DNA of 64,000 nucleotides from an uncultured bacterium (lineage in GTDB: Bacteria > Zixibacteria > MSB-5A5 > CAIYYT01). The first letter of the stretch is position 1. Each line of letters opens with the position of its first letter. The stretch is taken from positions 96,001 through 160,000 of the forward strand of contig CAVSCK010000004.1 of assembly GCA_963726455.1 (NCBI GenBank), in the 5' to 3' direction. The position numbers were made by a program, and so were the translations under genes. The notes under the pieces were generated by a model that worked only from the letters and a program-made list of their open reading frames with translations, searched no databases and had not been told where the DNA came from. Shown in pieces: positions 1 through 64,000 of the stretch.

Positions 1-2
1 TA

Positions 3-143
3 CGGACGTACCTGATCGACAATTATAAGGTCGACGGCGCACGCATGGAAAGCAAGGGTTTGGGCGAGACCAAACCGATTGACGTCAACACTTCCGCCGA
101 AGGCAAAGCCAACAACCGGCGCGTCGAGTTGGTCAAGTTATAA
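3..143 (+). CDS. OmpA/Pal-family peptidoglycan-binding protein, C-terminal fragment (5' end outside window)
   Basis: Manual translation RTYLIDNYKVDGARMESKGLGETKPIDVNTSAEGKANNRRVELVKL* contains the OmpA_C GxGExxP...NRRVE motif. Confidence 0.85.
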   Translation, partial: RTYLIDNYKVDGARMESKGLGETKPIDVNTSAEGKANNRRVELVKL

Positions 144-221
144 TAGATGTTATCGCAGATCATCGGCGTCTCATTCACGCAATGAGGCGTCGTTACATAA
201 GCGCGGATTCAAGGAGGAATC

Positions 222-813
222 ATGGGTCTTGTTGACAGAGCCAAAGGCATTCTTATGTCACCGGCTACGGAATGGGAAGCGATCAAAACCGAAGCCATTT
301 CCACCGGACAGATGATTGGTGGCTACGCGGCCGTCCTGGCCATTATTCCGGCGGTTGCCGGTTTCATCGGCTACTGCTTCGTGGGCATTCCGATGATCGG
401 CAAAATTCCTTTCGGTCCGGGATTGATCTGGGCTGTGATGTATTACATCCTGTCTCTCGTCAGTATCTGGATATTGGCTTTCGTGATTGATGCCCTGGCT
501 CCTTCGTTCGGGGCGAGCCAAGGATATGAATGCCTCGATGAAGGTCTCCGCATATTCCATGACCGCCGCCTGGATTGCCGGAATCTTCACGATTATCCCG
601 ATGCTTTCGATATTGTCCATCTTCGGACTCTATTCGCTCTACCTGCTTTATGTCGGGATGAAAGTCGTCAAAGCGCCGGCGGCTGACAAATTAACCGGCT
701 ACTTCGTCATCACGCTGTTGGTGGCAATCGTCGTGTACTTTGTGATCAGCATGGTCGTAAGCATCGTAACCATCGGACCATATATGGTCGGAGAAGCGCT
801 GCGCGGAATGTAG
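222..813 (+). CDS. Yip1-family membrane protein (frameshift near 520)
   Basis: RAKGILMSPATEWEAI start and several TM segments. ORFs 222-686 and 487-813 join. RBS AGGAGG. Confidence 0.8.
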
Positions 814-840
814 CCGAGCGACCAATCGTTAGTGAGTTGT

Positions 841-869
841 GCGCCGTCAGGAATCACTTCCTGACGGCG
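841..869. repeat. REP-like palindrome family A, copy 1
   Basis: GCGCCGTCAGGA-ATCACT-TCCTGACGGCG, identical to 3222-3250. Confidence 0.85.
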
Positions 870-912
870 TTGTCTTTTCCAAAACCGCACTCTAATCTCC
901 TCGATAAATTCC

Positions 913-942
913 TTGACATCAAAATTGGATAATGTCTATCTT
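913..942 (+). promoter_or_regulatory. Candidate sigma70 promoter
   Basis: TTGACA-N18-TATCTT upstream of the CDS at 1025. Confidence 0.4.
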
Positions 943-1024
943 CTCTCAGCACAAAACAAGAATCCGAATTCGAAAAATAGCCACCTTTGGCGGCTGCTTA
1001 ACTCATTCCTCACAGGAGGGTAGC

Positions 1025-3147
1025 ATGAAGCACGTTGTTTACGCATTGATTATGGCGGCAATGCTCGTGTTAATCGTTGCGCCGGCAGTCTTCGGAATCG
1101 ACTCCGAGACGAACATAGCAGCATTGACGACGACTGACCGGGGCACAAAAGATGAGGTTATGCTGACCTACGACGGCAGTGCTCTCTGGCAGGGGTCGTC
1201 AGGCGTCTGCGTTGCCGGCAATTATGCATATCTGTTCTTATTCTATGGGATCCTGGTGTTCGATCTTTCGAATCCTTCAGCTCCCATCAATGCCGTTGAC
1301 CTTTTCGACGAGGGATCAACGTACAAGATCAGAGCGCAGGCGGGGAATCACATCTACACCGAATCTTACGGGGGACATTTCTGCATAATCGATATCTCGA
1401 TTCCCGACAAGCCGAGCCATGATACTCAATTACCCGCTACAGGGCTGGATGCGCGACCTGGACGTCGTGGGAAATCACGTGTACATTGCTATGGATTCCA
1501 CGCTGGAAATATCTGGATATCACGATTCCAACCGCGCCCATTTCACTGGTCAGATATCGTCTCCCGCTTCAGACCTATGACATCACAGTAATCGGGAACT
1601 ACGCCTACATTGCCTGCCGAGACTACGGCATGCTCATTGTCGATGTCTCGAATCCTGCCAGTCCGAGTTTGGCAAAGAACCAGCCGCGCGTGAATGCAGT
1701 GGATGGCGTCGATCGTGCGGGGAACTACCTGCTGTCCATGCTGACGACGGGAGTCACTCTGATCAGCGACGTCACGAACCCCGAATCGCCGTTGACGCTG
1801 GGATCGTTTCCTTCGGTCTTCAAGCTCGGCGCCAGCGGCAACTACCTGATGGGATTGTATTCTGACACGGTTCGCGTAATCGATATTTCAAATCCAGCCG
1901 CACCATTCACGGCCAATTATTGGTTGTCCCCCGGCTTTGCCAATCGGGCCGGGACGGCAACCGCAAACTGGTTGCTGACGACGGAATGGAATGGCAGACT
2001 GGACATCTTCGACATTACGGACGTCATGCAGCCGTCGCTGGTTTCGCAGTACCGGTCGCCTGAATATATGGCTGCCTACGACATGCAGATCAGGGATCGT
2101 TACGCCATGATTGCCTCAGCCAACGGCCTCAGAGTTGTTGATGTTTCGGATTCCACCCGTCTGGACGTCGTAGCCACCCTGGATCTTGGTCGCCGTAGCA
2201 GACAGATCGCTCTGAGTGGCAATTATGCTTACATGCTTGCCGACAGTCTTGACCTCGCGATTGTTGATATCTCTAATCCTCTGGCGCCTGCGCCGGTGAG
2301 TACGCTGCTTTGTTCTGGGTATTCGCAAGACCTGACCGTCTCAGGCAACCATGTTTACATCGCCGACGGAGACCAGGGACTCACGGTCGTGGATGTCAGC
2401 GACCCGGCGACGCCCTTCATCGCCGGGCACTCCGACCTGGGCCTAACTGCGGGTCATTATGCCTTTTGTGTCGAAGTCTCAGGCAACTACGCGTATCTGT
2501 CAGGCCATAGCCGCGAGATATTCATAGCAGACATTACGGAACCCACTAACCCGCAACTTGCCGGAGTCTACACACCCGAAACCTCGCAGTGGATTGAGGA
2601 TATTCTGATAAATGGAAATCGAATGTACCTGTCGGACTCGCGTTATGGAATGCAGATTTTCGACCTCAGCGACCCTCTGGCGCCGATTCTGCTTGGTGGG
2701 GTTGCCGATAATTACCAATGGTATGCGCTGCCGCAATCGCTTCGGCTCGTGGGTAATTATCTCTATCAGACCGACTACGGGCTCGGCCTGAGGATCATCA
2801 ATGTCGCCAACCCGACCGATCCGTATGTTGCCGGTCAGTTCAAAACTCTGCCGGGATGGTCGATGGAGTCCGGCATCTTTGGCCAGTACGCTCTGATTGC
2901 GACTGACAACGGCCTGTTGCGCGCGAAATTCAGCAGCCCGATTTGTGGTGATGTGGATGCCAGTGGCGGCGTCGATATCTCCGATGCCATCGCGATCATC
3001 CAGTACATATTTTCAGCGGGTTATGTCGGACATATTCCGGCTCAGGCCGATGTCAATTGTGACGGGTCTCCGGACATATCAGACGTTGTCTACCTGATCA
3101 GTTACATCTTCGGAGGCGGACCTGCGCCCTGCGCCGGCTGCAAATAG
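1025..3147 (+). CDS. Secreted LVIVD-repeat beta-propeller protein with C-terminal dockerin (frameshifted around 1420-1500)
   Basis: Signal peptide MKHVVYALIMAAML, many VSGNYAYxA...LxIVDVSNPxxP repeats, and a C-terminal dockerin pair ending GGGPAPCAGCK. Confidence 0.85.
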
Positions 3148-3221
3148 TCGACTGAGGCAACTCGAGAGCAAATATAATAGATCAATCGGTGATGGTTGAA
3201 CTTTTCCAATGCCATCAACTC

Positions 3222-3251
3222 GCGCCGTCAGGAATCACTTCCTGACGGCGC
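3222..3251. repeat. REP-like palindrome family A, copy 2
   Basis: Perfect 12-bp stem GCGCCGTCAGGA/TCCTGACGGCGC. Confidence 0.85.
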
Positions 3252-3300
3252 TGCTGTGTTTGCGTGGTTGTCATTCACACGAAGGCGGGGAACCGGCTTT

Positions 3301-3331
3301 GTAGCCCACCCAGAGCTTGCGACAGGTGGGA
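3301..3331 (+). repeat. GTAG-REP family B, copy 1
   Basis: GTAG-CCCACC-CAGAGCTTGCGACA-GGTGGG-A. Confidence 0.75.
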
Positions 3332-3509
3332 ACTGCCTTACATCGACAAGAAGCGAGCCGACATCGAGTAGTTGTGAGCATACATCGCCGAAATGTATGC
3401 GTGATCTGCGGCGATGTAAGCTTACTCTGAGCCAAAGTAAAGGGGCGAAATGTCGAATTAAGTCATTAAATGACAAAGGGATCGGTCTTTAGCTGGAGCG
3501 AATTGGCCT

Positions 3510-3537
3510 GCGCCGTCGGGAATCCTTTCCCGACGGC
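3510..3537. repeat. REP-like palindrome family A, variant copy 3
   Basis: GCGCCGTCGGGA-ATCCTT-TCCCGACGGC, with a compensatory A-T to G-C change in the stem. Confidence 0.75.
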
Positions 3538-3564
3538 TGCCGCTAACCTACGCAGGGACGATTT

Positions 3565-3595
3565 GTAGCCCGCCCAGCGCTTGCAACGGGCGGGA
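3565..3595 (+). repeat. GTAG-REP family B, copy 2
   Basis: GTAG-CCCGCCC-AGCGCTTGCAAC-GGGCGGG-A, with a compensatory change relative to copy 1. Confidence 0.75.
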
Positions 3596-3864
3596 CTCTT
3601 GTTGATCGCGAAACCCCTTGACATGAACGACAGAACAATCAATCATGTGTAGGATGATTTAGTTAGTGATATAGGGGAAGGCGTTCTCTGAGTGTTGCCG
3701 AAGGAGTTCGTTGTCTGACGGACAGATTCGCCGAAGCAACTTGTATATCCGACTGAATACGAAGAACTCGGAGCAACATGCCAACGAACAATGTCCCTCC
3801 GTTTCGAATACGAATGCTCAAATTAAAAGCCCGAGTATTAAGTCAAGGACTTTAGGAGATCAAA

Positions 3865-4506
3865 GTGACTAGCAAAGTATCTTCTGCTGCAGTCGCAGTT
3901 GGCGGTGCCATCATTTCAGTATTGGTCACGATTCTTATAATACTGAATTTTCTGTCGGGAATCGTCGGTGGAATCTGGCTGGCAATTGAAGGGCAATGGA
4001 GAACGATTGGTTGGGGCTTCGGTCTAGGATTCGCAATGCCTTTTGCCTGGATGTTGGCGAGCCTTCCAACAATGGGCTTAGTGCTTCTGGTGGGTGCGTT
4101 CGCCGAGAAGGGCAGCAGATTTTTTGCCGGTGTCATAGGTTTTTTGGGTTCACTATATTCAAACACACTTATCAGCCTCTGGGTGTTCTATGTTTTTGTG
4201 TTCTTTATGGGTCGATCAGCGGCGGGCAGCCAGTTCGCTTACCTGTTTTGGGCGTATTCGACCATGATGGCGCCGCTGAGCTACATGGCCAGCAAGGAGC
4301 CGCCTGATAGCATAGGTACATCGTTGGGTTTGTTTTGCGCACAACTGCTATTCCTCGTGTTGTCGCTGCTGTGGGCGATAGATGCCTCTCAGAGAACGAT
4401 AATTGTGGCTTTCGCTTGCATTATCGGAGCATTTTCAGTGTTTGCGACTTATATGTCAGTGGCTTCAATATCTCCTCGATACGAAATGGGAGAGAATGAG
4501 TATTGA
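3865..4506 (+). CDS. Hypothetical multi-pass membrane protein
   Basis: 213-aa hydrophobic ORF with RBS AGGAG before GTG, AT-richer than its flanks. Confidence 0.7.
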   Translation: MTSKVSSAAVAVGGAIISVLVTILIILNFLSGIVGGIWLAIEGQWRTIGWGFGLGFAMPFAWMLASLPTMGLVLLVGAFAEKGSRFFAGVIGFLGSLYSNTLISLWVFYVFVFFMGRSAAGSQFAYLFWAYSTMMAPLSYMASKEPPDSIGTSLGLFCAQLLFLVLSLLWAIDASQRTIIVAFACIIGAFSVFATYMSVASISPRYEMGENEY

Positions 4507-4573
4507 TCGACCTAGATTTGACCGTGCAATTGTGCAGCCACATGCCATTCTGTGTTCCGATTTCTATAGTGCG

Positions 4574-4728
4574 GTAGGTCAAAACCGCTTCGGTTTTGAC
4601 ATTTTGTGATTGCGCGTTGCCTTTCACGTGTTATAGTTGATTATGTCTAAATTGCCGTGCTCCATCGGGGGACTCGGTTGCGTTGTCGACACAGGAGCAA
4701 AATCAAAACCGTAGCGGTTTTGACCTGC
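4574..4728. repeat. Inverted REP doublet (REPIN-like), family C
   Basis: GTAGGTCAAAACCGCTTCGGTTTTGAC at 4574-4600 and a reverse-strand copy GCAGGTCAAAACCGCTACGGTTTTGAT at 4702-4728. Confidence 0.8.
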
Positions 4729-4773
4729 AGAACTTGAAGTCTTAGTCAGAGAAGATTCATAATAGGAGCAAAG

Positions 4774-5622
4774 GTGGAGAGAGAAGACGAAAGGAGATTT
4801 CCTCGATACATAGCGGCAGTACTTGTGGGGATTGTTACGGGCGCAGTGCTCTGGGCAGCAATTCAAGCAGGCGTCAAGTTCAACTATGAGGAGGAGGCTC
4901 CTCTGGAGAACTGGGGATTCTTGTTTTGGGGAGAACACTGGCTGATAAGATTGTTGTGGAGTTTGGCTGCGACGAGCGTGGCTGCATTTCTCGCGGGCCT
5001 AGTGGCTAGAAAAGAAGGTCCGCTAATTGGTATTTTGTCTGCGCTTCCTACAACCTTTGTATGGTTTGCGTGTATTCCATTATGGTCCATTGGCGGTTCG
5101 CTGACAGGGGGGTGGAATTTCAGTGATCTTTCCCTCGGAAACAAGATACTCACGCTGGCTGCACCAGTAGGAGCAGTGTTTTGCGGATATTTCTTTGGCA
5201 GGTCAGGTCAGAATTACGCGTTTTCTGCATCAGCCCACTTTGACAAGCGTCCGCACACTTTTCTTGGCATAAAATGGTACAACCACCTATGGGTGCCTTT
5301 GGTATTGTATGCGATTGTTCTGGAGTCAGCGTGGGCAGTAGACTACGGACTAGCCTGGGTCCGCGCACAGTGGGCTGCCGGATTTGGGCTCTGGGCTTTC
5401 ATTTCGAGTTTGTTTCTGATGGCCATTATTGGCTGCTTGGCATTAACTTGGGAAGGCCTTAGGAGAGCCTACGATTATCTCAGTGATCGTATTGTCGATC
5501 GCACCCGTGTGGAGTCAGCGAAAGGCGTGATCAGGTATGGGTTCGGATACGTATTATTAGCGACGGTCCTTCAGGGCGCAATATCCCTAGTACCCTTGGT
5601 TGTCTCAAAACTTTTTCGCTAG
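4774..5622 (+). CDS. Hypothetical multi-pass membrane protein
   Basis: 282-aa ORF with about 7 hydrophobic segments and RBS AGGAG. Confidence 0.7.
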   Translation: MEREDERRFPRYIAAVLVGIVTGAVLWAAIQAGVKFNYEEEAPLENWGFLFWGEHWLIRLLWSLAATSVAAFLAGLVARKEGPLIGILSALPTTFVWFACIPLWSIGGSLTGGWNFSDLSLGNKILTLAAPVGAVFCGYFFGRSGQNYAFSASAHFDKRPHTFLGIKWYNHLWVPLVLYAIVLESAWAVDYGLAWVRAQWAAGFGLWAFISSLFLMAIIGCLALTWEGLRRAYDYLSDRIVDRTRVESAKGVIRYGFGYVLLATVLQGAISLVPLVVSKLFR

Positions 5623-5806
5623 AATGGGGTTTTAATTGCTTTGCTGAATCAAAAGCGGCTGGATATGCGTCAGCAAAGGAATCTGAGCATTTGATGTCCA
5701 GAATTAGCTATCGATAGTTGTTTGTTGACGACAGTGCGCGAATTCGCTAGATCTTTCCATAAGTGCTTTGTCCACTTTGAGAAGTCACTTACCACGGAGG
5801 CCCACA

Positions 5807-6436
5807 ATGTTGAAAAGGATACTGTTTTGCACCATATTAGTAGGCAATATCGCGTGTTATAAGTCGGATAGTTCCGAAGAGAAAGTCAAACAGTCACAGA
5901 ATATCGCCGCAATCAAAGCGTCAGTGGATTCCATTATCAGCAAATACAATGCGATCTCCGGCTGGGAAACGCGCGGCGGAGATGTCATGTTGAATGCGGT
6001 CTATACCGCTGACATTGAAGACATACTCATAGATACCAGCCGACGCCCAATTCTATTCTACGGCACGTTGGAGGACTTAGAGCCTAGAGAACAAGGCTAT
6101 ATCGCTCGACTGTCACCTTATTATTACGATGGGATTGGTGAATTAGTGAACTATCAACTCACATGTGATGAATTAACGAAGCAGCAGATATTCGTGCCAC
6201 TGTCTGACCGAGAGTGGGAAAGCGGTCTGGCCGTTGTATGTAGTTTGGAACGCGTGGAGAAGCTGAGATTCGCCGTCGACGCTGAGACTTATGGAAAGGG
6301 CGAAGACAAATACGGTGAGATTAGCGTCCAATACTCCCCCGCAGAATTCCTCGCTACCGGGAAGGTTTTGGGCGCAGTGCACATAAAGAACCTGTGGGAC
6401 TACATGAAGAGCATCGAGCAAAAAGGAACTGAATAA
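5807..6436 (+). CDS. Hypothetical lipoprotein
   Basis: RBS GGAGG and a lipobox-like start MLKRILFCTILVGNIAC. Confidence 0.7.
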   Translation: MLKRILFCTILVGNIACYKSDSSEEKVKQSQNIAAIKASVDSIISKYNAISGWETRGGDVMLNAVYTADIEDILIDTSRRPILFYGTLEDLEPREQGYIARLSPYYYDGIGELVNYQLTCDELTKQQIFVPLSDREWESGLAVVCSLERVEKLRFAVDAETYGKGEDKYGEISVQYSPAEFLATGKVLGAVHIKNLWDYMKSIEQKGTE

Positions 6437-6439
6437 AAA

Positions 6440-6763
6440 TTGAAGTCAGGTGCTACGTTTACTTGCATAATAGTCGTGTCCATAGTCATGACATTGGTCG
6501 CAATCCCAACTTGGATGCCCTATGATTATTACGTTCTTCTTCGTATAGTGAACTCAGTTGTGTTCGCTTACATGTGCGTCAGACTTGCAAAATCAAACGA
6601 AATATGGGCTCTGACTTTTGCTCTCCTTTGCATTGTCTTTAACCCTCTAGTAACAGTACGCTTGAGCAAAGGGACGTGGACTGTTGTGGATGTTGCAACA
6701 GTAATCATAATGCTGATTTACTTGACGTTTCGAATTGTGAAGCGGTCCCGAAAGGTTTTGTAG
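6440..6763 (+). CDS. Small membrane protein (DUF6804-like)
   Basis: MPYDYYVLLR...IVFNPL...L.KGTW.VVD pattern. Confidence 0.7.
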   Translation: MKSGATFTCIIVVSIVMTLVAIPTWMPYDYYVLLRIVNSVVFAYMCVRLAKSNEIWALTFALLCIVFNPLVTVRLSKGTWTVVDVATVIIMLIYLTFRIVKRSRKVL

Positions 6764-6823
6764 GTCAAAACCGCTGAAATTATGAGAAATTCGTATCCCA
6801 CCCAAAGGCATCCGACAGGTGGG
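6760..6823 (+). repeat. Half family-C REP overlapping a stop codon, plus a family-B REP
   Basis: GTAGGTCAAAACCGCT at 6760-6775 supplies the TAG stop. GTATCCCACCC...GACAGGTGGG at 6793-6823. Confidence 0.65.
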
Positions 6824-6887
6824 TTCTTTCGTTGCTGGCTGAAACCTGTGTTCTTAGACAGCACCTCGCGTAACGTCACGAAAGAAA

Positions 6888-6996
6888 TGTCGGGTTTCTC
6901 ACTTGCCGATCTAATCCTGGCGGTCGCAATATCTATGTCTTCTTCTCATCAGCGTGACGATTGAATCTGACATCGTTCGGAACCCGACCCACGAAT
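6888..6996 (-). repeat. Family E element (conserved ends, 70-bp interior), copy 1
   Basis: Reverse strand reads GTGGGTCGGGTTCCGAACG...AGTGAGAAACCCGACA, with the same ends at 63284-63390. Confidence 0.75.
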
Positions 6997-7052
6997 CCTC
7001 CAAGTGCAAAATTCGCCTGACAATCGCACTTCGCTCGCGTACATTCCTCCCC

Positions 7053-7812
7053 ATGCACGTCACGCCCGTAATCGCTTTTCTATTGGTACTGGCAGGATTC
7101 TTCGGCGGATTGGTTGATTCCATCGCCGGTGGGGGAGGACTGATCACGTTGCCGGCGTTGTTGGCGTTCGGACTGCCGCCGCATCAGGCACTCGGCACCA
7201 ACAAATTCCAATCGACGTTCGGCAGCATCACGTCATCGTACAACTATGTCAAGCACGGCGGCATTTCGCTGCGCCCGGCACTCTGGGGAATCGTGTTCAC
7301 GATCATCGGGTCAGCCGCCGGTGCGCAGGTCGTGCAACTGGTGCGCGGCGATATTCTCGACTGGATCATCCCTTTCCTCTTGCTGCTGATTCTGGTGTAC
7401 GTGCTGGTCTCGCCCGATCTCGGCAAACATGAGTCGCATCCCCGCATGAAGAATGCCATCTTCTATCTGGTCTTCGGACTCGGCATCGGTTTCTACGACG
7501 GCTTCTTCGGCCCCGGCACCGGATCGTTCTGGCCGGTGGCGATGGTGCTGCTATTGGGATTGAATCTCGTGCAGGCGACCGGCTACACCAAAGTCATGAA
7601 CTTCACCAGCAACATCGTCTCGCTGGTCGTGTTCCTGATCGGCGGCAAGATTGTCTTCCTGCCCGGGTCTGTGCATGGGAATCGGCGAAGTCTTCGGCGC
7701 CCGCATCGGCGCGCATCTGGTCATCAAGCGCGGTGTCAAATTTATTCGCCCGGTGTACATCGTCGTGGTGCTCGCGACAACGGCGAAACTGTTCTACGAT
7801 AATCTGAAATAG
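7053..7812 (+). CDS. TSUP (TauE/SafE, YfcA-like) transporter (frameshift near 7670)
   Basis: DSIAGGGGLITLP, ALGTNKFQ and GFYDGFFGPGTGSF motifs. Confidence 0.9.
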
Positions 7813-7920
7813 GGTGGGCGTCGGTTCACAATTTCGCGCTGGGAATTCGAAAGGATCAAGGTCATGCTGAAGAACCGCGCGAAATCAGGAACCGACGCAA
7901 CGTCGCAGTGGGTCGTGCAA

Positions 7921-8004
7921 TAGTCGCGCCTAAAGTCGCTCCTACAAGCATTGATATGTCTTGTTAGTGTTTGGTGGCTGTAGGAGCGACTTTAGGCGCG
8001 ACTA
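7921..8004. repeat. Inverted GTAG-REP doublet, family D, between convergent genes (possible bidirectional terminator)
   Basis: Perfect 25-bp inverted repeat TAGTCGCGCCTAAAGTCGCTCCTAC / GTAGGAGCGACTTTAGGCGCGACTA. Confidence 0.85.
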
Positions 8005-8008
8005 CGAA

Positions 8009-8788
8009 TTACGATTTGCGGCCTGCAAATTCGCGCTTGTTGAATAGTACCACCGAAGCGCAGAACAGCATCAGCGACCATAGCAGGAAATAACCGATGC
8101 CTTTGATCAGCGGCGAAATCGTCGGGATGTCGGCCATCAAGAGTTCCGAAATGCCGTAGGAGATATTCAGGTCAACCGTAATGAATTTCAGAACCTTGGC
8201 GACTATTCCCGCCCAACTCATCGGCAACACGACAAAGATCTTGGCGAGGAGGTACAGGAACATCCAGCCGAGTGTAATCGTTGCTGCCATGAGCGGCTTG
8301 ACGAAGCTGGAGAAGAACGCGCCCGCAAACATGAACACCAGATAGGATGCAAATTCCTGGATCAAGTAGAGCGGAAACGATAGCGGCAGCGCAAACCGGA
8401 AGAATATCAGATGCGCGGCCAAATAAAAGACCACCACTGCCCCCAGATAGATCGCCAGCGCATACACGCAACCCAGCACTTTGCCGAGATAGATTTCGAT
8501 GCGCGACAGGGGACGCGCCAGGAATGTCAACAGCGTGCCGTCCTTTTCATCCTGACGCCATAGTGTTGCGCCGAGCATCAACGCGGCAATTTCCCCGAAG
8601 AATCGCGTGAAGCCAAAATACGTTGACGCCGTCGCCGCGCCGACTGAGACATTGCCCGCAACGATGCCCATGATGACAACCGGGAATATCGTGAATAGTG
8701 ATATGACCGCGCAGGCGATGATGAAAATCAAAATCATTTTCGAGTGCCGAAGTTTGCTCAGCTTGTGCAGCGCAACCGAATTAATCAT
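8009..8788 (-). CDS. ABC-2 type transporter permease
   Basis: DEKDGTLLTFLARPLSRIEIYLGK motif, about 6 TM segments, ends FNKREF. Confidence 0.85.
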   Translation of the reverse strand: MINSVALHKLSKLRHSKMILIFIIACAVISLFTIFPVVIMGIVAGNVSVGAATASTYFGFTRFFGEIAALMLGATLWRQDEKDGTLLTFLARPLSRIEIYLGKVLGCVYALAIYLGAVVVFYLAAHLIFFRFALPLSFPLYLIQEFASYLVFMFAGAFFSSFVKPLMAATITLGWMFLYLLAKIFVVLPMSWAGIVAKVLKFITVDLNISYGISELLMADIPTISPLIKGIGYFLLWSLMLFCASVVLFNKREFAGRKS

Positions 8789-9713
8789 TTGACAAGTCCT
8801 CGTGGCGCATCAGTTTCAGGAACTGGCTTTGCAGACTACCGCCGAGTGGTTTCAAACTGACTATATCGCCGCCATTCTGTAGAATTGCCTGCAGCACGAA
8901 ATCCTTTGATTCCTTGTCGCGGCAGGTTACTTCGAAACGATTTTCGTCAGCGGTCACTTTGGCTCTGACCGACAGCAGATTCTGCAGGTCCGCCGAGCCG
9001 CCGGCGTACACAATCTTGTATCCGCGTTGATCGGCGGTCATCAGGTTTCGAACCGAGTCAAACGCCAGCAACTCGCCGCCATTGATGATAGCCACGCGGT
9101 CGGCAACATCTTCAACATCGGAGAGAATATGCGTCGACAGAAAGACCGTCTTGCCTTCGGCGCGCAACTTGAGGAACAGTTGTTTGATTCGCGCCTTGGC
9201 GATTGGGTCCATGCCCGATGTCGGTTCATCTAGAATTAGAATCTGCGGATCGCCGATCAACGCCTGTGCCAGGCCAATCTTCTGCGTCATGCCTTTGGAG
9301 TAGTTGCGAATCTTGACATTGGTGGCATCTGGCATATCGAGGAAGTTCATTAGTTCAGGAATATGCGCTGCCACCAGATCGCGATTGCGACTGCTCAACC
9401 GACCGAACAGCCGCAGGAATTTGGCGCCGGTCAGGAAACCATCAAAGGCAAATATCTCCGGCAGAAACCCGACCTGTTGCCGCGATTGTGGTTCCCGCGA
9501 ATTAATTCCCATAATCTCGGTGCGCCCCGAGGTAGGGAAGAGGACATCCATCAACACATGCATTGCCGTGGTCTTGCCCGCGCCATTCGGTCCGAGGAAA
9601 CCGACAATCTCGCCGGCAGGAACATCGAAACTGATTCCGTTCAGCGCGCGCTTGTTGGTACCCCGATCTTTGTATGTCTTCGCCAGATTATCAAATCGAA
9701 TCGCCGCCGTCAT
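8781..9713 (-). CDS. ABC transporter ATP-binding protein
   Basis: Walker A GPNGAGKTT, signature YSKGM, Walker B ILILDEPTSG. Confidence 0.95.
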   Translation of the reverse strand: MTAAIRFDNLAKTYKDRGTNKRALNGISFDVPAGEIVGFLGPNGAGKTTAMHVLMDVLFPTSGRTEIMGINSREPQSRQQVGFLPEIFAFDGFLTGAKFLRLFGRLSSRNRDLVAAHIPELMNFLDMPDATNVKIRNYSKGMTQKIGLAQALIGDPQILILDEPTSGMDPIAKARIKQLFLKLRAEGKTVFLSTHILSDVEDVADRVAIINGGELLAFDSVRNLMTADQRGYKIVYAGGSADLQNLLSVRAKVTADENRFEVTCRDKESKDFVLQAILQNGGDIVSLKPLGGSLQSQFLKLMRHEDLSND

Positions 9714-10291
9714 TTCGTGCCCCCTCCGAGTTGGAAACGAATGCCGCCGGGACGATTTGTCATGCTCTTAAACATTTCAATTCGCGCCAGAATTTCCGCT
9801 ATTTGGCCCTCGCGATAACCCTCGAACTTGTCGACCAGTTGGCCTTCAGGACTGAAGATGGCGGTCACCGGCAGACTGCGAATGGGATACCTGATCAGAA
9901 ACTGTCCTTTCGGTGAGCGACCGAACGGCATATCAGGGTTGTCAAAATCCACGGCACTACGCGCCGTTTGTAGCGAATCGCCGTAGTTCACGAGATAGAG
10001 AGTCGCCAAGGTGTCGAGCTGCTGCTCCTTGAACAGTTTCAACGCCTCATTGATTTGTTGAGAGCTGCGCGCAGACGAGGCGTTCCAGAATATAACCACC
10101 GCATATCGATCATCGAGCGAACCGGGAATTGTGATTTGCTCGCCGGTGTTTGTGGTAAAACTGAGTTCGACGTCCGGCGCGCTTGTGTCAGCAGTCTTGA
10201 CGTTGCTGACAATCAGAAACTGCCAGATCACCAGACCAACCGCAGCGGCTATCAACGCAATTTGATAATATTTGACTTGGCGAAGTGGCAC
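9710..10291 (-). CDS. Membrane-anchored TlpA/redoxin-fold protein lacking CxxC
   Basis: N-terminal TM, APDVEL, VIFWNASSARS in place of FWAxWCxxC, and YPIRSLPVTAIFSPEG cis-Pro loop. Confidence 0.7.
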   Translation of the reverse strand: MPLRQVKYYQIALIAAAVGLVIWQFLIVSNVKTADTSAPDVELSFTTNTGEQITIPGSLDDRYAVVIFWNASSARSSQQINEALKLFKEQQLDTLATLYLVNYGDSLQTARSAVDFDNPDMPFGRSPKGQFLIRYPIRSLPVTAIFSPEGQLVDKFEGYREGQIAEILARIEMFKSMTNRPGGIRFQLGGGTK

Positions 10292-10309
10292 GTTAATTGA
10301 TCCCTGTCC

Positions 10310-10567
10310 TCACGCCTTGTTCAACTGATCAAGCCGCTTGTTGAGTGTGCGCAAATGGCTCATTATGACACCGATTCCGAACGACAGTACTCCGAAGCAA
10401 AATGCGAATGCCATGATTGCCAGCGCACTATATTGTTTTCCCTGCTCGACCACTGTGACTACGTTTTCCGAATGGAGCACGGCATTGATGAAGTCATTGG
10501 AGGTTGTTATCTGCCGGACGTCAAATACCGACTGCATCACCTGCCCGATAACAACGCCCGCCACCAA
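10310..10567 (-). CDS. Small hypothetical membrane protein (start uncertain)
   Basis: Hydrophobic ORF co-oriented with and just upstream of the redoxin/ABC genes. Confidence 0.5.
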   Translation of the reverse strand: MVAGVVIGQVMQSVFDVRQITTSNDFINAVLHSENVVTVVEQGKQYSALAIMAFAFCFGVLSFGIGVIMSHLRTLNKRLDQLNKA

Positions 10568-10737
10568 GATGACGATTCCCAGAATCTTGTAGACTAAGCC
10601 GATTGGAAACCTCCCAAAGCTTCTATCTTAAAACCATTTAACGCAGCAGGCAACCACAAAGTTGCACGAATTGCTTTCGTCGTGCCTCACTGTGGATTCT
10701 GCCAGCGCCGTTGTGGCAACACGAGGTCAAAAAACGC

Positions 10738-10766
10738 TTGACTTCGGTTTGAGAGTAACTTATCCT
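10738..10766 (+). promoter_or_regulatory. Candidate sigma70 promoter
   Basis: TTGACT-N17-TATCCT upstream of the CDS at 10830. Confidence 0.5.
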
Positions 10767-10829
10767 TATTGTAAAGAAAAGTGAATTTCATGGCCTAAGT
10801 CTTGCGGCTCGAAACTTAGGGAGGTACTT

Positions 10830-11780
10830 ATGCGAACATTCTTAACGTTCGTGACGGTGTTCGTCACCGCACTGTTCTTCTTTCCCAGTGTCTCCGTTTT
10901 CGGGGCGGACCACGACCGCGATGGCATTGACGATGCCGTCGACAACTGCATCGTCATCCCCAATCCGGATCAGACTGACAGCAACGCCGACGGTGTCGGC
11001 GATGCGTGTGATTACTCGGCTCCCAACAGAGGCGATGTTCACATCAGCTTCAACGGGGGTGCCGACAAGCTCTACATTGGTGAAGACAACATTATGGAAA
11101 TCTGGATTGCTAACGGCGCTCCCGTTTGGGGAATGTCAATCGGCTTCTCCTTTGCCACTCCTGATAGTTTCCACTTTGTATCACCGTATGGCAATGCCCC
11201 TTCGACGGGAAAGCGTTGTGCACAGCTTTACGGCAAAGTACTCGAAAGCCTTTGCTTCACCGATTATGGATGCAGGTTTCAGGTTTCCAGAACCGCTGGT
11301 TGGGATAGCATTCTCTTGGGTGGGGCAGCGCAAGATTTTCCTATGGCAGCAGCTCCCGGGCACGAACTGGCGATCAAAATGAAAATATTCGTGCCGCCAC
11401 TTCAAAATGAGCTACCCGGAGGATTTTGCGTTGATAATATTTTCTATCCGCCTGCCGGTCCCTGGAAATTCGACTCAGGCAGCGGCAATACTTACCCGCC
11501 CGATTTCCAGGGCAATCCTAACACGAGCGTTCAGAATCCCGATGCTCCGCCGGTATGCTTCGACCTTGTACTTCCTGATTATATACCCGGTGATGCAAAC
11601 GCGGACGGCTCGGTCGACATCAGCGATAATATCTATTTGATCGCCTATATCTTTGGCGATGGTTTCGCACCAAATCCGCCCATGTCCGGCGATGCGAACT
11701 GCGACGGCGTTGTTGACATTTCCGATCCAATCTTTCTGATCGCTTATATCTTTGATAACGGTCCGGCGCCGTGCCAATAG
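10830..11780 (+). CDS. Secreted protein with TSP3 repeat, cohesin-like beta-sandwich and dockerin (paralog 1)
   Basis: Signal peptide, [35 protein letters not shown] (thrombospondin type 3), and dockerin pair ending GPAPCQ. The cohesin-like call is inferred. Confidence 0.8.
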
Positions 11781-11810
11781 AGAGGTAAGTAGAGAGAGGC
11801 GACTGAATAT

Positions 11811-12753
11811 ATGTACCGGTTGGTAATGACATTCTTGTTGGCAGCGGCGCTTACAGTGGTAATGCCTGCGGCTATTGCACTGGCCTATGGCGGCCCAGGC
11901 GATCACGACGGCGACGGAATTCCCGACGCCCAGGATAATTGCGTCGTCATCCCCAATTCCGACCAGGCCGACAGCAACGGCGATGGTGTCGGCGATGCGT
12001 GTGATTACTCTGCGCCGAACAGAGGCGATGTTCACATCAGCTTCAACGGCGGAGTCGACAAAGTCTTTATCGGTCGGGACAATATCATGGAAATCTGGAT
12101 TGCCAATGACCAGCCGCTTCTTGGTATGACGCTCGCCATGGCATTCACTTCGGCATCCGGATCCTTCAGTTGGGTCACGCCCTACGGAAACAAACCTCCG
12201 AGTTCACCGAAATACGTGCAAGAGCACGGAGACGCCTTTAACGCATTCGATCTGGGCCTGCTCGCCTTCACAGCGACAAATCTTCCGACTTCATGGAGAA
12301 TGGGGGGAGCGGCGCTGGATCATCCATTGCCTGCGCATATCGGTCACTCTCTTTGCTACACGCTCAAATTGCGAATACCTGCGGATCAAGTGCTTTCTGC
12401 TGGTGGTTTCTGCGTCGACAACATCTTCTTCCCGCCTGCAGGCAACTGGAAATTTGACCCGGGTGGTGGCAATATGTACGCACCGGATTTTCAGGGTAAT
12501 CCTAACACAAGTACGACCAATCCCGGATGCGCCGAATGTTTGTTTCGACATCATCGTTGCCGGAGACGCCAACGGTGATAACGTGGTCGACATCTCTGAC
12601 GCGGTATACCTGCTCGCTTACATATTCAACAGCGGACCCGCACCCAATCCGGTCGGCGCTGGCGACACCAACTGCGATGGAGAAATTAACATTTCCGACG
12701 CCGTTCATTTGATTGCCTACATCTTCAGCGGCGGCTCGGTGCCCTGTCCGTGA
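11811..12753 (+). CDS. Secreted protein with TSP3 repeat, cohesin-like domain and dockerin (paralog 2; frameshift near 12528)
   Basis: Same architecture as paralog 1. ORFs 11811-12578 and 12403-12753 join. Ends GSVPCP. Confidence 0.8.
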
Positions 12754-12798
12754 TGAAAATCCTGCCGGCCAGAATCTGAAACGATTTTGGCCTTGTTT

Positions 12799-14100
12799 CT
12801 AGAAGAACTGCGAAGAAGACAGATAGTAAGTCCACTGTCCGGTTTCAGTATTGTAGATCAAGTCCGCACGACCCAATTTCGGCCACTTCTTGAATGCCAA
12901 ACGCAAACCACCTCCCAGCGACCAGTAGGGGGAACGTAACGCATCGGACGCGTCACGATATCGTCCCCAGACGCTTGCGGCGTCAACGAACAACGCCACC
13001 TGCGAATACCATCGTTTAGTTTCGATAAATCTGCGGCGCGCCTCAAAATTAACGCCAAGCAGTTGATCGCCGCGCAACAAGTTGTTGCGAAATCCTCTGA
13101 CATTCAAATCACCGGCCAGCGCGTAAGGCAACACCCGTTCATTCTCCGACGAGGTCAGATATTGCGCACGCCCACAAAGATTGATGCTCTTCCAAACAGT
13201 GAATGCGCGGCCGACGAACTGCAGTCGCCAGGCGTCGAAATGTTGTCCCGGCAGTTCGCGAATCCAGTCGACGGCGGATGTTAGCTGCAAACCGTCATAA
13301 TAGAAATGATTCGAATAGATTCTTCCCAGATCGAGCGCCGTTCCGAATGTATAGCGCGGATAGTCGATGTTTTGCGGCGCCGAGAGCGGTGCCGTAGGCG
13401 ATGAGATCAAATTCCAACTCTCGCGCTGATAGCCGAAAAACAAACTCGGATAAATCTTCTCGGCCACGCGTAACCCCAGTGAAGTAAACAGGTATTTGTT
13501 CAGGTAGCGATAATTTGTCTCGATGCCTTCCACCAACCAGGGGTCTTTTTCCATCTGATTGGCCACGCTGACTCCGATTGCCAGGTCGCGACGGAACGCC
13601 CTCGGTAGCACTACTGACAGGACGTAAGAGTCTTCACCTTCGAAACGGCGGTAGAATCCCCGCACATTGCAGTAGAATCCCAACAGGTCACGTTCATGAG
13701 CGCCAACCATCCAATCAAAGGTGCCGTCCGTCTGGCTCGCTGAGACAATCGGCGTCAATGTCCAAATCTCGCTGAGATTGAACACGACATCGACCGAGTC
13801 GCCTTCAACGTTGACGAAGGGACGCACCTCCGAGAAAATGCCCAGCCCGTCAATCTTCTTCTGATCCCGCAGCATTATCTTCGCGTCGAGCGCCTGTCCC
13901 GGTTGCGATTCGATCTCGCGATGGAGAATCGCCTGTTTCACTTTGAATTTGCCCGCGAATGTTATCGAGCGGATTATCTTCCCGGAATAGCCCTCGAAAA
14001 TATTCGCGGCAGGGTCTAACGCTTGCGCGAACGAAACACATGTCGCAAGCAGAAACACTAGGATGGTCACCAGGGACAAGTTATTGGTATATCTGGTCAT
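12799..14100 (-). CDS. Omp85/BamA-TamA-family outer-membrane protein with one POTRA domain
   Basis: Signal peptide, POTRA IIRSITFAG...GLGIFSEV, loop-6 motif VRGF, ALFVDAASVW, SLGGGLR and a C-terminal Phe. Confidence 0.8.
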   Translation of the reverse strand: MTRYTNNLSLVTILVFLLATCVSFAQALDPAANIFEGYSGKIIRSITFAGKFKVKQAILHREIESQPGQALDAKIMLRDQKKIDGLGIFSEVRPFVNVEGDSVDVVFNLSEIWTLTPIVSASQTDGTFDWMVGAHERDLLGFYCNVRGFYRRFEGEDSYVLSVVLPRAFRRDLAIGVSVANQMEKDPWLVEGIETNYRYLNKYLFTSLGLRVAEKIYPSLFFGYQRESWNLISSPTAPLSAPQNIDYPRYTFGTALDLGRIYSNHFYYDGLQLTSAVDWIRELPGQHFDAWRLQFVGRAFTVWKSINLCGRAQYLTSSENERVLPYALAGDLNVRGFRNNLLRGDQLLGVNFEARRRFIETKRWYSQVALFVDAASVWGRYRDASDALRSPYWSLGGGLRLAFKKWPKLGRADLIYNTETGQWTYYLSSSQFF

Positions 14101-14277
14101 TGAGATGAGTGTCTTTCGGGCTTGCCAAGTATCTATCATATAAAATAGATCTTAAGCTTCCGTTTCCGGTGGTCAGGTTGCTTGCATGTATACCACTGAT
14201 TTCTGCTCAACGCTTACAAGATATGCATCTGGTAAGTATTATCACAACGATATCGTGCTGATATTGTCTGATTTCAC

Positions 14278-14305
14278 TAAAGAAAAATCTCTACGTTTCC
14301 GACTA
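14278..14305 (+). promoter_or_regulatory. Candidate sigma28 (FliA) promoter
   Basis: TAAA-N16-TCCGACTA just upstream of the receiver gene, with an imperfect -10. Confidence 0.35.
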
Positions 14306-14330
14306 GACAAATAGGGGAAAGGACCTCAAC

Positions 14331-14702
14331 ATGCCCTTAAAGGAAAAAAAGATTCTCATCGTCGACGATTTTGGTAACACGGCCAAGATCCTGGTCGAAA
14401 TGCTGGACCACCTCGATATTCCGACCGATAGTGCAGAGAACTCGGAACAGGCCTTTGCCAAATTGAGCGAACATGAGTATCGGCTTGTTATCGCTGATTC
14501 CCGTTTGCCGAAAGTCGACGGTCAGTCGCTGCTCAAACAGATTCGGAGCACCTGTCCCAACACCAAGATAGCGCTCATGTCTACGTTCGATTCCGTTGGA
14601 ACTCAGAAACTGGTGCGGGTCGACGACATCGATTATTATCTACCAAAACCGGTCAAGCTCGAGCATCTGGTGAAGATGATCTCGGATCTATCGCTCGATT
14701 AG
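14331..14702 (+). CDS. Single-domain response regulator
   Basis: ILIVDD, phosphoacceptor region IADSRLP, YLPKPV. Confidence 0.85.
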   Translation: MPLKEKKILIVDDFGNTAKILVEMLDHLDIPTDSAENSEQAFAKLSEHEYRLVIADSRLPKVDGQSLLKQIRSTCPNTKIALMSTFDSVGTQKLVRVDDIDYYLPKPVKLEHLVKMISDLSLD

Positions 14703-14815
14703 CTGCACAAACCGAGCTGTTCCCGGGCGATCACATAAGTTATTCCGCAGACGTCCCGCGTAAGCATAAGTCCAAACGGGACGGACGATCACCCTGTGCC
14801 CTCCTACAATAGTGC

Positions 14816-14843
14816 TTGATTTTTCTGCCATTTCTGGTATACT
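14816..14843 (+). promoter_or_regulatory. Candidate sigma70 promoter with extended -10
   Basis: TTGATT-N16-TATACT with TGn immediately before the -10. Confidence 0.5.
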
Positions 14844-14892
14844 AGGCATCGTCATACCCAAAGGTCCCCGTACTTACCCCGGAGGTTCACCC

Positions 14893-15768
14893 GTGTTGAC
14901 GAATCGCCATTCTCGGATAAGCACGTTTCTCCTGGTCGTCTTGGCGTTGTCTGCGCTGCCGGCTGAGTCATCACCGATAAACGTCAGGATTCCCTCCTAC
15001 TTCGGTGTTAATCCGGGCGACACTCTGGCGCTCTCCATCACCATGCAATCGCCCATGCCGCTCGGTGGCATTGACTTCACCTTTCATTTCGACGATAGCA
15101 TCTTCCGCCCGGTCAGCGTCCAGCAGGACACCGGCCTCAAGCATTGGGAATGGTTCATCAATCAATATGATTCTGTCGACGCCACCGTGCGCGTGACCGC
15201 AATTGCCGATTTACCCAACGGTCAGCATCCGAATCCCAGCGATTTCTATCCGAAGGGCTCGATCGCCATCATTCGCTTTCTCGTTTCGCCAAGCTGGACA
15301 CCGGATTCGTCTAAAATCCCCTTCACTTTTTACTGGCCGACCTGTGCCGACAACGCTGGTTCGAACATGCTCGGAGATTCACTCTTGGTCATCCGCCGAC
15401 TTCTTGATTCCGATGGCGCGCTGCTTTGGGACGAAACCGACAATTATAATTTTCCCGAGAATACCCGTCCCCCTCATATCGGCGTAGTCGATAGTTGCCA
15501 ACAGATTTCGGCCGGACTGCTATATCAACTCGACTTCCAAAACGGCTCAGTCGCCAATTACGCCCTCTGTGGCAACGTAGACGGTGATCAGTCCCTCGAT
15601 ATTTCAGACGCCGTCTATCTGATCTCGTACATATTTGCCTCGGGGCCGCCGCCGCAGCCACTGCTGTCGGGTGACGTTGACTGCACCGGATCAGTCGATA
15701 TTTCCGATGTCGTCCTGATAATCACCTACATCTTTGGCGGTGGTTCGCCACCTTGTAGCTGCCAATAA
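14893..15768 (+). CDS. Secreted cohesin-like plus dockerin protein
   Basis: GGAGG RBS then GTG, signal peptide, cohesin-like strand pattern PGDTLALSITMQSPMPLGGIDFTFHFDDSIFRPVSV...FQNGSV, dockerin ending GSPPCSCQ. Confidence 0.75.
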   Translation: MLTNRHSRISTFLLVVLALSALPAESSPINVRIPSYFGVNPGDTLALSITMQSPMPLGGIDFTFHFDDSIFRPVSVQQDTGLKHWEWFINQYDSVDATVRVTAIADLPNGQHPNPSDFYPKGSIAIIRFLVSPSWTPDSSKIPFTFYWPTCADNAGSNMLGDSLLVIRRLLDSDGALLWDETDNYNFPENTRPPHIGVVDSCQQISAGLLYQLDFQNGSVANYALCGNVDGDQSLDISDAVYLISYIFASGPPPQPLLSGDVDCTGSVDISDVVLIITYIFGGGSPPCSCQ

Positions 15769-15871
15769 CGGCAGATTCCTATATCACGTCATATTGCGTT
15801 CGACTCCCCTTGTCAGCGTATTTACAATTGCGTACCATAGCCAAAGTAACCTGATCAAGAAGGGAGCTCAT

Positions 15872-16168
15872 ATGATCCTGGTACGGGATATCTTTCATCT
15901 CAAATATGGCAAGGCCCGGGAGGCGATGGCGCTTTGGAAAGAGGGGCAGTTGATCATCCGCAAATCCGGCTACCAGCCCGACCGCCTGCTCACAGACCTG
16001 ACCGGTGACGCCTATACGCTGGTGCTGGAGAGCAGTTACTCCGGGCTGTCCGAGTTTGACGAACGGCTGCAGGACACACAGGCCAATGATGAATGGCGCA
16101 AATGGTATGAGCGCTTTGTGGCGCTGGTCGATTCAGGAAATCGCGAAATATTCCGAATAGTCGATTAG
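15872..16168 (+). CDS. NIPSNAP-like dimeric alpha-beta barrel protein
   Basis: MILVRDIFHLKYGKAREA...RLLTDLTG..YTLVLE...GNREIFRIV, with RBS GGGAG. Confidence 0.65.
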   Translation: MILVRDIFHLKYGKAREAMALWKEGQLIIRKSGYQPDRLLTDLTGDAYTLVLESSYSGLSEFDERLQDTQANDEWRKWYERFVALVDSGNREIFRIVD

Positions 16169-16227
16169 AAGTTCGCGGCAGACCGGCGGCGAATACTGAA
16201 ACCGAAACTGACAGACAAGGAGCGTCA

Positions 16228-16515
16228 ATGGCGACCTATATTATTCTCAGCAAACTGGGGCCGAATGCTTTCGACACACCGGAAGGACTCAAACGTCTGG
16301 CGAAAGTTGTCCGCGAGCGGCTGACCAAGGAATGTCCCAAGGCCAACTGGGTCCAAAGCTATGGTTGCATGGGAAGCTATGATGTCGTCGACATCGTCGA
16401 ATCCGACGACCCGCAGCAAATCGAGAAAGCGGTCATGATCATCCGTGCGTTCGGGCACTCGTCGACCGAAACTCTGCTCGCCACCCCCTGGGAGGAATTT
16501 CTCAAAGCGCTCTAG
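16228..16515 (+). CDS. GYD-domain protein
   Basis: MATYIILS...MGSYDVVDIVE...TETLLATPW. Confidence 0.85.
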   Translation: MATYIILSKLGPNAFDTPEGLKRLAKVVRERLTKECPKANWVQSYGCMGSYDVVDIVESDDPQQIEKAVMIIRAFGHSSTETLLATPWEEFLKAL

Positions 16516-16536
16516 TTTCGCAGAAATCCGATTTGG

Positions 16537-17127
16537 CTACTGATTGGCGAGAAACTGCTGCAAGCCGGTGATAAACATCTGCACGGCGACAGTGGTGAGA
16601 ATCATTCCCATCAGTCGCTCCATGGCCGTCAGGCCCTTCTGACCCAATAGGCCGCTCAATTTGTTCGATGCGAGCAGGATTGCCCCGCTTACGATCCAGG
16701 CGAAGACCAGCGCCAACAACCATTCCAGCCATTTCTCCGGTTCGCGTGTCATCAGCAGTAGTACCATCGCTATCGCCGACGGCCCGGCGATCAGCGGAAT
16801 CGCCAATGGCACGATGAACGGCTCTTCACCCTCCTTGAGCGTGTGTGGTCCTTCGGCAACCGGGAACACCATCTTGATCGCGATCATAAACAGGATTATG
16901 CCGCCCGCGATACTCAGCGCCGGCCCCTTGATCTGCAACAGCTTCAAAATAAACGGGCCGAAAAACAGGAACACGACCAGCACGATCAGTGCGATCGTGA
17001 GTTCGCGCACGATGATCTTCTTCTGCCGCGCCGGATCGACATTCTTCAACACGGTCAGGAACGGCGGGATATTGCCAACCGGATCCATCACCAGAAATAA
17101 CAACAACGCCGTCGAAAACATCTGCAT
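16537..17127 (-). CDS. MarC family membrane protein
   Basis: LFLVMDPVGNIP, VPLAIPLIAGP and ERLMGMIL motifs. Confidence 0.95.
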   Translation of the reverse strand: MQMFSTALLLFLVMDPVGNIPPFLTVLKNVDPARQKKIIVRELTIALIVLVVFLFFGPFILKLLQIKGPALSIAGGIILFMIAIKMVFPVAEGPHTLKEGEEPFIVPLAIPLIAGPSAIAMVLLLMTREPEKWLEWLLALVFAWIVSGAILLASNKLSGLLGQKGLTAMERLMGMILTTVAVQMFITGLQQFLANQ

Positions 17128-17182
17128 AACGTTTGAATTTTGGTCAACAATCCAACGAAGTCAACATTAAACAGCGCTTGCA

Positions 17183-17395
17183 TCCCTCACTCTTTGGGGA
17201 CTGTTGAAAGAGCCAGAAAAAGCAGGGAGTGTTGTGTCGGGTCTTGACTTCCGCCTCGTCCTGCGAGGCGGAAGTTGTGACCCGACACTTTTTTCCACTT
17301 GCGGCAGGTCACGTCCCCGACTGTCGTCGAAGACTAAGACCTGCCTCAACGGGCTTTTTCGACGCTCCCTTTGGGAAAGGACCGAGGGTGAGGGA
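17183..17395. repeat. Nested palindromic MITE/REP composite
   Basis: Outer TCCCTCAC...GTGAGGGA, imperfect TIRs GGGACTGTTGAAAGAGCC / GGCTTTTTCGACGCTCCC, a long internal hairpin at 17234-17288 and GCAGGTC...GACCTGC. Confidence 0.7.
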
Positions 17396-17448
17396 ATGTC
17401 GTCGCCGTCTCTATTTATCTTTCGCTTTCCGTTCGTTATCTTGCGTAC

Positions 17449-17853
17449 ATGTCATCTCACGCCCTCATGCAAATCGTCCAGCAGGCGATCATCGTCGATT
17501 CACAAAATCGAATTCTCATTTTGCGCCGCCCAGAGGGTGTCTGGCAGTTTGCCGGCGGTCGTCTGGAGCAAGGCGAACGTTGGGACGACGGCCTGCGCCG
17601 CGAAGTCAGGGAAGAGACCGGCATTACTGATTTCGAGATTGTTTCGATTCTGATGGTAGACAACTTCGAGTGGCAGGGCAATCAGCTTTACAGTACCTAT
17701 TTTTTCTGTCGTACGCATTCCGACGTCATCCGCCTGAGCGCCGAACACGTCGAATACCGCTGGCTCGACCGCACCGACGACTTTGCGCAGATCAACTTCT
17801 GGCACGACAACCTGCGTCAACTGGTAGCGCGTGTGTTTGCACTACTTTCGTAG
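17449..17853 (+). CDS. NUDIX hydrolase
   Basis: Nudix box GGRLEQGERWDDGLRREVREETG and SAEHVEYRW. Confidence 0.9.
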   Translation: MSSHALMQIVQQAIIVDSQNRILILRRPEGVWQFAGGRLEQGERWDDGLRREVREETGITDFEIVSILMVDNFEWQGNQLYSTYFFCRTHSDVIRLSAEHVEYRWLDRTDDFAQINFWHDNLRQLVARVFALLS

Positions 17854-17931
17854 TCTAGCCCCTTGTGGGCGATTCAACGCGGGTCTTCATCAGTTATTGG
17901 TGATCTGTAACTCAGACTGCCCTGGATTAAG

Positions 17932-19740
17932 CTATTCAAATCGGCCGGGCGTCGCCCCGCCGGCAAAGAAATATTGGATCAGGAAGGCAAGGTCCGAGAT
18001 GTCAACAGAATCATCAGAATTCGCATCACCGACCAACTCGTAAGGGAATGGCGCCGGGCCGCCATTGAAGATGTAGTCCACCAAATAGACGGCATCGGAA
18101 ATATCTATTGAATTACTCGCATCGCAATCCGCTTTCATCTTTCCCGCAAATCCGTTTATGGTGTTGTTCTTTATCGACCTCGTGCCCCGATAGGACTGCG
18201 TATACGTCAGTTCGTTATCGCGAATGTAATTCCAAAACTCGTGGAAGGTGCTGTCACGATGTGACTGGATGCCCCAGGTATAGACTGTCTCGAAGCTTAC
18301 AGGATAGTCCGAATTTTCGTCTTCGCCATCGTTGTCGGTGTCCCAAAGGTCAAGAAGAGCGCCGGCAACTCGTCCGGAGACAGCCGGACCTTGCGCGAAA
18401 TTCGAGCTTTGATGGTACTCAACATCGAAATGAAATCCATTTAGGTCGTAGTCCATTTGACCGTCGGGCGTAACCACTAAGGCGAAGAAATTGGCCCATC
18501 CCTCTCGCCACGCAACTCCTTCACAGGAACCCACATTTATGGGTTGCTCATTACAGCCCCCGGGCAGCACGTGAGAATATGCATGTACCATCATTGCATG
18601 CCCATACTCGTGATTTACAATGTCGATTGAGCAAGCATGATCTCTCATAATGTTGATCGTACCGGTCGCAATACCGGTTTCAGTTGCGGTTGCGGGCCAG
18701 ATGCATTGTACGAACTCGGGATGCGGTCCTACTTCTTCTGCGACCTCCCAGCCGAGGTTCATGTACTGAAAGCACCACATGGCCCCCTCATTGTAAGGTT
18801 CTCCGCCGTAGATGTAATGCGTCCCGAAGTCGACGACCGAATTGTCAGTTACGTCCCTAGTAATCTGAGAAAACCATTTATAGGGACTACTAGTCGGAGT
18901 TTGCTTGACCGACCACGAACTGTTCTCAGTTACGAATACCAAGTAGGGATCGGCGGTCCCGTCTTCGTCGGAATTGTCCAACCAGTTCATCGTGAAACAT
19001 CCGTACCAATCGGTAGTAGTGGTGCCGAGCCATGTATCGGCCCCTGGCGGATTGTCGTATTCGTTATCGTTCCAGATTTCAACATCACAGTTGACCGCTT
19101 CTCTAAACCATCCTTCCGCGTCACGAGCATCATGGTACAGCAAGATGCCTGTGATATCAAATGTCCCTGCACGTCTTCCTTGCCCACCGGTCTTATGTTG
19201 AAGACTATCGGGAATGTTCGGCAAAGCGCGCTTGCCGGAGTGTTTCTGAGGCACGAGGACAGGGTTCTTCGGCGGCTGCGGCAATTTCAATAGGGTGGGA
19301 ACTGTACGTTGGTATTCTAAGTCCGTCAATGCTCGACAAACTGAATCACTGACCTGGATATAGAACGACGTATGGCTCGTCGCCCGAGGATTGTCCCCCC
19401 AGCCGCCTGCGGCCTCTACTTTAACCTCCCAGATGCCGCGAGACGTCGCACGAATTATCCCTTTGAATGTCACCGCCGCGGTGTCCGGGAGACCGTAGGT
19501 TTCCTGTGGTTGGCTGACAACTTCAAACCCGCTGTCAGGCACGATTCTCGCTGTCACGTTCGTAATCTGCTTTGGCCAACATGATGCGCTAATCAACACG
19601 GTGGAATTTATCCCCAGACCTACTGTGTCGACACTCGACACAGTCACTTCAAGCGGGGCTGGACTTCTCAAGACCTCCTCCGCATGTGACACTGTCGCGA
19701 GCCAAAAGAAGATCATCAACGTTGCACCTATTTTACTCAT
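17932..19740 (-). CDS. Secreted zinc metallopeptidase with C-terminal dockerin
   Basis: Signal peptide, N-terminal Ig-like domain, VNHEYGHA, downstream AWREGWANF (third ligand) and a dockerin pair. Confidence 0.8.
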   Translation of the reverse strand: MSKIGATLMIFFWLATVSHAEEVLRSPAPLEVTVSSVDTVGLGINSTVLISASCWPKQITNVTARIVPDSGFEVVSQPQETYGLPDTAAVTFKGIIRATSRGIWEVKVEAAGGWGDNPRATSHTSFYIQVSDSVCRALTDLEYQRTVPTLLKLPQPPKNPVLVPQKHSGKRALPNIPDSLQHKTGGQGRRAGTFDITGILLYHDARDAEGWFREAVNCDVEIWNDNEYDNPPGADTWLGTTTTDWYGCFTMNWLDNSDEDGTADPYLVFVTENSSWSVKQTPTSSPYKWFSQITRDVTDNSVVDFGTHYIYGGEPYNEGAMWCFQYMNLGWEVAEEVGPHPEFVQCIWPATATETGIATGTINIMRDHACSIDIVNHEYGHAMMVHAYSHVLPGGCNEQPINVGSCEGVAWREGWANFFALVVTPDGQMDYDLNGFHFDVEYHQSSNFAQGPAVSGRVAGALLDLWDTDNDGEDENSDYPVSFETVYTWGIQSHRDSTFHEFWNYIRDNELTYTQSYRGTRSIKNNTINGFAGKMKADCDASNSIDISDAVYLVDYIFNGGPAPFPYELVGDANSDDSVDISDLAFLIQYFFAGGATPGRFE

Positions 19741-19930
19741 ATATTGCCTTCTTTCTTTCAATCCCATGAAACCATATGGTCATCTCTTTCGTATCAACAA
19801 CGAGTTTCTCCTAGACGGATGTCCACCTCCTGAAGATGCCACTTACATCTTACCCAATGGTTACTATCCTGATGTACTCACAAATAACGGCGGCGGGGTA
19901 CGACAAGCTCTGCCACTTGTCGATTTTGAA

Positions 19931-20044
19931 GTTACTAGCCGCCTTATGTTAACACTTTATAATACTATCTGTCAAGCAGCTTATTCCAACAATTGTTAAC
20001 TTCGCGGCAGCAGCACGCCACGAAAAGCTATTGACACACCGCCG
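19931..20044. repeat. 114-bp promoter block, copy 1
   Basis: Gapless match to 20877-20990 with 10 mismatches. Contains minus-strand TTGACA-N18-TAACAT and a plus-strand TTGACA. Confidence 0.9.
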
Positions 20045-20686
20045 GCCGCGCTCATCCCGCGGATCCTGATAACAATAGGTTCCCACGAGATCGAAGGTGC
20101 CCGACAGTTTCTTTTGAACAGAATCTCTCCTTATAAGGCTGTCTTTGAGTGCGGGCTCGGCAGTCCTATGACGGTGAGGCGTAATCAACACGGAATCACC
20201 CTTTGAAATCCTTTGATCGACTGACCTACCCTTTCCCTTCGTCAGAACATAGTACTGGGATGGTGTTAGCCATCGACAAAGCGAATCGCTAATCTGAATA
20301 TAGAAGATGTTGGCAATTGCGAATTCTTTTGTTCCGGACCAGGTACCGACCCCTTCCACCTTGACCGGCCAAATGCCGTTGACGGTGGCCCTGATCGTCC
20401 CTTCAAATACCATATCTCCGGTATCTCTCGGGTTGGCCACAATCATTTTCGGCTGGTTGATGATCTCGAAACCGCTATTCGGAACAATCCTCGCAGTTAC
20501 ATTTGTGATTAGTTTGGGCCAACAGCGAACGCTAATCGAGACCGTTGTCGCGACTCCCAAACCGACTGTATCGACTTTCACTACGTTCACTTCCAAGGGG
20601 GCCGGATCTTTTTGGGGTTCGTCGGATGCCAAGGACATCACCCACCATGAGCTCAAGAATACCAATGCCAAATACAGTCTAAACAT
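20045..20686 (-). pseudogene. 3'-truncated paralog of the dockerin metallopeptidase
   Basis: Shares PAPLEV, VDTVGLG, CWPKxITNVTARIVP, FYIQxSDSxCR and GTFDxxG with 17932-19740, then runs into the repeated promoter block. Confidence 0.8.
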
Positions 20687-20876
20687 ACATGACCTTCTTT
20701 CTTCTTTGGTTAATGGACAGCTCTTAAAGTTGTCGCGCCCTTGTTTGCAGTATTCGGTTAATGGGAATCACCTCCTCAAGATCCATCGCGATCTTTTCGA
20801 AATGCTCGGAGAACTAATCTGCAATAATCACGTGCGGCAGGCGGCACGTGCGCCAATGCTGCACGATGCCTTTGCG

Positions 20877-20990
20877 GTTACTAGCCGCCTAATGTTAACA
20901 CTTTATAATACTATTTGTCAAGCAGTTTATTCCAACAATTGTCAACTTCGCGACAGCGGTACACCGCGAAAACCTATTGACACACCGCCG
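20877..20990. promoter_or_regulatory. 114-bp divergent promoter block, copy 2 (peptidase paralog / thyX)
   Basis: Back-to-back TTGACA boxes between divergent genes. Confidence 0.7.
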
Positions 20991-21051
20991 TCAGTCACTT
21001 ACTTGACCATCCGGACACAAGCAGACCATTTCCTTAACCGTGGGCGAATAG

Positions 21052-21903
21052 ATGACGGAATCAGCAGACCAACTCAAGGGCAAAGAGATCAAGGTTCTCG
21101 ACAAGGGCTTCGTGCGCTTGATCGACTTCATGGGTTCGGACGATGACATCGTCGAAGCCGCGCGCGTTTCCTACGGTCAGGGCACGAAGAAGAAGCGCGA
21201 AGATCGCGGGCTTATTCGCTATCTGATGCGCCACCAGCACACGACGCCGTTTGAGATGGTCGAATTCAAGTTTCATGTCAAATTGCCCATCTTCGTCGCC
21301 CGCCAGTGGATTCGCCATCGTACCGCGAATGTTAACGAATACTCCGGCCGCTACTCGGTCATGGAAGACCAATTCTACGTCCCCGAACTCAGCGACGTCA
21401 AGAATCAGTCAACTACCAACAAGCAGGGTCGCGACGAGAGCCCGGTCGACCCCGAACTGGCCAGAAGTTTTGTCGCCTTCCTGAACGACACTAATCGGCA
21501 GGTTTACGATCAATATCTGAAGACTATCGATGCCGGAATCGCCCGTGAAATCGCGCGAATCAACCTGCCGCTGTCGCTATACACACAATGGTACTGGAAG
21601 ATCGACCTTCACAATCTCTTCCATTTCCTCAAATTACGTTTGGATAAGCACGCACAGGCCGAAATTCGCCAATATGCCGTGGCCATGGCGGACATGGTTA
21701 AAGCCGTCGTTCCAGTTGCCTGGGAGGCCTTTGAGGATTACGAGCTTCATTCCCTGACCTTTTCGGCGGTTGAACTCCGGTTTCTTGACGAACGCCTGCA
21801 TGGGCTTGACCTCTCGGACGATGCGCTTGCGGCTGCCGGACTCTCCAAAGGCGAAGCCGCTGAATTTCGCGAAAAACTGGAGAAATACGGCGGACGACTC
21901 TGA
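21052..21903 (+). CDS. thyX: FAD-dependent thymidylate synthase
   Basis: AARVSY, HTTPFE, ARQWIRHRTANVNEYSGRY and AREIAR motifs. Confidence 0.97.
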   Translation: MTESADQLKGKEIKVLDKGFVRLIDFMGSDDDIVEAARVSYGQGTKKKREDRGLIRYLMRHQHTTPFEMVEFKFHVKLPIFVARQWIRHRTANVNEYSGRYSVMEDQFYVPELSDVKNQSTTNKQGRDESPVDPELARSFVAFLNDTNRQVYDQYLKTIDAGIAREIARINLPLSLYTQWYWKIDLHNLFHFLKLRLDKHAQAEIRQYAVAMADMVKAVVPVAWEAFEDYELHSLTFSAVELRFLDERLHGLDLSDDALAAAGLSKGEAAEFREKLEKYGGRL

Positions 21904-22045
21904 ACGCTACCCCGTTAATGCACTCTGGTCGAAACTCACTACTGTATCCATCGTATGTTATGAACAGAGGGGTGCTTCGCGCGTATAATTTGTGATTGCA
22001 GTCTATTTTGAACTGCATACATTGGCCTTGAGGAAGCTGATAACT

Positions 22046-23341
22046 ATGACTAAACTCTCCGCGCTGGCAACATTGTTCCTGCTTCTGGTGTTCACTCCGC
22101 TGGTGAAGGCCGACGAGGTGGAAGACATCGATCTGGTCCGGTCGCGCTTCTTCATCGACCACGCCATCTTCGCCGATTCGTCTGGCAACCGCCTCGAAGT
22201 CTACTACAAGATTTTCAACGACGGCTTGAATTATGTAAAGAAGGCTGACAAGTTCGTTGCCAACTACGAAGTAAATATCATCATCATCGGCGACAAGAAG
22301 AAGCAGGTGACCGGCAAGTCGATCGAGAAGACCTACTCGCTGGACAACTACGATCAGACCCGCTCCGAGACCGGCTATCTGATAAATCAAGTATCGCTGC
22401 CGCTGGGACCGGGCGAATATGGCCTGGTCTGCAAGTTGATCGATCACAATTCCAACGAAGTCTCGACGATCGAGGCCAAGTTGAACAGCTACAGCTTCAA
22501 CCGTTCCGCCGACATTTCGGACATCGAATTTATCCAGCAACGGCCCGATTCCATCGAGGCACCGCAGTTTTCCAAGGGAACCAGTGTGGTTTTGCCGGCA
22601 GTCGAGCGGTCTCTGGATGGAGAATTGCAGAGTCTCGGTGTTTATGCCGAGATATATGCCGGCGGCTACGTAGGGAAGAGTCTCCAGCTAAAGTACGGCA
22701 TCGAGAACAAGCGCCAGGGTATTAGATTCGACACAACTGTTTCGATAACCGTGGACGGGCCGGTGGTGCGTGTCCGGGACTTCCTGGCCATTGCCATGCT
22801 TCCCCCCGAAGAATATAATCTGCATTTGTCGTTGATAGACGGCCAGCAGGTGCTCGCGGAACGGTCGACCCGGTTTCTCGTCAAGTGGTCGGTGGCCTCG
22901 CTGATAAAGAATGACTTTGAGTATGCTGTCGCTCAGCTGAAGTACATTGTCACAAAGGAAGAAAAGAAGGAACTCATGCAGACGCCCGATTCGCTGAGAT
23001 TGGAAGCGTTTGAATCCTTCTGGAAACGCCACGATCCTACTCCCAACTCTCAGACCAATGAACTCAGAGAGGAATACTACCGGCGCATCCGTTATGCCAA
23101 CCAGTATTTTTCGACGGTTAATCGCGAGGGCTGGGACACCGATCGCGGCATGGTATATATTAAGTATGGCGAACCTGATCAAATCGAGAGACATCCTTTC
23201 GAATTGGATACAAAGCCGTACCAGCTTTGGTATTATTATGGCCAGCGACGGACGTTCGCTTTCATTGATACGCGTGGTGACGGCGATTACCAACTGCAAT
23301 ATCCGTACGATGGCGATTGGCGGACCGGCGTCGGTCCATAG
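22046..23341 (+). CDS. GWxTD domain-containing secreted protein 1
   Basis: Signal peptide and FWKRHDPTP...EYYRRIRYAN...GWDTDRGMVYIKYGEPD. Confidence 0.9.
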   Translation: MTKLSALATLFLLLVFTPLVKADEVEDIDLVRSRFFIDHAIFADSSGNRLEVYYKIFNDGLNYVKKADKFVANYEVNIIIIGDKKKQVTGKSIEKTYSLDNYDQTRSETGYLINQVSLPLGPGEYGLVCKLIDHNSNEVSTIEAKLNSYSFNRSADISDIEFIQQRPDSIEAPQFSKGTSVVLPAVERSLDGELQSLGVYAEIYAGGYVGKSLQLKYGIENKRQGIRFDTTVSITVDGPVVRVRDFLAIAMLPPEEYNLHLSLIDGQQVLAERSTRFLVKWSVASLIKNDFEYAVAQLKYIVTKEEKKELMQTPDSLRLEAFESFWKRHDPTPNSQTNELREEYYRRIRYANQYFSTVNREGWDTDRGMVYIKYGEPDQIERHPFELDTKPYQLWYYYGQRRTFAFIDTRGDGDYQLQYPYDGDWRTGVGP

Positions 23342-23364
23342 AGACTGTGGGAGGGTCTGATTCC

Positions 23365-24816
23365 ATGAAAAGCAGAATTCTGTTACTAGTGCTGCTGGCA
23401 TTGGCAGCTACATCAACGTTGGCTCAGGAGCAACCGGTCGCCGAGTCGACTGCAACACCGCCGCCGGCTCAGGTAACAACCTCGGCCGCCAGGCCGATCC
23501 GTGTCTGGTCCGATGGCGCATCCTATCTGTATTTTCAAGACACTACCAAGAGCTATGTCGAAGTGTACGTTGCCCTGCAACGGAAGGATATTCAGTTTGA
23601 AGATATGACCGGATACTTTCAGGGTAAAGTCTATCTCTATCTCGAGGCCATGGACCAAACCGGGAAGATGATCGACTCCCTGGGCAAATGGGTGCCGATC
23701 ACGGTCCAGCATCTTGAAGATGCTTATAAGGATGACATTCGCATCTTTGAGGTCATTCCTTGTCTTCTCACTCCGGATCACTACAAAATGCGCCTGACTG
23801 CAATCGACGGCATCAGCAAACGCACCGGCATTGCTACTTTTGACCTCGAAGTAAAGAATTATGCTACCACGAATCTTAGTATGTCTGACTTGGAGCTGGC
23901 CTATGATATCGCCCCGGTGGAAACTGACTCCGTCTATTCGGCGCTGATTAAGTCCAATCGCAAAGTAATTCCCAATCCGAACAAATACATTTCCAATGAA
24001 GACACGCTGCTGTATTACTATGCCGAGGTATATAACCTCGCGCAGCGTGAGGGCGCCAGCAACGAATTCGAAGTCAAGTCGACATTGCTCGATTCCTATG
24101 GCTACGAGATTCGCGAGTATCCGCCGGTGCGTAACAAAAAGCCGGGCACCACGGCCGTCATTACCGAAGGACTTCCGATACGCGGTCTTCCCGGTGGCAG
24201 CTATGAGTTGTCAGTCGACGTAAAGGATATCGCGACCGGAAGGACGACGACTGCCAAGAAAAGAGTGCTGCTGATCTATGCCTTCAATCAACTCACGCCG
24301 ACAATGTCCAGCCCGGACAGCTTCTCAATCGACGATGCGAAGCTGATGGAACAGGTGATTCGCTTCATCACGACGAAGGAAGAGAAAGAGACGTACGCGG
24401 GATTGAACCTGGAGGGCAAGAAGGCCTGGCTGCAAAGCTTCTGGGACCGCAGGAATCCCGAACCCGGCAGCCCGATCAACAAATTCAAGAATGAGATTTT
24501 CCGCCGTTTCATTTATGCCAACTACTTTTTCTCCAATTCACTGATCAAGCGCAGTGACGGCTGGAATTCCGATCGCGGCCGCGTCTATATCACTTACGGC
24601 CAGCCAGACCAGATCGAATCGTTCCCGTCCCAGATGGGCCAGAAGCCGTACGAGAAGTGGCATTACTTCCGCTTGGCCAACCAGAGCGGCGGAAATTATT
24701 TTTACTTTGTCGATGAAACCGGCTATGGCAATTTTCGCCTCGTCAGTTCAAACGTCAATGGCGAAATTTCCAACCCCGAATACGAGCAGAAGCTCGAACA
24801 AAGCGCCAGCCAATAA
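23365..24816 (+). CDS. GWxTD domain-containing secreted protein 2
   Basis: Signal peptide, SMSDLELAY, PNP, and FWDRRNPEP...GWNSDRGRVYITYGQPD. Confidence 0.9.
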   Translation: MKSRILLLVLLALAATSTLAQEQPVAESTATPPPAQVTTSAARPIRVWSDGASYLYFQDTTKSYVEVYVALQRKDIQFEDMTGYFQGKVYLYLEAMDQTGKMIDSLGKWVPITVQHLEDAYKDDIRIFEVIPCLLTPDHYKMRLTAIDGISKRTGIATFDLEVKNYATTNLSMSDLELAYDIAPVETDSVYSALIKSNRKVIPNPNKYISNEDTLLYYYAEVYNLAQREGASNEFEVKSTLLDSYGYEIREYPPVRNKKPGTTAVITEGLPIRGLPGGSYELSVDVKDIATGRTTTAKKRVLLIYAFNQLTPTMSSPDSFSIDDAKLMEQVIRFITTKEEKETYAGLNLEGKKAWLQSFWDRRNPEPGSPINKFKNEIFRRFIYANYFFSNSLIKRSDGWNSDRGRVYITYGQPDQIESFPSQMGQKPYEKWHYFRLANQSGGNYFYFVDETGYGNFRLVSSNVNGEISNPEYEQKLEQSASQ

Positions 24817-24839
24817 ATTCTCAACTTAATACTATCGAA

Positions 24840-24874
24840 TCGCGAGACCGGTTATTCGCAGACAGGTCTCGCGA
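24840..24874 (+). terminator. Stem-loop after the GWxTD pair
   Basis: 10-bp stem TCGCGAGACC/GGTCTCGCGA, with no clear U-tract. Confidence 0.35.
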
Positions 24875-24935
24875 CTCCTAATACGCCGCCAGCATCCTGC
24901 TAACGTCTTGTCCGCATTCCAGATAGCAAAACCCC

Positions 24936-24963
24936 TTGATTTTCAGCTACATTGGTGTATAAT
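24936..24963 (+). promoter_or_regulatory. sigma70 promoter of cmk-plsC-rpsA
   Basis: TTGATT-N16-TATAAT. Confidence 0.6.
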
Positions 24964-25008
24964 AAAAAGCTTTGTGCGTATTGCGGAAAAATATGACTGA
25001 GGAAACCA

Positions 25009-25687
25009 ATGCGCCAGATTGTCATAGCTATTGATGGTCCGGCCGCTTCCGGCAAGAGCACGACGGCTCGTGAGGTCGCAAGGCGACTCGGGCTGGTCTA
25101 TCTCGATACCGGAGCCATGTATCGTGCGGTTACGCTTAAAGCGATGCGGGAAGGAATTGATTTGAGAGATGGCGACAAAATCGCGGAAATGACGAGACGT
25201 ACGCGGCTTGATTTTTCGGTCGTAAACGGCGAACAACGTGTTCTGCTTGATGGCGAGGACGTGACCACTGATGATTCGCACGTCCCGAAGTGACTGCGGG
25301 AACGACGCCGGTTTCCGGTCATCCGCAGGTGCGCGAGATTCTGGTCGGCTGGCAACGGCGGATTGGAGGCGATGGCGGTGTCGTAGCTGAAGGCCGCGAC
25401 ACGACCTCCGTGGTATTTCCGAACGCTGACGTCAAGATCTTCCTGAGCGCGGCCATCGACGCCCGCGCCGGACGTCGGGTGAAGGATCTGGAATCCGCCG
25501 GTGTGGCAACATCCGCCGAATGAACAAAGCGAATTGCTTGCGCGCCGCGACCACGCCGATTCGAGCCGGCAGGCATCACCATTGACCAAAGTCCCCGACG
25601 CCATCGAAATCGACACTTCCACATATTACGATCGAACAGCAGGTGCAGAGAGTCATCGATCTTGCCCGCGAGGTGGCTGAAGCTTGA
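25009..25687 (+). CDS. cmk: Cytidylate kinase (several indels)
   Basis: [23 protein letters not shown] and VVAEGRD...[11 protein letters not shown]. Confidence 0.92.
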
Positions 25688-26303
25688 GCGTTCAATACCG
25701 AATCGCCAAGTTGACTGATTTCCTCGACAGCACGGCTGATTCTTCGGCTGGAAAGTTATCGGACGAGACAATATTCCCGAAGGCGGCGCCTAATCGCCAT
25801 CCAATCATATTTCGGCTCTCGATCCGCCGTTGATCGGCTCGGCCATCAGGCGCGAGATGTTCTACTTCGCCAAAATCGAATTATTCAGGAACTCCATTGT
25901 TCGGCGCGCTGATCAAGTCAGTCAATGCTTTTCCCGTTCGACGCGGAGAAGCCGACCGTCACGCGTGGAAAATGGCAAAATCGCTCTTGAAATGCCGGCA
26001 AGTTATTGCTTTTCTTCCCCGAAGGCACTCGCTCCCTGGATGGCGAATCTTCAGGCAGGGAAAGCGGGAATGGCTCGACTGGCGTTTGCCGCCGGCGTGC
26101 CGGTAGTGCCGGCAGCAATTTCCGGTTCCAATCGCCTTCGTGACGTATTCCTACGTCGCGCGAAACTCCGCGTCGGTTTTGCCAAGCCGGTTTCGCTGAG
26201 CGATTTCGCGTAACGGCGCAGACGACGATAGCCGGTATGATCGCCTGACCAGGCGGTCATGGCGGAAATCGGACGGCTCAAGGCCGAAGTGGAGGCGAAA
26301 TAG
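25684..26303 (+). CDS. plsC: 1-acyl-sn-glycerol-3-phosphate acyltransferase family (several indels)
   Basis: NHISALDPP (HxxxxD) at about 25803, AFPVRRG, PEGTRS at about 26020, VPVVPAAI. Confidence 0.8.
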
Positions 26304-26406
26304 CTCCTGTCGCAGTACTTCAGTGTTGCCTGCGATGGACTGTTGTTTGTCGATATTGAAAAAAGCCCGGAAGGGACAATGATAATATCCGAGGAGGAAG
26401 ACATTA

Positions 26407-28432
26407 ATGTCTGACGAAACCACAACTAACAAAACCGAAAAGAAAACTACTGGAGGTGGAAAGGCCAAAGAGAAGAAAGCCACCGGCCGACTGGTGAAAG
26501 CACAAGCGGGCCAGAAAGCTCTCCAAGGCGGAGCAAAAAGGCACGACGATGGTCACCGAACTGGCGAAGAACAGTCGGCGATCTGGATACTGAGCGCAAA
26601 CGCCGCGTATCCGAAAAAGCATCGCGTCGCATCACCGACCGGAGCCCGAGATTCTCACCGTTGACGCCATCAAGCAGACCGATCTGGATGACGAGGAATA
26701 CTCGCCCAAGCAGTACCAGCATCTGCTCGATATGTACAATCAGACGCTTCAGGATATCAAAGAAGGCGAAATCATCAAAGGTCGCGTACTCGATATCACG
26801 CGTGAGTATGTCATCGTCGACGTCGGCTTCAAGTCGGAAGGCATCATTGCGCTCGACGAATTCACCGAACCGGTCAATATCAAGGTCGGCGACCAGATCG
26901 AGGTTTATCTCGAATCAGTCGAGGACCAGAACGGCCAGTTGATTCTGTCCAAGCAGAAAGCCGATTTCATGCGCGTTTGGGATCGTATCCGCGAAGCGCA
27001 TGACGCCGGTGAACTGGTTGACGGCCGTCTGATGCGCCGCATCAAGGGAGGTATCGTCGTCGATCTGTTCGGCGTGGATGCATTCCTGCCCGGTTCGCAG
27101 ATTGCGTTGCGCCAGGTGCCCGACTTCGATGAACTGATCGGCCAGACTCTGCATCTCAAGATTATCAAGCTCAACAAGAGCCGCCGCAATATCGTCGTCA
27201 GCCGCCGCGTGGTACTCGAACAAGAGCGCGAGAAAATGCGCGAGCAACTGCTCTCGCAGATCGAGGTCGGCCAGGTACGCAAAGGCGTGGTCAAGAACAT
27301 CACCGATTTCGGTGTATTCATCGATCTCGGTGGTCTCGACGGCTTGCTCCATATCACCGACATGTCCTGGGGACGCATTGCCCATCCGTCAGAGGTGGTT
27401 TCGCTCGGCGACCAGATTGATGTCAAGATTCTTGATTTCGACAAGGAAACCGGCAGAATCTCGCTCGGTCTTGAAGCAGCTCACTGAGTACCCCTGGGAG
27501 CGCATCGAAGAGAAGTTCCCGGTCGGCACGAAGGTGCTCGGCACTGTCGTGTCACTGACCGACTATGGCGCTTTTGTCGAATTGGAGAAGGGCATTGAGG
27601 GCCTTATTCACATCTCCGAGATGAGCTGGACGCAGCATATCAAGCATCCGTCCAAGATCATGCAGGTCAGCGACAAGATCGAAGCGATGGTGTTGGCGGT
27701 GGACAAGGAGAACGAGAAGATCTCGCTCGGCATCAAGCAGATGGAACCGGATCCCTGGACGATTCTCGACCAGCGTTATCCGATCGGTTCCAAGGTCACC
27801 GGCAAGGTGCGCAATCTGACGACTTTCGGCGCCTTTATCGAACTCGAAGAGGGCATCGACGGTTTGGTGCACATCTCCGATATGTCGTGGAATCGCCGCA
27901 TTCAGCATCCGTCGGAAGTGATGAAGAAGGGACAGACGGTTGACGTTGTGGTTCTGAAGATCGATCGTTCAAATCGTCGCATCTCGCTCGGATACAAGCA
28001 ACTCTTTGACGATCCCTGGCCGTCATACTCGCTTGAAGTACGGCATCGGCGCTGAGTGCGTCGGCGACATCACGCGCGTACTCGATCGCGGCGTGATCGT
28101 GGAACTCGGTAATGAAGTCGAAGGATTCGTGGCTACCCATGAACTGGGTATCCCCGATTTGGCGCGTCCTGCCGATGCGTTCAAGGAAGGTGATGAGATT
28201 GCCGCTGAAAGTGGTTGAATTCGACCAGACGCAGCGGAAGATCGTCTTGTCGGTGGACGACTACTATCGCGGCAAGGATCACACCGACCTTGACAGCTTC
28301 ATCCAGAAGCACCCGACCACCAGTGGAGCTCAGATGGCAGCGGCCATGGAGCAGGTGATTGGCGATTCTGAAGGCGTGGCCGGCACTCCTGATTCCGGCA
28401 ACGGCAACCCTGCCGAGGAAGCAAACGGCTGA
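26407..28432 (+). CDS. rpsA: 30S ribosomal protein S1 (several indels, long N-terminal extension)
   Basis: VDVGFKSEG, AFLPGSQ, DGLLHITDMSW and EGLIHISEMSW S1 repeats, in cmk-plsC-rpsA context. Confidence 0.95.
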
Positions 28433-28566
28433 TAATTCGTCAGACATTCGTTCTATATCAGGGCGTGACATCAGTCGCGCCCTGTTTTTATGCACATCTG
28501 TGACGAGACCTTTTCCTAAGACAATCTCTACGCCTATCAAAAAAGCTGTATTGCCACACGATTGAA

Positions 28567-30189
28567 TTGATTACCTTGAACTCGATGACCTCATCTCAGA
28601 TTCGGCTCTTCATTAAACTCCTGGCGGTTTTGTCGCTCGTTGCTGTCTTCTTTTCCATCGATAGTTGCAGCAAAAAGCAGCGCCAGGGCATTGCCCAAAG
28701 CGAATGGGAAAAACTGATCGCAATCAGAACCGAGACGAATCAGTTCTACTCCGAATTCGTCGCCGACAAATTCAATGCTGAGATACTCGGACAGCCATCC
28801 CGTCTGGAGGAAATCTGCGCCCGCTATCAAACCTTGGCGAGCCCTGACAATATCCGGCTTGTACAGAAGATCGAGGATTCCTATCAGCCCTCACCGGAGG
28901 AGAGACAGGTTCATTTGCTACGACTGTTTCTGACTCGCACCGCCATGAAAATCGCGACCTGCCAGAGCGAAGAATATCTGCGCGTGCTGCAATTGCAGGA
29001 ACAAGTCAAGGTCGGCAATGCAACCGTCGGTTACAGCGCCGTCAAAGATCAATTGGCATCCGAAACTAATCGCGAGCGCCGCCGCCAACTCTTTGAAGCG
29101 CTACTGCCCGCAATTCAGAAGGAGAACGCCATCCTCAGCACGATTCGCACTGACGAAGATTCCGTGCTGTTTGATCTTGGCTATGGGAATATGACTTCGT
29201 TTCTCGAAGACGAGCGCGCCTGCGATTTGGCGGCACTTTCGCAAGAAGCAGAGCATATTATCACCGACACCGACTCACTGACTCGTGCACTTCTCTCAGA
29301 ATTGTCACCTAAGTTGACCGGCTTGCAAGCCGATGAGCTGCGCGGCTACGATATTCCGTTGCTTCTGAGTGGCAGGCCGTTCGTCAAGTCGTTCCCATCG
29401 GCGCGCATGATTGACGGGATAGAACCAACATTGAAGAATATCGGGCTCAATTTCGATTCACTGTCCGGTCTCAAACTTACAACTTCCGATAATGCGGGCC
29501 GGCATTTCAACTCGGCAATCTACCCGGTCGAGATACCTGCTGACATTCGTGTCGCAGTTGAGTTGGCTGATGGGCCTGATTCATATTCTGAATTCTACCG
29601 CCAATTAGGCCGGGCTCTTCAACATGCGAACACCACCGAACATGGCTTCGAGTTCACCTGTCTGGACAACGGCGTGCTGCTCGATATGTCCTCAAGTTTC
29701 TTCGATCATCTGCTCGACGATCCTGCGTTTCTCGCCAAGCAGGGACTGGCTTCCACCGAATTGAAAGAGTATCTGCGATACCGCGTGCTCGTCAAGCTTA
29801 TTGAGTTACGCTCAAGTTGCGGTGCGCTGCTTTACGAACAATCGCTCTATTCAGGTGCGGATGACGCCAAAACGGCCTTTGAACAGATCATGCAGCCACT
29901 GTTGGGCTATCCCTGGAGCGAGATCGAGCGTGAGAGTTATCTTCGCGATGCCCATTACCTGCGCGCCGCCGATCAGCTTCGCGGTAGTTTCTTTGCAGCG
30001 CAACTTGAGCAGAAACTGAAGAGTTCGATTGGCGCCGACTATTTGGAGCAGTCCGCGACCGGCAACCAGCTTCGAACAGTCTGGTCTGCAGGAAGTCGAA
30101 TTGCTCCCGACTCTGTCGCACAGACTCTTGGTCTTGGCAAGATTTCTCCTGACGATCCGATTCAACAAATTCGCTCGATGCTACAGTAA
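28567..30189 (+). CDS. M3/M32-like peptidase-fold lipoprotein without HExxH
   Basis: Lipobox-like SIDSCSKK, helical LASETNRERRRQLF, and PVEIPADIRV...FYRQLGRALQHA aligning to HExGHAxH. Confidence 0.6.
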   Translation: MITLNSMTSSQIRLFIKLLAVLSLVAVFFSIDSCSKKQRQGIAQSEWEKLIAIRTETNQFYSEFVADKFNAEILGQPSRLEEICARYQTLASPDNIRLVQKIEDSYQPSPEERQVHLLRLFLTRTAMKIATCQSEEYLRVLQLQEQVKVGNATVGYSAVKDQLASETNRERRRQLFEALLPAIQKENAILSTIRTDEDSVLFDLGYGNMTSFLEDERACDLAALSQEAEHIITDTDSLTRALLSELSPKLTGLQADELRGYDIPLLLSGRPFVKSFPSARMIDGIEPTLKNIGLNFDSLSGLKLTTSDNAGRHFNSAIYPVEIPADIRVAVELADGPDSYSEFYRQLGRALQHANTTEHGFEFTCLDNGVLLDMSSSFFDHLLDDPAFLAKQGLASTELKEYLRYRVLVKLIELRSSCGALLYEQSLYSGADDAKTAFEQIMQPLLGYPWSEIERESYLRDAHYLRAADQLRGSFFAAQLEQKLKSSIGADYLEQSATGNQLRTVWSAGSRIAPDSVAQTLGLGKISPDDPIQQIRSMLQ

Positions 30190-30366
30190 CTCGCATCGCA
30201 ACTACTCGTCTGTTTCATTCCAGAAATTCCTGCCTCAGTTTCGGAAATTCCTCGCCACCGAGATGGAAGATGTTTCCGCTGTCTTTGACTTTCAGCCCCC
30301 CGCGTCACCCCCATCGTAGTTTGTAACGAACAACACAACAATGAGTTAAACGTTCCTGCAACGACT

Positions 30367-30382
30367 TGGCACTCTCCTTGCA
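30367..30382 (+). promoter_or_regulatory. sigma54 (-24/-12) promoter of the flagellar operon
   Basis: TGGCAC-TCTCC-TTGCA, a perfect consensus about 50 bp upstream of the first gene. Confidence 0.8.
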
Positions 30383-30433
30383 TCTAAGCCAACAGGCGGA
30401 AAGCCATATCGGCTATCTATATGAGGAGAGAAA

Positions 30434-31126
30434 ATGCCTGAGAACGAAAGCGCGAACGACGCAAAAACAGAAGCGACCCCAGCCGCTGCGGTTGGCAAAA
30501 AGTCAAAGCTCATTCCTATCGCCGCGGCGGTAGTTGTCTTTGTCATCTTCATCGTGATCTTCTCACTGAAGTACGGTGTCTTCAGCTCCTCGAACGTTTC
30601 ACAGTCCACGGCACAGGCCGATCCACAAAAGGCCAAAGCCGATTCCATCGCTGCTGCCAAGAAAGCCGCCGACTCCGTCGCCCACGTCGAAGCGACAGCG
30701 TACGACGGTCTCTTTTCCGATTTTGAAGAACCACGCAACACCAACGAAGCCGGCGACGAGAACACGGTAGCCGATGACTCGGCCTCCAAGGTCGCCTACT
30801 TCGATAGCCAAAGAACCGATATCGCGCAGAAGCTCACCCAACTTCAGGCCGAGGAGGCAAAGCTGCAATCGCTCAAGTCTGATGTCGAGGCATTGCTTCA
30901 GCGCAAGAAAGACATGGAGGACGGAAATATCACGCAGATGGCGAAGCTTTACGAAGGTATGGCCACCGAGGAATTGGTACCGATCCTGGAACGGCTCACC
31001 GATGCGCAGGTAAGCGTGATGATCAGCAAAATGAAAAAACAGAAAGCGTCCGAGGTTCTGGGCAAGATGAGTCCGGAACGTGCGGCAAAGATCACACAGT
31101 ACATACTCTCAATGAGCGAGAACTAA
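30434..31126 (+). CDS. MotE/FlbB-like flagellar protein (TM, coiled coil, MgtE_N-like domain)
   Basis: MAKLYEGM...ISKMKKQKASEVLGKMSPERAAKIT, located directly before fliK. Confidence 0.75.
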   Translation: MPENESANDAKTEATPAAAVGKKSKLIPIAAAVVVFVIFIVIFSLKYGVFSSSNVSQSTAQADPQKAKADSIAAAKKAADSVAHVEATAYDGLFSDFEEPRNTNEAGDENTVADDSASKVAYFDSQRTDIAQKLTQLQAEEAKLQSLKSDVEALLQRKKDMEDGNITQMAKLYEGMATEELVPILERLTDAQVSVMISKMKKQKASEVLGKMSPERAAKITQYILSMSEN

Positions 31127-31129
31127 CGA

Positions 31130-32833
31130 ATGAACGATTTACTAAACCTTGTCAATCTCCCGGAGATCGACACCTCACCGCCTGCCGGAGTTGTTGCTGC
31201 ACAACAGCAGCCGACGGCGGATGGAGGATTTGCCGCCATGCTGACAGAGCTTGGCCAGGCAAATCCGGTGCCCGTCCCAGGGGGGATGACTGCGGACAAA
31301 TCGCAGCCGGGCGAGGTAAGTCCTGCAACATTGGCGGCAATGGCGCCGTCGTTGCAGTTGACTCCCGCACTGCTGCAATTGCTCGGCTCAATGGGACAAC
31401 CAGGTCAACAGTCGGCGATGGACGGTTCCTTAACCGGGTCGCTGCCAATCAATCCGCAGACTTTCGATTTGGCAAATCTGCCTGCAGGCATCCAGCCCCA
31501 GGAGACTCTGGTGACGGCAAATCAACTGCTGGCGCTTAATTCGCCGAAATCGATCGATCCGCAATTGGCGATGTTAATGGAGCAACCAACATCAACCGTC
31601 ACGATGCCGACTATTTCGGAACTGACGGCTGATGCTCAACAGACTGATGTCGCTCCTTATCGTCTGCCTGTCGATCTGATGATGACCAAAAATGATCTGG
31701 CCAAATTGCAGATGTTACTTGCCGGACTGCAAGTGACACCGCAAGGCCAGACCGCCGAGGAACCAGTCACAGTCAATGGCGTACCCATTCCCGTTGACAC
31801 TTCAAGTCCGAGCTATCAACCGGAGTTGCAGAACCTTGAGCAGATGCTCAAGTCGCAGTTCCCAACTCTGAACATTGAACACCTGTCGGCACAACTCAAT
31901 CTCAAGGATCCACAGCTTGCGCAGCTGAAAGCCGCTCTTGCAGCGACAGCGAAGGAAACTCCTGTTGGATCTACACCTGCTAAGCCGCAATTAGTGATTG
32001 CCCAATCCGGCGATCCGATTGTCAAGCAGGCGCCAACCCAGAATCCGTCGCAGATCGCCACCCCTGTTGATATCGCCGCTGCCCAGAAATCCGAAATCCT
32101 TTCGGTCGCTGGGACAGTTGCGAGTCAGGTTCAGGCAGCGATCGATCCGGCAAATCCGGCTGCGACCGCAACTCAGCCCGTGGTGGAAACCGTCAATCAG
32201 AAGGCGACTCCCGAATCGACTTCGCCTCTAAGCGGTGCAACGCAAACTCAATCCGGCAACTTGGTGAAGACGGCTGTCAAGTCGGCTGAATCAGCGGATT
32301 CCGGCAGCAGCTATTCACAGACGGCGCAAAACTGGAGCGGTCAGGCAAGTGATCGCAGTGACGTTGCTTCCACGGAGCAGGTCGCACAGCCGCGTGAGCC
32401 GCATGTCGACAAGACCAAGTTCAAGATTCAGTTCGACCGTTTCCAGATCGATGCGCTCCTGAAGCGCAGCGAAATCAAACTGCAACTTCAACCGGCCTCT
32501 CTGGGCAATATGAGAGTCAAGCTGGTCGCTACTCCGCAGGAAATGACGGCACGCTTTGAGACGACCAACGAAGCGGCCCGGATCGCGGTGGAGCAGAATC
32601 TGCCGCAGCTCAAGGAGAGTCTGGAAAGAGCCGGAATCAAAGTTGATCATGTTGAAGTCGTGCTTGACGAGCAACGCATGCGGCAGCAACAGGAACAACA
32701 TCAAAGTCAGAGAAAACATCGTCCCGACACACAAGTCGCCGAGAATTCCGGCGCCGAATCGGAGCAGACCTCCGGTGGCATGATGTCCTCTGTCGGCCGA
32801 ACCGTGCTCGGTGGACTTAACCTTCTGGCATGA
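31130..32833 (+). CDS. fliK: Flagellar hook-length control protein
   Basis: Low-complexity A/Q/P/T body and C-terminal LQLQPASLGNMRVKL...LPQLKESLERAGI. Confidence 0.88.
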   Translation: MNDLLNLVNLPEIDTSPPAGVVAAQQQPTADGGFAAMLTELGQANPVPVPGGMTADKSQPGEVSPATLAAMAPSLQLTPALLQLLGSMGQPGQQSAMDGSLTGSLPINPQTFDLANLPAGIQPQETLVTANQLLALNSPKSIDPQLAMLMEQPTSTVTMPTISELTADAQQTDVAPYRLPVDLMMTKNDLAKLQMLLAGLQVTPQGQTAEEPVTVNGVPIPVDTSSPSYQPELQNLEQMLKSQFPTLNIEHLSAQLNLKDPQLAQLKAALAATAKETPVGSTPAKPQLVIAQSGDPIVKQAPTQNPSQIATPVDIAAAQKSEILSVAGTVASQVQAAIDPANPAATATQPVVETVNQKATPESTSPLSGATQTQSGNLVKTAVKSAESADSGSSYSQTAQNWSGQASDRSDVASTEQVAQPREPHVDKTKFKIQFDRFQIDALLKRSEIKLQLQPASLGNMRVKLVATPQEMTARFETTNEAARIAVEQNLPQLKESLERAGIKVDHVEVVLDEQRMRQQQEQHQSQRKHRPDTQVAENSGAESEQTSGGMMSSVGRTVLGGLNLLA

Positions 32834-32840
32834 GGTGGAT

Positions 32841-33530
32841 ATGGACGCACAATCAGTTAGCTCAATTCTGAATCCGCCGGTGAAAGAGGAAGTGAAGAAG
32901 CCGGGCGACATCCTGGGCAAGGATGATTTCCTTAAGCTTCTCACGTCCCAGCTCAAGTATCAGAATCCGCTCGAACCGATGAACGATCAGGAGTTCGTCG
33001 CGCAGATGACGCAATTCTCGTCGCTGGAGCAGTTGCAGAACATGAACTCGACATTGTCGCAGAACGCGCAGTGGAACATGCTCCTGTCGCAAACCATCAA
33101 CAACACGATGGCGACGTCGCTGATCGGCAAGGAGATCACCGCGGATAGCAATGCCATTGGCATCAGCGGCGGTGACGGAGCCGATATCAGCTTTCAGTCA
33201 GCTGATTTTGCCCTGACCGGCACGATTACGATCTATGACGAGAAGGGCAACGTCGTGCGAACGCATGGACGTTAGCAGCCTATCAAGTCCGGTTCGAACT
33301 CCGTTCACTGGAATGGCAAGGACGATCAGGGCAATGACGTTGCCTGCCGGCAACTACACCTATCAGGTCAACTTGAAGGACACGAACGGCCAACCGGTTA
33401 CGGTGAGCAACTTACCGCAGCGGCACGGTCGCAGGCGGTCAAGTACGTTGACGGCCAGGCCTACTTGCTGGTGGACGGCTCCTACATTCCGCTCGCACAG
33501 ATCAGAGAAGTCAAGCAGGGGAAAGTCTGA
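32841..33530 (+). CDS. flgD: Flagellar hook-capping protein (indels)
   Basis: LGKDDFLKLLTSQLKYQNPLEPM...AQMTQFSSLEQ and Ig-domain WNGKDDQG...PAGNY. Confidence 0.92.
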
Positions 33531-33890
33531 TGACTGAATCAATTCAGAAAATCGCGGCCATCAATCCGGCGACATCGACTCAGGCGCTCGGCTCTGTCGC
33601 ACCACAAGCGCAGCCGAAAACGGCGCCGCCTGCCGACGGATTGACATTCTCCAAGCACTTGAGCGAACGTATGAATCGTCGCAGAATCGATCTGTCACCG
33701 GAGAAGCTTGATCGGTTGTCTCAAGCGGTAGACAAGGTGGCGGAAAAGGGCGCCCGCGAATCGGTGGTGTCTGCTCGATAATCTCGCACTTTTGGTCAGC
33801 GTCTCCAATCGGACGGTGCTGACAGCAATCGAAACTGAGAATATGAAGAACGGTGTTTTCACGAACATCGATTCGGTAGTGGTAGGATAG
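33530..33890 (+). CDS. Flagellar operon protein (TIGR02530-like; frameshift near 33770)
   Basis: LTFSKHLSERM..R, KGARES and C-terminal VFTNIDSVVV. Confidence 0.85.
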
Positions 33891-33948
33891 AAACAAAAGC
33901 AGGCCGGACCTCCTTGAGGAAGCCTGTGATTATGGAGGTACAGAAGAC

Positions 33949-35875
33949 ATGTTAGCATCATTATTCGCAGGAGTCGCAGGACTAAGAAACCATCAGGTGC
34001 GAATGAACGTAATCGGCAACAACATCTCGAACATCAACACGATCGGCTTCAAGTCCGGTCGTTCGATCTTTCGCGAAGCGCTGATCCAGACTCTGCGCGG
34101 CGCCGGTCGTCCGTCGTGCAGTTTCAGGCGGTACCAACCCGATTCAACTTGGTCTGGGTATGGAAGTGGCCTCGATTGACAACTTGTTCACACAGGGTGG
34201 TCTGGAACTCACCGGTCAGATCACTGACCTGGCGATTCAGGGCAACGGCTTCTTCCTGTTGTCAGATGGCAATTCGAAATTCTACACTCGCGCCGGAGCG
34301 TTCGGCTTTGACGCCAACAGTTATCTCGTAAATCCTTCCAACGGTCTGTACGTTCAAGGCAAGATGGCTGATGACACCGGAACCATTCCGGCGACAGCCA
34401 CCGTCGGTAATATCAAGCTGCCGTTTGGACAGCAGGATCCTGCCAGACCGACCTCGCGAGTTGATTTTGGCAATAACCTCGATGCCTCAGTCACCCGCTC
34501 CGAGGCCGCGATTACGACCGGCACTACCCCGACGAACGGAATCACTCAGGTTTCCGGCGCGGCACGTGACGGCGCGGGCGGTGTCCATGTCATCACGATT
34601 ACCGGTGCCCAGGCAACGCAGGCGTCTCGCGCTGGTGCGCACACTGGTCAGCCCGCCGGCGGCACTGACAGGCAGTGAAACTCTTGGCGCGCTTGGCGTC
34701 ACATCGACGACTCTAACTCTGGCAGTTGACGGCGGTTCGCCGATCAATATCACCGGCTTGACGACGACCTCGACGGTCAACGATTTGGTGATTGCTGCAT
34801 CGACATCATCGATGGCGTCGACGCCAAACTTGACAGCGGCGAAATTCTAATCACTCGCACGAAAGCAGGCGCCTCATATAACATCGCTACCAACACGGCC
34901 GTCGCAGGTGACATCGCCAACCAGATTTTTGGCGTGGCTGCGGCTTCGGCCTTCCAGGTCAATAACGGTATCGATCACTCCTTCCAGGCGCAGGATGTGT
35001 TTACACCTTCAGTGGGCGGCACGACCGTGACCAGTAATCTGGGCATCACGGTTAATTCGAATACCGGTCTTGCGACCGGCGTGACCGGTCTTGCCGAAGG
35101 AGGTATCACCGTGAGCTCCGGCGATACCGGTCTTTTGGCCGGCACCGCTTCGATTACAACTAAAGATACCGACAAGGCAACTTCGATCACCGTGTATGAC
35201 TCACTGGGCGGCACGCACGTGATGATGACGAACTTCATCAAGTCGCATGAACCGAACAAGTGGTACTGGAACATCTCGATGCAGGGTGGCGAGATCATCC
35301 AGTCGGGTGCTTCCGGGACGGTGACCTTCAACTCTGATGGTTCGCTGCTTCGCTTCGAGATCGACGGCGGCGCCGACAAGTTCTCCTTCGATCCGAACAA
35401 TGGCGCCGGGCTGACTCAGATTGATCTGTTTGCCGGTTCCTCGGGCAAGTACGACGGCCTGACCGGATTCTCCGGCACGGAGACGGTCGCGGCCGTGAAA
35501 CAGAACGGTTACGGCATGGGCATTCTGGACAAGATCTCGATCGACCCGACCGGTCTGATCATCGGCATATTCACCAACGGCGTCTCGCGTAATCTGGCGC
35601 AGATCGTGCTGGCCGATTTCAACAACCAGGCGGGCTTGATAAAGTCGGGCGAGTCGCTATTCCAGACGTCGGCAAACTCCGGCGAAGGTATCGAAGGTGT
35701 GGCAGGCGAAACGGTTTCGGCGACGATATCGTCAGGAGCTCTGGAGTCGGCCAACGTCGATCTGGCGCAGGAATTCACCAACATGATCATCGCACAAAGA
35801 GGATTCCAGTCCAACGCCAGGGTGATCACAACTTCCGACAACATGCTTGACGATCTGGTCAATCTGAAGAGGTAA
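33949..35875 (+). CDS. flgE: Flagellar hook protein (about 3 indels)
   Basis: VIGNNISNINTIGFK, DLAIQGNGFF, YTRAGAF and LESANVDLAQEFTNMIIAQRGFQSN. Confidence 0.95.
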
Positions 35876-35877
35876 TT

Positions 35878-36093
35878 ATGATTAAGGTCACACGCCTGAA
35901 TGGTCAACTGATTGTACTTAACGCGGAACTGATCGAGTTCGTGGAAGAAATTCCCGACACGATTATCAGTCTGACCACGGGCAAGAAGATCATGGTTAAA
36001 GAAAACGCCGAAGAGATCATCGAAAAGGTGATCGCCTACAAACGTAACTCTGGATCAGCGGTGCCCACAGCGCCGCTGATCACCGAGGAATAG
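35878..36093 (+). CDS. flbD: Flagellar FlbD-family protein
   Basis: MIKVTRLNG...NAELIEFVEEIPDTIISLTTGKK. Confidence 0.92.
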   Translation: MIKVTRLNGQLIVLNAELIEFVEEIPDTIISLTTGKKIMVKENAEEIIEKVIAYKRNSGSAVPTAPLITEE

Positions 36094-36107
36094 CAGGAGA
36101 TATGGCT

Positions 36108-36715
36108 ATGCCGGAAGTAAAAGAGCAAACTGAGACCGCCCCCGAAGCAGCGGCTCCACGCAAGAGTCTGATTCCTGCGAACCTCATGCCGCTGTTGACC
36201 AAGATTGGAATCTTTGGCGTTATCGGAATGGTGGCAATCGTGGCGGCCTTTCTGATCACCACCAAAGTGCTCAAACCGATGATGGCGCGTTCAACTACTC
36301 CAACCACCGAGCAGGCCGCAAAGCCCGCGCCGGTGGAAGAGAAAAAGCAGGAAGCCAAAGCCGAGGAAACTACCAAGGGTGAAGAGGGTGGCAAGGGGGA
36401 AGCGGCTGCTTCCGAAGGCAACTACTATAGTATTGAGAACATCGTTGTCAACCCGGCCGGAACCGGCGGTACCGATATTTGTCTTGCGGAGTGAGCTTCG
36501 AAATGGAATCGCCGCAAGACGTCAAGGTGTTCGAGGCCAAATCGGTACAGGTCAAGGATATTCTGATCACAATTCTGTCGTCCAAGACCGTCGACGAACT
36601 GTCGGATATCAGGCAACGCAATCAAATGCGCCGCCAGATCATGACCATCGTCAACCGTTTCATGGCTCCAACACAGACCAAAGCGGTTTACCTCACGGAT
36701 TTCGTGCTGCAGTAG
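36108..36715 (+). CDS. fliL: Flagellar basal body protein FliL (frameshift near 36470)
   Basis: One TM segment, IVVNPAGT, KDILITILSSKT and C-terminal VYLTDFVLQ. Confidence 0.9.
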
Positions 36716-36729
36716 GAAAGGAAGCGAAC

Positions 36730-37710
36730 GTGGCAAAGATACTCTCTCAGGATGAAATCGACGCCCTATTATCGACTGTGTCGGCGGGTGACGAAATCGA
36801 ATCCCAACTCTCGGTCGCGGATGATTCACTGCGGTCGGTGGTTGCCTATGATTTCAAACATCCCAACCGAGTATCCAAAGACCAGATTCGCACGCTGGAA
36901 AATCTGCACGACAACTTCGCCGGCCACCTCGGCTCGACCCTGTCCGGTATTCAACGGGCGATGGTCGATACCGAGTTGGTAAGCGTTGACCAGATCACTT
37001 ACTCCGAATTTATCATGTCGCTGGTCAACCCGTCGAACACGTTCACGATCAGTGTCGAGCCGCTGGAAGGACTGTGTCTGGTCGACTTCAATCCGACGCT
37101 GGCTTTCATGTTCATCGACCGCATGTTCGGCGGCGTCGGAAAGCTGCTGGAAGCGGAACGTGAATTGACCGGTATCGAACGCACGGTGTTGACGAAGATT
37201 GCGCACCATGTTTTTCAGGAATTGGAGAAGACCTGGAGCTCGGTCATCAAAATGCAGATTCGCCACGTCTCCTTCGAGACCAATCCGCAGTTCGTGCAGA
37301 TTGTACCGCCGGGTGAGACGGTAATCGTCATCAGCATGCAGGTCAAGATGCTGGGCAACTCCGGACTGTTGACGATCTGTTATCCGTATGTCACGCTCGA
37401 ATCGATCATGAAAGACTTGGTTGGCAAGAGCTGGGTCGATCAGTCGAAGAAGGGCGACGCGGAAATTGATTACGGCATCAACACGGCCAACTTGCAGGAA
37501 GTGTCTGCCGACGTCTCCGCTCAACTCGGGACGGCGCAGATTACCGTGAGAGATTTCGTCAATCTCAAGTCGGGTGATGTCATTCAACTTGATCAGCGCG
37601 TAAGTCAGCCGCTGGAGATTTACGTGCGCGGCGCGAAAAAATTCTATGCCAGACCCGGCGTTGTCGGGAAAAAAATGGGAATTCAGGTCATCGGTTTCGC
37701 CGAGAAATAG
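36730..37710 (+). CDS. fliM: Flagellar motor switch protein FliM
   Basis: GTG start, CheY-binding LSQDEIDALL, YDFKHPNRVSKDQ and ETNPQF. Confidence 0.95.
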   Translation: MAKILSQDEIDALLSTVSAGDEIESQLSVADDSLRSVVAYDFKHPNRVSKDQIRTLENLHDNFAGHLGSTLSGIQRAMVDTELVSVDQITYSEFIMSLVNPSNTFTISVEPLEGLCLVDFNPTLAFMFIDRMFGGVGKLLEAERELTGIERTVLTKIAHHVFQELEKTWSSVIKMQIRHVSFETNPQFVQIVPPGETVIVISMQVKMLGNSGLLTICYPYVTLESIMKDLVGKSWVDQSKKGDAEIDYGINTANLQEVSADVSAQLGTAQITVRDFVNLKSGDVIQLDQRVSQPLEIYVRGAKKFYARPGVVGKKMGIQVIGFAEK

Positions 37711-37719
37711 GAGATATAG

Positions 37720-38319
37720 ATGCCAGACGATATGCTCACTAATGAGCCACTGGATGAACAGGACCTTCCCTCGTCATCGGTGCCTTTGCCGGAATCGGGA
37801 ATGGACGACTTGTCCGGCCCCGAGAACGCTCAGGCAATACCTGCCGACCAAATCAAGTCGACGGGCGCCATCGATGATGAAGTAGAACGAATCATGCTCG
37901 AGGAATTGGCGCGTGCCGAGGCCGCCGGCGATATGCCGACCGTCGCCGAAGCTATGCCGTCTTTCCCCGATACGCCGACTCCGGCCAAGCCAACCAAAGA
38001 AATGCCGACGGTGAAACCGGTCGAGTTTGGCAAGTTCGATCGCACCGAGGCAACCGGCCAACCCAAGAACATCGATATCCTGATGGATGTCAAGCTGCCG
38101 ATCTCTATCGAGCTCGGACGCACCGAAATGACCATTCGCGATATTCTCGGGCTTTCAGCCGGTTCGGTTGTCGAATTGAACAAGCTGGCCGGTGAGCCGG
38201 TCGAGTTGCTGGTGAATAATAAAGTCATCGCCAAAGGTGAAGTCGTCGTGGTCGATGAGAACTTCGGCCTGCGAGTAACCAGTCTGATTTCGCCGGAAGA
38301 CCGGATTAAGAGTCTCTGA
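37720..38319 (+). CDS. fliN: Flagellar motor switch protein FliN
   Basis: IDILMDVKLPISIELGRT...GEVVVVDENFGLRVT. Confidence 0.95.
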   Translation: MPDDMLTNEPLDEQDLPSSSVPLPESGMDDLSGPENAQAIPADQIKSTGAIDDEVERIMLEELARAEAAGDMPTVAEAMPSFPDTPTPAKPTKEMPTVKPVEFGKFDRTEATGQPKNIDILMDVKLPISIELGRTEMTIRDILGLSAGSVVELNKLAGEPVELLVNNKVIAKGEVVVVDENFGLRVTSLISPEDRIKSL

Positions 38320-38792
38320 TGCGGCACGTCCCCTCCTCCTGGCTGATTGGCCTGACGGCGCTTCTGATGAGCTCACCGCTTCTGGCTCAGGACAAAGAAA
38401 TCCCTTCGCCCGCAAGTGATCTCGGCCCGACCTTGCTGCAGCTTGCCGGCGCGCTGCTGCTGATAATTGTCATCATCTATGTCTCTATCTGGTTGATGAA
38501 GAAATACTCCACCGGTCGTATGGCCGGCGGCGGTAACCTGATTGCAATCGTCGAGAGACGCCATCTGACTCCAAAGCAGGTGCTCTATCTCATCAAAATA
38601 GGGGAGAAGCATTTATTGATCGGCGCATCCGACTCCGGCCTGCAGAAGCTTTCTGATATCGAGAATCTCGAAATCAAAAAGCCGCAACCGAGCGCCACTT
38701 CGCCTGTCTCCAAATTCAGTCAGGCGTTGCGACAAGCGAAAGAAACGCTTATCCCGCGCACGATGATCAAAGAAAAGAGCGTCGAAGTATGA
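38319..38792 (+). CDS. fliO: Flagellar biosynthesis protein FliO/FliZ
   Basis: TM segment then [26 protein letters not shown], between fliN and fliP. Confidence 0.85.
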
Positions 38793-39551
38793 CGTCCTGC
38801 AAAGTGATCATCAGCGTCGTCGTGATCCTGCTGTTAGTCATGGCGGCGGGCGCCCAGTCGCAATCTTTACCGAAAATCAGCTTACAGATCGAAAAGGGTT
38901 CCGACGCCAAAGGCCTGTCCACGACTCTGCAAATCGTTCTGTTAATGACCGTTCTGGCGCTAGCGCCGTCGATCCTGGTCATGATGACGTCGTTCATTCG
39001 CATTATCATCGTTCTGTCCTTCGTGCGACAAGCGCTCGGCACCAACCAGTTACCACCTATCGCAGCTTATCATGGGTGTGGCGCTGGTTATGACCATGTT
39101 CGTCATGTCGCCCGTTATTTCGCAAGTCCACGAGAAGGCCTGGACTCCCTACATGAACGGCGAAATTACCCAGAAACAACTTTACGACGAGGGCATGAAG
39201 CCGCTGCGCGCGTTTATGCTTCAGCAAACGCGGGAGAAAGACCTGGCGCTGTTCGTGAAATTCTCCGGCATGCAAAAACCCGCTACCCAGGCCGACATCC
39301 CGACTCACGTGGTCGTTCCGGGCTTCATACTTTCCGAATTACGAACGGCCTTCCAAATTTCGTTCATCATCTTCATTCCTTTCCTTGTCATCGACATGGT
39401 CGTGGCATCGGTCTTGATGTCAATGGGTATGATGATGTTGCCACCCGTACTGGTCGCGCTACCTTTCAAGATTCTATTATTCGTCATGGTTGATGGCTGG
39501 TATCTGATCGTCAAGTCACTTTTGGACAGTTTCCACGTAGCAGGAGGATAA
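38789..39551 (+). CDS. fliP: Flagellar export protein FliP (frameshift near 39055)
   Basis: [30 protein letters not shown] and [14 protein letters not shown]. Confidence 0.95.
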
Positions 39552-39552
39552 A

Positions 39553-39822
39553 ATGACACCGCAATATGTACTCGCGCTCGGCAAAGAAGCAATCTGGCTG
39601 ACTCTGTTGGTGTCCGCCCCGATGCTGATACTTGGACTTCTGGTCGGCGTGATAATCTCCATCTTCCAGGCGGTAACCCAAATTCACGAAATGACCCTGA
39701 CCTTCGTGCCCAAGATCATCGCCGTGGCGCTGGCTATGATTATCTTTCTGCCCTGGATCATCAACAAGCTCGTTGACTTCACAACCCGCCTGTTCTCGAC
39801 CATCCCAACTTTGGTAGGGTAG
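39553..39822 (+). CDS. fliQ: Flagellar export protein FliQ
   Basis: ISIFQAVTQIHEMTLTFVPK. Confidence 0.95.
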   Translation: MTPQYVLALGKEAIWLTLLVSAPMLILGLLVGVIISIFQAVTQIHEMTLTFVPKIIAVALAMIIFLPWIINKLVDFTTRLFSTIPTLVG

Positions 39823-39929
39823 AAACAATTTCAACCACACCCGGAAAAAAGCTCCACCCAATGCCTCGGACATACCAGGTCGCCCAATTCAAGTGATTGT
39901 CTGACAGTGCGTTAAGTCTTGTTTCTCCC

Positions 39930-39945
39930 CGGCACACTCATTGCT
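39930..39945 (+). promoter_or_regulatory. Internal sigma54 promoter before fliR
   Basis: CGGCAC-ACTCA-TTGCT in the 154-bp fliQ-fliR gap. Confidence 0.7.
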
Positions 39946-39976
39946 AAAGTAAGTGCGATGAGGAGAGCTATACACC

Positions 39977-40768
39977 GTGCAGACTGACGCAATACTGGGA
40001 ATCTCATTAGACAACGTAGTCATCTTCCTGTTGACGACCTTCCGGATCGGCGGCCTGTTTATCGCTGCCCCGATCCTGGGACATTCCTCGATCCCAATGA
40101 TGGTCAAGATTCCGTTGTCGCTAATTCTCGGCTATTTCATTTTTCCGTACGCCAGTGCACAGCCCCTTGTGATGGAACCGGGACTCATGCCGCTGCTTAC
40201 GTTGGCGGTGCGCGAGTTTCTGTTCGGGCTGGTGATCGGATTTCTCTTCCAAATCATCTTCCTCGGCGTCGAATTCGGCGGCGGCCTGATCGGTTACCAG
40301 ATCGGTTTTGCGATGGTGAACATCATCGATCCAACCACGTCCGCAAACGTGCCGATCATCGGTCAGTTCAAGATTCTGATCGCGACCTTGATCTTCCTGT
40401 TGATTAACGGCCATCACGTCATGCTGCAGGCGCTGTTTGATTCTTTCAAGCTGGTGCCGCTCGGCCGTGTTTCGCTTACGCCGGTCGCGCTTACGGAAGT
40501 CATGAAGTTCGCAGGCGCCGCGTTTACCGTCGGAATCAAAGTCTCGGCGCCGGTTATTGTCACGCTGTTTATCACCGACGTCTGTCTCGGCATCATCGCT
40601 CGCACGATGCCGCAGATGAACATTCTCGTCGTCGGTTTCCAGGTAAAGATCGGAGTTGGGCTGCTGATTCTCGCAATCAGTCTGCCTGTGTTCAACTACG
40701 TGTTTACGCAGTTGTTCTCGCGGATGAGCATGGATGCCATCCAGATCAGCAAAGGATTTGCAGGATAG
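39977..40768 (+). CDS. fliR: Flagellar export protein FliR
   Basis: GYQIGF..VNIIDP, NGHH and ARTMPQMNI. Confidence 0.95.
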   Translation: MQTDAILGISLDNVVIFLLTTFRIGGLFIAAPILGHSSIPMMVKIPLSLILGYFIFPYASAQPLVMEPGLMPLLTLAVREFLFGLVIGFLFQIIFLGVEFGGGLIGYQIGFAMVNIIDPTTSANVPIIGQFKILIATLIFLLINGHHVMLQALFDSFKLVPLGRVSLTPVALTEVMKFAGAAFTVGIKVSAPVIVTLFITDVCLGIIARTMPQMNILVVGFQVKIGVGLLILAISLPVFNYVFTQLFSRMSMDAIQISKGFAG

Positions 40769-40771
40769 GAA

Positions 40772-41839
40772 ATGCCGGAAGAATCATTCCAGGAACGCAC
40801 TGAAAAAGCAACGCCTCGCAGGATAAAAGAGGCGCGCGAAAAGGGACAGGTTGCCCAGTCTCAGGAATTGAGCTCGGTGCTGGTCATGCTTTGCGGTGTC
40901 GCCTCACTGGTGGCGCTTGGTCCGGCAATGGCGGGCGAAATGCGCGGCCTGATCGTCTGGACGTTCCGCGACGCCGCCAAATTCAGCATCGATCCCGTCA
41001 GCGCCCAGACTTTGTTTCTGCAGGTCGGCTGGGTGTTCACGAAAGCCACGCTTCCGATCGTGCTGGCCTTGACCGTCGTCTCTTTTGGTTCCAGCTACAT
41101 TCAGGTCGGCAGCGTCTTTTCGACCCAGGCGCTCGAACCCAAATTCGAAAAGCTGAATGTCATCAGCGGTCTCAAGAACATTATCAGTATCAAGTCGATG
41201 GTTACGCTCACGCGCGACGTCATCAAACTGATCCTAATTACGATCATCGCCTACTACGCCGTCAGAAAAGAAGTCCCGACATTCGTAACCTTCCCGCAGA
41301 TGGAAGCCAGCGCTATCGCTGCCGCGATGATCGGCGTCTCCGTCCGCATCGCCCTCAAGATTCTGCTGGCGCTGTTGGCGCTGGCGCTTCTCGACTTCGC
41401 TTACCAGCGTTTCGATTACCTGCGCGGCCTGCGGATGTCCCGTCAGGACCTCAAGGAAGAATTCAAAATGACGGAAGGTGATCCGCTGACCAAGGGCAGA
41501 ATACGCGCCATCCAGAAGGAACAGGCGCGCCGCCGCATGATGCAGGATGTCCCGAAGGCGGATGTTGTAATCACCAACCCGACACACTATGCCGTCGCGC
41601 TCAAGTATGACGCCGACTCCATGGATGCTCCCAGCGTCATCGCCAAAGGCGAACGGCTGGTGGCGCTCGCGATCAGAAAAATCGCCGAGGAAGCCGGCAT
41701 TCCCATTGTCGAAAACAAGCCGCTGGCACAGGCGCTGTTCAAAACCGTCGAGATCGGTATGCAAGTGCCCGCGAATCTTTACCGCGCGGTTGCTGAAGTG
41801 CTCGCCTACGTGTACGGCCTCAAAGGGAAGGGTAAGTAG
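40772..41839 (+). CDS. flhB: Flagellar export protein FlhB
   Basis: RTEKATPRR, EGDP and the autocleavage motif ITNPTHYAVAL. Confidence 0.97.
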   Translation: MPEESFQERTEKATPRRIKEAREKGQVAQSQELSSVLVMLCGVASLVALGPAMAGEMRGLIVWTFRDAAKFSIDPVSAQTLFLQVGWVFTKATLPIVLALTVVSFGSSYIQVGSVFSTQALEPKFEKLNVISGLKNIISIKSMVTLTRDVIKLILITIIAYYAVRKEVPTFVTFPQMEASAIAAAMIGVSVRIALKILLALLALALLDFAYQRFDYLRGLRMSRQDLKEEFKMTEGDPLTKGRIRAIQKEQARRRMMQDVPKADVVITNPTHYAVALKYDADSMDAPSVIAKGERLVALAIRKIAEEAGIPIVENKPLAQALFKTVEIGMQVPANLYRAVAEVLAYVYGLKGKGK

Positions 41840-41847
41840 GTAGCAGC

Positions 41848-43908
41848 ATGTTAAGATTCAGCGAATACGCCGACATCATCCTGGCAGTGACCGTCGTGCT
41901 CATCATTGGCGTGTTGATCATCCCGATCCCGACCATGATGCTCGACCTCATGCTGGCAGCCAATATTTCTCTGTCGCTGGTGATTCTGCTCGCGACTCTC
42001 TATCTCAAGCGCCCGCTCGAATTTTCGGTTTTTCCGGGACTGCTACTGGTAATCACGCTGTTTCGACTGGCTCTCAACGTTGCCTCGACCCGACTGATAT
42101 TGGGCGAGGGCTATGCCGGAACCGTGATCAACTCCTTCGGCAATTTTGTTGTCAAAGGCAATTACGTCGTCGGCTTTATCATCTTCATCATTCTCGTAAT
42201 CATCCAGTTTGTCGTCATCACCAAAGGCGCCGGCCGTATCTCCGAAGTCGCCGCGCGCTTCACTTTGGACGCCATGCCCGGCAAGCAAATGGCAATCGAC
42301 GCCGACCTCAACTCCGGTCTGATTAACGAGGACGATGCCCGTCGTCGCCGCAGTGAGATCACGCGCGAAGCTGATTTCTACGGCTCGATGGACGGCGCCT
42401 CCAAGTTCGTCCGTGGTGACGCGGTCGCCGGCATTCTCATCACAATGGTCAATATCATCGGCGGTTTCATCATCGGCATGGCGCAACAGGGTCTGCCAAT
42501 TACCGAAGCGCTGAAAAGATACACTCTGCTGTCAGTCGGTGACGGTCTCGTCACCCAGATTCCGGCACTAATCGTTGCCACGGCCTCCGGTATTCTCGTT
42601 ACCCGCGCCGCCGGTGACTCCAATCTCGGCACCGAGATGGCCAAACAGATGACCCTGCAGCCGAAAGCTCTGGCAATAGCGTCCGGCCTGGTGTTCACGC
42701 TCGGCGTTGTGCCCGGCATGCCGTTCGTGCCCTTCACATTCTTCAGTATCGTCGTGGGCATCGCCGCCTACTTGACCTTTCAGGCCGCCAAGCGCCGCGC
42801 AATTGAGAATGAACCGAAAGAAGTTCACATTGCCCCGCAGGAACAAAAGACGCCAACCGAACAGGCCGAGGACTCACTGCATCTCGACACTCTTGAGGTC
42901 GAGATCGGTTACGGCCTGATTCCTCTGGTCGACGCCCAGCAGGGCGGCGATCTGCTCGATCGCATCGCTTCGGTGCGCCGTCAACTGGCGACCGAACTCG
43001 GGATTATTGTACCGCCGATTCGCATCCGCGACAACGTGCAGTTGCGTCCCGATCTATATGAAGTCAAACTCAAGGGCATTACCGTCGCCCGTTACGAATT
43101 GATGGTCGACCATTTCCTGGCGATCAATCCCGGCCATATCGAGGACGATCTCGAGGGCTTCCAGACGTATGAACCGGCCTTCGGAATGACGGCCAAGTGG
43201 ATCATCCAGAATTATCGCGAACTCGCCGAGCTTAAGGGCTTCACGGTTGTTGAACCGTCGGCGGTCATGGCAACCCATCTCACCGAAATTATCAAGAGCA
43301 ACGCCGCCGAAATCTTCACGCGGCAGGATGTCAAGAACCTGATCGAAAGAGTCAAGCGCGAAACTCCGGCGGCGGTCGAGGATGTCATCGGCGAACTCGT
43401 GCCGATGTCGACTCTGCAGAAAGTGCTCCAGAATCTGTTGTCCGAGCGCATCAGTATTCGCGACATCGTGACCATTCTCGAAACGCTCGCCGACTATTCG
43501 CAGCAGACCAAGGACGCCGACGTACTGACCGAGTACGTGCGCATGTCACTACGCCGTTCGATCACCAACATTTACAAGACCGGCGAAAACCAAATGACCG
43601 TCTTCACGCTGGAGCCGCAAACCGAAAAATTGCTCTCCGATAATGTGCAAGCCACCAAGCAGGGTTTGATGCTGGTGCTGCCGCCGGCCAAAGGTGAAGT
43701 GCTGACCACGAATATCAGAGCCGCGTGCGAAATGATGGGGCGTGAAGGCCTCACGCCGCTGCTGCTGGTGAGTCCGAACATTCGACTGGCGCTACGCCGC
43801 TATCTGCATGGCGCCGTCCCGAATATCGTAGTGATCTCCTACTCTGAGATCCTGCCTGACATTGAAGTTTACTCAAAACAAGCAGTGAGCATATACGATG
43901 CTGATTAA
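41848..43908 (+). CDS. flhA: Flagellar export protein FlhA
   Basis: EVAARFTLDAMPGKQMAIDADL and DFYGSMDGASKFVRGDA. Confidence 0.97.
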   Translation: MLRFSEYADIILAVTVVLIIGVLIIPIPTMMLDLMLAANISLSLVILLATLYLKRPLEFSVFPGLLLVITLFRLALNVASTRLILGEGYAGTVINSFGNFVVKGNYVVGFIIFIILVIIQFVVITKGAGRISEVAARFTLDAMPGKQMAIDADLNSGLINEDDARRRRSEITREADFYGSMDGASKFVRGDAVAGILITMVNIIGGFIIGMAQQGLPITEALKRYTLLSVGDGLVTQIPALIVATASGILVTRAAGDSNLGTEMAKQMTLQPKALAIASGLVFTLGVVPGMPFVPFTFFSIVVGIAAYLTFQAAKRRAIENEPKEVHIAPQEQKTPTEQAEDSLHLDTLEVEIGYGLIPLVDAQQGGDLLDRIASVRRQLATELGIIVPPIRIRDNVQLRPDLYEVKLKGITVARYELMVDHFLAINPGHIEDDLEGFQTYEPAFGMTAKWIIQNYRELAELKGFTVVEPSAVMATHLTEIIKSNAAEIFTRQDVKNLIERVKRETPAAVEDVIGELVPMSTLQKVLQNLLSERISIRDIVTILETLADYSQQTKDADVLTEYVRMSLRRSITNIYKTGENQMTVFTLEPQTEKLLSDNVQATKQGLMLVLPPAKGEVLTTNIRAACEMMGREGLTPLLLVSPNIRLALRRYLHGAVPNIVVISYSEILPDIEVYSKQAVSIYDAD

Positions 43909-45007
43909 AAACTTCCAAGCCGGCACCATTCAAGGTGCTCTCGATTTGGTCAAGAAGGAATTCGGCCAGCAGGCCGTGATTCTCAAGACCGACATTATCA
44001 AGGACAGCGGACGACGTCTATTCACCGTCACCGCTGCCAGGGACTTTCAGGACGTGGCCGCTGCCACCGCCGAGGCGGAGTTTGCGGCGCCCCTTCAGCA
44101 GGCAGCGCCTGCGCCGATCGCCGTTCGGGTGCCACCACCGGTCGCCACAGTACCGGAGCTGCCGCCGGCCCAACCGACGCCTCCGGCTCGTCCGAACAAG
44201 CAAACTGAATCAGCGACCGGCAAGGGCCGTCTTGAATCCGCGATTCTGGACGTGATGCTGCCGGAATTGCTCACCGGAGAAATCAAACGCCACTATCTGG
44301 CATTGCGCATCAACGAAGTCGAATCCGATTTGGCACTTCAAATCTGCCGCAAGCTGCAACAATCGAAGAAGACGAGTCGCGAAGATCTTGCCAAGATCAT
44401 CCGCGACCTGACCTCAAAGCAGGCGCCGTTCCCCGAAAACGAAAAGAATGTCGTATTCGTTGGCCCGTGCGGCTCCGGCAAGAGCTCGCTGTTGGCAAAG
44501 TTTGCCGCGGAGATGGTTTTTAATCGTCGCCGTCAGGTGACGCTGTCGACGCTCGACAGCTTCCGTCCCGGCGCCGAACACGAAGTTAACAGTCTCGCCG
44601 ATGTTCTCAGTGTCGTGCAGGAAAACGGCAGTAGCCGGCGTTCACGTTCCGCCTCCTGTCATCTGATCGACACCAGCGGACTGTCCATTGGTGATGAAGA
44701 TGGCTTCGTCGAACTCCAAACCCAGTTGAATCAGATCGAAGGCCGCTTTACGGTTCTCGTTCTGTCGCTGACGACCAGTTGGAAGAACAATCGCCGCTTT
44801 CTCGAATACTGCCTCCCGCTCGGTATCAATGCCATCGCCCTGACTCAGCTCGACCTCGCGCAGAGTTGCGGCGCGATGATCAACATTGCCGCCAAAGATT
44901 ATCCGCCGATTGTCGGCGTTAGTGATTCGCGGATGCCCACCGGCAGAGTGATGCCGTTTGATGCCCGCCGTTATCTCGACAAGTTGATCGGAGACGAAAA
45001 TGACTAA
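43898..45007 (+). CDS. flhF: SRP-type GTPase FlhF (divergent)
   Basis: N-terminal VKKEFGQQAVIL, then GPCGSGKSS, DSFRPGA, DTSG and TQLD, between flhA and flhG. Confidence 0.85.
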   Translation: MLIKNFQAGTIQGALDLVKKEFGQQAVILKTDIIKDSGRRLFTVTAARDFQDVAAATAEAEFAAPLQQAAPAPIAVRVPPPVATVPELPPAQPTPPARPNKQTESATGKGRLESAILDVMLPELLTGEIKRHYLALRINEVESDLALQICRKLQQSKKTSREDLAKIIRDLTSKQAPFPENEKNVVFVGPCGSGKSSLLAKFAAEMVFNRRRQVTLSTLDSFRPGAEHEVNSLADVLSVVQENGSSRRSRSASCHLIDTSGLSIGDEDGFVELQTQLNQIEGRFTVLVLSLTTSWKNNRRFLEYCLPLGINAIALTQLDLAQSCGAMINIAAKDYPPIVGVSDSRMPTGRVMPFDARRYLDKLIGDEND

Positions 45008-45872
45008 CGGTTCGCCGTCAGCCCTTTCACGTGCAACGACGATCGCTGTCTGCTCAGGCAAAGGCGGTGTCGGCAAATCCACGGTTGCGCTGTTTGTTGC
45101 ATCGCGACTGGCGGAAGCCGGCAAACGCACCCTGCTTATCGACACCGACTTCGGCTTTGGCGATATCACTACCATGACCAACCTGACGCCGCTGGTCGGG
45201 TTCGAACAGATGCTGTCAGGCGCGGCGCGACTCGAAGATGCATTACTCCACGTCGGACCGAAACTGTCGATCATGGGAACGCTTCCGGGATCATCCTTCG
45301 ATATCGCTTCGCTGACCCGGTCCGGTCTGGACAATTGCCGCAAGATCGACGCCGAATTCGAAGTCATCGTGTTCGATACTCCTTCGACTCTCGATAGCTT
45401 CAATCTCGGAATTATCGCCGCCAGCGATTTGGCGATCTCCGTGACAACTTCGCGTATTCCCGCAATTGCCGACTCCTACGTGCAGCTCAAGAAAATCACC
45501 GGCTCCGGCAGTCGGGCGGCGATCTGTTTTCTCGTGAACCAGGTCGACACCGAGGTTGAAGGGATGCAGGCCACCGCAAAATTCGCCGAACTGCTTGACC
45601 GTTTTCTGGGACGAAAAGTCCCGTCAGTCGGCATGATCGAAAACGAACCGAATATCGAGAAGGCCGTCGAAGGCCAGTCGCTGCTTGAACTTAGCCGACG
45701 CCCCGGGGGTTTCGGCAAGAAGGCCGAATTAGTAATGAAAACACTTCTGGATAAACATCTGAAAGGGCCACGGACCGGCTGTTCAATTTGGGAACAGATG
45801 TCGTCGACGATTTTTCTAAAAAACGAAATCAGCTTTGACGATAACAAACTGCTAGTCCAGGTGCAAGGGTGA
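45000..45872 (+). CDS. flhG: MinD-like ATPase FlhG/FleN
   Basis: SGKGGVGKST, LIDTDFG, FDTP and IADSY. Confidence 0.85.
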   Translation: MTNGSPSALSRATTIAVCSGKGGVGKSTVALFVASRLAEAGKRTLLIDTDFGFGDITTMTNLTPLVGFEQMLSGAARLEDALLHVGPKLSIMGTLPGSSFDIASLTRSGLDNCRKIDAEFEVIVFDTPSTLDSFNLGIIAASDLAISVTTSRIPAIADSYVQLKKITGSGSRAAICFLVNQVDTEVEGMQATAKFAELLDRFLGRKVPSVGMIENEPNIEKAVEGQSLLELSRRPGGFGKKAELVMKTLLDKHLKGPRTGCSIWEQMSSTIFLKNEISFDDNKLLVQVQG

Positions 45873-45928
45873 AGCATGTCTAAAACGACCTTGATAACCA
45901 TGTTCGTCAGGAAAGGCGCAATACTAGT

Positions 45929-46687
45929 ATGAACGTATCAAACGCATGGAAGGACTATCGCACTACCGGCGATCCGGAAATCAGAAAACAACTGCTGTCG
46001 CATTACCTGCCGCTGGTCAAAAATGTTGCCGGACGGCTGGCGATGGGGTTTCCCAAGACGGTTGAAGTCGCTGATCTGGTCAACACCGGTGTCATTGGTT
46101 TGATCGAGGCATTCGCCAACTTCGATCCGAATCGCGGCATCAAGTTTGAGACTTACGCCGTGCCACGCATTCGCGGCGCCATTCTCGACGAATTGCGCAG
46201 TCTCGACTGGGTGCCTCGCTCGACGCGTGCCAAGTCACGCGAACTGGAACGCGCGGTGGTCGAACTGGAAAAGCGCCACGGCCGCAAGCCGTCGCACCGC
46301 GAACTGGCGAAATACATGAACATCACGCTGGACGAATTCGCCTCCACTTTGGACGACGTCTCCGGCGCCACGCTCCTGTCTCTGGACGAGATGATCTATC
46401 GCGAGGAAGACAATCGCCAGATTCCGCGCATCGAAACCCTGGAAGGGGCACACGACATGTCGGTGCTTGGTGAAATCGAGGAAATGGAATTGCGCGCCTA
46501 CCTCGGTGTGGCCATTGCCAATCTGACTGAACAGGAGCGCCTGGTTATCGCGCTCTATTACTATGAAGAACTCACCCTCAAGGAAATCGGCGAAGTCATG
46601 CAGATTTCCGAGTCGCGCGTGTCTCAGATACATACTAAGGCAGTATCCAAGCTGCGCAACCTGGTGAGGGAAAAATTCGCGATGTAG
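45929..46687 (+). CDS. fliA: RNA polymerase sigma factor FliA (sigma28)
   Basis: RIRGAILDELRSLDWVPRS and LYYYEELTLKEIG..ISESRVSQIH. Confidence 0.96.
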   Translation: MNVSNAWKDYRTTGDPEIRKQLLSHYLPLVKNVAGRLAMGFPKTVEVADLVNTGVIGLIEAFANFDPNRGIKFETYAVPRIRGAILDELRSLDWVPRSTRAKSRELERAVVELEKRHGRKPSHRELAKYMNITLDEFASTLDDVSGATLLSLDEMIYREEDNRQIPRIETLEGAHDMSVLGEIEEMELRAYLGVAIANLTEQERLVIALYYYEELTLKEIGEVMQISESRVSQIHTKAVSKLRNLVREKFAM

Positions 46688-46699
46688 GCGGTGACACTT

Positions 46700-46984
46700 A
46701 TGGTGGATTCCATTGCCGTACCGGACAACTTTGCCAAAACGCCGCTGGCCGAACGGGTCAATCAACTGCAGAAGGCAGCGCCCGACGTCGACCAGCACCA
46801 GGCAGGGCAAGTCGTACAGGAAAAGCACATTCAGCGGCAGCACGAACCCATCGCGCCTGAAAAAACTGACGAAGCCGTGATTCATCGCGACAAAGAGGAA
46901 AAAGAGCAACCTAAGAGAGAGAAGAAAAAACAGCAGGATGATGCTGACAAAGATAAGAAAGGCGGTCTGGATCTGACCGCATAG
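46700..46984 (+). CDS. Small charged hypothetical protein of the flagellar operon
   Basis: Q/E/K-rich, ends KGGLDLTA, tightly coupled to fliA. Confidence 0.65.
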   Translation: MVDSIAVPDNFAKTPLAERVNQLQKAAPDVDQHQAGQVVQEKHIQRQHEPIAPEKTDEAVIHRDKEEKEQPKREKKKQQDDADKDKKGGLDLTA

Positions 46985-46996
46985 CAGGAGCTAGTT

Positions 46997-47413
46997 ATGG
47001 ACACATGGAGTGTAGCACAACTGATATTGGACGCCATCTTCGCCGTAACCGTCATCGGCGCAGTCCTCGGATTCTTATACTTTCGCGAGAAAAGACTAAT
47101 CCGCCAACTGAGAACGGCGCCGGTAATCATGCCGCATGCTGAGACGGCCGCCAGACCCCACATTATAGATTTGCCACCAACGGTTGCGCCGACAATCGCC
47201 GAACCGGCGCCCGCCAAAACGCGCGCCAGCCGTCCACCGGCTGCGCCCAAACCGCAGAAAGCACCGCGGCGGCCTGCCACTCTATCGGCAAATCGCGCGG
47301 AACGATACCTGGAAGCTGTTCGCATGTATCGGCAGGGGAGCGATAAATCAACCATCGAAAAGGCGCTTGGCATCTCCTTCATGGAACTGGAGTTGCTGGG
47401 GAGATTGAAATAA
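46997..47413 (+). CDS. Single-TM protein with C-terminal HTH-like tail (DUF2802/DUF6115-like)
   Basis: TM segment, Pro/Ala linker, and YLEAVRMYRQG...IEKALGISFMELEL. Confidence 0.65.
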   Translation: MDTWSVAQLILDAIFAVTVIGAVLGFLYFREKRLIRQLRTAPVIMPHAETAARPHIIDLPPTVAPTIAEPAPAKTRASRPPAAPKPQKAPRRPATLSANRAERYLEAVRMYRQGSDKSTIEKALGISFMELELLGRLK

Positions 47414-47438
47414 CGGCCGTCGTGGTCGTCAGAGGTAA

Positions 47439-48635
47439 ATGCTAATGAGTAGTGAATCACCGTTCTTTCTGACCAAAGTTGAGTGCCCGGTCTGCAAGAC
47501 GATCAACGAGTTCGAAACCATCAAAGTCGGCGCGTACGTGGAAGATGACCATGACACCGACTTCTGCCCCAAAGGCCGTCATTGGAATAACGCCAGATAT
47601 GAAGTCTACAACCCGCTGCTCTTCTTTATGGCCACGTGCGAGAATTGCTTCTATACGCGCGAGTTCAACCAGTCGTTTCGCGACTGGAGAAATGACGCCG
47701 CATTCCGCACCTATCGCCAGAAACCGATCCAGGCACGCCATCTAGAACAGTTGGCTGTTGACGGCTCGGTATTAAAAATTTTGGGCAAGGCACGCGATCC
47801 GCAGGGAAATCCGTTTGCCACCTCCATCGTGAAATTCCTTCTCGGCGTCTACGACGAACTATTGCTGGAGCATCCGCATAAGCTCGACATCGGGCGCTTC
47901 TATCTGCGTATTGCCTGGCTCTTCCGCGAACATTGCGGCGAAGCGACGGGCGCCAACCCCAAGGTAGTACATTTCACGCACGACATCGAAAGGGCTATCG
48001 GCAAGCTGAAGCAGTCGCGCGATAATCTCGCGCTGAATCTCAATCAGGTATCCGATCTGGTTGACGCTGCTTTAGGCAAACGTGACGGCGCCATGAGTGA
48101 GTCGTCGCAATTCCTGACGGTTGGCGAAACACTTAAGTCAAACCTCGCCCGAATCTCTGAATTGGAAGCCGCATTGACCGGTACCATTTCGCAAATGGGG
48201 CAGGCCATTACCGACAATCGACGGTACCTTGATCGGGATGCACTCTCCGGACAGCCCGGCGCCATCGCGTTCGGCGGCTACCATTCCTTCGAAGAATTCA
48301 TGAGTTCAGTAAAATCGCTCTGGGAGTTCGCTCCCCTCAACGAAAATGACGCGTTGTTATACGCAATAGAGTTTTACAAGTCGGCTCTGGAGGACGGTCA
48401 CGAAATCCAGTCCGGCAATCAACAGATCCAGGCAACCTACTTGATCGCCGAATTGTCCCGCCGGGTGGGCCGGAATGTTGAAGCCAAACAATACTTCAAC
48501 AACACCATCAAGGCCGGACAGCAATTCATCTTTGAGAATCGCACCGATCAAACCCGCACCGCTCTGGCCAGAAAGATTGTTGAATTGGCCATTGCCCAGG
48601 GCAAGTCGAATCTCGCAGCCATCAAGGGTGACTAG
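47439..48635 (+). CDS. DUF2225-family protein (Zn ribbon plus TPR-like helices)
   Basis: CPVC...DTDFCP...NP...CENCFY, YLRIAWLFR and YLIAELSRRVG. Confidence 0.8.
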   Translation: MLMSSESPFFLTKVECPVCKTINEFETIKVGAYVEDDHDTDFCPKGRHWNNARYEVYNPLLFFMATCENCFYTREFNQSFRDWRNDAAFRTYRQKPIQARHLEQLAVDGSVLKILGKARDPQGNPFATSIVKFLLGVYDELLLEHPHKLDIGRFYLRIAWLFREHCGEATGANPKVVHFTHDIERAIGKLKQSRDNLALNLNQVSDLVDAALGKRDGAMSESSQFLTVGETLKSNLARISELEAALTGTISQMGQAITDNRRYLDRDALSGQPGAIAFGGYHSFEEFMSSVKSLWEFAPLNENDALLYAIEFYKSALEDGHEIQSGNQQIQATYLIAELSRRVGRNVEAKQYFNNTIKAGQQFIFENRTDQTRTALARKIVELAIAQGKSNLAAIKGD

Positions 48636-49393
48636 TGGAGCAAACTAAGAGTCGCGGACAGACTATCATCGGTCCCCTGCAAATCTGGGACAAACTCGAA
48701 CTGGTGTTCGAGGAAGACAAAAGGCAGGGACGCTATCGCACGCGCATCGAAGATGTGAAGGGTGAAGTGATGATGATCGACCGTCCGTCCTTGCTGACAG
48801 GTGATGCCCTCTTTAGCGTGGGCTCGAACTTCGTCGCCTGGTTCATCAAATCCGACTCTGCCTACACTTTCCCCGGGAAGGTTCTGCGCAAGGCAGACAC
48901 TGAACTCGAGGCCTACTGGATAAACAAACCGAAGCAAGTCGATCGCAACCAGCGCCGGCGGTTCTTCCGTATTGCCGATGATTCGCCGGTGTCCATAATC
49001 CTGGTCGACCATCTGATCAGGGAATCTGAACCGAAAGCCGAGATCAAGGAATTTGAGGGTGTCACGATTGACATCTCCGGCAACGGCATGCAGGTTCGCA
49101 CCAAGCTGGACGCCTTGGTTGGCGCCAAGGTCTTGCTCGCACCCCGGATTAAAGAACTTAAGCGTGACCTCTTTCTCTTCGGCATCATTCGCCGCAAGGA
49201 GAAGAACGAGGATGTCTTCACTCGTTACGGCATCGAATTTTTCACCGTCGAAGAAGTGCGTCAGCTGTTCAGTTCGTTTCCCATGCAACGGTTGCCTAAA
49301 GAATACCACAGTTTCAATGAACAATTACGTACCGCGCTGTTGAATTACATCTTCGCGCGGCAACTTGAAATGAAGAAAAAAGGACTTATCTAA
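48635..49393 (+). CDS. Flagellar brake-like PilZ protein (YcgR/MotI type)
   Basis: N-terminal YcgR-like barrel and c-di-GMP motifs QRRRFFR and DISGNG. Confidence 0.85.
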   Translation: MEQTKSRGQTIIGPLQIWDKLELVFEEDKRQGRYRTRIEDVKGEVMMIDRPSLLTGDALFSVGSNFVAWFIKSDSAYTFPGKVLRKADTELEAYWINKPKQVDRNQRRRFFRIADDSPVSIILVDHLIRESEPKAEIKEFEGVTIDISGNGMQVRTKLDALVGAKVLLAPRIKELKRDLFLFGIIRRKEKNEDVFTRYGIEFFTVEEVRQLFSSFPMQRLPKEYHSFNEQLRTALLNYIFARQLEMKKKGLI

Positions 49394-49412
49394 TACAGAC
49401 AGGAGAAAACCA

Positions 49413-49940
49413 ATGAACAAGCAAGATCGAAATACCACGACGCTAAGCGACAGTTTCGTGATTAAGCAACCCCTGCAACTTTACAAGACCCGCAGACGCC
49501 GCTACGTGCGGCTGGAAATCGCGGCGCCCATCGTATTTGCGCCCATCAACATCGACCGTCCTCTCGATCAGGATCACCTCGATCAGCAGACCGGAACGAT
49601 ACTGAACATTTCCGGAGGCGGCGCATTGCTCGCCTGCCGCAAGCAGCTGGCGGAGAACAGCTACGTTTCCATGAATCTTGAACTCGCAGGGCTGGAGATT
49701 CTTACCGGTGTAGTCGGCAAAGTAAAACGCATCGACGACGACGGCGACGGTGAATATCTCGTCGGCGTGGAATTCTGCACCGAAAAGGAACTGGTCTCTG
49801 TCTTCGGCGAATCGAACATCGGCAGCGTGATCTCCAGTTTCGACAACCGTGTGAAGCGTTACTTGCTGCGTTATGTGTTCGCCAACAAGGTCAGTCGCCG
49901 GTTGCGCGATGGCGGTAAGGAAGATGAGAACGAAGAATAA
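49413..49940 (+). CDS. PilZ domain protein
   Basis: RRRYVR, NISGGG and GVEF. Confidence 0.88.
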   Translation: MNKQDRNTTTLSDSFVIKQPLQLYKTRRRRYVRLEIAAPIVFAPINIDRPLDQDHLDQQTGTILNISGGGALLACRKQLAENSYVSMNLELAGLEILTGVVGKVKRIDDDGDGEYLVGVEFCTEKELVSVFGESNIGSVISSFDNRVKRYLLRYVFANKVSRRLRDGGKEDENEE

Positions 49941-50529
49941 GCTACTCATGGCCCTGATGCTGGTGGCTGTCCTCTCCATCAGCATCACTGGTCAAAACGA
50001 AAAAACTGTGCTGCTGATTGTCAACACTCCCGGCAGTACCTGGACTGATTGCGGCCTCCTGGAGCGGCTCACGAGGTACCTCAATGATCACAATGGCATC
50101 GCCCTGGTGCAACCTCAGCAGGCCGACGAGCTCAACCGCCAGATGGCGGGACGCTTCGATAAGCAAGTGCTCCTGGCCGAAGGGGTGACCCAGAAATTCC
50201 GTTACATCTTCTGGTGTGACGTGGTCAAACAGCGGCTCGACATCGAGAACGGATTCAGTCTGCCGCTCTTTTTCAAACAGAAGCGCGTCAAGGCCTCGCT
50301 GGAAGTTGAATACCACATCCTTGATTGTCAACGTGGCCGTTCCGTCAGCGTTGACCGCATCTGTGTCGAGCGGCACGGTCCGGCAACACTGCAATCTCTC
50401 GATTACACCGAAGCAGATCCGAATCTGCTCCTGACGTACGTTGAGAAGAAAGCGCTCTTCGATCGGCTCGAAGAAGAAGCCGCCAGGAAGCTGCTGGCCA
50501 GTTTCGACGACGTGTCCCGGCAGCGGTAA
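49924..50529 (+). CDS. Hypothetical exported protein
   Basis: Signal peptide MRTKNKLLMALMLVAVLSISITG followed by an alpha/beta body. Confidence 0.65.
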   Translation: MRTKNKLLMALMLVAVLSISITGQNEKTVLLIVNTPGSTWTDCGLLERLTRYLNDHNGIALVQPQQADELNRQMAGRFDKQVLLAEGVTQKFRYIFWCDVVKQRLDIENGFSLPLFFKQKRVKASLEVEYHILDCQRGRSVSVDRICVERHGPATLQSLDYTEADPNLLLTYVEKKALFDRLEEEAARKLLASFDDVSRQR

Positions 50530-50643
50530 TGCCGTTGTCGATTGTCTTTACTGCCTGACGCTCCGATAGGAGCGCGGGCCCGCAAAATAGGACTTTCCGC
50601 CCCGGCGCATACTGCCGGGACGGCGCAAAATTGGATCGGGCAA

Positions 50644-52434
50644 ATGTATCCTTACGGTCATACATCCGGTGAAGCCGATGCTTCAGGTGAGGCGCAAGTT
50701 CCCCGAACATTGCCTCCGCTAAGTCAATTTGACGCCATTCCAATCGCTGTCTTCGCTGCTGATCACGAAGGTGCAATCTATTATACCAATCAGCGGTTTG
50801 ACCAAATTATTGCCAGCAACAACTGCGCGACCGACTATTGCCGCAATCTTGGCGAACTCGAGGATCTTATGTCCATCGAATTGGCCCTCCCGGCATACCG
50901 CGCCATGGAGCAGCGAATTCCTTTCAACTCTGAGCAGTTCATCTTCACCGGCAGCGATGGTCAATACTTCCTTCTCTCAATTTCCCTGAGCCCGCTCATA
51001 ACCGACGGTGCCTGCTGGGGCGTGTTTGGCGTGCTCCAGGACGTGACCCAGGTCGCCGACGCCAGCGAGAGTCTGCGGCGGCGCATCAAGGAACTGAACA
51101 CCATCGAAGAAATCTCGCAGGCGCTGCATTCGACCATGAAGACCGACGACATCCTGCGCATCATCCTGACCGGCGCCACCTGCAAAGAAGGCCTTGGTTT
51201 CAACCGGGCTTTCCTGTTTCTGCTCAATGAACACAACATGGTACTGGAAGGCCAGATGGCCATCGGTCCCTCGAACGCCGAGGAAGCCGGCCGCATCTGG
51301 GGGGCAATCGAACCGGGAACGCGCACGCTGTCGCAGGTTCTGGCGCATTACCTGCTGAACGTCGCCAATCAGGACATCGAAGTTAATCACATTGTCAGGT
51401 CACTCAAAATCGATCTGTCATCCGCCACTATCTTCCGCCGCGTCGTCCAGACCGGTCGCTGGTGTAATATCGACAGCGAATCGCAGAACGTGGTGCACGA
51501 TACTGAAGTGCTGCGCATTCTCAACACTCATCGCTTTGCGATAGTGCCGTTGTTGGCGCGCGGCAAGACTATTGGCACAATTGTTGCAGACAACTTGATT
51601 ACCGGCAAACCGATTGACAACAATACCGTCCGCCTGCTGCAAATCTTCGCCGACCACGCCGCCACCGCTATCGAGAAAGCCCGGCTCTTTGAAGAAATCG
51701 AAATCAAAGCCGAGTCGCTGGAACGCGCCAATTCCAAATTGGAGCAGGTGCAAAAACAAATCGCCGCTATCGAAAAAAGCTCTCTGATGGCAGAGATTAC
51801 CCACAAGATCGCTCACGAGCTACGCAATCCGATCACAATTATCGGCGGATTTGCGGCGTTGTTAAATCGCGGCCTGAATCCTGCCGATAAACTAAGCGAG
51901 TATGGCAGGATCATCGTGGACGAGACTTTGAGGGTCGAGAAAGCGCTGGAAGACGTTCTGAACTTCTCCAAATCGTTCGCTCAGGATCGCGAAGCTTGTG
52001 ACTTGAGGGAGATCGTTCAGGCGACAACTGATGTTCTCGAACAAACGCATTCCCATATTGAAATGCGCTTGGACCCGCCTGTTGAGGATTATCCGCTCAT
52101 GATCCGCGTTAACCGCGATCAGACCGTTCAATCGCTGCGTGACATAATTGAGGCGGTTGGCTCGTTCATGCCTGATAACACGCCGTTGCGGCTGAGCTTG
52201 CGAGATGATAGCGCCATGCGGAGAATCGAATTGCATTGGCAGATTCCCGGCATCGAGCGGCAACGGATAACCGAGTTGCTGACAGACATGCTGGAGAGCC
52301 GGACCTCCGGTTCGTCGTTGCGATTGACGTTGGCGTTCGAGACGGTGCGTTACAACGGCGGTGAACCCGGGCTCGCGGCCAGGTCAGCCGACGACCAGTA
52401 CCTGTTTATCGAGTATCCGTCACTGGAGGAATAA
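50644..52434 (+). CDS. PAS-GAF histidine kinase-like protein with degenerate ATP-binding domain (start uncertain)
   Basis: PAS ending GVLQDVT, GAF GLGFNRAFLFL, intact H-box AHELRNP, and unrecognisable N/G1/F/G2 boxes. Confidence 0.85.
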   Translation: MYPYGHTSGEADASGEAQVPRTLPPLSQFDAIPIAVFAADHEGAIYYTNQRFDQIIASNNCATDYCRNLGELEDLMSIELALPAYRAMEQRIPFNSEQFIFTGSDGQYFLLSISLSPLITDGACWGVFGVLQDVTQVADASESLRRRIKELNTIEEISQALHSTMKTDDILRIILTGATCKEGLGFNRAFLFLLNEHNMVLEGQMAIGPSNAEEAGRIWGAIEPGTRTLSQVLAHYLLNVANQDIEVNHIVRSLKIDLSSATIFRRVVQTGRWCNIDSESQNVVHDTEVLRILNTHRFAIVPLLARGKTIGTIVADNLITGKPIDNNTVRLLQIFADHAATAIEKARLFEEIEIKAESLERANSKLEQVQKQIAAIEKSSLMAEITHKIAHELRNPITIIGGFAALLNRGLNPADKLSEYGRIIVDETLRVEKALEDVLNFSKSFAQDREACDLREIVQATTDVLEQTHSHIEMRLDPPVEDYPLMIRVNRDQTVQSLRDIIEAVGSFMPDNTPLRLSLRDDSAMRRIELHWQIPGIERQRITELLTDMLESRTSGSSLRLTLAFETVRYNGGEPGLAARSADDQYLFIEYPSLEE

Positions 52435-52435
52435 G

Positions 52436-52798
52436 ATGAATCATACAATTATGTGCGTCGATGATGAGCCGAACTTGCTACGACTCTACGAGCAAGTGCT
52501 CTCGGAGGACGGTTTCACCGTTGTCTCTGCGCACTCAGGTAACGAGGCCATCTCGAAAATCCAATCCCAGCCGGTCGACCTCGTCGTTCTCGATATTCGC
52601 ATGGATGACAAGGACGGCCTGGAAGTGCTGCGCGAACTCAAATTGAAAGATCCCGATCTGCCGGTCATCCTGCACTCGGCATACAACACCTACAAGTCAG
52701 ATTTCACCAGTTGGCTGGCGGTCGATTATCTCGTTAAGAGCGCCGACCTCACGCAGTTGCGCACGCGCATCAGAGAGTTATTGGAGGCGAATGACTGA
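52436..52798 (+). CDS. Single-domain response regulator
   Basis: CVDDE, LDIRM, HSAY and YLVKS. Confidence 0.92.
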   Translation: MNHTIMCVDDEPNLLRLYEQVLSEDGFTVVSAHSGNEAISKIQSQPVDLVVLDIRMDDKDGLEVLRELKLKDPDLPVILHSAYNTYKSDFTSWLAVDYLVKSADLTQLRTRIRELLEAND

Positions 52799-53150
52799 GT
52801 CACACGATGAATTCCTGAAGCTGGTCGACCACGTTGCCGAGTTGGTGGACGAGATCAAATTGATGAGTCTCAATCTCACTATTGCCCACGCCCGTCTGCG
52901 GCTCAACGACAACGCCTTTCAAGTCGTCGGCCGAAACTTTCAGCAACTGCTCGATACGGCTGCCGCCGGTGTCGAGGAAGCGGCGGTCACACTCAAGAAA
53001 GCCCGCGGCGAGAAGCTCACCGAAGATGAGTTGACGCAGAATCAATCGGACTTGGAAGCCAGTCTCGACCGGGTCAAATCAGAAGCCGAACAGATTATCA
53101 ATACCGTGTTAGCGATCAAGAAATCCCAGCGCATTAACCGACAAGTCTGA
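52791..53150 (+). CDS. Stand-alone chemoreceptor (MCP) signalling-tip-like protein
   Basis: IKLMSLNLTIAHARLRLNDNAFQVVG aligns without gaps to [26 protein letters not shown]. Confidence 0.6.
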   Translation: MTESHDEFLKLVDHVAELVDEIKLMSLNLTIAHARLRLNDNAFQVVGRNFQQLLDTAAAGVEEAAVTLKKARGEKLTEDELTQNQSDLEASLDRVKSEAEQIINTVLAIKKSQRINRQV

Positions 53151-53171
53151 GCCAAGGAGACGAACATCTCA

Positions 53172-53780
53172 ATGAAACTGATCCTTCTTGTTACCGATGT
53201 CGGGGGCCCCGTAGCTTTGCATTCGCTGCTGTCCGAGATGCCTGAGCATTTTGGCCATCCCATTGTCGTGTTACCCAGCTCTGAACTGGGACTGTTGGAA
53301 TCTTCTGCCGCCGCGCTGCGGCGGACAATTTCACTTCCCATCGAAATGATTCAGCCCGTAACTGCTCTCAGGGCCGGCTGTGTCTTTTTCGGCGCCCCGA
53401 ATTCGTGCTATCGTCCGACTTTCCATGACGGCCGCGTCAGCATCGAAGCCGTGGGCGTGAATCGGGAAGAGGAGTACGTCAGGAAGACCCTCGAGAACTT
53501 CGCCGGAACATACGGCGATGAATTGACCGTTGTGTTCCTGTCCGGGCGAGGACGGAACGAGGAAATCCAATCGTGCTGTTCCACTTTGGAAAGATCCGGC
53601 TGCCGTTTGATCGTTTTCCACCGCTCGGAAACCGTCGTGTTCGATATGGGACAATGTGTGCTCGAAGAGTGTCCCTCGGCGGTGGAGCTTACGTCATCCG
53701 AAATTGTTACTTTAGTTACAACTTCTTCGCGAACCTTGCCGGCACGGTCAAAGAAACCGTCAAATACCACCGGCAAGTAA
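53172..53780 (+). CDS. CheB methylesterase-fold protein lacking the catalytic triad
   Basis: KLILLVTDVGGPVAL, PIVVLPSS, VVFLSGRGRN and ETVVFDM are colinear with the CheB catalytic domain. Confidence 0.75.
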   Translation: MKLILLVTDVGGPVALHSLLSEMPEHFGHPIVVLPSSELGLLESSAAALRRTISLPIEMIQPVTALRAGCVFFGAPNSCYRPTFHDGRVSIEAVGVNREEEYVRKTLENFAGTYGDELTVVFLSGRGRNEEIQSCCSTLERSGCRLIVFHRSETVVFDMGQCVLEECPSAVELTSSEIVTLVTTSSRTLPARSKKPSNTTGK

Positions 53781-53804
53781 ATGCGGCACCCCGTCTGCCG
53801 ATAA
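53778..53804 (+). promoter_or_regulatory. sigma28 (FliA) promoter
   Basis: TAAA-N15-GCCGATAA, a perfect consensus 30 bp before the receiver gene. Confidence 0.8.
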
Positions 53805-53834
53805 ATCTATTAAGAGGGGGAGAAAGGATTCTCA

Positions 53835-54242
53835 ATGGGTGAACTACAGCGAGCGCGCATCCTGATTGTCGACGATGAAGAATTCATGCGCAAGCTGCTT
53901 TCCAGCATTCTTCGCAAAGCCGGGCTTGACGCACTCTACGCCGAGACCGGAGAGGAAGCTTTGCAACTGCTGAGCGAAAACAAATGCGATATCGTCATTT
54001 CCGATGTGATGATGTCCGGAATGAGCGGAATTCAACTTCTCAAACAGGTCAAGGAGCTCTATCCGAACATCGCCTTCATCATCATGACCGGTTTCGCAGA
54101 TTCCTGCACCATTAAGGATGCGCTCATGGAGGGCGCGGATGAGTATATCACGAAGCCGTTTAAGAATCACGAAGTAACCCTGGTCGTTGAGCGGGCATAT
54201 TGGCGTATTCAGTCTGCCCGCAAATCGACGGAGATAGTCTAG
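53835..54242 (+). CDS. Single-domain response regulator
   Basis: ILIVDDE, SDVMM, MTGF and YITKPF. Confidence 0.92.
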   Translation: MGELQRARILIVDDEEFMRKLLSSILRKAGLDALYAETGEEALQLLSENKCDIVISDVMMSGMSGIQLLKQVKELYPNIAFIIMTGFADSCTIKDALMEGADEYITKPFKNHEVTLVVERAYWRIQSARKSTEIV

Positions 54243-54248
54243 GCGCAA

Positions 54249-55751
54249 ATGGCCGGTAACGACGACGACAAATATCTCAAGTCTGCCAAAGGCATCATGC
54301 TTTCGGTCAACGGTGAAGCCACGAAAGCTTACATAAAGCTGGTAGCGGCTGAACTTGAAGGCGTGCAGCTTGTGCCCGAACTCATCTATGGCCTCTTGGC
54401 GGAAGCGGGAGTTGTTTACGGCATCAAGAACGATGTTGTCGACTTGCTCGTCGCTAGTCCGTCCTACAACGAGAAGGTCGTCGTAGCTGTCGGCGATTCG
54501 CCGATACCGGGCACCGATTCCCAGTTGGAGTACTTGTTCGAGACTGAGGTCAAGCGCGAACCGACCGTCGATGCCCAGGGACACATCAATTACAAGGATT
54601 TGAACTTCATTCAGAACGCCAAGGCGGGGCAGGTGCTGGTGCGCAAAATACCCGCGCTCCCGGGCGCTCCCGGAAAATCTGTTTTTGGAAAGGATATCGC
54701 GCCCCGCAACGGTCGTGAACGTACGTTCATTCGCGGTTCCAATACTGACATCGCACCGGATGGCCTGAGCCTGATCGCCGCCATCGACGGCACCATCGTC
54801 TACAAAGCCGGCGCCGTCACCGTGCAGCCCTCACAGAAATTGCCCGGTTCGATCGATGTCGCCACCGGAAACATCAATTGCCTTGGTTCTCTTAAGGTCG
54901 CCAAGAATATCTGCAGCGAATTCAAGGTTGTCGTGGGAGGGGATCTGGAAGTCGGTGGCAATGTCGAGGACGCCATAATCGAGGCCGGCGGCAATGTTCT
55001 GGTGCACGGTGGTTTCTTCGGTTCCGGCAGGGGCAATATCACTGCCGGTGGTGACGTTACGGTCAGATACGCCGAAAACCAGAAGATTCGCGCCGGAGGC
55101 GTAGTCTATATCGGTGGGGAAGTCCTCAATTGCGACATCTACGCCGGCGATGCTGTGATCGTGCAGGGGAAAACCGGTCGTATCGCGGGCGGCAACGTCG
55201 CGGCCAAGCACTTGATTCGTGTCTCCAAACTTGGCAATGACGCATCGGTCGCCACGCATGTGCACGTCGCTTTCGATATGCAAATGATGAACCGCATGCG
55301 CGAGGTCACCCGTGAACTAGAGCGCCTGGCAAGCGATGAGAAACGAGTCAAAGACGCGCTCGTCTTATTGTACCGCCTCGAATTGAACGGCCAGCTTCCA
55401 TCAGAAAAAAAGGAAGCGCTGTTACGATTCAAAGACTTTATGAAAGAGCTGCCGACCCAGAAGGAAGCTCTTAAGAACGAGTGCGACCAACTCCGGCAGA
55501 AACTGCAGGAGCTTAGCGGGGCGCGCGTGGCCGTCGAAGATGCCGTATACGCCGGCGCCATAATTCACTTCGGTCCCGTCTACAAAGAAATCCTCGAGGA
55601 CATTAACCAGGGCACCGTCTTCGAAAAGACCGGCGAATCGATTACTCGGTTGTTGTTCGACAATGACCGTGAACGCCGCATCGAAGACCAGTGGCGCAAA
55701 GCCAAGAAGGAAGCCCAGGCCGCAACCCACGCCGAACCGGTCACGGCGTAA
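54249..55751 (+). CDS. FapA / DUF342 family flagellar assembly protein
   Basis: GVVYGI, INYKDLNFIQN, TGNINCLGS, beta-helix repeats and a C-terminal coiled coil. Confidence 0.88.
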   Translation: MAGNDDDKYLKSAKGIMLSVNGEATKAYIKLVAAELEGVQLVPELIYGLLAEAGVVYGIKNDVVDLLVASPSYNEKVVVAVGDSPIPGTDSQLEYLFETEVKREPTVDAQGHINYKDLNFIQNAKAGQVLVRKIPALPGAPGKSVFGKDIAPRNGRERTFIRGSNTDIAPDGLSLIAAIDGTIVYKAGAVTVQPSQKLPGSIDVATGNINCLGSLKVAKNICSEFKVVVGGDLEVGGNVEDAIIEAGGNVLVHGGFFGSGRGNITAGGDVTVRYAENQKIRAGGVVYIGGEVLNCDIYAGDAVIVQGKTGRIAGGNVAAKHLIRVSKLGNDASVATHVHVAFDMQMMNRMREVTRELERLASDEKRVKDALVLLYRLELNGQLPSEKKEALLRFKDFMKELPTQKEALKNECDQLRQKLQELSGARVAVEDAVYAGAIIHFGPVYKEILEDINQGTVFEKTGESITRLLFDNDRERRIEDQWRKAKKEAQAATHAEPVTA

Positions 55752-55834
55752 TCATCCCCTCTACCTAGATATCTGCATCACATTCCCGCCGATTCGACGC
55801 CTTCATCCGTCGTATGCGAAATGTCTGAAGTTTC

Positions 55835-55896
55835 GTAGGTCGAAACCCCTGATGGATGCGCGTTCGTTATACAAATCCCATTCCGGGGTTTCGACA
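55835..55896 (+). repeat. GTAG-REP family F
   Basis: GTAG followed by an 11-bp stem GTCGAAACCCC...GGGGTTTCGAC. Confidence 0.65.
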
Positions 55897-55951
55897 TTTA
55901 TGACTTTCGCGGGAATGACAATGCCCCTCAAACGCGTCAGTAAGATTTCGC

Positions 55952-55980
55952 TTGCGCCCGATGTGTACTCCCCGTACTTT
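55952..55980 (+). promoter_or_regulatory. Candidate tRNA promoter
   Basis: TTGCGC-N17-TACTTT, 15 bp before the tRNA. Confidence 0.45.
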
Positions 55981-55995
55981 TTCAGGTACCACATC

Positions 55996-56067
55996 GCGGG
56001 TGTAGTTCAGCGGTAGAACGTCAGCTTCCCAAGCTGAATGTCGAGGGTTCAACTCCCTTCACCCGCT
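55996..56067 (+). tRNA. tRNA-Gly (CCC), CCA not encoded
   Basis: GCGGGTG/CACCCGC acceptor stem, anticodon arm TCAGC-TTCCCAA-GCTGA, T-loop GTTCAAC. Confidence 0.97.
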
Positions 56068-56103
56068 TTTCTTATTGTCGCCGCCCCCACAAACCAAACT
56101 CCG

Positions 56104-57054
56104 CTACCTGCTCTCCATGGCATGCTGCTCGACGTCTAGCGCTGCCTTCAATCCTTTGGCCAGCGACGTTGTCGGGCCGATTCCCCAGTAATGCAGGAAC
56201 ACCAGGCGCGGCGACTCAGTTTCCATGTGATTATGCAGCGCCGTAATATCGATATTGGCATGGCGCAGCGCCTTGAGTACTGACTGCACCTCACTTTCCT
56301 GCATCACGAAATCGCCGTCAACTACGGCTTTCTCGTCGCTCCCCGCGAATGCTGCCCAGGTATTGACGCCCATCGCGTTGCCGATCTGCTCTCCCTGCAT
56401 TTCTGTCGTCCGTCCAAAGGTATATTTACAGACGCCGCTTGCCAGTTGACCCTTGGCGCCGAGTATTGCATCAATCTTCTTTGGATCAAGCGTGCTCTTG
56501 GCGGGATCAATTTGCGCCGTCGGTATCTCACCCTTGCCGCCTTCGGTTTCCTTGATCTTGGCGAATACCTTGCCCACAGCGGTCGCCATCGTCTCGGCAT
56601 TACCTTCGCCACCGATATGCATGAACATTACGCGCGGCGAATCCCACAGGAAATGATTATGAATCGCCGTGACTTGCAGCCCATTGTCCAGGGCGGCGCT
56701 CAGTACCGGGTTGACCTGATCCTCCTGCAGCACCAGATCGCCCATGACCATCGCGTTATTGCCCATCATCTTAAAAGCCGCCCACACCGACAACCCCATC
56801 GGAGGCGTCACTTTCACTCCCGCGACCGTCTCGGTGATGTCTTCGCGCGGAAATCCGACGCGATACACACCCTCTTGTTCGATATACTGTCCCTTGGATT
56901 GCGTCAACTGTTCGATCTTGTCAAATACCGGTTGCCGGGCGGTCTGTCCCGTCATCGATTGGGTATTCATCTGCGCGTCTGCTTGCGGCGTCCACATTAA
57001 TGTCGTGGAAATGGCCGCCTGCAAGAGCATCGCCGAAATAGTGAATCTGAGCAT
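56104..57054 (-). CDS. DUF1259 (LppY/LpqO-like) secreted protein with two repeats
   Basis: WAAF...GDLV...TAIHNH...FMH and WAAF...GDFV...TALHNH...FLHYWG, with RBS AGGAGG. Confidence 0.88.
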   Translation of the reverse strand: MLRFTISAMLLQAAISTTLMWTPQADAQMNTQSMTGQTARQPVFDKIEQLTQSKGQYIEQEGVYRVGFPREDITETVAGVKVTPPMGLSVWAAFKMMGNNAMVMGDLVLQEDQVNPVLSAALDNGLQVTAIHNHFLWDSPRVMFMHIGGEGNAETMATAVGKVFAKIKETEGGKGEIPTAQIDPAKSTLDPKKIDAILGAKGQLASGVCKYTFGRTTEMQGEQIGNAMGVNTWAAFAGSDEKAVVDGDFVMQESEVQSVLKALRHANIDITALHNHMETESPRLVFLHYWGIGPTTSLAKGLKAALDVEQHAMESR

Positions 57055-57313
57055 TATATCCTCCTGCGATGTAAGCCCGCTCATTACTCTTTACTTGATT
57101 AGAACGCAGCCAAGATTGGCGCACGATAACGCAATTTGCAGGCCGCGCAGGCGCTTTAGTCACGTGCTGACGCCACAATCCCATTGACTTAGCCCCGCCG
57201 ATGTCGTACCGTCTATATCTGCCGACCGAGTGTCGGATATCGCGAACAGTAGCGCGTCGGTTCGGCCCAAATTGGGGCCCGCAGACGTGTGATTTCGAAA
57301 AGAGAGTAAGCTA

Positions 57314-58639
57314 ATGCCTCTGCCAGTCGTGGCAATTATCGGTCGACCCAACGTCGGCAAATCGACCTTCTTCAATCGCATCTGCAGGTCGCGCCATGCG
57401 ATCACCGACGACATGCCCGGCGTCACCCGCGACCGCCACTATGGCCCCGTCGAGTGGGCGGGACACTATTTCGTTGTCGTCGACACAGGCGGCCTGGTAC
57501 CCGCCTCGGATGAAATCTACGAAGCCAAGGTCCGCGAACAAGCGCAGATTGCCATCGAGGAATGCGATCTCGTGCTGTTCATGGTCGATGCCCGCGTGGG
57601 CCCTCTGGACGTCGATGTTGACATTGCCAAGCTACTGCGCCGTGCCGGCAAACCGACCTTGCTGGTCGTCAACAAGGCCGACAACGAAGTATTCGAGTTG
57701 GAAGCGAGCAAATTCTACTCGCTTGGCCTCGGCGATCCGTTTCCCATCGCGGCAAATTCCGGCCGTAACTCCGGCGACCTGCTGGATCAAGTCATCGCGC
57801 GCCTGCCTGTTGTCCCGCCCGATGACAAAGATGAAGACATCATTCATGTCGCGGTCATCGGACGGCCCAACGTGGGTAAATCGTCGCTGGTAAATCGCCT
57901 TCTCGGCGATGAACGTCTGGTTGTTGCCGATCAGCCCGGCACCACGCGCGACGCGATCGACACGGCTCTGTCATATGAGGAACATCGGTTCGTATTGATT
58001 GACACCGCGGGTTTGCGACGCGCCGCCAGAGTGAAAGATAACGTTGAATTCTATACTTCGTTGCGCACCGTGCGTTCGCTGCAGCGCGCTGATATCGCGA
58101 TGATATTGGTCGAAGCTCCCGAGGGTATCACCGGGCAGGACATCAAGATCATAGAACAAGCCGAGCAGGAACGGAAGGGTATCGTCATCGTCGTCAACAA
58201 GTGGGATCTGGTGGAAAAGGACACGCACACTGTCGACCAATTCACCCAGACGTTCCATGAAAAGGCGAAGCTGATGCAGTACATCCCGCTGGTATTCGTC
58301 TCAGCGCTTTCCGGCCAGCGGGTCACGAAGATTCTCGATCACCTGATCGAAATCAACACCGAACGCCAAAAACGGCTTTCTACTAGAGAACTGAATGATT
58401 TTATCGAGGAGGCCGTGCGCGATCGCCCCCCCGCGGCGCATCGGGGACAATTCATTAAATTCTATTATGCCACCCAGGTTGATGTCGCGCCGCCCAGTTT
58501 TGTCTTCTTCGTCAACTATCCGGAATATCTCGACCGCTCTTACATTCGCTATCTCGAAAATCGTCTCCGCGACAAATTTGGCTTTCTCGGCAATTCCCTT
58601 CGCATGAAGTTCAACAAGAAGGCCCGTTCGAAAGAATAG
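57314..58639 (+). CDS. der: Ribosome biogenesis GTPase Der
   Basis: Two GRPNVGKS G-domains (DTGG/DTAG, NKAD/NKWD) and a KH-like tail SYIRYLEN. Confidence 0.97.
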   Translation: MPLPVVAIIGRPNVGKSTFFNRICRSRHAITDDMPGVTRDRHYGPVEWAGHYFVVVDTGGLVPASDEIYEAKVREQAQIAIEECDLVLFMVDARVGPLDVDVDIAKLLRRAGKPTLLVVNKADNEVFELEASKFYSLGLGDPFPIAANSGRNSGDLLDQVIARLPVVPPDDKDEDIIHVAVIGRPNVGKSSLVNRLLGDERLVVADQPGTTRDAIDTALSYEEHRFVLIDTAGLRRAARVKDNVEFYTSLRTVRSLQRADIAMILVEAPEGITGQDIKIIEQAEQERKGIVIVVNKWDLVEKDTHTVDQFTQTFHEKAKLMQYIPLVFVSALSGQRVTKILDHLIEINTERQKRLSTRELNDFIEEAVRDRPPAAHRGQFIKFYYATQVDVAPPSFVFFVNYPEYLDRSYIRYLENRLRDKFGFLGNSLRMKFNKKARSKE

Positions 58640-58795
58640 CACAATCAGCGCCAATGCTTCGTCCGAAATACCGGCACTGTCAAATTTGTTAAACGGCAAC
58701 CTTGCTTGCACGTAATTGTAAACAATGTTGTTGTTGACGACCGGCCCGTTCGGCGTCTATCATAAATTTCCTTGCATTACGGAAGGACTCTTGCG

Positions 58796-59454
58796 ATGAA
58801 AAGGATGTTGGTTGCAATCATGGTAGTGCTGGGCGCGGCAAGTTGCGCTCAGGCGACATTTCTCGGACAGATGCGTCCCGCCGAAACGCTCGGTATGGGT
58901 AGTCTCAACTTCATGGCAGGCGCGGGAGTCTTCGAACATGCCCGCCTCGTATTCGGCAATGTTCGTTACGGTATCGCCACGCCGGTGGATGTCAGCGGCA
59001 GTTCGCAATTATGGATCATGATGCCTCAAACGATATCGCCATCATGCTCGGCGGCGACGTTCAGTGCCGGCTCACTCATTCCGATCTCGGCGCTCCGTTC
59101 GACATGGCGATCGGCGGCTCGCTTGAATATTATCATCTCCATCAGGATGTCATCGGCGGTCTGACCAATCTCGGCGTCGGATTCAATTTTGTCGGCAGCA
59201 AACCGTTCACGTTCGACAATGGTTTTAAATTCACGCCCTACGGCCGTCTCAATTTGCGTGTCGATCGCAGTCATTTCCATCAGTATCGCATAGTCGAACC
59301 ATACGACCTGATGTCGGTCAGCGATTCCAAATTTCATATCGGTTTCAATCTTGGCTCGGTCTTCCCGCTGTCGAGTAAAGTCAGTCTGGTCGGCGAATTT
59401 CAGATCGACGAACAGGTCGGCTTCCTCGCCGGCATCAATTTCTTTATGTGGTAA
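58796..59454 (+). CDS. Exported, probably outer-membrane beta-barrel protein (frameshift near 59000)
   Basis: Signal peptide MKRMLVAIMVVLGAASCAQA, alternating beta pattern and aromatic C-terminus GINFFMW. Confidence 0.6.
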
Positions 59455-59480
59455 CTCGATGATCCTAGCACCGGTGTTTA

Positions 59481-60284
59481 ATGACCATTCTTGATGCCTT
59501 CATTCTCGGTTTCGTGCAGGGCGCGTCTGAATTCCTGCCGATTTCATCTTCCGCGCATCTCGTGATCTCTCAGGGGCTGCTGCATCTGAGCGAGCCCAGC
59601 ATATTCCTCGAAGTCGCACTGCATGTCGGCACGCTGTTGTCGGTGCTGATCTATTTCCGGCGCGATGTCATCGGCGTCTTGTACGGATTCTTCGAATACC
59701 TGCTTACCCGCAAGAAGACTCAGAACGAGGGAAATTTCCGACTCGGACTTTGCATAATCCTCGGTTCGATTCCTGCCGCCGTTGGTGGCTTTCTGTTGGA
59801 AAACTGGTTCGAAGCGCGATTTAAGACCGTCGACTTCAGCGGCTACATGCTGCTGATTACCGCGGCAATGCTGCTCTTAACGTGGTTTGCGCGCAATCGC
59901 AAACAGCCTGTAAATCTGCCGCGCGCCTTGATCATCGGTGTTGCGCAATTCTGTGCGATTCTCCCCGGCATTTCACGCTCCGGTTCGACCATTTCCGCCG
60001 GGCTGTTTCTCGGCATCACACCGCGTGAGGCCGCGCGCTTTTCATTTCTGCTTTCGCTGCCGGCAGTCTTCGGCGCGGCATTGCTCAAGACCGTCGAACT
60101 GTCACACTCGCCTGTGACTCAGAATGATCTGATTCACTTCGGCATCGGCGCCGTGGTATCGTTCGTGGTCGGCCTGGCAGCCATCCATTACTTACTCAAG
60201 ATCGTCAGCAGTCGCCGCTTCTATCTCTTCGGATTCTATTGCCTTCTCGCCGGTATCTTCACTATACTCTATCCTTGGGCATGA
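59481..60284 (+). CDS. uppP: Undecaprenyl-diphosphate phosphatase
   Basis: QGASEFLPISSSAH, PGISRSGST and AARFSFLL. Confidence 0.96.
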   Translation: MTILDAFILGFVQGASEFLPISSSAHLVISQGLLHLSEPSIFLEVALHVGTLLSVLIYFRRDVIGVLYGFFEYLLTRKKTQNEGNFRLGLCIILGSIPAAVGGFLLENWFEARFKTVDFSGYMLLITAAMLLLTWFARNRKQPVNLPRALIIGVAQFCAILPGISRSGSTISAGLFLGITPREAARFSFLLSLPAVFGAALLKTVELSHSPVTQNDLIHFGIGAVVSFVVGLAAIHYLLKIVSSRRFYLFGFYCLLAGIFTILYPWA

Positions 60285-61284
60285 ACAAAATCCTGCTGAT
60301 TCGTTTCAGTTCGGTCGGCGACATCATTCTCACCGAACCGATCATTCGCGTCTTAAGATCCGGCTATCCCGATTCCGAAATCTCCTTTCTGACCAAAGCG
60401 CGATTCCTGCCTCTGCTCGATATGTTCGCGAATCTTCAGCATGTGTACGGCTGGATCGATGATGTCGAGACCAACGAGATGTTGGCGACATTGCGTCAGG
60501 AGCAATTTGATCTTGTGGTCGATCTGCACGCCAGTATCCGCAGTGCCCGTGTCCGCAATGCACTTGGTGTCAAATCGGTCAAGACGAAGAAGGAATGGTT
60601 CAAGCGTATCGCTTCGGTCAAGCTGAATACTATCGCCGGCAGACCGTCGCATGCCTTGGAACGATATCTGTCGTCCTTGTCTGGACTTGGCATCTCGCCG
60701 AGCCAACCGCGCCTGTGCTGCACGTTCCGGAAATGGCATTGGACTGGTGGAATCACGAACGAACGCAGCAGGGCCTGTCTCATGATTACTACGTAATCGC
60801 CGCCGGCGCCGCGCATTCGACCAAACGCGCGCCCGATTCACTCTGGGTTTCACTCGATCGCGTCGTCCAAGACCGATTCCACGCTACCCCCATATTGGTG
60901 GGGTCACCTGCCGAGCGCGACTATCTGACAGCTCTCGCAGATCATTTTGAAAGCAGGCCAAAAGTGATCGTTACCGAAGATGACATCCGTCACGCCGCCG
61001 CCGCCATCAAATCCGCGCACTTCGTTGTCTCCAACGACTCCGGTCTCGCGCACTTGGCCTCGGCGGTTGGCACGCCGATTCTGGCGCTGTTCGGCCCGAC
61101 GCATCCGATTCTCGGTTTTGCTCCGCTGGGTGACTCATGCCGATTACTATTCTGTCAACGAATACTGTCTCCGTGCAGCTTGCACGGCGACCGCCGCTGT
61201 TACCGCAGCGAGCGCTTTTGCTTCAGCAAAATGCAGGTCGATGAGATAGTCGGCAAGATCAAGACACTTCTGGCAGCTCGCTGA
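60281..61284 (+). CDS. Glycosyltransferase family 9 (LPS heptosyltransferase-like; indels near 60700 and 61140)
   Basis: ILLIRFSSVGDIIL, DLVVDLH and SNDSGLAHLASAVGTP..ALFGPT. Confidence 0.9.
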
Positions 61285-61328
61285 CCACGATCCTTGACTT
61301 CAACATTTCCGTCCGCTATCATTAGTGC

Positions 61329-61880
61329 ATGCAACATCGCGCGCTATTTCTCGACCGTGACGGGACGATCAATGTCGAAAAGGAATTCATCCGCGATCCC
61401 GATGACGTCGACTTGATCCCCGGCAGCGCCGAGGCGTTGAAACTGGCGGCAGCCAATGGCTTCAGGCTCTTCGTGATCAGCAATCAATCCGGCGTTGCGC
61501 GTGGCATGATGACGCTCGACGACGTTCACAGTGTGAGTCAGCGCCTGATTGAGTTGCTGGATAGGGAAGGGGTAGCGCTGGATGGCATCGAATACTGTCC
61601 GCATTATCCATCGATTACCGGTCCCTGCGATTGCCGCAAACCGAATCGCGGTATGATTGACCGATCCATCAAGGGGCGCGAAATTGACCTCACTCGTTCG
61701 TTTGTCATCGGCGATCGCGCGCTCGACATCGAACTTGCATGCAACATCGGCGCCCGATCAGTGATGGTCATGACCGGCTACGGCGTGGTCGAACTGAACG
61801 CGCTCACCGCCGACAGTAAACCCGACCATGTTGCCGCCGACTTACTGAACGCAGTGAAATGGATTCTCGATCATGAGTGA
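61329..61880 (+). CDS. gmhB: D-glycero-D-manno-heptose 1,7-bisphosphate phosphatase
   Basis: FLDRDGTIN, SNQSGVARG, YCPH...CDCRKP and IGDR..D. A TTGACT-N17-TATCAT promoter lies at 61294. Confidence 0.9.
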   Translation: MQHRALFLDRDGTINVEKEFIRDPDDVDLIPGSAEALKLAAANGFRLFVISNQSGVARGMMTLDDVHSVSQRLIELLDREGVALDGIEYCPHYPSITGPCDCRKPNRGMIDRSIKGREIDLTRSFVIGDRALDIELACNIGARSVMVMTGYGVVELNALTADSKPDHVAADLLNAVKWILDHE

Positions 61881-62867
61881 ACTGCATGAAGCCCGCTATT
61901 GGCGCACACTCGATTCCGGCAAGATCGAGTGCCTGCTTTGCCCGGTTGACTGCAAGCTCTCCGACAAACAGACCGGCATTTGCTTCGGACGTCAAAATAT
62001 CGACGGCAAGCTGTACGCCACCAATTACGGCGAAGTCGTTTCGATGGCTCTCGATCCGATCGAGAAGAAACCGCTCTATCACTTCTATCCCGGTTCGCAG
62101 ATTCTCTCCGTCGGTCCCAACGGCTGCAATCTGCGCTGCGACAACTGTCAGAATTGGCAGATCTCGCAGGAACATCAAACCACGCGCTCGATGTCTCCGG
62201 AGCAACTGGTGCAACGCGCAACAAGATGACTCGATCGGCATTGCCTACACTTATTCCGAGCCACTGATCTGGTTTGAGTACATCTACGATGCCGCCGTCG
62301 ATTTCGCGCAAACTTGGTCTCAAGACCGTGCTGGTAAGCAACGGCTACATCAACGAGGAACCGTTTCGCGAACTGGCGCCGTTGATCGACGCCATGAACA
62401 TTGATGTCAAATCGATGAATCCCGAGTTCTATCCCGACGTCTGCAAAGGTTCACTGGCCGATGTTTTGCGCACTGTCGAAATCGCCGCATCCTCCGGTAT
62501 GCTCGTCGAGGTTACCAATCTGGTGATCACCGGCCTTAACGACAACGATAATGATTGTCGCCGTTGGTCGACTGGCTCGCCGGAATTGATCGCAAGATTC
62601 CGCTGCACTTCTCGCGCTATTTCCCGCAACACAAAATGGATCGGCCGATGACACCGAGTGAACGACTCAAGCGCGCGTATGATATCGCCTCGGCGAAACT
62701 CGACTACGTCTACGTCGGCAACATCGACCTGCCCGGCACCAACGACACACGCTGTCCGGCATGCAAGAGCGTACTGGTTAAACGTTATGGCTACGCTAGC
62801 GATGTTGTTGGCATTGACCAGGGATGCTGTGCGCAATGCCAGCGAAAGGTGGATATTCCGCCTGTGA
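61873..62867 (+). CDS. amrS: AmmeMemoRadiSam system radical SAM enzyme (several indels)
   Basis: CLLCPVDC, DPIEKKPLYHFYPG, GCNLRCDNCQNWQISQ, AYTYSEP, PLHFSRYFP and YVYVGN. Confidence 0.9.
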
Positions 62868-63242
62868 AACCGAACATCATCAATATCGACGACTGCCCGC
62901 AATTCATCACCAAAGATCGCTCGAAGATTCGCGAGATTATGGCGCCGCGCAATTCGATCATCCAAAATCAGTCGTTGGCCGAAGCCGTGGTTCATGTCGG
63001 CAGCGCCACCGATGAACATTACCATCGCAAGTCCGAGGAAATCTACTTCATCCTGTCTGGTGTAGGCGAAATGCGCGTGGACGGCGAACACCGCGCCCGT
63101 GAGGGCAGGGGATGCCGTCGCTTTGCCGCCCGGCTCAGTTCACAAGATCTGGAACCGCGGCGACACCGATCTCGTCTTCCTCTGCATCTGTGTCCCACCC
63201 TACGAACACGACGACACCGTGATCACAGAAACAACGTCTTGA
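62864..63242 (+). CDS. Cupin domain protein (frameshift near 63095)
   Basis: FITKDRSKIRE...QSLAEA...HYHRKSEEIYFIL, then PPGSVHKIWN...LCICVPPYEHDDT. Confidence 0.85.
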
Positions 63243-63279
63243 TATAGAAGATTGATTATTCCCCTCTCCCTTGGGGGCA

Positions 63280-63390
63280 ATTCGTAGGTCGGGTTCCGAA
63301 CGGAAGTCTGTCTCAAGGTAAAAGTCGATACTGGAAATTCCTCAGAGCCGGGGCCGTACCTTCGTACAATACGGAGTGAGAAACCCGACA
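63280..63390 (+). repeat. Family E element, copy 2
   Basis: GTAGGTCGGGTTCCGAACG...(72 bp)...AGTGAGAAACCCGACA. Confidence 0.75.
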
Positions 63391-63481
63391 CTGATCTTGT
63401 ATACGAATCGAATGAGAGTCGAATTCCTAACCGAGACTTGTCATTGCGAAGAACGTTGGATGTTGCTATGCGGCGAGGGTT

Positions 63482-63790
63482 CTACTTCTTCTTCATCCCC
63501 GCCTGCGCGCAGCACTCAAATCCCAGAAAGAACGCCAATGCCTTGTCTCTGAGCGTTTCTTCATTGACTGCGTAGATGACCTGTTGGCCGCGACGTTTCG
63601 CGGTCACGAGGCCGCTTTGGCGCAAAACCATCAGATGGCGCGATATCGTGGGCTGTGCGAGATTGAAGAAATCGACGATTTCGTTCACCGCACGCGGCCG
63701 CGTGTTCAGCATCTGCATGATCTTAACACGCGTTTCGTCTGCCAGCGCCTTGAAGATGTCGGCAAACTGCGCCGAGTCCGGTTTGTCCAT
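63482..63790 (-). CDS. ArsR/SmtB family transcriptional regulator (alternative start 63808)
   Basis: FKALADETRVKI...QPTISRHLMVLRQSGLV..RRGQQVIY and a C-terminal CC pair. Confidence 0.9.
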   Translation of the reverse strand: MDKPDSAQFADIFKALADETRVKIMQMLNTRPRAVNEIVDFFNLAQPTISRHLMVLRQSGLVTAKRRGQQVIYAVNEETLRDKALAFFLGFECCAQAGMKKK

Positions 63791-64000
63791 CGATTTCCCT
63801 TCAGTCATGATCCAACGGGCGTCAAGATGCGCCTGCGTGGAGCGTATGTCAAGTAAAACCAACCGCAAACTTTGTCGGCGAGAAACCCGTTGACTTATTC
63901 GTACCCCGCCGTTACCATATTCTCGTCAAACAGGCGCTCCCTGTGCGATCAATGTGTGTCTAGCCCCATCGGGCATCACGAGGTTTGCCGAGAAGTACTC

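Follow-up and report, generated by a model that had tools for sequence, protein, structure and literature searches.

A stand-alone chemoreceptor-tip protein and a predicted histidine phosphotransferase behind fliA in Zixibacteria

What is the role of a run of chemotaxis-like genes at the end of a flagellar operon, when several of its products lack the residues that define their families? The question is raised by a 64,000-nucleotide stretch (the window) from an uncultured Zixibacteria genome. A sequence-only reading described ten co-oriented genes after fliA and proposed that chemosensory parts may form a non-catalytic scaffold or phosphorelay through which phosphorylation and c-di-GMP bear on the assembly or switching of the flagellum. 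The observation is real, and that first interpretation is partly supported. All ten ORFs were recovered at the positions given and in one orientation, neighbours being separated by no more than about 115 nt or overlapping slightly, and their identities are borne out by Pfam. The region is laid out as follows (f, G and L numbers below are our labels for families, genomes and loci).

45929..46687, + strand: fliA (sigma-28), from Pfam Sigma70_r2/r3/r4 and synteny
46691..46984, + strand: conserved 97-aa ORF of unknown function, dN/dS 0.09
46997..47413, + strand: 138-aa ORF with an N-terminal hydrophobic stretch; weak DUF2802 match, below cut-off
47439..48635, + strand: DUF2225 protein (Pfam E 5e-21)
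48635..49393, + strand: YcgR-like PilZNR-PilZ protein (PilZ1; Pfam), c-di-GMP motifs intact
49413..49940, + strand: stand-alone PilZ protein (PilZ2; Pfam), motifs intact, retained in aflagellate lineages
49927..50529, + strand: exported protein, signal peptide by inspection, no Pfam family
50644..52434, + strand: PAS-GAF-DHp-pseudoCA protein, 596 aa; Pfam PAS-GAF-HisKA without HATPase_c
51863..51890, + strand: putative internal sigma-28-type promoter, TAAA-N16-GCCGATAA, inside the DHp coding region
52436..52798, + strand: REC1, single-domain receiver (D9, D10, D53, S81, K101)
52791..53150, + strand: stand-alone chemoreceptor-tip protein, 119 aa, three helices, no Pfam MCP match
53172..53780, + strand: pseudo-CheB (Pfam CheB_methylest)
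53778..53804, + strand: putative sigma-28-type promoter, TAAA-N15-GCCGATAA, overlapping the pseudo-cheB stop, upstream of REC2-fapA
53835..54242, + strand: REC2, single-domain receiver (Pfam; D13, D14, D57, T85, K107)
54249..55751, + strand: FapA (DUF342; Pfam FapA_N+FapA, E 3e-59)

Could the run be what is left of a decaying chemotaxis system, or a product of faulty assembly? Assembly frameshifts do occur nearby (fliP, upstream in the window, is frameshifted). However, every gene of the cluster aligns full-length and in a single frame to its same-genus orthologue, which excludes an indel artefact, as had been claimed. Gene order is conserved across Zixibacteria and fixed over some 15 families, and the module sits behind fliA in nearly all loci long enough to include it. 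Every gene is under purifying selection (dN/dS 0.03-0.17), and identical substitutions recur across families. Together with the occurrence of the tip protein in 216 of 251 genomes, these results virtually rule out decay or artefact. Three members were correctly described as lacking signature residues: the kinase its N, G1 and G2 ATP boxes, the CheB-like protein its Ser, His and Asp, and the MCP-like protein its hairpin turn. One refinement is needed, in that the phospho-His of the kinase is intact.

This histidine (His391) lies in an intact HExxN motif (HELRN) and is invariant in 20/20 aligned kinases. The CA fold is also retained, as seen from CA profile matches and from a model (pLDDT 79) with kinase-fold matches to E 2e-14. 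An intact His next to a degenerate but folded CA is the mark of a kinase-derived phosphotransferase, and selection is stronger on the DHp (dN/dS 0.03) than on the pseudo-CA (0.16). The 596-aa protein is thus a predicted His phosphotransferase or phosphatase, with REC1 as the predicted DHp partner. Both receivers are intact, as previously noted, with acidic pair, phospho-Asp, Thr/Ser and Lys all present. Across the 81 loci collected around the tip gene, kinase His and REC1 co-occur with 0 discordant cases: 61 have both, three have a His-less kinase and no REC1, and 17, one of them at a contig edge, have neither; L200, L218 and L227, which lie outside this set, are exceptions. His loss amounts to two independent events, and the CA losses to one or two in a quick version of the kinase tree. 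Loss of catalytic residues in relatives holds for most families: outside f12 and f16, G1 and G2 occur together in 0/53 in-cluster kinase rows, and the N box pattern in only two, both from f11. It does not hold for f12 and f16, aflagellate families in which some orthologous kinases keep their ATP boxes. This genome yielded no cognate phosphodonor.

Several known proteins are built along these lines. PhyT of Sphingomonas melonis, ChpT of Caulobacter (reportedly a kinase-derived His phosphotransferase) and Spo0B of Bacillus likewise combine a phospho-His DHp with a degenerate ATP-binding domain and act with single-domain receivers. The pseudo-kinase differs from all three in its HisKA-type HELRN box, its cytoplasmic PAS-GAF input and its independent derivation, from a Zixibacteria kinase whose intact form survives in f12 and f16. 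According to the accessible text of PMC5898713, PhyT also carries a sensor domain and acts on an alternative sigma factor.

The tip gene, as a rule single-copy, is retained more widely than any other member of the module. A profile built without any MCP finds exactly the five MCPs of this genome (E <= 9e-13; next match 0.85) and also matches MCPs in the PDB; these matches establish true homology between the 119-aa protein and the chemoreceptor tip. Like the MCP signalling domain (PF00015; T. maritima 2ch7 and 4jpb), it keeps the hairpin-tip register over ~110 residues and the ALN..AI.AA[RK] helix. In contrast to an MCP, it has no sensor, HAMP or full methylation bundle, it has lost the GExGRGF turn and the Glu of IEAAR, and it stays below the Pfam cut-off (no PF00015 match for the window protein; 20.8 and 20.9 bits for two relatives versus 34.6). 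The turn is variable across the family. What is conserved is the CheW/CheA-facing helix (N 61/63, A 52/63, R/K 58/63). A fold search with the tip model gave no match at E 0.001, returning only generic helical bundles, and the predicted complex with pseudo-CheB scored 0.01 against a mark of 0.32, in a run whose controls did not fold and which therefore speaks neither for nor against binding. The family alignment contains no conserved stretch usable for an all-species pattern scan. A VEEAA stretch was considered as a methylation site and dropped, as it is not conserved in f6 or f18.

As had been stated, cheA, cheW and cheR have no match in the window; all profile matches lie elsewhere in the genome, which carries a complete che operon, five MCPs and four CheW-domain matches. 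The tip protein is largely independent of this system. CheA was found in 148/251 genomes versus 216/251 for the tip protein, and no CheA was seen in the cluster loci, where CheW occurs only in f3. In the single-contig genomes G089 and G217 the tip protein is the sole MCP-like match and CheW was not found. Its dN/dS is 0.09 in lineages without detected FliG, flagellin or CheA. As it persists even without flagella and chemotaxis, it probably has a regulatory job, hitherto undescribed.

The gene behind the tip gene is less constant. Pseudo-CheB matches PF01339 with 47 bits (cut-off 24; whole-domain profile match E 1e-21) and keeps the GGP loop of CheB methylesterases (3sft, 1chd); unlike them, it has no REC domain and no full triad, its Ser, His and Asp columns holding Asp, Ser and Asn. 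Across 37 stand-alone members the His is always lost (37/37) and the triad never complete (0/37). The dN/dS of the pseudo-CheB gene is 0.17. The gene is found only in f1, f6 and f18 (22/81 loci, one clade), and L132, within f1, lacks it. Elsewhere the slot holds a plain receiver (37/81 loci) or, in f3, CheW (4/4 loci fetched). Pseudo-CheB and slot receiver, conceivably the halves of a split CheB, are mutually exclusive, but each marks whole clades; the triad-less CheB is a clade-specific insert.

Two putative promoters, called with the sigma-28 consensus, divide the run. The internal site at 51863..51890 is placed to drive REC1, tip and pseudo-CheB in f1, and it is under synonymous constraint (GCC 16/16, GAT 16/16, CTA/TTA Leu 13/15 versus 7% genome use). 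The site at 53778..53804 keeps a constant offset in 12/15 f1 loci by a strict pattern and 14/15 by a relaxed one, with a free spacer; a conserved TAAA-N15/16-GCCGATAA motif with unconstrained spacer is what a sigma-28 promoter would be expected to show. The conserved predicted promoters thus divide the run into layers, REC2-fapA being a putative separate late unit in f1, which the sequence-only reading did not foresee. Since the f1 tip gene, too, lies downstream of a putative sigma-28 promoter, the boundary between the layers is blurred.

Each of pseudo-CheB, kinase/REC1, PilZ1, REC2 and FapA has been lost or replaced independently of the others, so there is no single fixed ten-gene module, contrary to the first account. 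The PilZNR-PilZ gene, missing from L054, L055, L062 and L064, is dispensable. Relatives without detected motor or flagellin keep a core of the tip protein and a PilZ, often with DUF2225 and kinase/REC1, which means that motor switching cannot be the sole job; here too the earlier reading lacks support in its original form. The tip protein is retained in 8/8 f11, 4/4 f12 and 12/15 f16 genomes and in three aflagellate f5 genomes. FliG was detected in 0/8 f11, 0/4 f12 and 4/15 f16 genomes (the f16 matches being weak), and flagellin and FlhA in 0/5 each of the tested genomes from tip-keeping aflagellate lineages. The MotA/ExbB family also spans ExbB/TolQ, which makes a MotA search uninformative. 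In these lineages fliA, flgN, csrA and fliW adjoin the tip gene, and such co-retention may be an effect of operon position. DUF2225 is retained in aflagellate loci of f5, f12 and part of f16, and is absent from f11 loci and most f16 loci. FapA is in none of 16 aflagellate loci, and neither the 97-aa ORF nor the exported protein (for which a CsgG cluster is a lead only; score 0.94, family on 35% of members) was seen in aflagellate loci. Three kin loci (L200, L218, L227) have fliA, PilZ, REC1, REC2 and flgN, with fliW in L200 and L227, and lack kinase and tip gene; some aflagellate remnants therefore do without the tip protein, and REC1 can survive the loss of its kinase.

Can the genes be understood as one non-catalytic scaffold, with pseudo-CheB on the mini-MCP and with receivers and PilZ brakes that couple flagellar assembly or switching to phosphorylation and c-di-GMP? 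The position next to the tip gene is indeed taken by an MCP-binding fold in lineages apart from one another, pseudo-CheB in one case and CheW in the other. G044 and G127, in which searches for MCPs and CheA found none, still have pseudo-CheB and the tip protein along with a single CheW. In other bacteria, FapA and DUF2225 play a part in motility. Still, this explanation is unlikely, since pseudo-CheB is confined to one clade and was lost within it, the slot often holds a plain receiver, and the core outlives the motor. A sigma-28 site lies between tip gene and slot in 15/81 loci and can by itself explain their adjacency; that adjacency, in one clade, is what suggests a possible joint action of pseudo-CheB and tip protein. 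What does speak for the first interpretation is the conserved synteny, the purifying selection, the MCP-tip and CheB homology, the fit of the pseudo-kinase to a relay and the independence from the che system.

It is distinctly unlikely that the genes are unrelated flagellar-regulon accessories accreted behind fliA, each with a job of its own and only kinase and REC1 sharing a mechanism. Almost all of the genes have been lost singly in one place or another, internal promoters split the run, and the kinase/REC1 type also occurs away from flagellar genes, in paralogues and in other phyla; yet such accretion sits poorly with the fixed order and with the same few genes outlasting the flagellum under selection in f5 and in f11/f12/f16. 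Very unlikely, in our view, is that the tip protein acts on the canonical array, as a decoy or modulator that titrates CheW/CheA, while pseudo-CheB shields receptors from demethylation. The conserved face of the tip helix and the intact che system would fit, but the tip protein is more widespread than CheA and stays conserved where searches for MCPs, CheW and CheA found none.

We favour, with moderate confidence, a two-layer tail of the fliA operon, in which a PhyT/ChpT-like relay and an exapted receptor-tip adaptor belong to a FliA/CsrA/c-di-GMP circuit. From the observed homologies, residue states, co-occurrence, selection and promoter conservation, we infer what the proteins would do biochemically, what kind of partner the tip protein would have and how the tail would connect to FliA/CsrA output, as follows. 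The tail would be phylum-wide and regulatory. Layer A (DUF2225, PilZ, pseudo-kinase, REC1, tip) would be wired into FliA/FlgM and CsrA/FliW, not into the motor itself. The pseudo-kinase would not autophosphorylate; phosphate would come from another kinase, and the PAS-GAF input would most likely gate His-dependent transfer to or from REC1, as in PhyT and ChpT. The tip protein, an exapted chemoreceptor hairpin with its ALNxAIxAK docking helix kept, would be a soluble adaptor outside chemotaxis arrays. Layer B would comprise the swappable slot (pseudo-CheB, receiver or CheW), REC2 and FapA, a sigma-28-driven late unit at the finished motor, mostly lost with it.

A more tentative history is possible, if unlikely as a whole. 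The tip would have been exapted once, early in Zixibacteria, to serve a FliA/CsrA/c-di-GMP switch as its soluble adaptor, and this switch would have survived the loss of flagellum and chemotaxis alike. Lineages without flagella have no export route for FlgM and flagellin, and there the module would stand in as the sigma-28 checkpoint; in flagellated ones, the kinase would have become a phosphotransferase, with receptor-binding folds (CheW, dead CheB) added behind.

Other parts of the tail also have relatives. RxxxR and D/NxSxxG are present in both PilZ proteins, as previously claimed, and the 48635..49393 protein combines them with the PilZNR-PilZ architecture of a YcgR-type brake; the genome has three ORFs with a GGDEF motif and two with HD-GYP. 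YcgR, FlgZ and MotI are motor brakes, and stand-alone PilZ proteins act as adaptors. Unlike them, the PilZ genes here come in one to three tandem copies behind fliA, and the short one persists without a motor. The CheY-binding LSQDEIDALL motif of FliM is kept, at 36742, in line with the earlier description. WhiG-RsiG of Streptomyces is a case of a FliA-family sigma factor without flagella, linked to c-di-GMP; here, unlike there, FliA stays with CsrA, FliW, FlgN, PilZ and the tip protein. Motility roles of FapA in Vibrio and Helicobacter are reported in the accessible parts of 10.64898/2026.10.23.761471 and PMC13277936, and in that of PMC12236494 the DUF2225 protein LEPBIa0550 of Leptospira is required for normal motility. 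Here, by contrast, FapA is paired with a receiver under a putative sigma-28 site, and some genomes without flagella retain DUF2225. As far as article text goes, a literature search brought up no description of such a cluster, of a chemoreceptor tip on its own or of CheB families that lack the triad, and the accessible part of PMC10746217 holds no precedent for sigma-28 retention.

The MCP tip is known as a part that works with CheA and CheW, and its selection as a stand-alone protein where neither is detected points to a second use of the tip surface. The locus also provides a natural series from kinase to phosphotransferase (intact, ATP-dead, His-dead, deleted). Several lineages with sigma-28, CsrA and FliW but no flagella pose the testable question of what controls these regulators without export-based checkpoints. 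All parts of the module, being small and soluble, lend themselves to expression in a laboratory host.

The run of ten ORFs behind fliA, claimed by the sequence-only reading, is borne out by an ORF check of the window. In cluster order, Pfam assigns DUF2225, PilZNR plus PilZ, PilZ, no domain, PAS-GAF-HisKA, REC, nothing MCP-like, CheB_methylest, REC and FapA. HATPase_c is not matched in the PAS-GAF-HisKA protein, and among the NCBIfam matches listed none names a cluster gene above cut-off. The assembly has indels but none in the cluster, because fliP (window 38789-39551, upstream) is frameshifted, with two frames against a relative, whereas every cluster gene matches its same-genus orthologue in a single frame; the earlier claim that residue losses are no indel artefact thus holds. 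The regions of rpsA and a hook gene (26732-28432 and 33235-35875) appear split in the ORF list; these splits and the fliP frameshift are probably assembly indels.

Across loci fetched from about 15 families, the same order recurs: fliA, a 97-aa ORF, a 138-aa ORF, DUF2225, one to three PilZ, the exported protein, an optional GAF-DHp-only protein (X), the kinase, the receiver REC1, the tip protein, a variable slot, the receiver REC2 and fapA. These loci were picked around tip, pseudo-CheB or kinase matches, and long contigs were favoured. The closest homologues carry Zixibacteria as their source name. Pooled Nei-Gojobori dN/dS (at most 8 pairs in families f1 and f6, pairs with dS >1.5 excluded) is 0.03-0.17 across all cluster genes: 0.03 for the DHp domain, 0.16 for the pseudo-CA domain, 0.10 for the tip protein and 0.17 for pseudo-CheB. 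On these estimates, decay of the cluster is excluded. The view of a repurposed chemosensory module is right about the repurposing and conservation of its parts, but the run itself is built in layers from separable modules, and its core does not depend on the motor. Our literature search found no description of this cluster; what is shown here comprises homologies, residue states, co-occurrence, selection and conserved promoters. Neither the tip protein family nor that of the triad-less CheB has a recorded function in these libraries, and the pseudo-kinase is a further instance of an already known kind.

The tip protein is a stand-alone homologue of the chemoreceptor tip. Its profile, built without any MCP row and searched against the 16,869 ORFs of the window's genome (100% complete), recovers itself and exactly the five MCPs (E 7e-15 to 9e-13; next match 0.85). 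Solved MCP signalling domains are matched too (best E 6e-11), and in a 1.8-billion library about 75 proteins of ~120 aa rank ahead of the first full-length MCPs. The helix preceding the hairpin, which we take to be the CheW/CheA-facing helix of MCPs, is conserved (N 61/63, A 52/63, R/K 58/63), as is L downstream of the turn (60/63); conservation does not extend to the GExGRGF turn or to the Glu of IEAAR. The protein is modelled as three helices (pLDDT 71.5), and a fold search with this model gave no significant match. At E 1e-17, stricter than the MCP cross-matches, 216 of 251 genomes have the tip protein, all but two of them in a single copy, and none is found in f4, f9, f17 or f19; weaker matches occur in 5/5 f5 genomes. 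Of the same 251 genomes, 199 yield FliG and 148 yield the CheA dimerisation domain. The tip gene occurs twice in G008 (C3, C135) and G219 (C193, C325), by contig overlap or true duplication. A canonical che cluster, which the sequence-only reading had marked for checking, is present in the window's genome at C4:654-659 kb (cheR, two receivers, a 207-aa gene, cheA and an intact cheB); five MCPs and four CheW-domain matches also lie beyond the window.

The slot behind the tip gene varies by lineage. Pseudo-CheB matches solved CheB (E 1e-21), and the full catalytic triad is seen in 0/37 stand-alone members, with His missing in all. It fills the slot in 22/81 loci, each from f1, f6 or f18, families that cluster together in the kinase tree. 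A divergent intact receiver does so in 37/81, and the two are together in none of the 81; four f3 loci have CheW upstream of the slot receiver.

The earlier statement that the kinase has lost its catalytic residues is right for the N, G1 and G2 boxes, but the phospho-His and the HExxN motif are kept, and the CA fold is predicted to be intact. All ATP boxes are present in orthologues from f12 and f16 (10 loci); they are absent from f11 kinases and a 50-row group from flagellated families. A quick kinase tree requires two changes for this loss; a single origin is conceivable on these sequences. In locus L209, intact kinase, REC1, tip gene and fapA are consecutive, plausibly the ancestral state. 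In the set of 81 tip-anchored loci (L047 scored by eye), kinase, His and REC1 occur together in 61, a His-less kinase without REC1 in three (two events), and neither kinase nor REC1 in 17, one of them at a contig edge; no locus is discordant. This concordance makes REC1 the likely cognate of the kinase DHp and suggests that the His matters without ATP. PhyT is the closest tested precedent (PMC5898713). Some genomes hold a paralogous intact kinase/REC1 pair elsewhere; none was found in the window's genome.

Among the best 80 of 310 REC1-type loci, 51 have the tip gene and are titled Zixiibacteriota, uncultured Ignavibacteria or bacterium. Ten from outside Zixibacteria (titled Eisenbacteria, Effluviviaceae, Deferribacteres, KSB1 and Desulfuromonadales) have neither tip gene nor fliA, so restriction of the tip gene to one phylum seems likely. 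The main kinase is preceded in many families by a truncated second one that has GAF, coiled coil and DHp but lacks the CA domain (L095-L134, e.g. L175:7759-8703); its His is kept in 20 of 27 aligned, and the window has no such gene. A further HisKA protein with degenerate or partial ATP boxes immediately follows fliA in f16, f12 and f11 (L135:11980-13377, L142:6986-8257, L145:8567-9325).

Scanning with the sigma-28 consensus gave two exact matches in the window, both inside the cluster (0.04 expected), and 10 in the genome. The site on the pseudo-cheB stop lies at the same offset in 12/15 f1 loci (14/15 with one more mismatch) while its spacer is free; at the one within the DHp region, synonymous variation is constrained across 16 f1 sequences. 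Beyond f1, 15/81 loci carry a site no more than ~100 nt from the end of the tip gene; a relaxed scan gave 189 sense versus 60 antisense sites. By these sites, slot, REC2 and fapA would form a late unit. All three are absent in the 16 aflagellate loci among the 81.

FliG was found in 0/8 f11, 0/4 f12, 4/15 f16 (three of the four at E 1e-4 or weaker) and 7/14 f5 genomes. Flagellin and FlhA were each found in none of five tested genomes (sets two-thirds overlapping; 94-100% complete; G089 single-contig, G020 two contigs). Loci of f11, f12 and f16 read fliA, optionally DUF2225 or another HisKA protein, PilZ, optionally X, kinase, REC1, tip, flgN (absent in part of f16), csrA and fliW; in L147 (f11), flhA still adjoins fliA. 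Aflagellate f5 loci read fliA, DUF2225, PilZ, tip, flgI remnant, csrA, fliW and flgN. Tip gene dN/dS is 0.09 in aflagellate loci (8 pairs, dS <2 pooled), and only fliA is lower (0.06). G089 and G217 match PF00015 at the tip gene alone, and CheW was not found in either; one lone CheW each occurs in G044, G127 and G084, where neither MCP nor CheA was matched. However, the kin loci L200, L218 and L227 are a counter-case: fliA, PilZ, a His-less X, REC1, REC2 and flgN are present, without kinase or tip gene.

REC1 may be served by a His relay gated by the sensor, or by a phosphatase. The tip protein would be a soluble adaptor that works with a PilZ receptor and DUF2225 in the FliA/FlgM-CsrA/FliW circuit, and a late REC2-FapA unit would act at the motor. 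DUF2225 has a motility role in Leptospira (PMC12236494), and FapA has been placed at the motor cage of H. pylori (10.64898/2026.10.23.761471).

Several minor features deserve mention. In apparently aflagellate lineages (L135-L147, L170-L172, L200, L218, L227), fliA with csrA, fliW and mostly flgN replaces the flagellar operon, often just upstream of thrS. A weak FlgM-like ORF is seen in L171 and L145. Two f5 genomes without flagella retain a shortened FlgI (P-ring) gene after the tip gene (L171:6434-7249, L172:4831-5667), and L139 has a 540-aa ORF that weakly matches Flagellin_IN. The positions L155:8145-8642, L156:5886-6617 and L044:7303-8232 cover lone CheW genes in genomes with no MCP or CheA match, one of them adjoining hprK-hpf-rpoN, and a CheV-like CheW-REC gene by a short kinase in the window's genome. 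At window 45000-45872 and in L095-L125 (f7, f14), L113 and L173, flhF scores low against its family, while flhG diverges in several families and is lacking in some loci. Other exact sigma-28 sites in the window's genome lie upstream of a receiver and a dehydrogenase-like gene, and one (C5:498854, minus strand) is 52 nt upstream of an rpoN-like gene, which might connect sigma-28 with sigma-54.
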